DNA of 64,000 bases from Geosiphon pyriformis uo1. Its lineage: Eukaryota; Fungi; Glomeromycota. A program made the position numbers and the translations under genes. Shown piece after piece: positions 1 to 64,000 of the stretch. The stretch spans positions 1,424,847 through 1,488,846 of the forward strand of contig JAAOMT010000436.1 of the NCBI GenBank assembly GCA_016748015.1. Reading direction: 5' to 3'. A model generated the notes under the pieces. It saw only the letters and a list, made by a program, of their open reading frames with translations, did not search any database and was not told the origin of the DNA. Every line of letters begins with the position of its first letter. Positions within the stretch are counted from its first letter, which is position 1.

Positions 1-464
1 CGATTTGCAAGTTAATATTCCATCAATAGCCATAATCAAGAGCTATTGTTCCAGTATGGTTAAGTATCAGTTACCATCAACATGAAGTGTTGATAGTGGA
101 GAATAAATTTGATATAGTGAATAATTATTTATTTGAGGATTGTAGTAACTAAGCTAAGAATTCTTGGTGTTGATTCTTTTTTTTCTGCTTTTAACACTAC
201 TGCTATATATACATATTTGAGATTCCTCAATTCCTCAATTCCTTGCAACAGGAATTTTGGAATTTTTGAAATTCTGTAATTCCTAATAAGAGAAATCCTG
301 GAATTTTGGAATCTTGTGATTCTTTGTCAGGGAATCCTGAAATTCTTGGAATCCTGCAATTCCTCTGAGAAGAATCCTAGAATTCCACATTTACTATGTC
401 TACATCTGATTGGCTAATATCTACTGACTAATAATACTATATTTCCTATATTTTATAAGTAACA
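1..464 (-). mobile_element. Partial LTR of a Ty3/Gypsy family related to the element at 54008-64000 (continues left of the window)
   Basis: 1-135 aligns by eye with 54410-54535 (tcaatagccat.atcaa.agctattgttccagt...gtgttgatagtg). It ends in the same terminus tataagtAACA (464 vs 54881). Orientation is by analogy to that element. Confidence 0.85.
221..405. repeat. Degenerate ~40-bp tandem array inside the LTR (about 4 units, each with ATTCCT-N5/6-AGGAAT-like inverted halves)
   Basis: Units aattccttgcaacaggaattttggaattt / aattcctaataagagaaatcctggaatttt / gattctttgtcagggaatcctgaaattctt / aattcctctgagaagaatcctagaattcc. Confidence 0.75.
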
Positions 465-1800
465 GCAGGCTATTTTTCGAATAATGTCTTATATTATGTT
501 TATATTTGAAAACTTTTTTATAATAACAAAATTATTAGCAAATATAACAGTAATAATAAGTATATACATCTTAAATTGGCCTTATTTTAACTTATTAGCA
601 TTTTTAAAATTAAATTTTCAATAATTTTTATTAGCTTAAGTGTAAAAAAAATTTAAATTTGTATTTAAAAGATTATTTAAACCAATAAAAACATAAATAA
701 CACAATAATTAATATTAAAAAATTTATATACTTTTAAAAATTTTTTATTAGCTATTACATTAATAGAATTCAACAATACAAAAACAAAATCAATTGTCTT
801 TTTAACATTTTTAAAGTTTTTTAAATAGAAATTTTAGCAAATAAACTACTAATTAAAAAATTAATTAAACTAAAATTCAAATATTTCTTAAAATTAGTAT
901 TGTATTTAACACTATTTTTATTAAAATAATTTTTTAAAACAATAAAAGTACTATTATTAAATGCTTTAATTATAAAAAAATTAACAATAAGTGCCTAATT
1001 TAAATATTTTTTTAAAAATATACTTATATATAAATTTATTACAAAAACTAACTATTTGTTTTTAAACAATAAATAAATTATAAGAAATTTACTAAGAATC
1101 TTTAAGATTTTTAAAATATAATTAGCCAATTATTTATTTATAATTAATATAATATTAGTATACAAATATTTCAAATTTAAATCAAAAATAAACACTTATA
1201 TATTAATAAACTTATTTATAATCTAAGACTTAATATTAAAATATTATTTAAACAAAAAAACTTAAACTTGTCTAAAATAGTTTTTATTAAACTTTTTAAG
1301 ATTATTATATTGGCTTTTAAGTTATCAATTTTGATAGTTAGAATCTTTAATTTGCTAAAAAAAATTCCAAAACACATTAATAATATTGAACAATATACAA
1401 AAATTTGGCAATAGCTTAATAATAATCATATTAAGTTCTGATTTAATAATTAACATAAATGTCTTTTTGACATATATTAATAATATTAGAAAACAAAAAA
1501 TGTTTAGTTTGTAAGAAATTTTAACAATATAATCTGACAAAAATTTTAGAAAATGTTTCAAAATATTTTGATAAAAGACCAAAATCAAAGTTACAGAACT
1601 ATTAGTAAAAGTATTAAGTAAAAATTTTATTAAAAAAACACTAATAAACAATATAAACAGAAAACTTTTCAAAATACTACTTACCACAAAAACCTAAATT
1701 ATACAACTAAAAAAGACCAGATAAAGTCTGTTTTTTTGCATAAATACATATAAGATGTTTTCTATTAGATTTAAAAAAAATTTTTAAATACTAATTAGAT
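465..1800 (-). mobile_element. Fossil, heavily AT-eroded LINE fragment (ORF1 C-terminus and start of endonuclease)
   Basis: Minus-strand translation LKHFLKFLSDYIVKISYKLN matches LINE ORF1 SLELLTDQVSGILCKLS, and ILTIKIDNLKANIIILKSLIKTILDKF matches ILTTKVGSLKSKLVALEASVDSVLTKL. tagattataaataagttt matches tggattatgaataagttt (WIMNKF) of ORF2. Boundaries are approximate. Confidence 0.65.
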
Positions 1801-3985
1801 AATTTTAAATTTGGTTTACAAATACTAAAAATATAATTGTATTTTTTATATTTAATATACTTTAAAGTTAATAATTCAATTCAAACCAGATTAATATCTT
1901 TAAAAATTAGAATTAAATAAATAATAGTATTTTTAATAACAATAAAATTAAAACACATAATAGTATAATATGCTTATGTATATAAAACAAAGTTGTATAA
2001 AATACAACATATTTTTTCATTATATAATAAAACCAAATTTAAGAAATTATAAACAATAATGTTCATTAATAATATATATAAGAAAACATAATAACAGTTT
2101 TTTAAATCTTATATTTGTTTGTTTTTATTGGCTTTAGTTATATATATTGAGTTTTTGTTAAGCAAAATTAACTATTTAAAGAAGACCAAATTAGCAATTT
2201 TAGAACTTTTAAATTCAATAAGTGTTTTTTGTTACAGACCAATTGACTATATTTTAATTATTTTAATATTGCCAAATTTAAATAGTATTAATTTTAATAG
2301 TAATTTAAACAGATTAATTAAGATTTCTTTAATAATAAATTTTTAATCTAATTTAATATTAATTTTTTTTAAATTAAAGTTTATCCGAATTTTTTTACAA
2401 ACAGCCAGTCTTTTTATTGTTTTTAAATTAGTCTTAGATATAAAAATAAATTTAATAATATTTTGAAATTTTTAAAAAAATTAATACTTTTTCAAAACTA
2501 TTGATTTTGTAAAAAATTTTTTAATATATTTTAATTTATTATTTAAAGTTTTGTTAAGCACTATTATAAAATTAATATTTAAAGCAAAAAATTTAACTAA
2601 GTTAAAACATTTTCTTTTTTTTATTCATATATTAAAATATAAAATTGATTTAAAAGTTAAAAATAGTAAAAAATTAAAAACTTTTTTATTATTTAATAAA
2701 TCAAAAAACAACTTTTTAAGTGGTTTTTCTAAATTGTAAGTGCAAATGTTTTTTAGTGTAATTTTATTTATATATTTATTATTATTAAAACTATTAAAAT
2801 TTATAAAGTTTGTTTTTTTTATTAATATGTTTTTTAAATTATTTATATTAAATAAACTATTAATACTGTCTTTTTTATTCTTTATCTTATTATCTTAAAA
2901 ATAATACTTGATTATTTTATTAATTTTTAATATATTTATAACCAGAAATTTAGCCAAAAAATCTATTATATTAAACTTAACTATAGATTTTTTTGACTAT
3001 TGGCTAAAAATTTTTAAAATATAAATATATATATCTTGGTTTTTTATATTAAAATAGTTTTTTACTTTAGTCTTATCAGAATTTACAAAGCCAGTTAAAC
3101 TATTAGTAAGCTTTATTATTATAAATAAATTTATATCAAAAAAATAGGTAAGAATACAAATAGATAAAAAAATAAAAAAAATTTCTCTATAATCTAAGTA
3201 GTTTTATTATGAACAAAAAATTAACAAAACAAAAAATTATGAATTTTTTTTTAAATTTTTTAAGATTAAATATAATATTATTAATAAATAAATAAAATAA
3301 TTAAAAATAATTGTATATTAATTATATATAAATAATATATTTTTTTAAAAATTTTTTTTTTGAATATAATATAGTTTAGTTTTTATATATAATATATTTA
3401 ATTTATAATTAATTTAAACTTATTTGTTATATTATATTAAATTATAATTGAATTTTATATATTAATTAATAAAAAAAATTTTTGTTATTAGTTTTAACAG
3501 ATTTTACAAAATAAAAATTATAAAATAAGAATAATATTTATAAAATAACAATAAAATAAATAAATATAAAAACATATTTTTAAAAAAAATATTTAAATTA
3601 AATAAAAACAATTAATTTATTAAATATTAAATATATATATATAAATAATAAAAAATATATTAATTATAAAAAATTATTAAATTAATCTACTTTTTTTGCT
3701 AAATTAATTTACTCTTAATATGTAATATTATTTATATTATAATTTTATATTTAATTATATATAAGAATATATTAATAAATTTATAATCAAAAAGCTTTAG
3801 AATAAACTTAATAAGTTTTTTTTTTAATTTTACAAATAATTATTTTTTTATTTATTTATTTATTTATTTATTAATAAGTGCAGTCTAACCAAAGTCTAGA
3901 ATAAGTTACAAAGAAAAGTAGCCAACTAAACATGGTTTATGCATTTGCTACATGTGACCGGCCACTCGAACCAATCAAGGCAATA

Positions 3986-6900
3986 CTACGCACTTACCAA
4001 AACACTAACCCTATGAACTGCACCAGACAAAAACAAGAACCTACTCTTAAAACCAAAACCAACATCAAGAAAATCTAGCACACCAATAAGGCAGACCATG
4101 CCAGCTGAGAGAGGCGGAGCATCCACACCAAGAGCACTGGCCACAACAACATCATCACCAATCAAACCACTTCTCTCCATGTTAGATCTGAACTTAGTTC
4201 TAAAGAGCCAGAGGTTTGTCCTATAACTCTCAGCCAAATGACGGACAAAATCCATCACCACAATGGCCACTTTCTTCTTGTCACCGAGAGAAGCAGTGGC
4301 CTCATCCATCCAACTCTTAAGAACAAATCTCTTGCAAAAAACCAAATACAACCTAATATCAGAGACCCCCAGAGAGAGATCTCGCAGTACAAAAGATGGC
4401 AACAGTAGATTAGGACCCATTAGAGTCCTCCACAAACCACCAAAATTACCCAAAATATCTGACTGCACAGAAGCATCCTTAACACAAGTAAAACCATGAT
4501 CAGGGAGTTCCACATCACCACAAAACAGACAAGACACACCAGGGTAATTCTTATTATACAACCTCTTTCGAACAGCTACAGGCAACCTAAAATAAACAGC
4601 TTTTATGAAGTACATACAAAGAGCAGCAGTGGCTCGACACGTACTCTCAGAGAGCATATGAGAGTCAGGGTGCCAAACTAGAGTGGTACTATTCCAATCA
4701 ACAACCAGACCAAACAAACAAGACACAACCCCTTGGCCAGGACCCACCTCCCATTGAAACTTACAAATAGAATGAAAAATGTCACATACAAAATGACGGG
4801 CATTACCAAAAACTAGCCTGTCATCAGCAACCACATATCTACAATTAATCCTGGCAGGGAGAGAGATCCCAGAATGCACAGCCTGTTCAGTAAGAACGTT
4901 GAATTTAATCAAATTAACCACATGGCACCTTTCTATCCAGCAACTATTGCAACAATCCAGCTGTAACAGACCCAATTCAGCCACACATGCATCAATAGCC
5001 ACTTGACTATCCGTGTGCAAAGCCACTGAAACAGAGGCAGAAACGCACTCCAGAGCCAGGGCAATAGCCTTTAATTCAGCCAGGGTCAAAGACAACACAC
5101 CATGTACCTCCACTCCTAAATCTTTGTTCAAGCCAGGAAAATAAATGGCAGCACCACATGCCACCTGAAACATACCCAAACTTCTAAGAGAACTGTCAGT
5201 ATAAACATCAATCTCATCAGCCCACAATCCATGAATCTCCTCACGAATGTCAGCAAAAGATGTCGAATCCAAAACACTAGCACAGACAGAAGCTAAACTC
5301 GCAGGAGGGGAAGCATGCAAACAATTACTCAAATAAGCAGAGGCCTTCAAAAACCATAAAAACACAGGACCTCTAGAACCAAGTCTTTTCCATCGGCAAA
5401 ACATACACCAACTAACAATAAAACCATTTTTGTCCAGAAGTTGGTCACCATATGCCACACCAGCAATTTTTAAGGAGTGAACCACATTGAAATACAAAGG
5501 ATGACCCAATACTAATGACATTGAGAAATGGCCAGGAGAGCGAAAGGCACAGGAAAGCCTGTTATCCAAAGACAGCTTGTTGTTAAGAAATGTACGAACC
5601 ACACCCGCTAGAAAATTGTTTGAAGTGTTCACTCTTAGCTTAACAAGATATTGCAGAGGATTCAACAGAGCCCAGCACAAAACCTGCAAATCTATAATTC
5701 AATGTTCGAACAGTCAGCCAAAAATTCCAGAAGAATTCACAAACTGCACAATGGAAGCTGTCTTGCATTCAGCTTGCAACTGTTCAAAAGATTTCAGCCC
5801 ATAAAGAGAGGAGTGGTGCAACACCTCATTGGGAAAGTCTCTCGGCAAATTGGCTTTTGACCTAAGACCCCTTCTAATTAGAACGTCCCATTTTAGACAA
5901 ACAGCTTTGGAAACAAAACTAAACTGCATTCGATAACTGACTATGGGTTGCAAAACAGCTGAAACCAGATAAGAGAATTGTTTATTAGAGACAGCCTTCT
6001 GGAAAACCATATTTGAGAAGAACTTAATATCTGAATTGGCTTTGGCAAGACTCAGCTTAGACAAACCATTGGTGGACAAAAAAATATCCAAATATTGATA
6101 ACTCACACCAGGATTGGCAACAGTGATAGCCTGGCCATTGATGAGAACCCCCATTCTTTTGTTGATAGGAATGGCAACCGTCTTCTCGTTGTTTATGTTA
6201 ATGTCATTGATGAAGAAAAACTCGCTGGCCATATTAAAAATGTGCTGCATAGAGGCTTGCCCATTTTCCACCCAAATAGTGTCATCAACAAAGACACCAG
6301 CCGCAAAAAAAGAGGTCATACTCCCACTAGTCTCAATCCTTCCAGTCTTCGACACAAAGTTCAAATTGATCCAATAACCACACAAATGATCTTGTCTCAT
6401 AACTTCACATAACAAAGAGTCATAAAAAATTTTCCATAGAAGAGGTGAGAAAACTTCACCCTGATCCAAACCATCAAGAACTTTGTATCCATCAGAAAGG
6501 CCAAAATCTGTCATGATTCTGTTGAAGCGACTGTTGTAAATGTTGCCAAAAAACTTGATAAACTTATTGCACATTTTGATATGGCATAAACTAGCTTCTA
6601 AATAAGGCCAACCAACAGAGTCATATGCTTTGCGCATGTCTTGAAAAACTAGCCAAAGTTCGTGGTCTTTTTCCAAAGCATCCTCCACAATTAAATCCAC
6701 AGCTGAGATTAGTAACTGAGTGGAAGTGCCTTTGAGGACAGAAAAGTTGTTACCATGGAGGACATCAAACCTATTACAAGCAAAAGAGATCCTGTCTGAG
6801 AGAACTTTTGACAGAATTTTCCTGGCTGTCTCAATCAATACAATAGGTCATGTATTCGACAAGATGCCATCCCAATTATAAGGCTTAGGAATTATGGACA

Positions 6901-8597
6901 CCCAGGCCTCTTTTCAATGGACTGGAACATTACCAAAATGCAAACAAGAGTTCAGCAAAGACAACAAACACTCCAAAACCAAACAGCCAGTGTGTTTCCA
7001 AAGTTCATTGATGATACCAGACAAACCAGCAGCTTTGTTATCAGGAAGATTGCTTATAACTGAAGACATCTCACACATGGTAATATTACACATAACCAGA
7101 CTGAAGACACTATCATTAACATAAGCCAAAGGGGCATATTGTTGTGCCCAGAGACCAGACAAGGCAGGAAGAGCATTCTGCTTCCTGGTCCAATTAACCA
7201 TGATGTCATTAACTTTGAGCTTCACTTTATCAGGTTTCAAAATAAGAGAATCACCAACAACCAAATGGTCCAAAATGACTTTGCGAAAGGGCTGCTCCAA
7301 GATGCTCTAAATCATTCCACCTTTGTCCGTTTCAAACTTTTCCATATGCTTATCAATTGCATCTCTGATAGCAGATCTTTTGGCCACCTCAGATTCACAA
7401 TATTTGGACTTTCTATATTGCTTCCTAACCTTTGAAAGATGACTTATCAAGCCAGCAGAACCCACACCATTCCCGACCATACCAAAAACTTTGGAAGCTT
7501 CAGAAGAGTCAACCTTAAACCAAGTGTTAGCCAGATGATTAAAGCTCAAAGTATCACCCCCATCTTAGCACTTTCAATAACTTGGCAACCAAAAGCTCCA
7601 ACCTGGAAAATTTAGAAGAGAGTCTATTCTTAGCACAATCAAATTCACTATACCAATGTCTTGAAAAATTTTTTTCAGCAGAAGCAATCATGGTGTCAGC
7701 TAGCATCCCCCACATTCCATCCAAGTTGCCATCATCCTCAGCTATTTTGAACCTATCCAGAGAACCCAAAAGCACACACTCAGAAAGGTTCTTAAAATGT
7801 GCCCACTTTTTTTCATCAGCATCCTTAATCTTAAACTTCCAGCAATCTTTATTAGCATGCTTGTGGATGCTGTTCAAACGAGCATCCAGAAGACCACCCA
7901 ATCCAATAGACATCGATACAGCCAAGTGATCCGTGTTGAAAAATTCCAAGACAAAACCAACACCATGATCCACAACTGCTGAAATCAAAGAGTCACTAAC
8001 TAGAATGTAATCCAAAACCTTGCTAACATCTCTTGAATTGTTCTAAGTAGGAATCTTAGCTAGAGAGTGACCACCAAAAACATTAACTAAACCCAAACCT
8101 AAACATTTCTTAAGACTTGCCCCCTTGACTGAATTGTCTTTATTGAAGTCCCCACCCAAAACAACAAAAGAACTCTTGTTGACAGTATCAGCAATGAATG
8201 AATTAATAACAGAAGCCTGAGCAAAACAGTCACCACCAGACACACAGACATAAAGTCCAATGACAGACACAGAAAGCTTGTTTTTGAACAAAAGGCAAAT
8301 TGAAAAAACCCTGCCCTTCACCTCCTCGACTTTGGAAACATGACGAGCCAGAGTGTCATTCACAAAAATAGCCACACCAGCCCCATGAAACCCAACATCC
8401 AAACCAGACGTAAAAACCTAGACACCCTCAAACCTTTTCATGATTCATGGTTGTGAACTGAAACACAACTTGGTTTCTGTAACAATCGAGATCGAACTAC
8501 CAGATTCCTTATGCCAGCAATAAATGTCCTCTTGCTTTGCAGGATTGTTCATTCCCCTAACATTACACATGGCAATTTTCCAAATAAAACTGGTCAT
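3986..8597 (-). pseudogene. LINE ORF2: APE endonuclease - reverse transcriptase - RNase H - C-terminal CCHC finger; several premature stops
   Basis: APE motifs CNVRG, ETKL, GVAI, GGDFN, DYILVS, TDH. RT motifs QDMRKAYDSV, GLDQGEVFSPLL, FVDDT, YLDI. RNase H motifs YTDSSL, AELKAI, HTDSQ. CCHC finger CLFCGDVELPDHGFTC. The stops I checked derive from TGG/CGA/CAG codons. Confidence 0.92.
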
Positions 8598-10455
8598 TGT
8601 GATGAAGAAATAACCAAAAAACCCAAGCCAGCACATAACTGATCCAACTTAGCCAAAATCGAACTAACGGAGATGTCGAGAGCAACCAGCTTCGATTCCA
8701 GACCACCAACTTTGGAAGTCAGGACTTTGGAACTACTCAGACCCAATAGTAAACTGGTAACACCTGGAGAGAAAGAAGTAGGTTAGACAAAAGGATCATC
8801 AACCACCATGTTAAAATCTATGTTGGAGTTTGCAACCACAAGAGGAACAGAGGTTGGGGACTGAAGAACTACCACAGAAGGAGCCAATTGAGAAGAAGAC
8901 ACCAAGAGTGCCGAACTAATATTGTCAAGACAAAAAAGAATGTCGAAATTTGTTCAGACAGAAGCTCTACAGAGTGTTCCAGAAGCGCTAAGCGAGCACT
9001 TAAAAGAAAATTGACCACAGGTAGAGGGAGGAGTACCCCACCCAAACTCAAATCACTGGAAGGCAAAGAACTGAAACCAGAACCAGCACAAAAACCATGA
9101 GAGACTGAAGCAACTGAGACCACTTAAGCCCAAGATTTGCCACCAAAGGCAACAGAATGAGAGATCGGCACATTCTTCTTCACATACAATTTGGCCAGCT
9201 GGAGACGAGTATCAGAGTTGGTAGGCCTTATAAAAAACTTTGAAGATTTGAAAGCTGACGCAACTTCAGCATCACATTTCAAGGCAGAATAACCAAACTT
9301 CCCACACTGTTCACAGTAAACCAAATCCAGCCTAGCCCATGAGAATTTCACACCACCAAGAATTGGTTTTGTGCGAAAAGCTGACTCCAAAATCTCATCA
9401 GAATCAAAACACACAACAGCACAGCAGACCTTATTACCAGTCCCCAATAACCGATTTATGACACAAGTTTTTCTACCAGCCCCTTCAAGAAGATCCCCAA
9501 AATCATGAACAGTAGTCCCTACTGGCAAAGTAAACAAAAGTGCCTTGAACTGGTCCTTAGATGTCCAAGTTTCACAATCGCCCACTGCCATAGTCACACA
9601 AACTGAGTCTTTACCAATCAGGAAGGACCACCTAGCAGCCAAAGACACAGCCTGTTCCAATTCGGCGAATTCCACCACAGTCTTTTGCCATAAACCAATC
9701 AACTGGATTTTGATTGACTTAATTTCTCTAAACTCAAATACTGCAGTGACAATCATTTCCTTTGGCGTGTCCATGGGAATTTCCTTGATTACTATGGTCT
9801 GATCTGAGCGTATTCCTTGTCTCTTAAGATTGTTGTTTACAATGATGTTATTTTCCCTGGCCAATGATATGGCCTTTTCCATGCTTTCTAATGAAATAAA
9901 CATTGATCAGATGATCCCTTCAAATTTTGAGGGAGTAGTGGCCCCCCCAAAACCATTGATTGTTGAAAACAATTTCCTGATAACCTGAGTCTTGGCCATA
10001 GCCGATTTTCCCTCCACAGCAGATAGATTGATGTCCAATGTGAACGATTTCTTTACAGCGACTTCCACCTGAGACTTAACAATTTTGGGGTCCATCCACA
10101 CCTTCTCCAAAGAGAAAAACAAATGGGAAGGAAGAGAAACTTCCACCTCATCATCTATGCCATAATCAATAGAGCCGATAGGGGAACTGATAGCTGCACC
10201 AGCATTGAAACGTTTCGCATTGGGTGTATTCATTTGGGAGTCAGAAGTGCTTTTACCATCAAAGGTTCTTCCATCCATATCCATGCTAGCAAATTGCTCA
10301 TCCTTACAAACAGACCCACCATCCTTGAGATTCTTATCTGCACTTGAATATTTAATAGTACTGAGAGACTTTCTGACTTTTTGGGTTGAACCTCCACCAA
10401 CTGAACCAGTGGTCGAGACTCTAACTGACCTTTTCTTAGCTCCAGGCCCACTCAT
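8594..10455 (-). pseudogene. LINE ORF1 (gag-like: RRM-like region, zinc knuckle, C-terminal coiled coil)
   Basis: ORF pieces 9907-10455, 9124-9903 and 8869-9123; knuckle CEQCGKFGYSALKC; homologous to ORF1 at 12325 and 45386; stop overlaps the ORF2 start (ATGA). Confidence 0.85.
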
Positions 10456-12324
10456 AGTGGTAGCCAGTTCAACAACAAAGGGGTTTGTTTCTTAGAAAAT
10501 AGTGGAAGACAGTATGCAAAACAGAAAAAAGCTTCTTTTAAAATTTAACTCTTTTTCAGGAATTTGGGACGAAGGAGAGAAAGAAGTCACTATAATGTAA
10601 ATCCAAATAATTATATTTTTTATAAATTTACAAATTATATTCATACAATATTATTATTTTTAAAAACATTATATAACTTTTTTGAAATAATAATATAAAA
10701 TTTTAATATTTTTATATATTTTCAAAAATATATAGTTACAAAATAATTATTTGTTGCTAATAGTACTTATATTATTTTCAAATATGATCAAAAAAATAAA
10801 TATAATGCTTTTAAAAGATTTGTATTAGAAAATCAACAATAAAAAACAATAATTCAATTAATAAACTGTTTTTTTACTATATATAAATAATTATTTAAAA
10901 CTAATGAATATTGGTATTTAATAATTTTTAATATTAAACATAATTATAAACTATCTGATAATATTATTGAATATTTTATTGCTTAATAACTTAAATCCAA
11001 ACAAAAAATATTAGTTTTATAAATATTAAGTATAAATATTATATTATTATTAAAAAAAGCACAAATTTAAAAACTTTCTTAACAATAACAATACTTTTTT
11101 TTAATAATATACATAATTATATATATTATTATTAACTATAATATATATATAGTTATATGAATTATTTTAATAAATAAAAAAATGATAAATAAATTAAAAT
11201 AGAAAAAAAATTGTTATTACTATTTATTTTTAAGTAAAAACCAGTTTTAATATAAGTTTTATAAAAAAAAATAATCAAATTTACATTTAAGATACACAAA
11301 ACAAATTAAAACCAGAAAAAAAACTATTTAATTAAAGCATAACCAGAATTTTTTCAAAAATGTGTGATGTTTAAAAGTTTATTTTGAAAGTAATAAAATA
11401 AAAAATTATAAAGAAGTTTATAAAAAAAATATAACTGAAATATTTAATTAATTAAAACATTATTGTTAAGACTAATTTTCAAAATATTTTTTATTATTTG
11501 ATTAATATTATAACAAAAACAAAAACAAATAATAAAACTAATAGCTAATTTAATAAAATAAAACATAATATAATATATTAATAATATGTGTTTAAAGACT
11601 AAAAAATAATAAAAAATTCGAAAACTAATAATAATTGCATAACATATTTTAAATATTAATAAAATATATTTAGAGTTTTAAAAAAAATATATATATATAT
11701 ATCTAAAATAATTAATTGCTTATTATAAAGCTATAAAAAAAAGTTGGTTTAATATAAAATTAATACTTTTTTTAATTTATAAAAAACTATATATATAGTT
11801 AAATTATATACTATATTAAAACTATTTTAAATATCTTAATTATTTATATATATTAAATTAATTAGTTTAATTATAAATTTATTTAACATATTATTTTTTC
11901 AAAAGCTAATAATTTAGATAATCAAATTTAAATAACTAAATTTAAAATTATAATTATATATTATTAATATTAATTATTATTATAATTAATATAATCAAAC
12001 ATATATTAATTAATTATATTTTTTAATAATTATTTTTGAATAATAATTACAAATTTGAAATATTAAACTATACAAATAAGAATATATAAAAATCTTAAAG
12101 TATAATAAAGCTTATTATTATTAGATTATATATATTAATCTTTAATTTTTATTAATATTTTTTAATTTGTCAAGATTTTTTTAATTTCAATTTAGTTATT
12201 TTAGTTATAAAACTTTTTTCTCTTTTACTTCCACAAACTCTCAAAAAGCGCTTTTCTGATAAAGAAGTTTTTTGTTTTTTCTTGTTAGTATTTCACAATT
12301 TCTCTTTCTAATAACCCCTTTTTT

Positions 12325-14194
12325 GTGGACCTGGAAGTTTCTTCTAGTAGCAATATGTCTAAAAAAAAGGCACCAAAGAGTGCTTTTCATGGTCCTGCTG
12401 GTGGTTTCTTCTCACAGAAGAAGAGAGTTGTGTTTGGAAATGTCAAACACTCAGATAATAAAAAAGATATTTCTCTGGATAGGTCTGAGCTTGGTGACAG
12501 TATGTTCTTTGATGTGGATAATGTGTCTGGTGACAAGAAAAGTACTAACATGACCAGCATTAATGTTGGGTTTCTTCTGGATTCAGCCACCAATACTCTT
12601 AAAGCCAAGTATATCAATACTAATGCCATTTTTGGTTCACCTCTTGGTTCTTCTAATTTTGTCATGGATGATGATAAAGATGTCTTTTTTCCTCCTTACC
12701 TTTCAATCTCTCTGGAAAAAAAATGGATTGACCCTAAAATTGTTAAAACTCAGGTTGAGGTGTCTGTTAAAAAAATCTTTTGCTCTTGATATCAATCTTA
12801 GTGCTGTAGAAGGAAATTCAACAATGGCAAAAACTCAGTTAATTAGAAAAATTTTTTCTTCAATCAATGGTTTTGGGGGGGGCCACTACTCCCTCAAAAT
12901 TTGAAGAGATCATCTGATCTATCTTCACTTCCGAAAAAAGCATAAATATGGCTGCATTTTTGGCCAGAGAAAGAGGAATTGTCATAAACACTAATCTCAA
13001 GAAATCAAGAGTGTGTTCAGATTGGGCCGTAGTAATCAAGGAAATTCCCATGAATATACCAAAGGAAATGATTGTTACTGCAGTTGCCAAATTTGGTAAT
13101 ATTAAATCAATTAAGATTCAGTTAATTGGTATGTGGCAGAAGACTGTAGTGGAATTTGCCAAATCAAGTCAAGCCGATCTGTTGGCATCAAGATGGTCAT
13201 TCCTAATTGGGAAAAACTCAGTGTATGTGGGAAAAGCTGTGGAAGATCATGATATCTGGGCATCAAGAGACCATTTTAGGGCACTTCTGTTTACTTTGCC
13301 AGTGGAAACAACTGCACATGATCTTGGTACTCTTTTGGATAGGGCTGGCAGTAAGACTTGTATTATCAATCAATCTTTGAACATTGGCAATAGGTTTCGT
13401 TGTGCTGTGGTTGGCTTTGAATCTGAGAAGGATTTGGATTCAGCATTTTGCATTAAGCCTGTTTTTGGTAGTATGTGGCTCTTATGGACTAGATTAGATT
13501 TGGTTTGGTATGGGAAGTGTGGGCATTTTGGGCATTTGGCTTTTAAGTGTGATGCTCCAGTTGGTTCTATGCTATTGTTATCTTTGGTTAAGTCTTTTAA
13601 AGGTTTTGTTTCTGAGGAGAGGCATTTCCAGCTGGCCAAGTTATATAAAAAAAAAGAGGTTCCTATCTTCCGTCCTATTGTTTTTGGTGGAAAATCCTGG
13701 GCCCAAGTGGTCTTAGTGGCTTCCCCCCTCTCTCGTGGTTTTCCTGCTGGTCCCAGCTCAAATCTTTTTTCTTCTTCTTATCATGACATTGGTGATGTTT
13801 CTTCTTTGAATGAACATTTGGCCTCTTTGGAATGCTTATTCAAGTTTCTTTCTAATTGGGTGTTCATTATTGTTAAATGTCTTAATAGTGCTGAACTGGT
13901 GTCTTTGGTGTCTTCTTCTTTTGTCTCTCCTCCTGATGCTTCTGTATCTTCAGCTTCAGATTCAGGCTTGGATATGGTTTTGGATGGCACTTCAATACTA
14001 TTGCTCACTTTTCTTCTACTGTTAATGTTGGTGTGCATGTTCTCAATTCTAGTAGCTCCAGAATTCTTACTGGCAAAATGGGTGGCTTGGAGTCTAAGTT
14101 GACATCTTTGGAGGCTTCTATTGGTTCAGTATTAGCATGTTTGGATGGCTTGTGCTCTAATTTGGGTGCTTCTTTGCATTTTTTCTCCAAATGA
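12325..14194 (+). pseudogene. LINE ORF1 (gag-like), frameshifted and with stops
   Basis: Fragments 12325-12789, 12563-12904 and 12948-14102 share SFALDINLSAVEG, AVVIKEIPM, a knuckle (YGKCGHFGHLAFKC) and FGGKSWAQV with the other copies. Confidence 0.85.
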
Positions 14195-17100
14195 ATGACC
14201 TAGTTTGGAAGTTCACCATGTGTAATGTTTGGGATTTCAATGTTTCCACCAAATGGGTGGACATTGTTCATTGGCATGTAAGCTCTGGGAGTATGGTTTT
14301 TTTTGTTATTGAGACAAAGTTGAGACCTTTTTCTGGACCATGGATCAAGAATGAATTTGAGGGGGTTCAGATTTTTACTTCTGGTTTGGATGTTAGTTAT
14401 CTCAGTGCTGGTGTTGCTGTGATCATGAACAATTCTTTGGCTTGCTATGTTTCTAAGATTAAGGTGGTCTCTGGTTGTGTTATCTTGGTGTGTCTTCTGT
14501 TCAAAGGCAAGCTTTCAGTGACTGTGCTCAGTTTGTATGCTGGTGCCTCTTCTGGCATTTGTTTTGGGCAGGCATTTGAGGTTAATTCTCTCATTGCTAA
14601 GGCTGTTAATACCAGCAATTTTGTTGTTTTGGGTGGGAATTTTAATGAAAATGGGTCTGGAAGGAGTGTAAGTTTCAGGTTTTGCCTGGGTCTTGGTCTG
14701 GTCAATTCGTTTGCCAGCCATTAATTGGCACTTGCTCCTATATGATGCAACTCGAGAGGGATCGAAAAGATTATTGATTATATTTTAGTTAGTAAAAGTC
14801 TGTTATCCACTGTTGCTAAGCATTGGGTCAGGTCAGTTTCGGATTTTTTTGATACGGATTATAGTGTTGTCATGGTGTTGGTTGGTATGGGTGGGCTTTT
14901 GGATGTTCAATTGAATAGCTTGTGCAGGCAGGCTAACAGAGATTATTGGAAGTTTAAGATTAAGGATGCGGATGTGTCCAAGTGGGATAAGTTTAAGAAT
15001 TGTGTTTTGGCAAGGCTTCTGTTGATCAAAGGCATCTTTGCTAATGCCAAAGCTGGTGGTAATTTAGATACTATGTGAGTGATTTTGAAAAAGGAGATGG
15101 TTGAATCTGCTGATAAGATTTTTTCCAGACTGTGGTTTAGCAAATTTCATTGCTCTAGGAACAAACATTCTTCGAAGTTTTTTGGGTTGGAGTTGCTTGT
15201 TGCAAAGATTCTTGGTGCAGTCTGCTCTGGCGACATGCTTGAAGTTGTCTATTTCATAAAAAAATGGTTCACTTTTGATGAAGACAAAGCTTGCACATTC
15301 TCTAATTTGGTTAGATTGGGTGAGGATAGTGGGGTTTTTCTTAAGCATCTGTCTTTATTTCGCAAGGAATACAGAAAATCAAAAATGTTTGAATCAAGGC
15401 TAACTAAAGAGGCTTCTGTTAGAAAAACTATAGAAAAATGCATGGAGAGTTTTACTTCTAATAAAGGGGGCATGATCAGAAGTATTTTGGACTGGCTTTT
15501 TCGCAAAGTGGTACTTAATTATTTGGTGGTTGATGGAGACTTGGTTCTGGAACCTGGGGAGATAAAGTCTAAAATGGATGAGATCATGACAGAATGGACA
15601 AGGAAGCAGGTATTGTCTGATCTTTGGGCTCGCCAATATGTGCCTTTGGATTATGTGTGGAATGATGCTTTTTTTGAGATAATGTGTGAAATCAGTTTGG
15701 ATAAGCTGCTCTCAGTGGTTAATGATCTTCCTAATCGCAAGACTGTTGGCTTGTCTAGCATTTCTAATGAATTGTGAAAACATAGTGGTGATGTGGTATT
15801 GGGTTGCCTTCTGGAGCTGTTGAATACATGTGTAATTGTTGATGAGGTGCCTACTTTATGAAGGAGAGTGTGGGTGTCAATGATTTCAAAGCCTTATGAC
15901 TGGGATGGGGTTCTTACAAACACTCGGCCTATTGTATTAATTGAGACTGCCAGGAAGATTCTCTCTAAGATTTTCTCTGACAGAATTTCATCCACTTGCA
16001 GCAAGTTTGGTGTTCTTTGTGGTGATAATTTTTCTGTTTTAAAGAGTACATCTACACAGTCTCTGGTTTTTGCTGTTGGCTTAGTGGTTAAGGATGCTTT
16101 GGAAAAGAATTGTGAACTTTGGCTGGTATTAGAAGATATGTGTAAAGCATATGACTCAGTTGGGTGGCATTACTTGAAAGCAAGCTTGAAATGCATTAAG
16201 ATGTACAGCAAATTTATTAGTTTCTTCAAAGGCATATATAATGATAGAATTAATAGGGTCATAATAGATTTTGGTCTGTTGGATGGCTATCATATACATG
16301 ATAGTTTGGATCAAGGTAAGGTCTTCTCCCCCCTTCTTTGGAGGATCTTCTATGATCCACTCTTGTGTGAGGTTAAGAGGCATAAACATTTGTGTAGATA
16401 CAGGATTGATACTAATTTTGTGGTAAAAACTGGCAGAATTGAGAATAGTGGTGGAATGTCATCCTTTTTTGCTGCTGGTGCTTTTGTAGATGATATGATT
16501 TGGATGGGAGATTGCCAGGCTTTCATGCAGTATGCTCTTAATATTGCCAGTGAATTTTTTTCAATCAATAATATTTCTATTAACAATGAGAAAATGGTGG
16601 CTATTCCGATCAATCAGGATGTCAAAGTTGCTTCTTTGAGTATTAGTGGTCAGCTAATCTCTATAGCAAAAAAGAGCGAAGTTTACAGATACCTGGGAAT
16701 CTTTTTGTCAACTGAGGGGTTGTTCAAACCTAGTTTGGCCAAGGCACATTCAGATGTTTGTTTCTTTGTCAATGTTGTACTTAGGAAGACTATTACGGAC
16801 AAGCAGTATTCTTATTTGGTCTCTACTGTTTTGCAGCCAATTGTTAGCTACAAAATGCAGTTTAGTTTTGTTTCTTCTGGTGTATGTTGCAAGTGGGACA
16901 TTTTGGTTAGGAAAGGCCTCAGGTCTAAGGCATGCTTGTCTTGTGACTTCCTGAATGAGGCTTTGTATCATCCTTCTCTTTATGGCTTGAAGCCTTTTGA
17001 CCAGGTACAATCTGAGAGTAAGATGGCTGTAGTAATATCTTTTTCAAATGCTTTGGGCATTTTTGGTCAGTTGTTTTTTTATTGCTTCTTGGATTTGCAG

Positions 17101-18870
17101 GTTCTTGGGTAGACACCCTTGAATCCATTGCAGTTTCCAGTTAAGCTGCACATTAGTCCCGTAAACAATTTTTTAGCTGGTGTGGTCAGAATTTTTTTGG
17201 ATTGTGAGCTGTCTTTGGCAGGCTTTCTACCTAATGCATTTAGAGACCCTGGTAATTTTCCTATGCCTGAAATTTTGGGAAAATCCTTGTTTCTTAGTTG
17301 TGTTTGCTCTTTAAAGCATTTTGGAGTTGCTTTTGGTGACAGACTCCTTGACAAAAAAAGTGCTATAATGGATTGGAAGACTTTTCATCATTGAAAAAGG
17401 CTTGATCCCAGGGGCTCTGTGTTTCACTGGTTTAATGTTACATCGAGGTTTTTGCTGAATAAGAGTTCAGTGTCATCTGCTGCTGTTAAAGCTAATGGTT
17501 TTTCAGGCTATAGCATTTTGGATTCTGAACAGTTTGCTTTTGTGCATAATGATTTGCTCAAAGTTTGGTCTGGCTCTTTTGATGTTTATACTGATGGTTC
17601 ATTGAAATTTGCTGGCTTTTCCAGTATAATTAGCGGAGCCACTGCTTATTTTCTTGCTTTGGATTCTGGAGTTAGTATTGGCATTTATGGGCTTTTATCT
17701 TCAACTTTATTAGAATTGCAGGCTGTGGCTTTTGCTCTGGAATGTGTTCCTCTCTTCTGTACAGTGGTTTTGCATCTCGACAGCCAAGCTGCTATTGATG
17801 TATGTGTGTCTGAATTAGCTTTTGCTGTTCTTGATTTTTACAATTATTGTTGGATTGAGAGAAAATATATTGCCAATTTGATTAAGGATAAAGATCTCAC
17901 TGTAAGTTGAGTTAAGATCAAGGGTCATTCTGGGGTTCTTGGTAATAATAAAGCAGATATGCTGGCTGGTGAGGCTGCTGGCTTTCCTCTTTTTTTGCCG
18001 GCTGGAGTTCATGAGTGTTTTTTGGTGGTTGAAGGTACTGCAATTTCAGGTAATACTTGTCACTTTGTCAGAGATGTTTATAGATCTATTTGTCATGTTC
18101 ATTGGGAGACTGGTCCAGGTCATAATATGGTTCCAGTTGCTTTGTTGCAGAGTTTTGATTGGATTGCTTCCACACAGGTTTGGCATCTTGACTTGCACAT
18201 ACTTGCTGAGTTTACCAGCTGTAAGTCTGCAATTTTTTGCACATACTTGATGAAGGCTCTACACAGAAGGCTGCTGGTGGCTGTCTGCAAAAAGTTATAT
18301 GATAAAAGTTATTCTGGCGTGCAGTGTTTGTTGTGTGACAAGATAGAATTGCCAGACCACGTCTTCACTTGTTCACAGGATGTTTATATTCAGTGAAACA
18401 TTTTGTCGGAGATGTCTGCTTGCTGGATTTCTCTGGCTGGTGCTTGTGACCCATTTTCTTCCTCTGTCTTAAGGACTCTTGATCTTTGTCATTCAGATGT
18501 CAGCTTGTATTCAGTCATGTGTAAAGAGTTTGTGCTTAAGGATTGGTGTACAGAGATGGTTGGCATTTTTGGTGATGTTAAGAGTGCTATTAGTGTGGTA
18601 GTTGACTTTGTAAGGTATTTGGTCGAGTTGTATCAATTCAAGATGTGATTGACAAGGTCTAAATTTAGAGTGGATATAAAGAGGGCAGGCTTAGTTGGTG
18701 ATGATGGTTTGGTGGTGGGTCTTTTATGTTGTGGGTCTTTTATACTTTCAGATAGAGTGGTCAGATTGCTTGGTATTATAGAGTCTTTTGCTGTGAGTTT
18801 TGGCTGTTGTAGGTCTTGTCCTTTTTTTTCTGGTTTGGATGATAATCCATGTGTTGTTTTAGGTATGTAG
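14191..18870 (+). pseudogene. LINE ORF2: APE endonuclease - RT - RNase H - CCHC, with many premature stops
   Basis: Successive in-frame fragments from 14191 to 18870; motifs ETKL, GGNFN, TRPIVLIET, KAYDSV, FVDD, YLGIF, YTDGSL, LDSQ, KGHSG, CLLCDKIELPDHVFTC. Confidence 0.92.
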
Positions 18871-20509
18871 TGTTGCCTTGTTTGGCCCAAGTGACTGGCC
18901 ACATATAGAGAGTGCATAAATTGCACTTAGTTTGAACCACTTAGTTTGGTTCTATGTACTAGGTAGCAATTGGGCTTTACTTGTTAAATTGTTTAATAAA
19001 AAAAAAAATTTAGTTAAATAACTAAATTGTATTATATTTTTTTGTTATTATTAAACTAATTATTGATTTATTATTTTTTATTTGCTGATTGATTTTGTTA
19101 ATTAAATGTGATAATATAGACCTTTTTTTATGATTTTAATAATAATTTTTATAGTATATTGTTGTTATTTTTGTATTAAAAACCATAAAAATTTCTGGTA
19201 ATAGCATTAAAAATAATTTTAACAATATTATAATAAGAAAATTTTAAACAACATACAATTTTAAAAACTATTTATAATAAACATATTTTCAAAAAATAAA
19301 CTTAAATAATTCAGATTTTAATTATATCTTTTGTTATTAAGAATTTTTTAATCAAAAAATTTAAAAAAATTTTTTAAGTATTTTAAATTGCTTTTAATAA
19401 TAAAAATCATCTATTTAACAAAATTTATTTCAATTTAAAATTGTTAGAAATGTTTTTTTTTAAATTTAAATATGTAAATATAAAATTTATAAGAAACAAG
19501 ATCATAATATTCAGATCTGTTTACAATAAAGTATTTTTTAATTATAAAATACTATAAATACTTAAAACATAAAAAAAAATTAAATATATAATTTATATTT
19601 AATTTAATATAAAAAAAAATTATTTTTTATTTTAATTAAACTAATATTTATTAGATTTACTAATAAATAAATATTAAAATTCTATATATATTAATATTAC
19701 ATATTGTGAATAAATTAATTTAACAAAAAAGATGAATTAATTTAATTATTTTCTAATTATATTAATAAAATTTAATAATTATATATAATAATATATATTA
19801 TAATAGTTTTTTTTTAATTTTATAATTATAATTAAAATAAAAAGTAAAAAAAATTTAAATATTATTTTTTTTATAGTAATTTATAAAGTTTTAATAAAAA
19901 AAGTTATTTTATTATTAAAATAGTTAGATAAAATATTATTAAAAATTTTTTATTTTTTTTAATATTGTTAATATTATTTTGTTGTTAATTTTATTGTTAA
20001 TAAAAACTGATAAATTTCTAATAAGTTAATTTATTTTTTTAAAATATTTTTTTATATTTTAAACTATATCTATTATTAAACTTATAATAAAATAACTAAT
20101 TCTATATCAATTACTTATATAATTACTTTATAGTAAAAGTTAACTTTTTTACAAAAATATTTTATATGTAAGTTTATTAATAATATGTAATTATTTTATT
20201 ATAAAAGTTGAATTTTTTACAAAAAATCTTAATTATAAGCTATTTAATAATATATAAAAAAAGAAATAAAATAAAAATAAAAAAAATTGTCTTTATTTAG
20301 AATTAATTAAATAATTAAAAATTAGTAACTAATTAATTTTAAAATATTAGTTGTAATTATAAATTTTAAACAATTAATTTGTTATAACTAATTATTTGTT
20401 AAGAAAATAATTTTAAATTAAGATTTTAATTAATAATAAAAATTATAAAAATAATTTTATGTTAATTAATAACTCAAATTTTTATTGATAATAATGTTTT
20501 AATAATATT

Positions 20510-22300
20510 TTTTTTCTGATTAATAGTTTGTTTTTTTTAAATTTTTTTTAAAAAATACACTAAAATTAATTCTAATATTGTTTTATTATTTTTAAAAATC
20601 TTAAAGTTTTTAATAATAGACTAATTAACAAACTAATTTTCTTTATTATTATTATTATTACTATTATTACTTTGCAAATAACCAAAAAAACCAAAAACTT
20701 TAAAAAACAACAGCAGTTGTTTATGTTTACTATTATTTTATCAAATTCTTAATAAAATTTTTTTAATATAAACAATAATAATAATAATATATTTTTTAAA
20801 ACAAAATTAATTATTAACTATATTATCAAATATAATGTTTTTTAGCAGATTATTATTAATCTTAAAAGCAAACCAGCCTATTAAATTACCTAATTTTAAA
20901 AATTAAACTGATATAATAAAAACTAAATTAATTTTTCTTCTTTTGTTTTTTAGTATTGGCTTTAATAATATTTAAAAAACAATTTTTGATTATTAAAATT
21001 TTTTAAATAAGTAACTTTTATCTTGGTATTACTTTTAAAATTAAATTAATTTTGGTTAATTTTTTGTTTTATTTGCTATCTGGTTTTATTAAACTTAAGT
21101 TAGTTTTAAAAAACAATATAAAATTGTTTTATGTAAATTTTACTTTTAATGTTTTTTTAATTATTATTATTAAATTTTTATTATAATTTTTTATTTTTAA
21201 TTATATTTAAGATTATAAAGTTTTTTATACTAACTTTTACTTTTTTTTATCTTTTATAATATTTTATAATATTTCTTTAAATATATGTTTTAATAATATT
21301 AAAAATACTTTTAGTGTTTTTAGTATTGTTATTTTAGTTAAATTAAAGTTTATTAACTTGTAATAATTTGCTATTGTTTATTATAAAGACTTTTTTTTGC
21401 TATTATTGGTGTTTTAATTTATTAATTTATATTAATTAAAAAAAACAGTATAAGAATTCTTTTTTTAATTAGCTAAAAAAAATTATTAATTCAAAAAATA
21501 TTTTTAAAACCAAATTGGTTAATTTTTTTTAGTTGTATTATATTTAAAATTAGTAATTTGATTTTTTAAGTTAATAGATATATCTGTTTTATTTTTTGTT
21601 TTCTTAATTCTTATTATTATTAATATTTTGTTATTATAATATTTAATTCTTTAAAAGTTTTAAATCTTGTTGTTTTAAAAGCTAATATTTTATGTAAGTA
21701 TATTATTTAATAAAAAATTTTTAAATATTATTATTGTTATAGATATTAAAATTTAGATTATCTTTTTTTTATAAGTTTTTTTTAAGTTTATTAACAGTTT
21801 TAAAAGTTTTAACTTAAAATCATCTGAGTGGCTAGTTACATATAGGAAGCACATGAACCACACTTAATATAGAATTTTGTATATTGCTATAGTTTAGGTA
21901 GTGGTTGGACTACACTCGTTAAATGCTTAATAAAAAAAATAAAAAAATCATATATTAAAGCTACTACTTTTCTGGTTTTTTTGTTGTTGTTTTTTTGGTT
22001 TTATTTGTTGTTGTATTTGTTATTAATTTTGTAATTAAATTTAGGTTGAATTTTTTGAAATTTTAAATTTGGCTGCTTTAATTAAATTTGTTTTTAAACT
22101 AATTAGTTTTTTGATTATTTTAATTACTTTTTTCTGACTAAAAATAAATACAAAAATCTTAAAATAATTTTTTTTTTGATTATTATAAAATATATTATTA
22201 AAGACTTTATTGATATTTTAATTGGTTTGTTTAAAAACTTTACTAGTTTTAAGACTAAAATTAAGTTTAATAACATAAATAAAAATAAATTTGGTGTTGT
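20510..22300 (+). mobile_element. Fossil relative (copy C) of the ORF1-only retroelement
   Basis: aaagtttttaataatagactaattaacaaacta (20603) matches 31141; tcaaatataatgttttttagcagattatt (20826) matches 34667; aaatcatatattaaagctactact matches aagtcttatgttaaagctgctgct (35699). Ends are approximate. Confidence 0.65.
21824..21943 (+). mobile_element. Severely 5'-truncated retroposon insertion (LINE-family 3' UTR + poly(A) only)
   Basis: GC-richer island homologous to the LINE 3' UTRs (18880-19000; 3875-3975 reverse strand). Flanked by direct repeats AAAATCAT (21816-21823, 21944-21951), and the host element continues colinearly across it. Confidence 0.75.
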
Positions 22301-23300
22301 TAAAACATCTTTTTTAAGTAAAAAAATTATAATTATTTAGTAATTTTATAACAAATATGTAATTTTAATATTAAGTATAATATTAAAAAAACTAGATTGT
22401 TTTTGAATAAATTTATTTTTAATAGTTAAAATTTAAATTGTTTTATAATTAGACTTAATAAAATGAATTTTTTTTCATTTAGCTTAGTTTGTATTTTAAT
22501 TAATTTAAATAATTAATCATATATAAAAAATATATAAATTATACTTAGTTTAAAATATTTTGTTTGTTATATTGTATTAAGTAATAATTAAACTATTCTT
22601 TATTAAAACATTAATATATATAAAAATATTAATTATATAAAATATTTTAAGTATAATATATTAATAAATTGGTTTTTGTTTAAAATGTAGTATTAAACAA
22701 TTATTATAATAAAATTAAAAGCTAATAAAAAATTGTTATAATAAAAATAAAAATAACAAAATTAAATAAAAATTTATTGCTTAATTAATAATTTTAATTA
22801 TTTATGTTTTATAAATATAATTAATTTTGCTTAAATAATTAATTTAATAATTTTATTTTTAAATTTAATTTAAAATACAAGTTTGTTTAATGTAATGTAT
22901 ATATATTTTTTTATGTATAATCCAATCACATATAATTTAAATAACTGTTTTAATTTTTTTTAAATATGTATATGTATTAAAATAAAATTAGTTAATCAAA
23001 AAAAATCATAAATATAAATTAAGTTTAAAAATAATTCATAATTTTTAATATATTGTTAATTTTAATAATTGTTTTAATTGGTTTTTAAAAAAAATGTTAA
23101 TTATTATATAAAAAACTATTTTGCTTTTGAGTTTATATTTATTAAAACTTTCAAATGTTAAAAATTTTTTTACCTGTTTTCTTTTCATGAAAAGATTTCT
23201 TATTTTATTCTATTTAACCATTTTTTTTAACTTTATAATTTTGATCGGTGTTAACAATTATACATATGGTAATGTTACAATAGTTCAAATATTCATCCTC

Positions 23301-26300
23301 TTAACATTTTCTCCCACCAATAAATTCCGCCCAACTCTTAACTTCAGGTGGAATCTCATTCTCTGGCAGTTTTGAAAATTCTTCCCGTTTCCTTTTCAAT
23401 GATTCCACAAATAGCAAGGCACATTTGCCATCATTGATAAGAGGAATACCAAAATCGACAGCTGATCGTCTTGCTATATAGTTCTCATCGTTGATGGTCT
23501 GGGCACGTAATTGTGATAAATTAAACACAAAGTCGATATTGTTGCTTTTGAAGACTTTCAATAGGGCTTTCTTATCTTCCGGAAGACTCAAAGTCTTGGC
23601 ATTAATGCCACGAAGCTGAAGATATTCCGTGACCTTGGGTGAACTAGTAAAGATCGGATGTCCAAGGCCCTTGGAGATTGTTTTTGCTAGATTTACAAAA
23701 TCGAGCTCGTTTGTGAGATCGTCCTTGCCAAGTAGAATTCCAGATCCGATTTTTGGAACACGAAAATTTTGAGTAGATTGAATAGCTGACCAGTATGCTT
23801 CGTACTTATCTTTGCCAAAACATGCTACCTCACCCGTCGAAGCCATTTCAACACCAAGGAATGGATCGGCACCTTGTAAACGAGTCCATGAGAATTGAGA
23901 TACTTTAACGGCTTGATAGTCCCTCTTTTCCATCATCAAGTCAACTGGTTGTGGGACTTCGTGATCAAGTAATGCACGAGTTGCAACTTCGATAAAATTA
24001 ATTCCAAGTACTTTGGATACAAATGGAAAGGAACGAGAGGCACGAAGGTTACATTCAATAACCTTTAAATCCGATTCTTCATTAGGGTTATCCTTTTTGA
24101 TGATTTGCATGTTAAATGGACCTGTGATTTCGAAAGCTGTTGCTACTTTTTGAGCAATTTCCTTTAGCCTTTGTAATGTATGATTGCTGATGTCACGAGA
24201 TGGCAGTACCAGAGTGGCATCACCAGAGTGAACACCTGCATTTTCAACGTGTTCCGAAACAGCATGTAAAAGAAGCTTTCCCTTATATGCTACGGCGTCA
24301 ACATCAATTTCTCCTGCAGGGGAAATAAATTTTGTGATAACCACAGGATGAAGTGGAGAAACCGATGTTGCTTCAACCAGATTTTTATGCAAGGCATCTG
24401 GTGTATGACAAACGTTCATAGCAGCCCCGGAAAGAACGTATGATGGACGCACAAGAACAGGATACCTAATGAATGAAGTTTCATGTTAAATATTGTTGTT
24501 TTGGTAATGTACTCACTATAGAATTTTAAGATAATTTAATTTTATTCAACTTTACCCAACTTTTTCTGCAAATTCTTCGGCTTCCTGAGCACTAGTTAAT
24601 TCTTTCCATTCTGGTTGATCAACTCCAATTCTATCTAAAACTTGAGAAAATTTGAATCGGTTTTCGGCCCTATCAATCATAACTGGGCTAGTTCCCAAAA
24701 CATGAACATTGTTTTGATACAATCTTAAGGCAATATTTTGTGGCAATTGACCGCCCACGGATACTACAACTCCTTCAGCCTTTTCATTTTCGTAAATGTC
24801 CATTACTCTTTCGAATGATAATTCTTCAAAATATAATCTGTCGCATTCGTCAAAGTCTGTTGATACAGTTTCTGGATTATAATTGATCATCACCGTTTTT
24901 TTGCCTATATCACGAATAGCCCGAATAGCAGAAACTCCACACCAGTCGAATTCTACTGAGGATCCAATACGATAAACTCCGGAACCCAAAACCATCGTTC
25001 CGTGTTCATTGAATTCCACATCATGAGTCGTAGCATTGTACGTGGTATACAAGTAGTTTGTGAGAGCAGGAAATTCTGCAGCCAGTGTATCAATACGTTT
25101 CACGAATGGTGTGATGCCATGTTGCTTCCTGGCTGCTCTTACTTTATCTTCGGTGGTTTGATGCAAAAGTGAAGCAATTTGAGCGTCAGAAAACCCTTTC
25201 CGTTTGGCTTCTTTGAGTAGGTAGTCGGGGATATTATCAAGAGTCTCGGCATGTTTTAGTTCATGTTGAATATCCACAATGTTACCGAGTTTATGAAGAA
25301 ACCATTTATCGATTTTTGTTAGATTATGAATTTGGTTTATCGTATAGCCTTTTTCAAGCATAGCATGACCAATTGCAAATAGACGACGATCTGTAGGAAT
25401 TGAAAGTGCTTTGTCAAGATCTGAGAACGGAAGTGACTGAAAACCTTGGAAAGAAGGATCAACTTGTCGGATCGCCTTTTTAGGTAATTTTAAAACGTAA
25501 AAAATTTAATCATTCGAAATTAAAGGCAATGATAGGTAAATCTAACCTTTTGCAAACTTTCTTCAAAAGTTCTGCCTATAGCCATAACTTCTCCCACACT
25601 CTTCATCGAGCTGCCTATATCACGTTCCACATGTTGGAATTTACTTAAATCCCATTTAGGTATTTTTGTAACAATATAGTCTAATGATGGTTCAAAACAG
25701 GCAGTCGTGGTTTTAGTGACGGCATTACGAAGTTCGGGGAGTGTATTTCCCAATGCTATTTTTGCTGCAATAAAGGCTAATGGATAACCGGTGGCTTTAG
25801 AAGCTAAAGCACTGATTGTTTCACATAAAAACCAAGAGGAGAATATGAGCCAAAAAATTGAAAACTTAACGCATTCATCACCGAATTTCCCTTACCTACT
25901 ACGACTCAAACGAGCATTGACTTCAATTACTTTATATTCAAGACTTTCAGGATTTAACGCATACTGAACATTACATTCACCGATCACACCAAGATGACGG
26001 ATAATTTTTATTGCTGCTGTTCTTAACATGTGATATTCTTCGTCGCTTAAAGTTTGACTAGGTGCGACCACTATAGAATCACCAGTGTGTATTCCAAGAG
26101 GATCAAAGTTTTCCATGTTACAAACAGTGATACAATTATTGGCAGAATCACGGACTACTTCGTATTCCACTTCTTTCCAGCCTTTCATCGATTTCTCAAC
26201 TAAAATTTGTGGGGAGAGTGATAAAGATTTTGCCCCTAAATTATGAAGTTCTTGAGGGTTTTCAGCAAATCCAGATCCAAGTCCACCAAGGGAAAAGGCG

Positions 26301-27271
26301 GATCGGATAATTACAGGATATCCAATCTGACTAGCAGCTGTTAGTGCATCATCCAGTGTCGAAACGGCAACGGATTGGGCCACTGGGATGCCAATCTCTG
26401 TGAAAGGAAAAAAATGGTAAGTTTCAAATCTACAAAAAGACCGAAATCCACCCAATCATTTTTACTTGCCTTTCAGCGCTTTTGAAAATTCATCTCGATC
26501 CTCACTAATTTCCAGAGTCCTAATCGGGGTGCCCAATACTTTGACTCCCAATCGGGAGAATACACCCATCGAGTTGAGCTTAATCCCACAGTTTAGGGCA
26601 GTTTGCCCACCAAAAGTAAGTAATATACCATCTGGGCGTTCTCTCTCTAAAACGTGTTCAAGGTATTCAACGGTTACAGGGAGAAAATAAACTGTATCGG
26701 CCAATTCGTGTGACGTTTGAATAGTAGCAATATTTGGATTAACCAAGATAGTATTTACACCCGATTCTTTTAGAGCTTTGATTGCCTGAGATCCTATTTG
26801 TTAAAAGAAATAAAAAGTTAGGATAAGATATTTCATGTATAATTTAGCTGGTTGCTCACCCGAATAATCGAATTCTCCGGCCTGACCGATCGATAGGCCA
26901 CCTGAACCAACTACTAATACTTTCTTCACATCGACTTTGGGAACTTTTTGTAATACCACCTCATCAACCTCTTTTCCGTAGACAGATGGAGGTAATTCAT
27001 TGTATCCATAATGTTCAGTGGCGGTACTATAGAAGTGGTATGATACTCTAGCAGCTTTACTATTGTATCGTGAAGGTAAAAAGCTTCCAGAAAATGAAGG
27101 AATCCTGCGATTTTTACCAATGCTGGGAAGGATTAATCGATAGGAATTTGATGTTGAGGTAGAGTTGTGAATTTTGCGTAATGAGACCGGTGAAACCACA
27201 CAAGAATTTCGAGAATAATTTAATGTTGAACAAGCTGGGGTTTTCCCCCGTTTACAAAGATTACGAAGCAT
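23301..27271 (-). CDS. CPA2: Carbamoyl-phosphate synthase, arginine-specific large chain, mitochondrial; exons 27271-26860, 26793-26470, 26397-25896, 25811-25547, 25475-24556, 24465-23301 (1195 aa)
   Basis: Hallmark CPS motifs [85 protein letters not shown] and a C-terminal MGS-like domain. Arg/Ser-rich N-terminal presequence; no glutaminase, DHOase or ATCase fusion. The spliced exons sum to 3588 nt in frame. Confidence 0.95.
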
Positions 27272-27858
27272 TTTAAATTCCTCTTTGATTAATTAGTATT
27301 TAGACATCACAAATAAAAGTACTGAAAGCCAAATATCTTTCGTCAATCCTCAGCAACAAATGGGAAGAAAAATCATTAGCTAAGAAGAGCTAATGTACAA
27401 GAATGGTGAGCAGTGAATTGTAGAGGTAGCTACGCAGAAGGTTACGGGGAAGCCTTTGAAATAACCCAGTTAAGAAAAAGCCGCAAGGAATGTTTTCTGG
27501 AAGGTTGCCTAACGTGGAATTATGAAGTGTCTTGAGGCTAAAATAGTACATAAACAGTGAGGTAAATGGAACATGGTCAAAAAAACCAGCTGGTGGATGG
27601 GAGGAAAATCCCAAGTAATTTGGAGAATGGAATGCCGCGGGACATACCTTGCTTCTCAGCAAAAAACGATTGATGGATAGCAAAGATGAAGCGCGTTACA
27701 TTTCCATCTAATAATTTTAATGCAATCCATCAAAATTAGATAAAAATGATCTAAATTTGGTTAAGAAAGGGATGAAGCTGGTTGATCATCTATTTTTTGT
27801 GTCGACAACTTATAAAGGTTAGTTGAAAAATAAATAAATACTAATACAATCTAATATA

Positions 27859-30136
27859 GGGAATCGCTAAATCGACCCACCCCCAACATGTGATATCATT
27901 TACGTCATAGTTTCGTATTCACCAATATATAGGAACATATTAACCAGTTTATAATCAAAGAGCTCTAGAATATTATGGTAAGATATAATTTAATAACAAA
28001 TAAACTTAATAAGTTTTTTTTGATTTTACAAGTAATTACATCTTTTTATAAAATTACAGATTATATTCAATATGATGTTTACATACTCCCAAGAATATGT
28101 AGTTACAAAACGACGCTCTGCTGCTAATGTTATTGGGGAAATGAATATAATGCTTCTAAAAGACTTGTATTAAAAGATTGACAACAAAAAACAGCAACTC
28201 GATTAACAAACTGCCCTTTTACTGTATATGGACGATTACTCAAAGCTGATGAACGCTGGCATTTAACAGTTTGCAATGCTGAACATAATCATGAGCCATC
28301 TGATAATATTGCTGGACATTCTGCTGTTCGACAACTTAAATCCAAACAGAAAGTATTAGTTTCACAAATGTTAAGTGCAGGGATTGCACCAAAGGCAATT
28401 TTAACAGCATTACGACAGGAAGATCTTGAACAACATGTAATTTCAAAGACTATTTATAATGAATAGGCACATCTTCGAAAAATAGTGCTTGCTAATCATC
28501 CATCTATACTGGCATTATTGAAAACACTTAAAGAGACGAATTATCAATATGACTATGCTTGTAATATTGCCAATGATACACATTTGTTTTATGCACATTT
28601 TGGATGTATTGCGCTTGCTCAAAGATATCTATATACTGTTCTAATGGATTGCACATATAAAACAAATCAATTTCAGATGCCTGCGCTTCATATTATTAGC
28701 ATGAGTAACTTCAATTCATTTTTTACAGTTGTTATTGCTTTTATTCGTGAAGAAACACAAGCATACTATCAATGGGCTTTAGAGCAAGTTGCAAAGCTTT
28801 ATATACATATTAAGCCAATTACTATTATTATGGACTGAGAATATGTATTAATGCATGTATTTTCTTTTACTTTTTTTATATCTACACATTTACTTTGTGT
28901 TTAACATATTCAAAAGAATGTACTTGCCAATTGTAAAAAGTACTTTGCAAATAGAAATGACTGAAACAATTTTTATTCAGAATAAACTGATATTATTTAA
29001 TTTGCATTATTAAAAATATTTAATATCAAATAGAATACATTGAGTTATAAGTATTCAGCAATTTCAGCTTTAACAAATTATTCATTAATAACTTGGATTT
29101 TATACAAAGAAAAATTTGTTGTCACTTGGATTAATAAGAGTATATACTTTGGTAATATTAATTTATTATGAATAAAAAGTTAACATGCTCAATTAAAAAA
29201 CTATTTCAAAGTTTTAACAAAAAATTTACAAAATATTCAATTACAGGTATCATATGTCTTTAAAAATACAATTAAAAAAATTAAAATACAACAAAATATT
29301 AAGCATATTTGAATTTATTATAATCACAATATTCTTTTTTTTCAAAATATTATATAATAAATTTTAATTTTGTCTTAAAACAGTTTATAAATAGTATTTT
29401 TTTGTATGAAAACTATTAAATAATAATATAACATTTTGTTTTAGTGTTTTTTAACAATAATAAATTTTTTATATAAACATTAAATTTGAAATATGTTTAT
29501 TATTAAAAAAAAAATTTTATAAATTAGTTTTATTTTATTTTAATATTTAGTAAATACAAATTATATTTTTATAATAATTAATTTTAAATAATTATTCTAA
29601 GTTGGATTTATTGTTTAAAGAAATAAATTGAATATATTAATTTTTAATTCCATATTAATAAGAAGTTATACATATTTAATTAATTCAAATTTTAATTAAC
29701 AAACTTAAAAATGTTTTTTAGATGCTTTAAATTGTTTTTAACAAATTATTGCTTATCAAAAATTATTTATTCAACAAAATTTATTTTAATTTAAAATTAT
29801 TAAAAATATTTTTTCTTAAATATTTTTTTTTTATTCACTTAATGAATGAGATCCAAATACTATCTAGTGCTTAAGTATATAAATATAAAATTTGTAAAAA
29901 ACAAGATTATAATATTTAAATCTGTTTACAATAAAGTTTTTTTTAATTATAAAACATTATAAATTACTTAAAATATAATAAAAAATTAAATATATAATTT
30001 ATATTTAATTTTATATAAGAAAAAGTTATTTTTTATTTTAATTAAATTAATATTTATTAAGATTACTAATAAATAAATATTACATATTATAAATAAGTTA
30101 ATTTAGCAAAAAAAGTAAATCGATTTAACAATTTTC
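27859..30136 (+). mobile_element. Mutator-like (MULE) DNA transposon, copy A
   Basis: Left TIR GGGAATCGCTAAATCGACCCAC... at 27859; eroded right TIR ...gtaaatcgatttaacaattttc ending at 30136; transposase remnants inside. No clean TSD seen. Confidence 0.85.
28081..29300 (+). pseudogene. MULE transposase (FAR1-like DNA-binding region + DDE domain), progressively degraded toward the 3' end
   Basis: RLTNCPFTVYG...WHLTVCNAEHNHEP; VLMDCTYKTNQFQMP; AFIREETQAYYQWALE; IIMD*E; HLLCV*HIQKNV. Confidence 0.88.
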
Positions 30137-30504
30137 TTATTTTTAAAAAAATATGTAAAAAAATATAATGTTTTAATTAAAAAAATATAAAATTAAAAAC
30201 TAATTTACTATGTAATTTTTTTAATAAATCTATTTACTATTTTTTTTAATTAATATAAAACTTTTGAATAAATTTAAATTAAATCTAAAATTTTTATTAT
30301 TATGGTTTTTATTAATATTAATACTATTTTAAAATTACTTTTTATATATAAATTTTTAGACTTACAGATTTAAAATATATTTTTTTGAATTTTAATAGTT
30401 TTAAAGATTAATTTTTTTTGGAAAATATTGTTTAAATATATTTTTTAACATTAATACTCCTTTACAAAATTTGAAATCTGGATTTTTTTAAACATATTTA
30501 TGTT

Positions 30505-30815
30505 TATTACTTATAAAAAAAATAGAAAAATAATTAATAATAAAAACATATAATATAAATTAATCAATTATATATTAATTAAATAATATGATACTAAAAA
30601 TTTTAAAAATACCAAAAATTTTAAGAATATTAATTAGAATATTAAAAATACCAGAAATTTTAAGAATATTAATAATAATTTAAAAATAATTAAAAATATT
30701 AGAATATTTTATATTATAAAAATTATATATATATAATATTATTATTAAAAAAAAAAGAATATTAAAATTTGAATTAAATTAAAAATTTAATAATTAAAAT
30801 AAATTTGTTTTTTAA
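30505..30815 (+). mobile_element. Possible fossil LTR start (same group as 1-464, opposite orientation) with an eroded tandem array
   Basis: tattacttataaaaaaaatagaaaaata resembles the reverse complement of the LTR terminus at 464 (tgttacttataaaatataggaaata). It is followed by aataccaaaaattttaagaat-type repeats and a tatatatata box in the same order. Confidence 0.4.
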
Positions 30816-30823
30816 TAACATAT

Positions 30824-33800
30824 AATAAAACAATAAAACAAAAACTTTTTATCTCTTTAATTTTATGACCATGACTAGAGCAAAGAGTAAAAAAGCTGCA
30901 TTTAATATTTTTTTTAAGATATCTAATAAAATTTCAACCAAAAGAGCTTTTTTTGTTGTAGAAGCAATTAAACAAAATATTTTAAAAGTTTTCTTTTTAT
31001 CTGATAATCATGAAAAGCTGTCTTTAGTAACTACTAAAGCAATTTTCTTATTTTTGGCTAGTTTTTCATCAGTCAAAGTTCCTTCAAAGAGACATACTTG
31101 GGTTAGTTCTAGTATTGTTTCCACTCTTATTAAGAGTTCAAAAGTGTTTAATAATAGACTAATTAACAAGCTGATATTTTTCTTCATAGTGTTACTGGAG
31201 GTTTTTGGTCTCTTTTCTTAAATGTTGGTAATGTTGATTTGCTGTGAATTTACGTTTTCAGGAAGTAGTTGAACCTTCAATAACTAAATTTATCTTCAAA
31301 TTATCTCCTATAATTTGAACTGCTGGGCTTATAAGTGGAATGACCAATTTCTTGCCAGTTACTTTATGTAGTTATGTTGTAGTAAACGTCAACTCTTTCC
31401 CAGAAATTGTTCGTCTAGAAGCTCACTAAAAATGTGTAGTTACTTTGCTGTAAAAGTCAACTCTTCTACAGGAATCTTGTCTGTAGGCTACCCTAATGAT
31501 TGTAATAAGAAAAATAAAAGAAAATAAAAGAAATGTAAAAGAAATAGAATTTTATCAAGGAAAACGTTTTCTATCCAGACCTGGAGTCACTAACAGTTTA
31601 TTGAAATTGGTAGCTAATCAATTTCGAAATGTTAGTTGGGTTTTGGGGATTTTCCAAGTACAATAATTAAAGAATTTGGTTTTTCGAATTATTTGATATT
31701 TATTTTTTTTTGTGTGTATAGGAACGGTTTTAAGAGATAAATCTAAAGTAAGATACATTTTCCAGAAGAGAAAAACTCTTCTTTTATACAACTTGTTGTA
31801 GTACTAGTTTATGAACTTGCACTTTTTCTCTTTGCCCAAATTCTGGCAAACTAAAGATACATTTTGATGAACTACAAGTTATTTTGCTGAACTATTGATT
31901 AATTTGGGTGAACTATTCATAATTTCGGTGAATTTCTGTAAATTTCGGCGAATTTTTGAATATTACAAAGTTCAGGGTATTGTGTAATTTGATCATTTTA
32001 CTTTCTGTTATACTAATTAGATTATTTTAATTGAATCGTGATATGTGATAATTGATTAAATAACAAATGATAATTTGAAATGATATTAATATACTAATGA
32101 ATTATAGAAATTATAAGGGTAATTTCATGCTAATTAATAGCTAAAATTCTACTGGTAACAATAGCTTTAACATCTGGTGTTATTAACACCTTCTTTTCAA
32201 AAAAAATCGTCAAAAAGACCAAAAGTTTAGAAAATTGGGAACAGTTGCTTGCTTCTGCTATTGTTACACCGAATTTCTTTGTGGTTCTAAATGAGATCTC
32301 TGATAAGATCTCTGTTATATTATCCAAGATAGGCCAAGATCAACCACTAACTGTGTTGTCAAATATGGTGTCTTTCAACAGATCATTACTGGTTTTAAAA
32401 GCAAAACAATTATCTCTTGTGATGTTAACTGTTCTTGAGAACTGGGCTAACCAAATGGAGACTGAATTATTTTCTTCTCTGATTTTTGGTACTGCTGCTG
32501 GTGATGCTTGAAAAACTATTACTAGTTGTTAAGGTTTGCTGAATAGATGGCTTTCACTTTGATGTTTAGTGCTTCTTTTAAGATCAAATTGGCTTATATT
32601 AAGGCTGTTTTTTAGTTTATACATGGTTTTTTGGATGTGAAATCTGTTTTTAAAGACAATATAAAACTTTTCTATATGGAGTTTGCTTCTTAAAGTTCTC
32701 TAGATACTGTATTTTTGGTTGAGTTTACAAGCTCTGTTTATTTTATTACTTTCAAAATTGCCAAGTCTTTGGTGGTTTCTGAGTCTGGTTCTCTTTTTGT
32801 TGCTGTTATGCTGTGTAATATGTCTTTGGGTGTATCTGCTGCTGACATTAAAATAGTTCTTGATGTGTTTGGTAGTATCACTTGTGTTATGCTGAAGTCT
32901 GTTAGCATTTGGCAGTATGTGGTTGTTTATTTTAAATAATTAGACTCTGCTATGTCTGCTTTAAATTATTGGTCAATTTTGGTAAATAAAGTTAGTATTA
33001 GAATTCTTCCCTTAATGAATCAGAATAAAACTATTCTATCTCATAATAAATTTAAGACTAAGTTGGTTAATTTCTTTTTTGGTTGCACAGTTTTTGAAAT
33101 TAGTAATATAATTTCTCAAGTCGGTAGTTGGACATGTTTTATTCTCTGTTTTCTTAAGTCTGGTTATTGTTTCCAGTTTGCTCTGATTATATTTGGTTCT
33201 CTGATTAATTTGAATACAGTAGTACTAAAAATTAATACACTAAAGAAGTGTCATATCTAGTAGAAGACTTCTGGTAATTAGTGCTGTTTTCAATGCCAAG
33301 ATTCAGATCATTTGGTTTTGGATTATAAGATGTTTCCATTTTTTTCTTTTAAAGCTCCCAAGATATTTACCTCTTGTGGTGTTAGTAACCAGTTTTATGT
33401 CAAAGCTACTGCTTTTGTGCTTTTTTAATCTCTAATAATTTGGATAGTTTGGCTTTTTTTACTAAAATCACATCTGACAATTCTGTGGTCTCTTTTCAGT
33501 TGATATCTTTGGAATCTAATTTGGTCAAGCTTACTACTTTGGTTAATTTTATTGTTAAACCAATTGGTTCTTTGGTTGAAGTGTTTAAGCAATTTATTAA
33601 TAGAGATTTGACTTTAAGTAGTAATATTGGTCTTAAGTTTAAAGAAGTTTTAATATATATAAGTAATTTTAACAAAGCTGTAGATAAGTTGGAGCAGAAT
33701 ATGATTGCCTTAAAGAATAAATGTGGTTTTAATGGCATTGATATATTTGGCTCTTATGTAGATTTGTCTGATTTTAATAATAACATATTTTTTAACTTAA

Positions 33801-34090
33801 TATTACTTTGAAAACATGAATCAGCTGATATTAAATCAAATGTTTTTAGAACAGCTAATTGGTTGGTGGATTTGGTTTCTAATAGTGCTTTATTGTTTGA
33901 GATTGTTCATAGAATGTTATTTTTGGATAAGTTTTTTTCTAATGTATCAAATATAATATAGTTTAAATTGGTTTGAGTAGCTGGTTATATATAGTAAGTA
34001 CATGAATTATATTTAGCCCTGAATTACTTAATTTAGTCCTAATTTCTATTTAAAGATTGGATCATATTCATTAAAACTTTAATAAAAAAA
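30824..34090 (+). mobile_element. ORF1-only non-autonomous non-LTR retroelement, copy A (interrupted by a solo LTR)
   Basis: Short 5' leader, ATG at 30865, one degraded gag-like ORF, LINE-type 3' UTR and poly(A) at ~34081-34092. Colinear with copy B; no EN or RT sequence. Confidence 0.85.
31190..32160 (-). mobile_element. Solo LTR (971 bp, TG...CA) of the family at 48632-51271
   Basis: Reverse-complement match to 50300-51271; 4-bp TSD ATAG (31186-31189, 32161-32164). The uninterrupted site ttccatagcttcaac is seen in copy B at ~34455. Confidence 0.95.
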
Positions 34091-34103
34091 AACATATTTA
34101 TTA

Positions 34104-36398
34104 ATTAACATAAACACTTTTTGTCTCCTTAATTTTATGACTATAACCAAAGCAAAGAGTAAAAAAGCTGCACATAATATCTTTCTTAAGATATTTAATA
34201 AAATTTCAACCAAAAAAGCTCTTTTTGTTGTAAAAGCAACTAAGCAGAACATTTTAGAAGCTTTTCTTTTATCTAATAATCATAAAAAGCTGTTTTTGGT
34301 GGCTATTGAAGCAACTTCCTCATTTTTGGCTAGTTTTTTACCAATCAAAGTTCTCTTAAAGAGACATACTTAAATTAGTTCCAGTATTGTCTCCACTCCT
34401 ACTAAGAACCCAAAAATGTTTAATAATAGACTAGTTAATAAGCTGGTATTTCTTTCCATAGCTTCAACATCTGGTGTTACTAGCATCTTTTCTTCAAAAA
34501 AATGGTCAAAAAGACCAAAAGTTCAGAAAAGTAGAGACAGTTAATTGTCTTTGCTATTATTACACCAAATCTTTTTGTGGTTTCAAATGAGATCTCAGAT
34601 AAAATCTTTGTTGTATTATCTGACACATCATTTAAAATAGGCTAAGATCAACCACTGGCTATATTGTCAAATGTAGTGTTTTTCAGCAGATTATTGCTGA
34701 TTTTAGAAGCAAAAAAACCATTTTCTGTTGGGTTATTTGTTCTTAAAAACTGGATTAATCAAATGAAAACTGATTTATTTTCTCCTCTGATTTTTGATGC
34801 TGTTGCTGGTGGTGTTTGAGAAACTATTACTAATTGTTAAAGGTTTGCTGGATGAATGGCCTCTATTCTAGTGTTTAGTGCTATTTTTAAGATCAAATTG
34901 ACTTATATTAAGACTGGCTTTTAGTTTGTACATGGTTTTTTGGGTGCAAAATCTGTTTCTAAGGACAATGTGAAGCTCTTTTGTATGGAGTTTGCTTTTT
35001 AAAGTTCTCTAAATGCTGTATTTTTGGTTGAGCTTACAAGCTCTGTTTGTCTTGTTACTTTTAAAATTGCCAAATCTTTGGTAATTTCTGAGTCTGGTTC
35101 CTCTTTTGCTGCTGTTGTGCTACATAATGTGTCTTTGGGTGTATCTGTTATTGACATTAAGACAGCTCTTGGTGTGTTTGGTAGTATTATTTATGTCATG
35201 CTGAAGTCTGCTGGTATTTGGCAATATGTGGTTGTTTATTTTGAAGAGTTGGACTCTGCTGTATCTGCTTTGAATTATTAGTCAATTTTGGTGAACAAAA
35301 ATAATATTAGGATCCTTCTCTTGATGAATTAAAATAAAACTATTCTGTTTTATGATAAGTTTAAAACCAAGTTAGTCAATTTTCCCTCTGGCTGCATAGT
35401 TTTTGAAATTAATAATATGATTTCTCAAGTTAGTGGTCAAACATGTTTTATTTCTCACTCTTCTGAGTCTGATTATTGTTCCTGGTTTGCCCTGGTTACA
35501 TTTGGTTTTCTGGTTGATTTGAATGCTATGGTTTTAAAAACTGGTATATTGAAAAAATGCTATATTTGGTAGGAAATTTCTAGTAATTAGTACTGTTTTT
35601 GATATCAAGATTTAGATCATCTGGCTTTGGATTGCAAAGTGTCTTTACCTCTTCTTTTTAAGATTTCCAAGATATTTATCTTTTGTGGTGTTGGTAACAA
35701 GTCTTATGTTAAAGCTGCTGCTTCTGTGTTTTCTTCGGTTTCTAATACTTTGGACAGTTTAGTTCTTTTTACTAAAATCACATTTGATGATTCTGTGGTC
35801 TTTTTTTAGCTGACATATTTGGAATCTGATTTGGCCAAGCTTTCTACTTTGGTTAATTTTATTGTTAAACCAATTGGTTTTTTGGTTAAATTATTTGAAC
35901 AGTTTATTAATAGAAATTTGGCTTTAAATAGTAATATTAGTCTTAAGTTTAAAGAGATTTTGGTACATATGGGTACTTTTAGCAAGACTGTGGATAAGTT
36001 GAAGTGGAATATGGTTGTCCCAAAAAATAAATATGGTTTTAATAATGTTAATATATCAGGCCCCCATATAGATTTGTCTAATTTTAATAATAACATGTTT
36101 TTTAACTTAATGTTATTCTGAGAGCATGAATTGATTGATGTTAAATCAGATGTTTTTAGAACAGTTAATTGATTGGTGGGTTTGGTCTTTAATAGTGCTT
36201 TATTGTTTAAGATTGTTCAAAAAATGTCATCTTGGATAAGTTTTCTTTTAATATATCAAATATAGTATAGTCTAAACTGGTTCGAGTAGCTGGTTATATA
36301 TAATAAGTGCATAAATCATATTTAGCTTTAGATCACTTAGTTTGGTCCTAATTTTTAATTAATGGTTGGGCCATATTCATTAAAATTTAAAAAAAAAA
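34104..36398 (+). mobile_element. ORF1-only non-autonomous non-LTR retroelement, copy B (~2.3 kb)
   Basis: ATG at 34137; degraded ORF of roughly 700 codons with an RRM-like segment (AVVLHNVSLGVSVIDIKTALGVFGSI), knuckle remnant and coiled coil; 3' UTR and poly(A); TSD AACATATTTATTA at 34091-34103 and 36399-36411. Confidence 0.88.
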
Positions 36399-37266
36399 AA
36401 CATATTTATTATTTATAATAAGATTTCAATATTTGGTCTGATTTAGTTCAAATTTAATTAAATCATCAAATTGAACTAAATTCAAATAGAAGATTTGGCA
36501 AAATTTTAAACTTAAACAAGATTGGGTTTTATGAAAACACAGTAAAAATCTTGATTAGCTAATATTATCAGCACTAAAAAAAATTCTTGTTATTTTAATT
36601 AAATGATAAAACTTGTTGTAATTTTTGGCTTGTTTGTGTGTTAAATTATGAATCATATTTTATTTTGTTAAACTTTATTATAATGTTTTTTGTCAAAATT
36701 AAAAATGATATTTTAACTAATTTAATCCTTAATTGTCACAAAATTGTTATTCCAAATTATATATAAACTCAATTAATTTTAATTAATATAATGTTAAGTT
36801 TTACATTTGTAATTTTATCTTTAGTTAAAACATTAAAATACATAGTAATTACTAAATATAACCCAAAATAAAGTGATTAATTAAGTAAAAAAACACAAAC
36901 CAATTTTTAATATTTTAAAAAAGTTCAATAGATATTTTATTAATATTGCATTCTTTTTTATTTATTATGCATTCTTTTCATTGAGAAAATATGAGTTTTT
37001 TATGTAATATATATTTGTTATATCAGCAATTAGAAAGATTTCTCCTATTAAAGGTTTGAATCCATCACATTCTGACAAGATATACATGTGTGCCTGTATC
37101 GATTACCACAACAGAATACATTTTTATTGCCACCGATTTATTGTTTGTAGATGAGGTTTATGATTATATATAAATATATTTTTGTTTGCTTGCATGACGA
37201 ACACCTAGATACTTGAAATGTTTAATTCAATTTTGAATAATAATTTTATATCTGAAAAAATCAAAA

Positions 37267-37804
37267 TGAGATCCATCTTTAAAACGATGCTAAAAAATGA
37301 TTGCTATAGAAAGAGGTGAATTATGTCTTTCAAATCGGTTTATAGCCTGCAAAGAACTATTACATTGGAATCTGCTAAAGGACATGAATGGGAAACAAAT
37401 CTTAATAGTGTTAAACATCCCGGATCCTGCTGTTTACAATGTTCACTCAGAAACCCTTACAGTTGGAAATGTTAAACAAATTGCATTTAGCATAAATGAA
37501 TAATCTTTCCAAGGAATATATTAATATTAATTTGCCGTTACACTGGGGTTGTACAAGAGGACATGAATGGAATGCACCATTCGCAAATATTAATAGAGCA
37601 AAAGAACATGGTGTTCATATTGTGCGGGCTGTGGTGGAACAAGATATACCATTGAAGATGCAAAAAATGAAAATACCTTTCAAAGAATTTATCAATGCTA
37701 GTTTGCCATTATTATGGCGTTGCGCCGTAGGCCATGAATGGAATACCCATCTCTAATGTAAAATATAAAACGTAAAATTGTTTCTAATTATTTGGGGCCA
37801 CCTT
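37267..37804 (+). pseudogene. Frameshifted fragment of a repeated zinc-ribbon (W.C..GH.W...WC..C) protein
   Basis: Three repeats: IAIERGELCLSNRF..LLHW/KGHEWETNLNSVK, LSKEYININLPLHWGCTRGHEWNAPF and KEFINASLPLLWRCAVGHEWNTHL, then RKIVSNYLGPP. The frames are broken. Confidence 0.7.
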
Positions 37805-39250
37805 CATACATTCCCTGACCTTTCTTCCTGTTTGTCTTTTTTTGGTGTAGTTGTAGGTTTAGCGAGTTGCGCAGTTCTAGATGGAGTCGAAGGACGCGAA
37901 GGAGGGTGAGTAATTTCTTGTAAAAAAGACTCATCCTCAGGCTCATTTTTTAATACTTCAATGCAACGTTTGATGCGTAACTTTGCCCGAAGAATATTTG
38001 TAATTATAGTGATCATCAAGATGCAAAGGAAGGTTTCTCGTATTCTCTTTTCTAAGGCGTAAACATGAACCACCTCCATAATCCATAAGAAGCTGTTGTA
38101 ATTGGAGGCGCGAATGTAACAGCCCCACAATTTCAGATTTTCTTGCCTATATCTTCATTAGGATTGACCACATTTGATTGTTGATGAAATATGTCTTTCT
38201 AAATTTTTGAGTTTTAAAAATCACCCAAATGTTTCCGATGTTTTTGCTACTTCGATTCCCCCGTACTCATAGCCATTAACTGTATTTTGAAAAATGCTAT
38301 CAATTCGACGTCCAAGTGCTTTTCTCTGTCCTTTTATTTATCATTTTTTCGGTTACTTGATGCAATGCTACATGTCTCACAAGTTCTATATTGGGAATAT
38401 TTAAGAATGCTTTGTCAATTAATATACTCCAAATATCGATTGCATACCATCCCTCTGCATGTGGTTGCATCAATCGGTTCTTTGGTGATTCACATTCATC
38501 CAACAAATAAGTAAAAACCTGGTGTATGTATTGGTAATCGAAATGTTGTTTTTGTTTATATATTGTCTCAAGCCAAGGTTCCATAACATGCACTCGCATT
38601 TCTGAAGGGGTCTTCTTTTTATAATTAAGCAAATGTTTTGCCAGATTCTCGTCACTACCCCGGTGCTGTTTTTCTATTAGTGTTCATGATTTCCTCCCAT
38701 TCTTTTTTGATAAACAAGTTCTTGATGTTATCATCTGATGTATCGACAATAAAAGAATGAACTGGTTGCTCATATTCAAATTTCGATGAATGTGCATAAA
38801 GTAGGTCTTCGACACTTCTTCCTGAAGATAAATGCCATTTTCTTTCTTTTTCGATTTTTTGGAATGCTATTTCATAAGATGGCCGGGTTTTGTCTTTTTA
38901 TCTGAATTAAAGATTATAAAAGAAAGAATGTCAATCATCAAGTTTTGAATTAATTGAAACACGTTGATATCACTTACTCTTTTCTTTTCACTATAGTCAG
39001 AATCCGATGAATTTGACGCTTCCAAATTTTCATTATAATATATGGGTTTTCTCTCTCTAAGAACCATTCTTGTCACGGATGATTCCCTAAAGTGAAGTCT
39101 TAAATCACTTTAATGTGTCTAACAATTTTGAGATCAATGATTGTGCTCTTAACTGGATTCACCTTTTCTTCAACTTTTGAGAAACTATGCCTGCATTTAG
39201 TATGTGAGATATTCGTCGCATGATTTCCATTTGATGTTATTCCATTATTC
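37804..39250 (-). pseudogene. Degraded gene of an expanded Mucoromycota family with a putative PD-(D/E)XK-like nuclease C-terminus
   Basis: Frame-broken segments KWHLSSGRSVEDLLY...HSFIVDTSD, EGWYAIDIWSILIDKAF, GRRIDSIF...YEYGGIEVAK and EIVGLLHS...LLMDYGGG. Family assignment is from recall of similar proteins; the start is not determined. Confidence 0.55.
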
Positions 39251-39416
39251 AAATAGTCTCCGTAAAAGTTAATTGAATTTCCACTGCGAGATTTACGATT
39301 CTTCTCCCAATTTCGAGCAAGAATACGATCTGGTCGAGAGCCCTTGTGTGTAAAATTGGTAAGTTAGTAATATTCTTAATTAGTACACTTATAAATCACT
39401 TCCTATTTCTATCCCA

Positions 39417-39538
39417 CTAGGTCAACCTTTAGCCTTGAACGCAAGGCAACCCTTGAGATTTCCCACGCCCCAGTGGGGTTAGTGCTAGGTCGACCTTTAG
39501 CCTTGAATGTAGGACAACCCTCGAGATTGCCCCCGCCC
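39417..39538. repeat. GC-rich direct repeat, period 68 bp, about 1.8 copies
   Basis: ctaggtcaacctttagccttgaacgcaaggcaacccttgagatttcccacgccc (39417) vs ctaggtcgacctttagccttgaatgtaggacaaccctcgagattgcccccgccc (39485). Confidence 0.85.
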
Positions 39539-41927
39539 TAACAACTTCGTAGCTCACCCTTGAGGCTTGAATAATAAGAGACCCTTAATATCCCGTACAC
39601 ACTGTCTTTAATATTCCACTCTGAGAATTTTGATTAAAATAGTTGTGTATCTATTTTTTAGACTCCTCAATCTAATCATATTAAAAAATAATCTTAAGAA
39701 AGCGAACACGTAAAAAGATTAAGTATATTATTGGGTGATCACATCTATGTTACGCGAGCAATTTTATTTGATAACTGTGATACAATGAAAACACTACTAT
39801 ATTTTTCGTGCCTTTTCAGTTATCCCGAATTTCCTCATTAACTACTGTCTGCCTATGTTTCAAACTTTTATAATAATTTAAGCATTGTGATGAAGCATTC
39901 CCAAAGGAGTAATAGCTCTACTATGAGCGCACTATTCGAATTTGGCAAAATAGTGTGATATTTTAGTTTCGTGTTTAGCAACACTTTGAAGAATTTTTTT
40001 TGACTAATTTTATCCTGACAAAAAATGTAGCCCAGAATTCGACCGAACTTTATTAATATATTGTTATTTTCAACGCACTACATAGGTTTCCCATCATCCA
40101 TAATGTTTTGTTGATCGAATAAATATCGTTTTGGGAGTTTTGCTTTATATTATTCTTCAGTTTCAAACGCGCACCGTCTTTTCCTACAAGCGTCTATAGC
40201 TGAATGTGTTTTCTTGGAATCAAAAGGTTTAAAAATCTACAAACGAGTTATTGAGGTGACAAAAAGTAACGTCTTTCGACTTCCTTTTAGTGAAATATTT
40301 GTTGTAGAAAGTATGTTTTGACTATTTTAGCTTATCGAAAGTCATTTTACCTATTGAGTAAGATATTTTTTGCAAAAATCAAACAAACAAATATTTGTGT
40401 AAAAAACCAATTGCTTTTTACAGTTGAGAAGTCTTAGGACAATAGACATACGCCAACAAGATTTTGAGCCTTTTTTAGATACTATCAATAAAAGGTAGAA
40501 TTCTATGGGTATGGAATTTCGCAAAAGTCTTGATCAATCGATCGGTGAACCACTTTGGGCATTGGTACTTGGAAAATTTAATATTCCCATAGGTAAATAC
40601 TAGCAATGATGAAATATCTAAACACCCCTCTAGTAATTGATATATTTCGTAAACTTCTTAAAACCGCCTTATTAATTCTAGATTGATATGATCGTGCGTG
40701 CTGATGATGAAGCCTTCTCGGTTTCGGCGATTTCTGCTCTTCGTGAGTGTTCCCGTGTAAAGCCCCCATTACAAAAAATGCGGCAGAGCAACTTATACAA
40801 AGATTTGTGGATGATAAGTGGCTAGTTAAATCATTGTATGTGAAGTTTTTATCTTTGAGGAATTTAAGGGATCTTTGCTGAATTTACATTAACTTTGAAA
40901 TAGGAACAGGAGATATTCGATGAGTCCAAGAACTATATTAGAGCTTCAAATTTATCTCAAGCGAGAATTTGATGATGAATAAAGGAATGTACCTTATGTT
41001 TTGATATTGTAACTAAGATAAAAGGATTAGATTCCCGTTGCCTAAACGAAGCCCACATTAGAAAATCGATTACATTTTCAATTCAGGGACAGCAATGCAT
41101 TTTTCAAACAATTTAGTTTACGCCTGCAGCAACACTACCCAAAGATGTTTCTCATCACAATCAGAACAAGTATATCCAACATACAAAGCAAATTGGTGAC
41201 TCAAGCACACACGGTTGGTTGTGGTTTTGGCGAGCGAGGAATAGGTTTGACGTGTAAGTATTTGATCTATTAATTTGGCCTAAATTAATTGTTCATAAAT
41301 TTTAGCCTATTCATAAATCTCTCTCAAATCACCTGAAAGACAACGGATTGCAAAAATTCTTAAACGGAGCAACGAAATAGATGATCTTTTCCCAGACCAT
41401 TGGCCAGCTGAAAGTTATGCTTTTTAATTGAAAATTTCAGTGCAAGATAGTTGTCGTTCATTTGATGTATTTTGTTAAAGGGCCGTGATAAATGTTTTAT
41501 TTTCTTTGTGATGTATTGATGAGCTCAAGAATAGAGAACAACAATGAGATTGGGAGCTTTCCCAGGGATAGATTTATTTTGGAATTTTAATTAAAATGAA
41601 TAAAGCAGGCTATATTTGAAAACCAATTATAACAAGACTTAGATTTTATATGTATATGGTTTCTCCCGTCTATTCATTTATCTAAAACGTTGAATCTTTA
41701 AAGATCATCAAAACTTACGTTAAATTAGAAATCAAATAATTTATAATCTATTTCTTTTTTTAGTCTCAATTACAAAAAATAGTCTAACCAGAAATTTAAT
41801 ATATACCCAAGAATTTTGTGATTTAAGCTAAGTATCGGTTCGTAATTTTTAGATGAAAAATATGAATAAGAACCCAAACCAAAATAAATTTAAAATAAAT
41901 GTAAAATTATTTTAAATAATTAATTTC

Positions 41928-44521
41928 TTACTCACCATTGGAAGCCACACTTAAAGATCGCTCTTTTATTCTTGTGAAATTTGTGAAATTTGTATTTCGT
42001 GATTGCAAGCCAGCCATTGAAATGTTATTTATCGGTGTTGAAAAAATTTTTTCATCTTTAACTTCAAAATCACTATATACTTCCTTTTCATTCATAAAAA
42101 TATCATTCTCACTACTACTATTACCCAAAACACCAGCTATATCCCCATTCTGTTGAGAATACCGATTATTGGATGATAAGTATTTAACACGAGATGGGGA
42201 TTGTTCATCTGTTGCTGTTGTTATTGGAGATAGAATCAATATTCTTTCACGGTTTTCTCCCAGATTATTAATCCCATTAGGATCGAAATTTGATATTGGA
42301 ATATCTTGTAAAGTCTTATTTTTTGGTGTTGACGAGTAAAGATCCAAATTTGAAGACATCGTGCGTAACGGAATCGGTTCAATCGCATCCCCATCTCCAC
42401 ATTCATTCCCAATTCCAATCGCGATCTCATCAAGGTTAGGACTCTCCTGACTTCCAGAAATTACAGACACCTCAATATTCTCCCTCATCTCTAAACCATC
42501 ACTTCGACTAGACCTCGAAAAGAATCTTAACGGAGAAGTCATTCGAAAAAAATATAATCTCAAATGTATCATTGCCATTTTTAACAAATTCATGATCGAG
42601 TAGGAATGAGGTGGTAAAGGAGGTACGGAAGAAGTGGTAGTAGACGGTGAAAATGATTTTCCCCCATCTAATATTCCATAATCTGGCCCACCATCTCGTG
42701 CACTACGACGCCACGGAAACAAAATTAATCTTGGCCAACAACGAATACTTAAAATTCTTCGCTTCACATATCCGGACTTTCGTGATAATAACCAAAGCCC
42801 AAAGGATCCGAAAATGATGAAAGCTGTTACTAGGATCCATTCCGCTCTATAATCATAATATCCGAATAGACCACGTCCTTGCGGATCAGGCGGTGGATGA
42901 TTTGGAGCCATTGCATTCGGTATCAGATTTGAAGCTTCTAATACCATCTTTCCTAATGTCCAACTAACTTCCATATCCTGAATGGTGTTTATACTTTGAA
43001 ATGGTGGTGGAGGAATTATTCGTTTATTTAAAACATTGTTTTCACTTGCTCCTTTTGGTACTTCAATTCCGTTATGTAAAACAATAGCCAACCAAGCAGA
43101 TTTAAAACATTGCATTTCTAATCGTAATGAATCAACTCCAGATTTTTTCCAATCTTCATTTCGCATCGATTCAAAATAAATATCATTCCAATGTTTTGAA
43201 CAATAATCAGCGGCTTTCTTTTTAAATTTCGTATAATCCCATTCACCGTTGAAACCAAAAATTTCATGAGTTGAATACCAGTATTCCGAGATCCCAATGA
43301 AATGATTCACTGAAAAATCTATTTTTGGCGTATGAACTCCATTAAATAGACAAGGATTATCGGTACATGGTGCCGTTTTATTCAATAATGGTAATGTCAT
43401 CTCTAGACACTTGTCAAAAGATCCGGTTCCTTGAAGGGAGTAATATGGTGGTGGTAATGTCGGATTATCTATCAATATTAAATCCACCGGTAAACAAGGG
43501 TCTTTTAATAAGGTGATTGGTTGTTCATAGGAATTATCCGGATTCTTAATCAATTCTTCAGCATGTTTAGTATGATAAGTGTGTATGAGTGATTCAACAT
43601 ATCTTCGTCGTGCCTCATTTGTCCCGAATCCTAAAAACGTGGTAACAAATACATTATACTCTAATCGTGTTCCGGCTAAGGTGTATAATTTCACCGTTGT
43701 TAAATCGTTTGCATGTTCTAGAGCTTCTTTGGAATTCGGGACGAAAGCAATTTGAGCACTCGCCCCTCCCATATCCAAAAATCCAAATGTTGTTGTATGT
43801 TTCACGTCTTCATCGTCATCGATTTTACCTTGATTTATGGTCATTTGATCGCCACTGATTGAATCGTTATTTTTCCCTTTTCCGATTCCGTTATCACTGT
43901 TAAATCCCCCCATCAAATAATTTACCGCAAGCCATCCATAAATACCCTCCATCTCTCCGGTGATCACTTGTACGTGGTCACTACACCTGTCCAATCGAAA
44001 ATAATAATTGTCTTTGATATAGTTACAAGTATTTTCTAAGATTTGTTGTTGCTCTATAGATTTCAATAATCGCATTCCTGCTGTCGCGAGTACATAAACC
44101 GGGGTCAAAACATGTTCTTCAAGAGGCACAACTTGCTTTGCAAACTCGAGCAAGCTGTTCAAATGAAGAGGTCCAACCAATTCCGGTTTTGAGGCAAATG
44201 ACGAAATGCCTAAACATGAGGGAAAAAATTGAGAAATTGTTTTTTTGGGAAGATTATTGTCATTCTAGCCAAAAGAACAGACCTTTTTTGGATCGCTATT
44301 CTTTATGTCATACCTGGTTTGATGCTCATATGCCAATTTGTTCCTTCTTCAACACCTTTTTCAATGGTTGGCAAAATTTGAAGCTCACTTTCAAGTTTAT
44401 TTTGACGAGCCCAACGGTGATCTTTCCATGAGTATACTTGGATTCGTGAACCAGAACTTCCAGCATCTATAACTACTCCAAAGTTTCTATTTTGTAGCCA
44501 ATCGCTTTTTATTGATGGCAT
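41928..44521 (-). CDS. YND1: Golgi apyrase / GDA1-CD39 family NTPDase; exons 44521-44314 and 44209-41928 (829 aa)
   Basis: Apyrase conserved regions IDAGSSGSR, LATAGMRLL, ITGEMEGIYGWLAVNY, DMGGASAQI and SWTLG. A single TM helix (WILVTAFIIFGSFGLWLL) is followed by a long low-complexity tail, as in Ynd1. A GT-AG intron restores KPGISSFA. Confidence 0.92.
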
Positions 44522-45385
44522 TGCGAAAGTTTTGTCTATACTATATGTCAAACTTTTAACGTTTATTAGATGTTTGGAATAACTTCCATTAGTGGTTCTA
44601 TTTATAATATTTTTGTCTTCTAAGGAGCTTTAACCCAAGATAAAATGGAAATCAAAAGAAGCACCAAATAACTGACTTGGTTTTTGTAAAATTCTTCGTT
44701 TTAGATTAGGTAAGGTCTCGGCTATTTATTGTCAATCACCATAGATTATAATGGGCCACATGGCAAAAAGATTTATCAACTTAAACAATAACGTTTAATT
44801 TTGCTGCTTAAAATGATAGCAAAAGGATCTTATGAAATGCATCAATCATTTACTTTATCACATGATATTTAAGAGGTATAAAGTTCAGCAAAAAAAATGA
44901 GAAATAGTTGTTATGCTAATTATTGTTCAAAAAATTTTTTAAAGTTATTATATAATTTTTTTAAATTAAAATAATTAATTATACAAACTTAATAACAAAT
45001 TTAAATGAATTTATTATATTTTTTTGGGAAGAAATTTTTAACATTAAAAAAACAGCAAAGTAATTAATTAATTAATTATTTTAGTTTATTTTTTGAATTA
45101 TAATATTTATTTGTAAAATAAGTAATAATAAAATTTTTGTATTAGTTATTTTAAATCTGGTTATTAATAAAATAAAAATAATTATTTATATTATTTATAA
45201 TATTAATATTTAAAAAAAACAAAACTTTTTTGTTTACAAATTAATTAATAAAAGTAAATTTAAAAAAACTTTTTTTTCTCTTATCTTCAAAAAACCCTCA
45301 AAAAGTGCAATTTTCTGTGAAAAGAAGTTTTTTTGTTTCTTTAGTCTATATCAATATTTCTTTATCTAATAATAACCTATTTTTT

Positions 45386-47263
45386 ATGGATATGAAGGCT
45401 ACTGTTAGTAGCACCACATCTAAAAAGAAGACTCCTAAGAGCACTTTTCATGATCTTGCTGGTAGTTCTTTCTCTTAGAAAAAGAAAGTTGTTTTGGACA
45501 ATATAAAACACTCTGGTGATGAAAGAAATATATCTTTAGGCAGATCTGGATCTGGTAATAGTGTTTATTCTGATGTGAAAAGTCTTTTTGATAAGGATGA
45601 AAATGTTAGCATATTTGATATGGATGGTAGGTCTTTTTTGGACTCAGCCGCTATTACACCCAAGGCAAAGCAGGTTAATACTGGTACTGTTTTTGGTTTC
45701 TCACTTGGATTTCCTGACTTTCATATGAATAATGATAAAGTTGTGCTCTCTTTTCACCTGTCTATCTCTTTTGACAAGAAGTGAATTGACCCAAAAATTA
45801 TCAAGACTCCTGTAGAAGTGTTAATTAAAAAATCATTTGCTTTGGATATTAATCTCTTAGCTGTGGAAGGTAAATTGGCTACTGTAAAAACTCAGTTGAT
45901 TAGAAAATTTTTTTCATCAATCAATGGTTTTGGGAGGGCCACTACCCTCTCAAAATTTGAAGGGATTATCTGATTTATCTTCACTTCTGAGAAGAGCATG
46001 GAAATGGCCACATCATTGGCCAGAGAAAAAGAGATCAACATAAACAGTAATTTTAAGAAACAAGGAATGAAGTCAGATTGGGCTGTAGTGATTAAAAAAA
46101 TTCCTATGGATACACCTAAGAACATGATTGTTGCTGCAGTGTCCGAATTTGGAGAAATTAAGTCAATCAAAATTCAGTTAATTAGAATGTGACAAAAGGT
46201 TGTAGTGGAGTTTGTTGAGTTAGACCATACTGATTTGTTGACTTCTAAGTGGTCACTCCTGATTGGTAAGGATTCTGTGCATGTAGCCAAAGCAGTTGAA
46301 GATCATAAGACTTGGACATCAAAAGATTGGTTCAGAGCACTTTTGTTTACTTTACTGGTGGGAATAACAGTACATGATTTTGGAAATCTTCTGAAAAGAG
46401 CTGGTGGAAAAACTTGCATCATAAACAGATCACTAGAAACTGGTAATAGAATTTGCTGTGCAGTAGTTGGTTTTGAATCTAATAATGATCTGGAATCTGC
46501 CTTTTGCATGGAGCTGATTCTTGGCAGTATTAAACTTTTTTGGGCAAGAATGGACTTGGTTTGATGTGAAAGATATGGGAAATTTGGCCATTCAGCTTTG
46601 GAGTGTAATGCACCAGTTGCATCTGTTTCTAGACCTTCAAAAACATTTAAGAGGGTTGTGTCTAATGGACATCATCTTCAATTAGCAAAGTTGTATAAAA
46701 GAAAAAGTGTTCCAATATCTTGTCCTGCTGCCTTTGGTGGCAAATCCTGGGCCCAGGTAGTCTCATCTGCTGGTTCCTCTGATGGTTTTCATTTTGCTTC
46801 TGGTTCTGGTTCCTCTTTTCCTGGCACCTCAGGTTTGAGTGGTGGTCTCCCTCTTGTCTCAGCTGACAATTCATTTTTGGATACTCGTTTGGTCTCATTA
46901 AAATGATCCTTAGAGTTATTAACTGACCAAGTTTCTGGCATTCTGTGCAAACTCAGCAAAATGGAATTGGTACAACAAGCTCCATCTCCCTCCTCAAAAG
47001 TTTCAGCTATCTTGGTTGTTGCTAAAAGAAATTTGGCTTTAGACATGATTGTGGATAGTCTGGAAATGGTGCTCTCACCTCCTTCTTTTATCTTCTCTAG
47101 CATTTCAGTTTTGGGTCAAAGTAGTTCAAGAATCTTAACGACCAAGGTTGGCAGTTTGAAATCCAAGTTGGTAGCTCTTGAGGCTTCTGTAGATTCAGTT
47201 TTGACAAAGTTAGATCACTTGTGTATGGGTTTGGGTCTTTTGCTATCTTCTTCATCCCAATAA
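45386..47263 (+). pseudogene. LINE ORF1 (gag-like)
   Basis: In-frame fragments with AVVIKKIPMDTPK, FRALLFTL, FGGKSWAQV and ILTTKVGSL; multiple TGA/TAG stops. Confidence 0.85.
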
Positions 47264-48835
47264 GTGGTTTGATATGGAATATAGCTATGTGCAATGTTCG
47301 GAACATCAATGTTCCTGCCAAACAGGACAATGTTGTTTATTGGCACAAAGATTCAGGTAATATGGTGTCTATAGTAACAGAAACAAAATTAAAGCCCAGC
47401 ATTAAGCTGTGGATTATGAATAAGTTTAAGGGTGTGCACATTTTCACATCTGGTCTGAACAGTGGGTTTCTTGGGGCTGGTGTGGCAATAATCATAAACA
47501 ACTCTTTAGTTCAACATGTTTTCAAGATAGAGGAAGTTTCTGGTCACATCATTTCAGTGTGTCTTCTTTTCAAAAGCAGAGTTTTGGTTTTAATCATTGG
47601 CTTGTATGCTTGTGTCACTTCAGGTAACCGATTTGAGCAGGCATCCAATGTTAATTTTTTTATAGCTCAGGAAGTTAATTCCAGTAGCTTTGTTGTCTTG
47701 GGTGGTGATTTTAATGAATGCAGTTCTAAAAAAAGTGCTAGTTATGGATTTTGTTTGAATCTGAATTTAGTCAATTCTTTTGGTGGATATTTTCTGGCTG
47801 GTGCCTCTACTTAGAGCAACTTAAGGGGTGTTAAGAAAGTTATTGATCATATCTTGGTTAGTGAGTCCCTAATTTTGGCTGTGGCCAGTCATAGGGTTGG
47901 CTCTATATCTGAATTTTTTGACACTGATCACAAAGCTGTCTCAGTCTCAGTGGGTTTGGGTGGACTTTTGAACATTCGATTGGAAGTTTTACACAAACAA
48001 GCAAACAAAGATCATTGGAAATTCAAGCTGAAGGGCATAGATATTGATGGGTAGAAATGTTTTAGAGAGTGTTCTGTGGGCAAATTTTTGAAGAGGTCAG
48101 TTGATTTTCATGTAGCAGAACACATTAGCGATTTAAACAACATGTAGAATATTCTCAAAGAGGTGGTGGTTGATTCTGCCAATGATATTTTCTTCAGGCT
48201 CTGATTTAGTAAGTTTGAAGGTGTAAGGTCCAAGTTGTCATCTAAGTTTCATGGATTGGAATTGCTGATGTCCAAAATTGCCAGTAGTTTGAATTTGGGT
48301 CTGGATTCAGAGACTGAATACTTGGTTAATATATGGTCAAGCATAGATGGCATTAAGGCATCCAAGGTTTGTGTTATAATCGATATAAATAGCAAGATTA
48401 AGGATATTTTACGTCATATTTTGGTTATTAAAAAAAGTTACCACAAGTCCAAGTATCACAAATCCAAAGTTGTCAGAAATAACTCCATTAAGAAGGCTAT
48501 ATCAAGATGCATGGAAAACTTTTGTGCGAATAAAGGGCAAATAATAAATAGCATTCTAGATTGACCATTCAAGAAAATGGTTTTTGATCATTTGATTGTG
48601 GATGATGAGCTCATCTTGGAGCCCCAGGCGGTGTTACCAATAGAATTTTAGCTATTAATTAGCATGAAATTACCCTTATAATTCTTATAATTCATTAGTA
48701 TATTAATATCATTTCAAATTATCATTTATTATTTAATCAATTATCACATATCACGATTCAATTAAAATAATCTAATTAGTATAACAGAAAGTAGGATGAT
48801 CAAATTACACAATACCCTGAACTTTGTAACATTCA

Positions 48836-48915
48836 AAAATTCGCCAAAATTTACAGAAATTCGCCGAAATTTATAAGAAATTCGCCGAAATTTACAGAAA
48901 TTCGCCGAAATTATG
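48836..48915. repeat. ~20-bp tandem repeat (aaattcgccgaaatttacag): 4 units in the 5' LTR, 2 in the 3' LTR and the solo LTR
   Basis: Direct reading of 48836-48915, 50505-50540 and 31920-31958 (reverse strand). Confidence 0.85.
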
Positions 48916-49114
48916 AATAGTTCACCCAAATTAATCAATAGTTCAGCAAAATAACTTGTAGTTCATCAAAATGTATCTTTAGTTCGCCGAAATTTGAGCA
49001 AAGAGAAAAAGTGCAAGTTCATAGACTAGTACTACAACAAGTTGTATAAAAGAAAAGCTTTTCTCTTCTGAAAAATGTATCTTACTTTAGATTTATCACT
49101 CAGAACCATTCCTA

Positions 49115-49468
49115 CACAATGACAACAAATTACCACCTATTACCAACGAATTTAAAGTTGGAAATAAAGTTCTCTTACACAGAACTAAGGCTGAAAAACA
49201 ATGGAGTGAGAAATTTAAAAACAAATGGGATGGACCATTTTATATTCACGAAATTCTAGGCAATGGATTATATAAGTTAAGACTTGATGACAAAATATTA
49301 GCAAAAGTTGCACATGGAGACAGATTGAAACACTATCATTCCAGGAACAATCCTGAACCATTAATTCCACAAATTGGTACACATTCCCCTTTAATTAATC
49401 CTGAAGATATTTTCCGAAATTTAGAATCAATAATTATAATAGAACAACAACCAAACTTAAACACTTAA
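49115..49468 (+). pseudogene. Gypsy integrase C-terminal (GPY/F, SH3-like) fragment
   Basis: FKVGNKVLLHRTKAEKQWSEKFKNKWDGPFYIHEILGNGLYKLRLDDKILAKVAHGDRLKHY; closely similar to the region at ~55715-55910 (- strand). Confidence 0.85.
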
Positions 49469-49611
49469 ATTTTACAATAATTCTCTAATAAAAACACAAA
49501 GACAGAAATAGTAAATAATTACAAAACACCCAGACCCAAAAACAAATAAAAACCCCATATCCAAAAAATAATTTTCTTTATTTTCTCTTTTCATAATTAG
49601 TCAATTTTATC

Positions 49612-50290
49612 ATGATTATTTCCCGAAATATTCAACAAATATCCCAAAAATTAATGTTAGCCTTGAAAACACTCCCTGACTTATCTATAACAATTAATGG
49701 AAGTCAAATTAATTACATTTAGAAAGAAACCACAGCCCTAGTAGCAAATTATTTACAGAACTATTACCCCTATAGAAGAAAAACAAGAAGTCACTCTGAG
49801 AATAGATTACCAAGACTTTTGAAGCAGGCACTAGAAGAAAATTTTTTAATTGTCCTTATTGACATTCCACCAAATACTACAATGCAACAAAAACTTCTAC
49901 TACTTCTTAATGAACAGAACAATGAACACACTCCTATCTATAAATACTTTCAAATTGGAAAAACACTTTATGAACAAAAACTGGAACTTGAAGCAACAAA
50001 TCTCACTCCTGAAGTTATACAAAAACAAATTCACAATGAATTCAAAACAGCAGCTGGACCAACAAACACTCACTACAAACTTAGAGCAGCTCTTAGACTT
50101 TATGACTTGTTTAATATTTGTGAAAATGTTCTACAAAATCCAATACTGCAACCAATAAAAATCTAATACATTTGCAAACTCACAAAACTGAAATTTTAAC
50201 AATTTTCAGACCAGATTACTTCAATTATTTTAGATCATTATCTCAATATTACAGATAGTGTTTGGACTTCGACAAAGCTCAGTCTTGAGG
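49612..50290 (+). pseudogene. Extra ORF (ORF3) between integrase and the 3' LTR; ~220 aa, helical, function unknown
   Basis: ATG at 49612 is in frame with ORF 49819-50166, interrupted by point stops. Homologous to the ORF at the same position in the other Gypsy element. Confidence 0.7.
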
Positions 50291-53200
50291 AGGAGATTAT
50301 GTTACCAGTAGAATTTTAGCTATTAATTAGCATGAAATTACCCTTATAATTCCTATAATTCATTAGTATATTAATATCATTTCAAATTATTATTTATTAT
50401 TTAATCAATTATCACATATCATGATTCAATTAAAATAATCTAATTAATATAACAGAAAGTAGAATGATCAAATTACACAATACCCTGAACTTTGTAACAT
50501 TCAAAAATTCGCCGAAATTTACAGAAATTCGCCGAAATTATGAATAGTTCACCCAAATTAATCAATAGTTCAGCAAAATAACTTGTAGTTCATCAAAATG
50601 TATCTTTAATTTGCCGAAATTTGAGCAAAGAGAAAAAATACAAGTTCATAGACTAGTACTACAATAAGTTGTATAAAAGAAGAGCTTTTCTCTTCTGGAA
50701 AATGTATCTTACTTTAGATTTATCACTTAGAACCATTCTTATACACACAAAAAGAAATAAATATCAAATAATTCGAAAAACCAAATTCTTTAATTATTGC
50801 ACTTGAAAAATCCTCAAAACCCAACTAACGTTTTGAAATTGATTAGCTACCAATTTCAGTAAACTGTTAGTGACTCCAGGCCTGGATAAAAAATGTTTTC
50901 CTTGATAAAATCCTATTTTTTTTACATTTTTTTTATTTTTTTTATTTTTTCTTATTACAATCATTAGGGTAGTCTACAGATGAGATTCCTGTAGAAGAGT
51001 TGACTTTCACAGCAAAGTAACTACACATTTTTAGTGAGCTTTCAGATAAGCAATTTCTGGGAAAGAGTTAACGTTTACTACAACGTAACTACATAAAATA
51101 ACTGGTAAGGAATTGGCCATTCCACTTATAAGCTCAGCAGTTCAAATTATAAGAGATAATTTGAAGAGAAAATTCAGTTACTGGAGGTTTAATCACATTC
51201 AGAAAACGTGAATTCACAGCAAACAGGTATCAACAACATTACAGAAAAGAGACCAAAAACCTCCGGTAACAGTGGTCAAGTATTCGATTGATACCATAAT
51301 GGAAGATTGGATGAGGAAGCACTTGGTTGCTGGTGATCTGCCAGATTGTTGGAATATTTAGTATGCTCCCTTAGGTCACATTGGTGATAATACATTTTTT
51401 GAGGTTATGAGTGATGTTAGCATAGAAGAACTTCTGCAGGTCGTTAGAAACTTGTCAGATGGCAAAGCTGCTGGGCTTTCTGGCATTCCCAATAAACTTT
51501 GGAAGCATGGTAATTCTTTGGTCCTCAATGGTCTTTTGAGCATTTTTAATAGGTGTTTGATATCTGGAGAGGTTCTTGAGCAATGAAAGAGGTCTTGAGT
51601 TTTCATGATTCCTAAATCTTATGATTGGAAGAGCACTCTTATTAATACTAGGCCAATTGCACTGATTAAAACTGCCCAGAAGATTTTGTTTAAAATTCTT
51701 TCAAACAAAATTTCTTTGGCTTGCAGCAAATTTGACATTTTGTGTGGTGACAATTTTTCAGTATTAAAAGACACTTCTATGCAATCTCCTATTTTTGCTA
51801 TTGGCTCAATTGTGGAAGATGCTTTGGAAAAAAACAGAGAGTTGTGGCTGGTTCTCCAAGATATGCACAAGGCCTATGACTCTGTCAGTTGGTCTCATTT
51901 GCTCAATAGTTTGATCAAGATTAAAATGTGTTCCCATTTTATAAACTTTTTTGGTAACATACACAATGGTAAATTCAATCAGGTTATAATAGATTTTAGT
52001 CTGTCTGATGGTTACACTGTGTATAATGGTTTGGATTAAGGAAAAGTGTTTTTACCACTGCTGTGGCATATTTTCTATGATCTGTTGCTATGCAAAGTTA
52101 AGAAACATGAACAATTGTATGGCTATTAAATGTGTTCAAGATTCTATGCCAAATTTGACAAACCTGACCAGAGTAATAACAGGACTTTATTTTTTGCTGT
52201 GGGAGCCTTTGTTAATAACACAATTTGGGTCAGTAATTGTTTAGCAGTAATGCAAAATATCTTAAACATAGCAAGTGAATTCTTTTCTATCAATAACATT
52301 TCAATAAACTCTGAAAAAACGGTTGCTATCCCTATCAACCAAGGTATTAAGAAGACTGAACTATTTATTAATGGGTCAAGTATTTTAGTGGCCAAAAAGA
52401 GTGAGTCTCATTGATATTTGGAGATTTTTCTGTCAACTGAAGGCCTTTCCAAGCTGAGTTTAACCAAAGTGCACAATGATGTCAAGTTTTTTTTGAATGT
52501 GGTTTTAAGAAAGACCATCATTGAGAAGCAATTTTTATATTTGATTTCTGCTGTTTTATAGCCTATTATTTGTTATAGACTTCAATTTAGTTTTGTTTCT
52601 AAGAGTGTATGTAAAAAATGGGACAAATTGTTAAGAAAAGGGCTTAAGTTTAAAGCAAATTTGTCTAGGAACTTTCTTAGTGTGGCACTGCATCATCCTG
52701 AACTGTATGGCCTGAAGTCTTTTGAGCAAGTGCTCTCTGAAAGTTTGTTGGCCAATCTGATCAATTTTAGTAATGCTAGTAGAATTCTCAGCAAATTTTT
52801 CGACCATAGAGTGATGGACTTACAGGCTGTCAGCTGGATGCCCCAGCATCCTCTCTGTTTTCTGGTCATGTTATCTATCAATCTTTTGAACTGTTTTTTG
52901 GCTGGCACTACTTGAATACTCACTTTGTGCAAAGTCTTATTGGGTGGTGCATTTTCTAATGTTTTTCAGGCTGGAACTGGTGTGCCAATTTTGGACATGC
53001 TGGGCCTGGATGGTTATTTGAGTGTTAGAAAATTTCTCATGAAATATGACCTCATTTTTGCCAACCAACTTTTAGATTGTCATGGCAAATGCTTCACTTG
53101 GAACATCTTTTGCAGGTGGAAGAAACTTGACCCAAGAGGTCCAATTTCTATCTGGTTTGTTTCTGTTACTAATTTTATCATTGATGGTAGTTTGGATGTC

Positions 53201-54619
53201 ATAATGAATGTGATGTTCCATTCTGCTCCCACTGAATTTTTCTGTGACATTGGTTTTACTTCTGAGCATTTGTTGGCCTTTGGGCATGAATCTATTGAAG
53301 TTTACACTGATGAGTCTGTCAAGGGTTTGGGGTTAATTGGTGTCTGTGGTGGCACTGCTGCTTACTTTCCAAAAGCCAATGCTAGCATTGGTGTAAAGGT
53401 TCTTGGCTTATTGTTCTCAACACTGGTGGAGCTGTAAGCTATCACTTTGGTGCTAGAGTGTGTACCTGTCTCTAGCACAGTTGAATTGTTCACAGATAAT
53501 CAGGCATCATTGGACATTTGTAAATTTGAAGTAGATGTGTCTGTTCCTGATTTTTGTCACAAGTGTTGGATTGAGAAGGAGCACATTTGTCAAGTCGTTT
53601 CAAAAAAAAATCTGTCAGTTACTTGGAGAAAGGTCAAAGGACATTCAGGCATTGTCGAGAATGAACAAGCAGATTTTTTTACTAATGCTGCAGTTTTTTT
53701 TAAATCTATGCTACCTCTGGACGTGCCATATCAATTCCTTAGGGTTGAGAACAGACCTGTTTCTGAAAATGCATATCATTTTGTCAAGAACTTGTTTGAT
53801 GCCATTAATTTTGTTAAGTGGGACTTCAGATGTGGCACTAGTGTTGTTGAGGTTGGTGATGCTGGCACACAAGTCATTCAATGTTTGGCACCCTGATGGT
53901 AAGATCTGCTCTGGTTATACCAATTCGTCTTTAGCTTCTATGCAGTCCTATCTTATGAAATCTCTACATCATCATCTGCTGGTCACTGTGAGGAAAAAGT
54001 TGTATGATGTTATAGGTGATAGGTTGGGGTCTCAAAGTAATTAACAAAACCCATAACTTGGTGCTCAAGACTGTTGTCAATGATGGAAATCTGAAGGTGT
54101 GTTTATCTGAAGGTTTATTGGTTGAGTCCTTTGTATAATGGACAGAGATTTAGTGATAATGGTTTTATTTGTAGCTTCCCAAAACCACAGTTTCGTCAAT
54201 TTTTTTTTCAGCATGATAGCCGGTGTTTCTCCTGATAAGCTAATCTTAATCGAGTGTCCTACCCTTATTTCTGGGTCTTTTACCAGTGCTATATCCTGAC
54301 ATTAGTACCCTGCATGTTAATCCTCAATAGAGTTAGTAATAATAACAATTAAGACAAAAAAATGAAAGAAATAACATAAAGAAATAAGCCAAGGCAATGA
54401 GCAAATTAGTATCTTATCAATAGCCATGATCAAAAGCTATTGTTCCAGTGTGGTTAATTATCAAATACTATCAACATGGAGTGTTGATAGTGAAAAGTGG
54501 ATTTGGATGGTAAATATTTTATTTATTCAATATTTGTGAATGAAAGATTTCTAACTAAAAGATTTTGCTCTTTCTTACTTCTAGTACTATTGTTATATAT
54601 ATATAATTTGGGTTCTATG

Positions 54620-54815
54620 AGATTGCTCGCATTCTTGAGCAATGTGCTATAATTTCTCAAGCAATGCTCACATTGCTGAGCAATATGTCATATCTTCTTG
54701 ACATCACTCCACATTGCTGAGTGATGTGCCATGATTTCTGATATTGTTCTACATTGCTGAGCAATGTGCTATGATTTCTAACATTGCTCCATATTGCTGA
54801 GCAATATGCTCACAT
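54620..54815. repeat. ~39-bp tandem array in the LTR U3; each unit contains the hairpin CACATTGCT-G-AGCAATGTG
   Basis: About 5 units, e.g. cacattgctgagcaatatg, cacattgctgagtgatgtg and tacattgctgagcaatgtg. It lies just upstream (- strand) of a TATA-like tatatatata at ~54594-54604. Confidence 0.85.
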
Positions 54816-54896
54816 GCTAACTACTACTCACTTATTGGTCTACTATTTTTCTATATCTGTTTTCTTTTTCTATAAGTAACATTGTCTCCTTCTTTT

Positions 54897-55606
54897 AATA
54901 TTGAGCTTCATCAAAATCTTTGTTTTAAATTAATTCTAATACTTTTTTTTCAAGTATTGTTTTTTTGACTCTGTTCTTTACGTTTTCTACTTGTATATTG
55001 TTCATTCTTTCCTATTGGTTAATGGTTATGGCTTCTATGTTAACATATAACAGTATTTCTGGATAATTCCGAAATATGTTGTGTAGTTGATATATTGTTT
55101 TAACATGTAGTGTTAAATTTGTTTTCTTTCCGATGAATTCTTCAATTTGTTGTATTATGTCTTAATTGAATATTTTTTTGGATTTGTTGATATACAACTC
55201 CTGAATATTCAACTTTTGATCTAATTGGTAGTAGCAATATGATATTGGAAGTTGTGCTGTCTATTGCTTCCAATTCTCCTTTGTAAGTTCTTCTGTTGGT
55301 GCCATAATAGGTCTTTTTCCGAGTGTTTTTTACTTTTTCTATTACTTTATCTGACCAGTTTTTATCACTCTTTGATAACTGCTAATATGATGTGTTTTTT
55401 GTCTTTCTTTTGGTGTTTTAATAGCAAATTGTTAGATTGTTAACAATAATTTCTATGTCCAACTGTTGTTGACTTAAGGTCTGGAACAATTGTTGAACTA
55501 TAGTGTGAATATGATCTGGTATTTCTATTTTCTCAGTTGCTTTTGTTGCATATATTGTGTTTTTTATATACTCTTTTGGTTGTTCAATTTGACGTGTTTG
55601 GTTCAA
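54897..55606 (-). pseudogene. Extra ORF (ORF3) downstream of integrase, frameshifted
   Basis: Segments IEIPDHIHTIVQQLFQTLSQQQLDIEIIVNN, PISYCYYQLDQKL, LHVKTIYQLHNIFRNYPEIL and DFDEAQY* immediately before the PPT. Confidence 0.6.
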
Positions 55607-58600
55607 TAACTATAATTGGTTCTCAATCTTGTGAAATCTTATCTGGTTGAACTATTATTCTTTGTACTTCTAGTTGTGGAATATTATTGGTAAATAATGA
55701 TGCTATCTGGTAATATGATTTCAGTCAATCATTATGTGCTGCTTTGGCTAAGATTTTGTTGTCCTATCTTAATTTATAAGCTCCATTTCTAAGAGTTCCT
55801 TCTATGTGAAATGGTCTGTCCCATTTGGGATTGAATTTTCCACTCCATTGTTTTTCTGCTTTGGTACAATGTAACAGTACTTTGTCTCCAATCTTGAATT
55901 CAACTGGTTTGTCTGGTAGTTAATTATTATGTCTTTTTTTCTGTTTTTCTTGTGTCTTCTGGATGTTATTAGCTGCTCTTCACTATTTATTTTCTAATGT
56001 TTCTATTAAGTCATATGTTCTTTTTAGCAATGTTTCCTGAAAATTGTCTTCAGTTATTGGTTCTGTTAAATAAGTGGTGACTTTCATCTCAATTGGTAAT
56101 GTTGCTGTTCTACTATATACTAATTCAAATGATGTTGCTTGTGTAGTGTCTTGCTTCATTGTCTGATAAGCAAATAATACTAATAATATGAACAAATCCC
56201 ATTTATTCTGATTTTCTTGACTGATTTTGGTAATTGTTTCACACAATGTTCTGTTAAATCTCTTAACTAACTCATTTGTTTGTGGATGATATGGTAATGA
56301 TAATGGTCTTTTGATTCCAAATTTCTGACTTAATTCTGCTAATGTTCTGTTCACAAAGTAAGTTCCTTGATCTGATAATAGTTCTTTTGGACATCCATGT
56401 TAACAAATCAAATTTTGATGAACAAATTTGGCAATGGATTCTGCATCTGCTCTTTGAATGGCTTTTGCTTCTGGCTATTTTGTAAGATAGTTCATGGCTA
56501 CTGTAATATATTTGTTGCCTCTGCTGGTGATTATTAGTGGTCTGACTAAGTCAATTCCAATGTGATCAAATGGTTGTTTTACTTTGATTGGTCTTAATGA
56601 TTCACTGGATTTTGTTCCTCCTCTTTTCTGACAAGCATCACAATTTTGAACATATTGGATATTGTCTGGATATATTGATGGCCAATAATATTTTTTTCTG
56701 GTTCTTTCTATGGTCGCTTCTTTATGAAAATGTCCTGCTATTGGATCTGAATGCATGTTGAATAGTATTGTCTCTTTCTCTGGTTCTGTAATTACTCTGG
56801 TTGGTTGATCTGGATTTTTTTTGTTCTTCCAGTAAAGTATATTTTGATGATTGATAAAATATTTTGATTGTTGTTTTATGTTGTTTTGTTCTTTTTGAGA
56901 TAATTTCTCCTTGAACAATTGGGTCTTTATATAATGTTGTAGTTGTTGATATTTTTGTATGTTCATCTTTTGTTATATTTTCGTTGAGTTTGTTCTGGTT
57001 TTGTTATATTGTTGGGTTGAAATGTTTTTAGATTTGTCTCATTCATGACAAACTATCAGCATTTCCGTTGTTTTTTCTCTTTTTATAATGTATAGTGTAA
57101 ATATATGATAATAGTGCCATTTTCTATCTTGATTGTTTTTTATCTTCAAATTCCTGTTTATGAAGTGCTATTAATCTCTTGTGGTCTATGTATACATTAA
57201 ACTTCTGGCTCAAGTATTCACTTCATTTTATGACTGTCCAATAAATTGCTAAATGTTCTAATTCTAGTGTTCCATAATTTCTTTCAGCTGGAGTTAAATC
57301 TTGGCTAGCATATGTGACTAGATGTTCTCTTTTATCCAGTCTTTTCTGTGATAGTACTGCTTCCAATGCTTGGTCTGATGCATCAATGATAATGATAAAT
57401 GGTTTATTGTGATCTGGATAGATCAGTACTGGAGCTTGTATAAGCTTTTTTCTTAGAATATCAAAAGCTTCTTGTTGTGCTTTTGTTCATTTGTATTTCA
57501 CATTCTTGGTTTGGAGATGATTAAGTGGTTGGGCTATCTTGAAAAAGTTTTTGATGAAGCATTGATAATAGCCTACAAATCCCAAAAATGACTTTAACTC
57601 TATTATATTGGTTAGTACTGGAAAGTTCTTGACTATTTCTATCTTTTCTGGATCCATTTTGATGCCGTTTTTGCTTACTATGTGCCCTAAAAAGTTTAAT
57701 TCTGTCTTGCCAAAGAAGCACTTATTGGCATTTAACTTTAGTCCTACTTGTCATAGTCTTTTAAACACTTGTTGTAGATGATGCAAATGATTATCAAATG
57801 TTTTGGAGAACACATTGGTGTTATCTAAATAAATGACTACTGATTTCCACAATAAGCCAGTATATACTATTTCTATTAGCCGCTGAAATGTGGCTGGAGC
57901 ATTTGTTAAGCCGAATGGCATCACTTTGAATTCAAAATTTCCTTCCTGTATTGTGAATGCAGTTTTTTTTTTGTCTACTGAATCTATGACAACTTGTCAG
58001 TAACCACTATCTAAATCCAATGTTGAGAATCATTTGTTTCTACCAAAAGCATTGAATAATTCCTGAATCCATGGAATTGGATAGTTATTTCCATGCATGA
58101 CTCCATTAAGCTTTCTGTAGTCCATGCAAAAACAGATTTTCCCATTTTTTTTCAGACGAGTACTACTGGTGATAACCATGGGCTCATTGATGGCTGAATT
58201 AATCTGTTGTCAAGCATCTGGTTGATTTCTTGACAAATGATCTCATGGCTGGTGGGTGGTACTCTGTATGCTCATTTTTTTATTAGCATAGCATCTCCAG
58301 TTTTGATTTGGTGTTAGATGATATCAGTTCTGCCAAATTCATTCTTACTGATGAAGATGTTATTGAACTTGTTGAGCAACATCTTCAGTTGCATGCATTG
58401 AAGTGAGTCTAGATTGTCCATGTTCATTTGTTTCAATTGTTTTGGTTGGAGCAAATAACATTCATTTCGTCTATATATTGTTTGTGATGTGATGTCAACA
58501 TATCCACAAAGCTGTGGAAAGTCCAGAATGGGGTTTGGTGGTTGGTTCTCTATTTCAGTAGTTAAATGTCCTATGATGATTCTTTCTGGTATCTCTATAA

Positions 58601-61600
58601 CTTTTCTGGTGTTGTTGTAAATAGGAATTTTAATGTGGCTATAGTTTCTGGCTGGTATGTGGAGATTGATGAGTCCAATTTTTCCTAATTCACAACATGC
58701 TGCTTCTGCCTCAAAAATCTGGTTCTGATTCTTCACTTTCCTTTCTATGACTACTATATACTGGTCATATGGTGGAATAGAAATTGGTTGACTGGTAGAG
58801 ATAATTTCTCCCTTGTCAATAATCTCTTCTTCCACCATATTAACTGGTATATCTACTCTACCCATTGATCCAAATCTCTGTATTCCTTTAGCTGTGATCC
58901 CTAATTCTTCTCTGTTTTCTACTGACACTAGTTGAGCTATTTTGATCAGAGACAGAAATATTGCCTGTGCTATCTTTTCATTTGGCTCTATTACATAGGC
59001 CTTTTCTGAATTATTTTGTAGCATAGCAATGATATTTTCCACATATTCTGCATCAATTATTTCTCTTCTAATGTTGATTCCTCTTTTGGCTAGACTATTT
59101 TTAGATACTAGTTGAACCATTGTGGTTGCTGGAATTTCCAGTGCTAATTTCAGATCAATACAAGTACATGAGTGTAGTTTTAATTTGATGGCATCTTTTC
59201 CAGGATATCTCAGATCAAATCCTGCATCAGTATTATGCGCATGCTCTGGCATGATATCTTCATTATTGTTACTGAATCACTTTAGCTCTTGCTTCTTAGT
59301 GAGTTCAGGGAGCACTATAAATATTTCGGAGTTTGGATCTGAGTCCAAATTGCTATTATTTTTGTTGCCATATTGAATAGAGCTGGAACCGGTGTTTTTG
59401 TCATCATTATTGTTGGAATTTGAATCAGGATTGAAAATTGATTCTGATTTTGATGTGCAGCTGCTGATTGGTTCTTTTTCTTCTGGGATCATGTAGATCA
59501 TGCAGATTGGTGGGTTGTAAATGAGATCACACTTATTACAATATTGAAAGTCACATGGAATCAAACAGTAGTTACATAGTCGAGTGTTTAGCTGTACTAG
59601 CCACTGCTTCTGCTTCTCTTTTGTGGGTGCCAAGTTTTGGTAATGCTCATGGAAATTTTCTGGGTTGGTTTCCATGTTGAGAAAGACATCTGGATTTGGA
59701 ATGAGAATGATGTCAACCTGTTTAGGTGAGTTGTTTTTAATCTCCAAAATTTCACTGGGCGTGGCTCCTTGGACTTTGGTATTCACCATTCGCCAGATCT
59801 TGTTTTCATCATGTGGGTAGCCATCCAATCGGTTAATTGCTCTATGCCAAGCTGCTGTTATGGGCATGCCATGACTTACCTAGTCACTGATAAGAATCGT
59901 GTATTGGCATAAAGTGTTGCATGTTCCTTCTTGACCAGGAATGTCATTCCATATCTTTTTGTTAAGTAGCTATTTGCCACAAGTAAGACATGGTTCGTTG
60001 TTCTACTTGTCTTGGTGCTTTGGATATCTGTAGTATTCACGATGACATGATTTGCAGTAGTAATGTGTTTGCATTCAGTGGTCTTTATCTGGCGCAATCT
60101 ATGCTTCTATGGACGAAAGTTTCTTTCCATAGTCTTTGCATTTAAGTGGAATGAATGGTGGCTGTGGCAGTAGCTGGTGAATGGAATATGAACTTGTCCA
60201 CCCTTTGGTTGTGTTTTTTGTTGGTTTGATTTCTTCAAGTACATTTTCTTCTCTTTTCTTCCCTTTCCCTTTTTCTTCCCAGCTTATTGTTAGTAGCAAC
60301 TCGCTTTAGTTGTCATCAGTCCAAGCATTGATGGTGGTTCTCCAGGTATGTTCTTCTCTTTGTTTTTCTTTTTCATTATTGTTGTTGTCCCATGAGAGTA
60401 TTGGCAGCAGTTCATTATGGTTGCTGTCAGCCCATGAGACTTGATAGACTTCCCAGGTAGGTTTTTTCTCTTCTTTCTCAAACTCAATAAGTGGTGCTGG
60501 TATGTTGATGGTTTTAAGGTGGCCGCACGTGGCTGGTATGCATGTATGTTGACTATTTTGGCTGAGTTGGAGCTTTTGCATGGTCCAATCCAGTATGGTG
60601 TTTATTTTAGTGAGCCAGTTATTATCAATTAGTGCTTGGTATTGAGTGGCTTTTATTACCAAAACTTTGATAGGAACTATAATGCCATTGACTTCAAATG
60701 AGAAGTCATCAATCTCACCAATAGAAGTTTTGGTTATTCCATCAGCTGTGATAATTCTTGCACTGGCAGCTCTGTCAATTCAGCAACTTAATTAATCTAT
60801 GAGTTGTTTGGTGATAATGCTGCCTGCTGATCCACTATCCAAGATCAGTTTGATATACTGACTATCAACTTTGGCATCAGTATACATCGTGGTTATTGGT
60901 TTAGTGTCCAGAGTGGTCCCACTGAACAATGAAACTGACATAATTTCTTCAAGTTCGAATGGGAATATGGCAGCAAGTGATTCATCTTCGGTGCTGGTGG
61001 CTGGTGGAATGTTGTGGGTAAGTGGCTTCTAGTTAGTTTCCTGTTTGCTGGATGCAGCATTTTCTGGGGTAACCAGAAGACTTAAGTAGTTCTGAGAACT
61101 TGGGTTTTGGTTATATCTGGTTCCTAAACTCTACTGGCATGATTCTAATGATTAATTTGTTGAACTGAGAATTAGTTGGTAAATTACCATTGCCAATCTC
61201 CAGTTTTGGGTTACTTTGGATCTGGGATTTCCAAATGTTATTGTAGCTGGGTTTTGTGGTGGTGTTTGAATTGATTGTTGTAATTGATAGACTATTTGTG
61301 GCTGCAGTTGATATATTATAAGTGGCTGCAGTTGATATACTGGTGTTTGATAGATTGGTGGCAGCATCATTGGCAGATAAGTAGTTTGATATTGATTTTG
61401 ATTTAAGTAATGATTCGGAGTTGGGAACCAGCGATTGGAATTCCAATATTGATTTCCTGATTGTGGATTACTATAAGCATAGCAATCAGCTTTAAAGTGA
61501 TCTTGTTTACCACAATTGTGACAAATTCGCATTTTTTGTTGCCATGGCTGATTTGTTGATGATGATGGATGCGACTGATTTTGGAAACAATTTGTGTTTC

Positions 61601-63347
61601 TCTGATTATTACATCATTGAGGAGGCTGATAAATTGGGCGATTGTCAACTAAGTATCTCTCTAATTTCTAATTAATGAAATCACTAAATTGTTTCAGTTT
61701 TGAATTCAAGTCGGATGATCCATTCATTACTAAATTCACAGCTTGGGCATGGTTGGCTTCTAACTCAGCAGCTTCAAAATCTTTAATCTGAGTGACTGTG
61801 GTAGGAAGATCTACTGGATGCATTGGATATACTTGTTAGAATATGCTGCTGCATAAGCCTCTAATGAACTGATTTAAGATTTGTGGCACTGTAAAGTAAT
61901 TAGCTTAGATAGCTTGTATTTAGCACAGATTTCTGTGAAAGCATCCCAAGTAGATAGTGACTGCTTCTGTGTCCCCTTGTTTTAGGATGGTAAAAGTACT
62001 TGCCAGGCAGTTGATGCTGTTATTATTACTGAAATATCTTAGGAATTCTGTTTTAAATGCATTAAAATTTTGGGATTTCTGGGCCAAGCTATAATACCAT
62101 GAGTTGGTGGTATCCTTTAGAAAATATGAGATAACTTGCATTGTTCTTGCATTATCCCAATTATTTACAGTGATGGCTTTGGTAATATCATTGATTCATG
62201 CCTGGGTGTTGTTTTCTTTGCTGGTGAACTTCTCAAGTTTTGCAATTGGTGCAAAAGCCATTGGCACGATCAGTTACTATTGTTGTATTGGTGGTTGAAG
62301 TGGTTGTTGCAGTTGCTGAACCAGTTGCTGGATAAGTTGCTGTAGTGGTGGCTGTTGAAGGAGTATTTGCTGCTGTTGAATTAGTTCAACAATCAGTTCA
62401 ATTAGTGACTGATTGATGATGATATTCAGAGGTAAGTTTTGTTGATTAATTAAGTCAGAGTTTCAATTGTTTTGATTTGTTGGTGTTTGGATATTCAGAG
62501 TTTTAACTTCCAGATTTTCTAAATTTAGATTTTGCTAAGTCTGAAAGTTCGGGGTTCCAAAGTCTGGATTTTCAGGAATCGGGTTCTGGTAAGTAAATTC
62601 TTGATCTTCAAATTCTTTTTCTTTTTCCTGTTTTTCCTCTGATTCTGTTATTTTCCAGGAACTTGTGGTTCCGAAATCTGGCTGAGGTGGTGGGTATCAA
62701 AATCCTGATGGCATTGGCGATCACGATTTAAATCCTTCAAAGTAATTGCCATAAGTTCCCAATAATTCTGCTTTCTTTTGTTTACTTTGGAATGGAAGTC
62801 GTCCAAATATTGATGTTGTGTGTAATACTGATGTGCCTGTTGATGAGATGTTGATGGTGCTTCCTAGAGTGTAATGATATAATGGATTTGTTGGTGATTC
62901 AACTCTGGTTTTCTTCCAAGTAGGTGGTAGTATTTGTCTTAGTGTTACTGCTAGTGTTTGTAATTTTCTCTTGCCTTTGTCCACATAAGTAATAGGGAAT
63001 TGTTGTTGTGTGTATCTCTCAATGGTTTGATTGATTTCCTTAATGATTGGTGTGAAACTGTAGTTTCTTGGGAAGCTAGTGTGTTGAAATAATTCTGTAT
63101 AAAAATTTTTCCTTGTGGTTTCAATGTTAACTGTTCCTCCTAAGCAGTCTGTGATTTTATCATTGACATAGAAGTTAAAAGCTGATTTTGCTGGGAAATA
63201 ATTATTGTTTAATCCTAACTGTTGGCTATACTGTTAGCTATACTGTTGAAACAAGAATTTGGCAAATCCTAAATGGTTTGCTCCTATGTTTTCTGATTCT
63301 GCCACCTTTGAATGATTGCTGTTGGTGCTGGTTCTCTGTAGGATTAT
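55584..63347 (-). pseudogene. Gag-Pol polyprotein remnant: gag (~63347-61150), aspartic protease (~60900-60550), Cys-rich insert (~60170-59500), dUTPase (~59250-58855), RT (~58310-57600), RNase H (~57450-57050), integrase (~56970-55584)
   Basis: Knuckle CHNCGKQDHFKADC; protease LILDSGSAGSII; RT CMDYRKL, VMPFGLTNAPATFQR and YLDN (YLDD with G>A); RNase H IDASD; integrase H..H..CDAC, GIDLV, SLPYHPQTNELVKRFNRTL. Largely one frame with point stops and homopolymer slips; the start appears mutated to ATA. Confidence 0.92.
58855..59252 (-). pseudogene. Trimeric-type dUTPase domain within Pol
   Basis: Five motifs are recognisable: DAGFDL, SKNSLAKRG, IIDAEYVENI, EKIAQAIF and KGIQRFGSMG. Several deviations from consensus fit G>A changes. 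Confidence 0.9.
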
Positions 63348-63348
63348 A

Positions 63349-63365
63349 CCTCACAGAAAGCACTA
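63349..63365 (-). promoter_or_regulatory. Primer-binding site (TAGTGCTTTCTGTGAGG; likely ancestral TGGTGC...), resembling the 3' end of an elongator tRNA-Met
   Basis: Lies 2 nt inside the 5' LTR boundary. The plus strand cctcacagaaagcac(t)a resembles a tRNA 3' end CCTCAC...GCACCA; the tRNA identity is inference. Confidence 0.65.
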
Positions 63366-64000
63366 AATGTTACAGGTAATGGGTTGGGGTCTCAAAGTAA
63401 TTAACAAAACCCATAACTTGGTGCTCAAGACTGTTGTCGAGGATGAAAATCTGAAGATGTGTTTATCTGAAGGTTTATTGGTTGAGTCCTTTGTATAATG
63501 GACAGAGATTCAGTGGTAATGGTTTTATCCGTAGCTTCCCAAAACCACAGTTTCATCAATTTTTTTTTCAGCATAATGGCTGGTGTTTCTCCTGGTAAGC
63601 TAATCTCAATCGAGTGTCTTACCCTTATTTCTGGGTCTTTTACCAGTGTTATATTCTAACATCAGTATCCTGCGTGTTAATCCTTAATAGAGTTAGTAAT
63701 AACAACAATTAAGACAAGAAAATGAAAAAGATAACATAAAAAAATAAGCCAAGGCAATGAGCAAGTTAGTATTCTGTCAATAGCCATAATCAAGAGCTAT
63801 TGTTCTAGTGTGGTTAGTTATCAAATGCTATCAACATAGAGTGTTGATAGTGAAGAGTGGATTTGGATGGTAAATATTTTATTTATTCAATATTTGTGAA
63901 TAGAAGATTTCTAACTAAAGGATTCTGCTCTTTCTTACTTCTAGCACTATTATTATATATACATAATTTGGATTCTATGAGATCGCTTACATTCTTGAGC

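What the first reader, a model, noticed from the sequence alone, without database searches (positions are those of the whole stretch)
10796..11045. RIP-like, all-context C>T/G>A erosion of repeats, shown by two copies of one MULE
Seen: 28141-28260 and 10796-10915 align without gaps. I count 29 differences in 120 nt; all are transitions, and 27 of them are C>T or G>A toward the 10.8-kb copy. They include CpG sites, but most are CpA, CpT or CpC. The same signature gives the TGG>TGA/TAG stops, the FVDD>FVNN and YLDD>YLDN catalytic losses, and the ATG>ATA start losses in TEs across the window, while CPA2 and YND1 keep abundant CpG. Established: RIP is an Ascomycota process, typically CpA-biased and RID-dependent, and ordinary mCpG decay should be CpG-restricted. 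Inference: a repeat-targeted, context-relaxed deamination process drives TEs to near-pure AT in what looks like an early-diverging fungus, where to my knowledge such a system is not characterised.
Basis: partly seen in the sequence, partly recalled or inferred. Interest (0 to 1): 0.8.

Follow-up and report, generated by a model that had tools for sequence, protein, structure and literature searches.

The report
Transposon-targeted C-to-T hypermutation in Geosiphon
In the mycorrhiza-related fungus Geosiphon pyriformis, some transposon copies have lost up to three quarters of their cytosines to almost pure C-to-T changes while equally old copies and ordinary genes are spared, which resembles the RIP genome defence of moulds in a fungal group where the papers I could search report no RIP signature.

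Summary
Window 28141-28260 and 10796-10915 align without gaps, with 29 differences: 27 C>T/G>A toward the 10.8-kb copy, 2 reverse transitions, no transversion.

Thirty of at least 42 genomic copies of this MULE show the same pattern:
- 18 copies lost 3-13% of their C/G sites, 7 lost 27-38%, and 5 lost 61-72%.
- Transversions (about 1% per site), reverse transitions and indels are equal in all three classes, so this is hypermutation and not age.
- Every context is hit: CpG 0.54, CpC 0.43, CpA and CpT 0.30. A 5' T or C is favoured.
- Both strands are hit equally, with no clustering.

The two LTRs of a retrotransposon in the window differ by 51 transitions and 1 transversion. Host genes keep their CpG, and unique non-coding DNA stays at 30-35% GC. 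A two-copy host-gene duplicate of the same transversion age has ts:tv 2.3.

No DNMT locus has the QT/ET motif VI of RID/Masc1, and no APOBEC-like or DddA-like deaminase was found. An orphan catalytic-only DNMT1-like gene exists. The process is therefore RIP-like in outcome but is not canonical RIP.

Other windows of this scan reported the same process on other DNA of this genome. I found no published report. I class it as a new variant of a known kind.

The parts
10642..11046 (+). Hypermutated MULE fragment (the finding's 10.8-kb copy, = L028). About 65% of its C/G sites were converted; GC is 0.11.
   Evidence: 98.8% purine/pyrimidine identity to L041 over 405 nt.
27864..30109 (+). Full-length MULE copy (the 28-kb copy). 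The left ~750 bp is nearly intact (2-7% of C/G lost). Loss rises smoothly to ~70% in the right half.
   Evidence: MULE transposase domain in the ORF at 28485-28838.
19197..19679 (+). Hypermutated right part of a short MULE copy, collinear with 3668-3849 and 10642-11046.
   Evidence: (RY-coded BLAST).
3668..3849 (+). Hypermutated left end of the same split MULE copy.
   Evidence: 94% RY identity to element positions 32-207.
601..3800 (.). AT-rich block (about 12% GC). Surviving cytosines are depleted in CpG and TpC and enriched in GpC/ApC.
19001..23200 (.). AT-rich block (9-14% GC) with the same survivor signature.
29201..30800 (.). AT-rich block: the hypermutated right half of the 28-kb MULE plus adjoining DNA.
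54007..54640 (.). One LTR of a ~9.4-kb LTR retrotransposon. It differs from its partner by 51 transitions and 1 transversion.
63367..64000 (.). The partner LTR. The polarised C>T/G>A changes split 20/20 between the two LTRs.
52208..52219 (+). LINE reverse-transcriptase catalytic motif reading FVNN instead of FVDD (two G>A changes).
57820..57831 (-). LTR-element reverse-transcriptase motif reading YLDN instead of YLDD.
23301..27271 (-). CPA2 (carbamoyl-phosphate synthase large chain), an unaffected host gene used as control. CpG o/e is 0.77-0.97 and GC3 is 0.27-0.37.
41928..44180 (-). YND1-like GDA1/CD39 nucleoside phosphatase, an unaffected host gene used as control. CpG o/e is 1.05.
12300..18900 (+). 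GC-normal LINE (39% GC, CpG o/e 0.10) lying inside hypermutated DNA; a later insertion.
3986..10455 (-). GC-normal LINE (41% GC, CpG o/e 0.26-0.31) lying between two pieces of the hypermutated MULE.

Best explanation
This is a transposon-directed cytosine-deamination hypermutation, comparable in outcome to a genome defence.

Shown:
- In Geosiphon pyriformis, selected integrated transposon copies have their cytosines converted to thymine on both strands of the duplex.
- All sequence contexts are hit. CpG and cytosines preceded by T or C go fastest; those preceded by A or G go slowest.
- The copy ends at about 10% GC, while its transversions, reverse transitions and indels stay at background level.
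- Equally old sister copies, host genes, unique non-coding DNA and a two-copy gene duplicate are spared.

Inferred:
- The agent is enzymatic and is aimed by the silenced-chromatin state of transposons rather than by homology alone.
- The most likely executor is a cytosine-5 DNA methyltransferase-family enzyme acting as methylase-plus-deaminase. This is how RID and DIM-2 are thought to act in ascomycete RIP.
- Candidates are the DNMT1-like genes and the orphan catalytic-only DNMT1-like protein KAG9301204.1.

The process works like the heterochromatin-dependent branch of RIP, but it is not canonical RID-type RIP.
For: Phenomenon:
- 30 MULE copies gave C>T 930 and G>A 810, against 13-66 for every other substitution class.
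- Loss classes are 3-13% (18 copies), 27-38% (7) and 61-72% (5). Median transversions per site are 0.008, 0.011 and 0.009. Spearman rho 0.24, p 0.19; no relation to indels or reverse transitions either.
- Mutated sites are independent between copies (observed/expected 1.0-1.4), except in copies that share flanks.
- In purine/pyrimidine coding the copies are 99-100% alike, with sharp ends at the TIRs.

Context:
- 3' context: CpG 0.54, CpC 0.43, CpA 0.30, CpT 0.30. 5' context: T 0.43, C 0.38, G 0.31, A 0.26.
- The surviving Cs of all AT-rich blocks in the window show the same signature: CpG o/e 0.09, TpC 0.64, GpC 2.06, ApC 1.19.

Duplex, not single strand:
- C>T roughly equals G>A in every copy (heterogeneity p 0.996 for the MULE family, 0.62 for the LTR family).
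- There are no strand runs and no spatial clustering.

Second family:
- The LTR pair differs by 51 ts and 1 tv. The 40 polarised C>T/G>A split 20/20.
- 30 LTR copies carry 345 private C>T/G>A against 54 tv, none at CpG.

Sparing of non-TE DNA:
- Genes have CpG o/e 0.8-1.05 and GC3 0.27-0.37. Unique non-coding DNA is 30-35% GC.
- The DNMT gene duplicate (1.15 kb, 90% identity, tv 1.9%) has ts:tv 2.3.
- Window GC is bimodal, with modes near 10% and 37%.

Element-limited cases and neighbourhood effect:
- L024 and L027 are hypermutated inside GC-normal flanks.
- Flank GC correlates with mutated fraction (rho -0.52, p 0.003).

Enzymes:
- About seven DNMT loci, including a catalytic-only DNMT1-like gene with no upstream BAH/RFD ORF.
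- No APOBEC_N, OTT_1508, NAD1 or DddA-like hits, and only five CDA-fold loci of the kind expected for housekeeping.
Against: - No enzyme is linked to the pattern by any experiment or correlation.
- No methylation data were available.
- The hits look like independent Bernoulli trials on both strands. A slow chronic process would give the same picture.
- The three loss classes rest on 30 copies, some of which are related.
- One copy (27864-30109) shows a continuous ramp from 2% to 70%, which argues against strictly quantised episodes.
- The control for 'not duplication-triggered' is a single gene pair, partly coding.
- Many GC-normal TE copies (LINEs, LTR elements) sit beside hypermutated DNA, so targeting is selective for reasons I cannot name.
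- The six-frame family searches have limited power for divergent, intron-split deaminases.
Confidence: 0.55

Rival explanations
1. Chronic passive decay. Some TE copies carry dense cytosine methylation in all contexts, and spontaneous deamination of 5mC, poorly repaired, slowly erodes them. There is no dedicated mutator and there are no episodes.
For: - Hits are independent, on both strands, unclustered and uniform along short copies.
- CpG is the fastest context.
- All TEs, including GC-normal ones, are CpG-depleted, so TE methylation exists.
- There is a smooth ramp next to a gene promoter.
- Mutated fraction correlates with the neighbourhood.
Against: - Non-CpG cytosines in heavily hit copies accumulated about 1.05 substitutions per site at 0.9% transversions.
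- That is about 7 times faster than CpG sites (0.14 per site) in sister copies of the same transversion age.
- It is also above the CpG-to-transversion ratio I recall for fully methylated mammalian CpG (own knowledge).
- Published AMF methylomes describe mCG on TEs (PMC8647823), not dense non-CG methylation.
- The loss values fall into narrow classes.
Confidence: 0.25
2. Canonical RIP: a homology-sensing, premeiotic process that mutates any duplicated DNA and is run by a RID/Masc1-type enzyme.
For: - Changes are transition-only, and both members of a pair are mutated (the LTRs split 20/20).
- Segmental copies that share flanks diverged by independent hits.
- GC is bimodal, and the classical RIP indices are positive in the AT-rich blocks.
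- The loss classes are compatible with doses of about 0.3 per round.
Against: - There is no CpA preference.
- Every motif VI seen in the DNMT loci reads ENV, not the QT/ET of RID/Masc1 (criterion as stated in PMC6572847).
- A linked 1.15-kb gene duplicate was not mutated.
- 18 of 30 copies of a family with at least 42 copies are untouched.
- Abundant LINE and LTR families remain GC-normal.
Confidence: 0.08
3. An AID/APOBEC-like or DddA-like nucleic-acid deaminase, possibly of bacterial origin, edits transposon DNA.
For: A 5' TpC/CpC preference, and depletion of TpC among surviving cytosines. DddA-type enzymes act on duplex DNA at TpC (own knowledge).
Against: - No hit to APOBEC_N, OTT_1508_deam, NAD1 or DddA-like. 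The MafB19-deam and PF00383 hits fall on the same four or five loci, of the kind expected for housekeeping.
- There are no strand-coordinated clusters.
- CpG is the top context regardless of the 5' base.
- The element is a DNA transposon, so there is no cDNA intermediate.
Confidence: 0.07
4. Ordinary neutral decay under a strong genome-wide AT mutation bias, with or without CpG-only methylation. The AT-rich copy is simply old.
For: - The genome is 29-31% GC.
- Even lightly mutated copies show a GC>AT excess that would predict a low equilibrium GC.
- MULEs insert into AT-rich DNA.
Against: - Transversions, reverse transitions and indels do not rise with C>T load.
- 22 of 27 changes in the pair, and about 80% family-wide, lie outside CpG.
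- Unique non-coding DNA holds at 30-35% GC and gene GC3 at about 0.3.
- Host paralogues show ts:tv of 2.3 and 0.7.
Confidence: 0.03
5. Artefact of sequencing, amplification damage or assembly.
For: None found. Raw reads could not be consulted.
Against: - Hypermutated copies sit at distinct loci with their own flanks and target-site duplications.
- The pattern is copy-specific and reaches 75% of cytosines.
- Neighbouring genes on the same contigs are normal.
Confidence: 0.01

Closest known systems
Repeat-induced point mutation (RIP) of Neurospora crassa and other Pezizomycotina
   Same: - G:C to A:T transitions only, on both strands.
- Up to most cytosines of a transposon copy are lost.
- Both members of a pair are hit.
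- It produces AT-rich blocks and a bimodal GC distribution.
- It creates stop codons and Asp-to-Asn losses in catalytic motifs.
   Different: - No CpA preference; the order here is CpG > CpC > CpA = CpT, with 5' T/C favoured.
- No RID/Masc1-type motif VI.
- A linked gene duplicate and most copies of the same family were not hit.
- The host is a glomeromycete, outside Dikarya.
- Timing in the life cycle is unknown.
DIM-2 / heterochromatin-dependent branch of RIP (Gladyshev and Kleckner; recalled from my own knowledge and cited in the review PMC13297926 as part of DIM-2 and RID biology)
   Same: A DNMT1-superfamily enzyme, guided by silent chromatin, is thought to convert C to T in repeats. The neighbourhood dependence and the ramp beside a promoter seen here fit chromatin guidance.
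   Different: I did not show a DIM-2 orthologue. The Geosiphon candidates are DNMT1-like genes whose N-terminal domains I could not read, plus an orphan catalytic-only DNMT. No H3K9me3 or 5mC data exist for this fungus.
RIP-like TpCpG hypermutation in Pucciniomycotina (Microbotryum and others; Horns et al. 2012, recalled from my own knowledge and not re-read)
   Same: Transition hypermutation of TEs outside Ascomycota, with CpG involved.
   Different: Here the 5' base of CpG does not matter (ACG 0.56, TCG 0.51, GCG 0.77), and about 80% of hits are outside CpG.
mCpG decay of methylated transposons, as in Rhizophagus irregularis (mCG on TEs, PMC8647823)
   Same: A CpG-depletion layer is present on all TEs in the window (CpG o/e 0.07-0.31), while genes keep CpG.
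   Different: CpG decay alone leaves GC near 40%, as in the LINEs here. The hypermutation removes cytosines in every context and takes copies to about 10% GC.

Membership tests
Canonical RIP (RID-dependent, Neurospora type) | Only G:C to A:T transitions, concentrated in repeated DNA | tested here: met
   1740 C>T/G>A against 396 of all other classes in 30 MULE copies; the LTR pair differs by 51 ts and 1 tv.
Canonical RIP (RID-dependent, Neurospora type) | Strong CpA (TpG) dinucleotide preference | tested here: not met
   CpA 0.30, CpT 0.30, CpC 0.43, CpG 0.54 in the intermediate class.
Canonical RIP (RID-dependent, Neurospora type) | RID/Masc1-type DNMT: catalytic domain only, with motif VI reading QT or ET instead of NV (criterion as stated in PMC6572847) | tested here: not met
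   every motif VI recovered reads ENV (C657, C666, C702, C646, C692). One catalytic-only DNMT exists (KAG9301204.1), but it also has ENV. No phylogeny against RID was possible.
Canonical RIP (RID-dependent, Neurospora type) | Any duplication of a few hundred bp or more at 80% identity or more is mutated, including non-TE DNA | tested here: not met
   a 1.15-kb host-gene duplicate 32 kb apart (90% identity) has ts:tv 2.3 with no AT-ward skew; 18 of 30 copies of a family with at least 42 copies are untouched. The gene-pair control is a single case.
Canonical RIP (RID-dependent, Neurospora type) | Both copies of a duplicated pair are mutated, at different sites | tested here: met
   polarised C>T/G>A changes split 20 and 20 between the two LTRs; segmental copies sharing flanks have mostly independent hits.
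Canonical RIP (RID-dependent, Neurospora type) | Acts in the premeiotic dikaryotic stage of a sexual cycle | not testable with these tools
   No life-stage or cross data. Reads could not be consulted.
CpG-methylation decay | Transitions confined to ancestral CpG | tested here: not met
   22 of 27 changes in the pair are non-CpG; 546 of 683 hits in the intermediate class are non-CpG; 345 private C>T/G>A changes in LTR copies, none at CpG.
AID/APOBEC-type or DddA-type deaminase editing | Strand-coordinated clusters of C>T (single-strand substrate) | tested here: not met
   runs tests have z between -2.8 and +1.9, mostly near 0; per-copy strand heterogeneity p = 0.996 and 0.62.
AID/APOBEC-type or DddA-type deaminase editing | A dedicated deaminase gene in the genome | tested here: inconclusive
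   no hits, but for three of these families the control genomes did not ring either; only five CDA-fold loci.
MULE (Mutator-like) DNA transposon | MULE transposase domain, terminal inverted repeats, 8-11 bp target-site duplication | tested here: met
   PF10551, E 1.5e-11 in the window ORF and in L041 ORFs; ends read GGGAATT ... AATTCCC; flanking 8-9 bp direct repeats in L011, L012 and L017.

The most novel reading that the evidence does not exclude
Glomeromycotina have their own genome defence that does not depend on RID. It is guided by chromatin and deaminates cytosines in all contexts. It is executed by a lineage-restricted catalytic-only DNMT1-like enzyme: KAG9301204.1 in Geosiphon, with relatives found only in Ambispora and Acaulospora. 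It acts in discrete episodes of about 30% cytosine loss. That would point to a germline-like or cryptic sexual stage in a lineage long regarded as asexual.
Probability: 0.2. Interest if true: 0.9.

Novelty: new variant of a known kind. Interest (0 to 1): 0.78.

Why it matters
RIP and its relatives are treated as a feature of Dikarya, mainly Ascomycota. Papers I read state that RIP signatures are absent from Gigaspora, Mucoromycotina and chytrids (PMC8647823, PMC6572847).

A transition-only, all-context, transposon-directed hypermutation in Geosiphon has four consequences:
- It extends irreversible mutational genome defence to the glomeromycetes.
- It does so without RID and with a different sequence signature, so it either arose independently or reveals an older DNMT-based mechanism.
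- It helps explain the genome's bimodal composition, with 64% repeats and blocks of 10% GC.
- It gives a concrete handle on two open questions in arbuscular mycorrhizal biology: how these fungi restrain transposons, and whether they pass through a special (sexual or germline-like) stage.

There is also a practical point. Annotation of this genome must allow for TGG>TGA/TAG, Asp>Asn and ATG>ATA changes in dead elements. Purine/pyrimidine-coded searches recover relics that ordinary searches miss.

Tried and rejected
No organism label, no read-level check of the assembly and no look at polymorphism among nuclei was possible.
The LINE family (2770 candidates) could not be fetched. The DNMT1-like loci could not be extended to look for BAH/RFD domains, and no random genome sample was taken.
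- A self-BLAST of the window with relaxed scoring drowned in spurious alignments between AT-rich blocks. Only the pairs at 78% identity or more were used.
- The LINE copies inside the window are 64-71% identical. They are separate lineages, so they were not used for a neutral spectrum.
- Old DNMT1-like paralogues (L032/L036) are saturated (ts 46, tv 67). They serve only as a sign of an ordinary spectrum.
- E-values of the RY-coded BLAST are inflated. Only hits of at least 150 nt and at least 88% identity were believed.
- Boundary analysis at element ends was uninformative, because MULEs insert into DNA that is already AT-rich.
- I could not place the orphan DNMT against RID, Masc1 or DIM-2, because no reference sequences for them were available from a tool. 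I did not type them from memory. The big word-index protein search was not spent on this.
- The Geosiphon genome paper (Curr Biol 2021) is not in the library, so I cannot exclude that it mentions the AT-rich compartment.

Method note. For polarising changes I used per-column majority states inside scripts: the MULE family and a 634-bp LTR. They were used for counting only.

Correction. An earlier count gave 11039-11046 for the 8-mer at the MULE break. The correct range is 11038-11045.
Full report
**1. The observation**

Window 28141-28260 and 10796-10915 align without gaps. There are 29 differences: 15 C>T, 12 G>A, 1 A>G and 1 T>C, reading from the 28-kb copy to the 10.8-kb copy, and no transversion. 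The ungapped match runs over 238 nt (10794-11031 / 28139-28376, family D15). Over that span, 52 of 56 differences are C>T/G>A. Shuffling one sequence gives about 163 mismatches, of which 27% are transitions, so chance is excluded. The element is a MULE: it has PF10551 in the ORF at 28485-28838 and its ends read GGGAATT...AATTCCC.

**2. The organism**

The window is G000:C669:1424847-1488846, in a 128.3-Mb assembly of 792 contigs. An exon of a G000 gene is 100% identical to KAG9301204.1 of Geosiphon pyriformis. The assembly statistics match those published for that species: 129 Mb, 795 scaffolds, 64% repeats, 29% GC (PMC9453076). Geosiphon is a glomeromycete of the order Archaeosporales.

**3. 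The family-wide test**

The 238-nt query finds at least 42 copies, and 30 were fetched. Most are 1.1-kb deletion derivatives of a 2.3-kb element. I compared each copy with the majority state of the 17 most GC-rich copies. Totals are C>T 930 and G>A 810, and every other class lies between 13 and 66.

The share of C/G sites converted falls into three groups:

| Group | Copies | C/G sites converted | Median transversions per site |
|---|---|---|---|
| Low | 18 | 3-13% | 0.008 |
| Intermediate | 7 | 27-38% | 0.011 |
| High (includes the window's 10.8-kb copy) | 5 | 61-72% | 0.009 |

Transversions, A/T-to-G/C transitions and indels do not differ between the groups. Spearman rho between C>T load and transversions is 0.24 (p 0.19). 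In purine/pyrimidine coding, all copies are 99-100% alike between sharp element ends. This is therefore hypermutation that is decoupled from age, not ordinary decay.

Hits are independent between copies (observed/expected shared sites 1.0-1.4). The exceptions are L020/L023 and L014/L025. With each other they share identical flanks, so they are segmental copies of one insertion.

**4. The signature**

In the intermediate group, the per-site hit rates are as follows:

| Context | Rate |
|---|---|
| CpG | 0.54 |
| CpC | 0.43 |
| CpA | 0.30 |
| CpT | 0.30 |
| 5' T | 0.43 |
| 5' C | 0.38 |
| 5' G | 0.31 |
| 5' A | 0.26 |

ACA and ACT are the most resistant trinucleotides (0.15-0.19). The surviving cytosines of all AT-rich blocks in the window, pooled (10.8 kb), independently show the same thing: CpG o/e 0.09, TpC 0.64, GpC 2.06, ApC 1.19.

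C>T and G>A are balanced in every copy (heterogeneity p 0.996). There are no strand runs and no spatial clustering of hit sites, and density is uniform along the short element. The substrate therefore behaves like duplex DNA hit many times independently.

**5. A second family and an internal clock**

54007-54640 and 63367-64000 are the two LTRs of one roughly 9.4-kb retrotransposon, whose ORFs include integrase and dUTPase domains. They differ at 52 sites: 51 transitions and 1 transversion. I polarised these against 28 other copies. 40 are C>T/G>A, split 20 and 20 between the LTRs. Across 30 copies of this LTR, private changes are 345 C>T/G>A, 64 reverse transitions and 54 transversions, with no CpG among the stable columns. 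Other repeat pairs in the window also show excess transitions: ts:tv is 65:10 for 31190-32160 and 336:53 for the tandem pair at 32161/34458.

**6. Controls in non-transposon DNA**

- CPA2 and YND1 ORFs have CpG o/e 0.77-1.05 and GC3 0.27-0.37. GC-normal TE ORFs have CpG o/e 0.07-0.31. A CpG-specific layer therefore marks all TEs, and genes are free of it.
- Unique non-coding DNA around the two genes is 30-35% GC and one intron-sized gap is 23%. That is far from the 10% of the hypermutated blocks. The window's 200-bp GC distribution is bimodal, with modes near 10% and 37%, and 17% of windows are at 16% GC or below. Gene neighbourhoods at eight other loci have a median of 34%.
- A host-gene duplicate serves as a same-age control. 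This is the orphan DNMT gene at C657:788 kb and its degenerate copy 32 kb away. They align over 1.15 kb at 90% identity, and their transversion distance (1.9%) matches that of the MULE copies. The pair has 50 transitions and 22 transversions, with no marked AT-ward skew. Older DNMT1-like paralogues give ts 46 and tv 67.

It also shows that duplication alone did not trigger the process, although it is one case and partly coding.

**7. Targeting**

Some hypermutated copies sit in GC-normal surroundings (L024, L027), so the effect can be limited to the element. Across the 30 copies, however, the mutated fraction falls as flank GC rises (rho -0.52, p 0.003), which indicates a neighbourhood effect.

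In the window's full-length copy (27864-30109), loss rises smoothly from 2-7% in the first 750 bp to about 70%. That first stretch abuts the CPA2 promoter. Two copies on other contigs show the same ramp with mostly independent sites.

GC-normal LINEs lie inside hypermutated DNA. Purine/pyrimidine-coded BLAST shows that 3668-3849, 10642-11046 and 19197-19679 are collinear pieces of one short MULE copy that was split by two insertions. At the second break the two pieces share 8 bp. These read ATTATATT (11038-11045) and ATAGCATT (19201-19208), against ATTGCACC in the 28-kb copy. They were mutated differently, so part of the hypermutation happened after that insertion, while the LINE at 12300-18900 arrived later still.

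**8. Candidate enzymes**

Six-frame searches of the genome find about seven C5-DNA-methyltransferase loci:
- DNMT1-like genes on C371, C702 and C666.
- Two DNMT2-like genes on C646 and C692.
- A compact gene at C657:788.2-789.6 kb with a degenerate paralogue at 820.7 kb.

The compact gene encodes KAG9301204.1 (540 aa). Motif I lies at its N-terminus and there is no upstream ORF for BAH or RFD domains. Its best solved relatives are DNMT1 catalytic domains (E 8e-31), ahead of bacterial enzymes (5e-23). In 1.84 billion cluster representatives, only two other proteins reach E 1e-30 or better. One is from Ambispora leptoticha (56% identity); a further relative is from Acaulospora colombiana (44%).

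Every motif VI recovered reads ENV, not the QT/ET that marks RID/Masc1 (criterion quoted in PMC6572847). There were no hits for APOBEC_N, OTT_1508_deam, NAD1 or DddA-like. For three of these families the control genomes were silent too, so that absence is weak evidence. Only five CDA-fold loci were found, of the kind expected for housekeeping.

**9. Interpretation**

What is shown is a transposon-directed, duplex, all-context C-to-T hypermutation. It acts independently of age and spares genes, unique DNA and one gene duplicate.

What is inferred is that it is enzymatic, aimed by the silent-chromatin state of transposons, and carried out by a DNMT-family enzyme, as in the DIM-2 or RID chemistry proposed for RIP. 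Three points support an active step:
- Non-CpG cytosines in heavily hit copies accumulated about 1.05 substitutions per site at 0.9% transversions.
- That is about 7 times faster than CpG sites in sister copies of equal age.
- The loss values fall into narrow classes.

The main rival is passive decay of densely non-CG-methylated copies. It fits the Bernoulli-like hit pattern and the ramp, and I cannot exclude it without a methylome. Canonical RIP fails three of its defining tests: CpA bias, RID, and action on any duplication. APOBEC-type editing lacks both the gene and the strand-clustered pattern. Ordinary decay and artefact are contradicted.

**10. Novelty**

[quoted passage not shown] Recent reviews assign RID and RIP to Ascomycota (PMC13297926 and PMC7862722). 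Full-text searches for Geosiphon with RIP, and for RIP-like with early-diverging fungi, found nothing relevant. The Geosiphon genome paper itself is not in the library.

Within this scan, the same process has already been reported many times on other DNA of this genome. Follow-up reports reached similar signatures: CpG plus 5' T/C, and domains rather than homology. My analysis was done independently on this window and agrees with them.

I class the finding as a new variant of a known kind. It is RIP-like in outcome, but it occurs outside Dikarya, without RID, and with its own context and targeting rules.

Noticed in passing
window 3668-3849, 10642-11046, 19197-19679; breaks at 3849/10642 and 11046/19197: These are collinear pieces of one hypermutated short MULE copy, split by two insertions that carry GC-normal LINEs (3986-10455 on the minus strand, 12300-18900 on the plus strand). 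At the second break the pieces share 8 bp, which read ATTATATT (11038-11045) and ATAGCATT (19201-19208) against ATTGCACC in the 28-kb copy. They were mutated differently, so part of the hypermutation is later than that insertion..
   Followed up: partly
window 27864-30109; L044:1746-3174; L045:1273-2727: A smooth ramp of cytosine loss runs along the full-length MULE, from 2-7% in the first ~750 bp to ~70%. It appears at the same element positions in three copies, with mostly independent sites. In the window the spared end abuts the CPA2 promoter..
   Followed up: partly
L031:1462-2807 (G000:C657:788241-789586) and L035 (G000:C657:820.7 kb): An orphan catalytic-only DNMT1-like gene (KAG9301204.1, 540 aa, motif VI ENV, spliced). 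It has a degenerate paralogue 32 kb away, in which motif VIII is altered. Named relatives exist only in Ambispora leptoticha and Acaulospora colombiana..
   Followed up: partly
MULE family alignment (loci L001-L030): TGG trinucleotides in hypermutated copies become TAG, TGA and TAA (few sites). Earlier notes on this genome read TGA-for-Trp transposons as a bacterial genetic code. G>A hypermutation should be excluded there, for instance by checking whether TAG and TAA also replace Trp.
   Followed up: no
window ORFs 3986-10455, 12948-17112, 58314-59867 versus 23301-27271 and 41928-44180: GC-normal transposons are strongly CpG-depleted (o/e 0.07-0.31), while host genes are not (0.77-1.05). A CpG-methylation layer therefore marks TEs separately from the all-context hypermutation..
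   Followed up: yes
L002-L030 flanks: MULE copies, intact ones included, sit in AT-rich targets (100-bp flanks 4-30% GC, about two thirds of them below 17%) with 8-9 bp direct repeats. New insertions therefore land preferentially in DNA that is already AT-rich..
   Followed up: partly
L014, L020, L023, L025: Four MULE copies share identical flanking sequence, so they are segmental copies of one insertion inside a larger repeat. Their cytosine loss differs (12% against 35-37%), with partly shared and partly independent hits..
   Followed up: partly
window 54007-64000: An LTR retrotransposon of about 9.4 kb on the minus strand. Its ORFs carry a dUTPase domain (58314-59252) and an integrase zinc-binding domain (56475-56966). 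Its reverse-transcriptase motif reads YLDN..
   Followed up: no
window 32161-34198 and 34458-36509: A tandem duplication with a 2.3-kb period at 80% identity. It differs by 336 transitions and 53 transversions, spread symmetrically over both copies..
   Followed up: no
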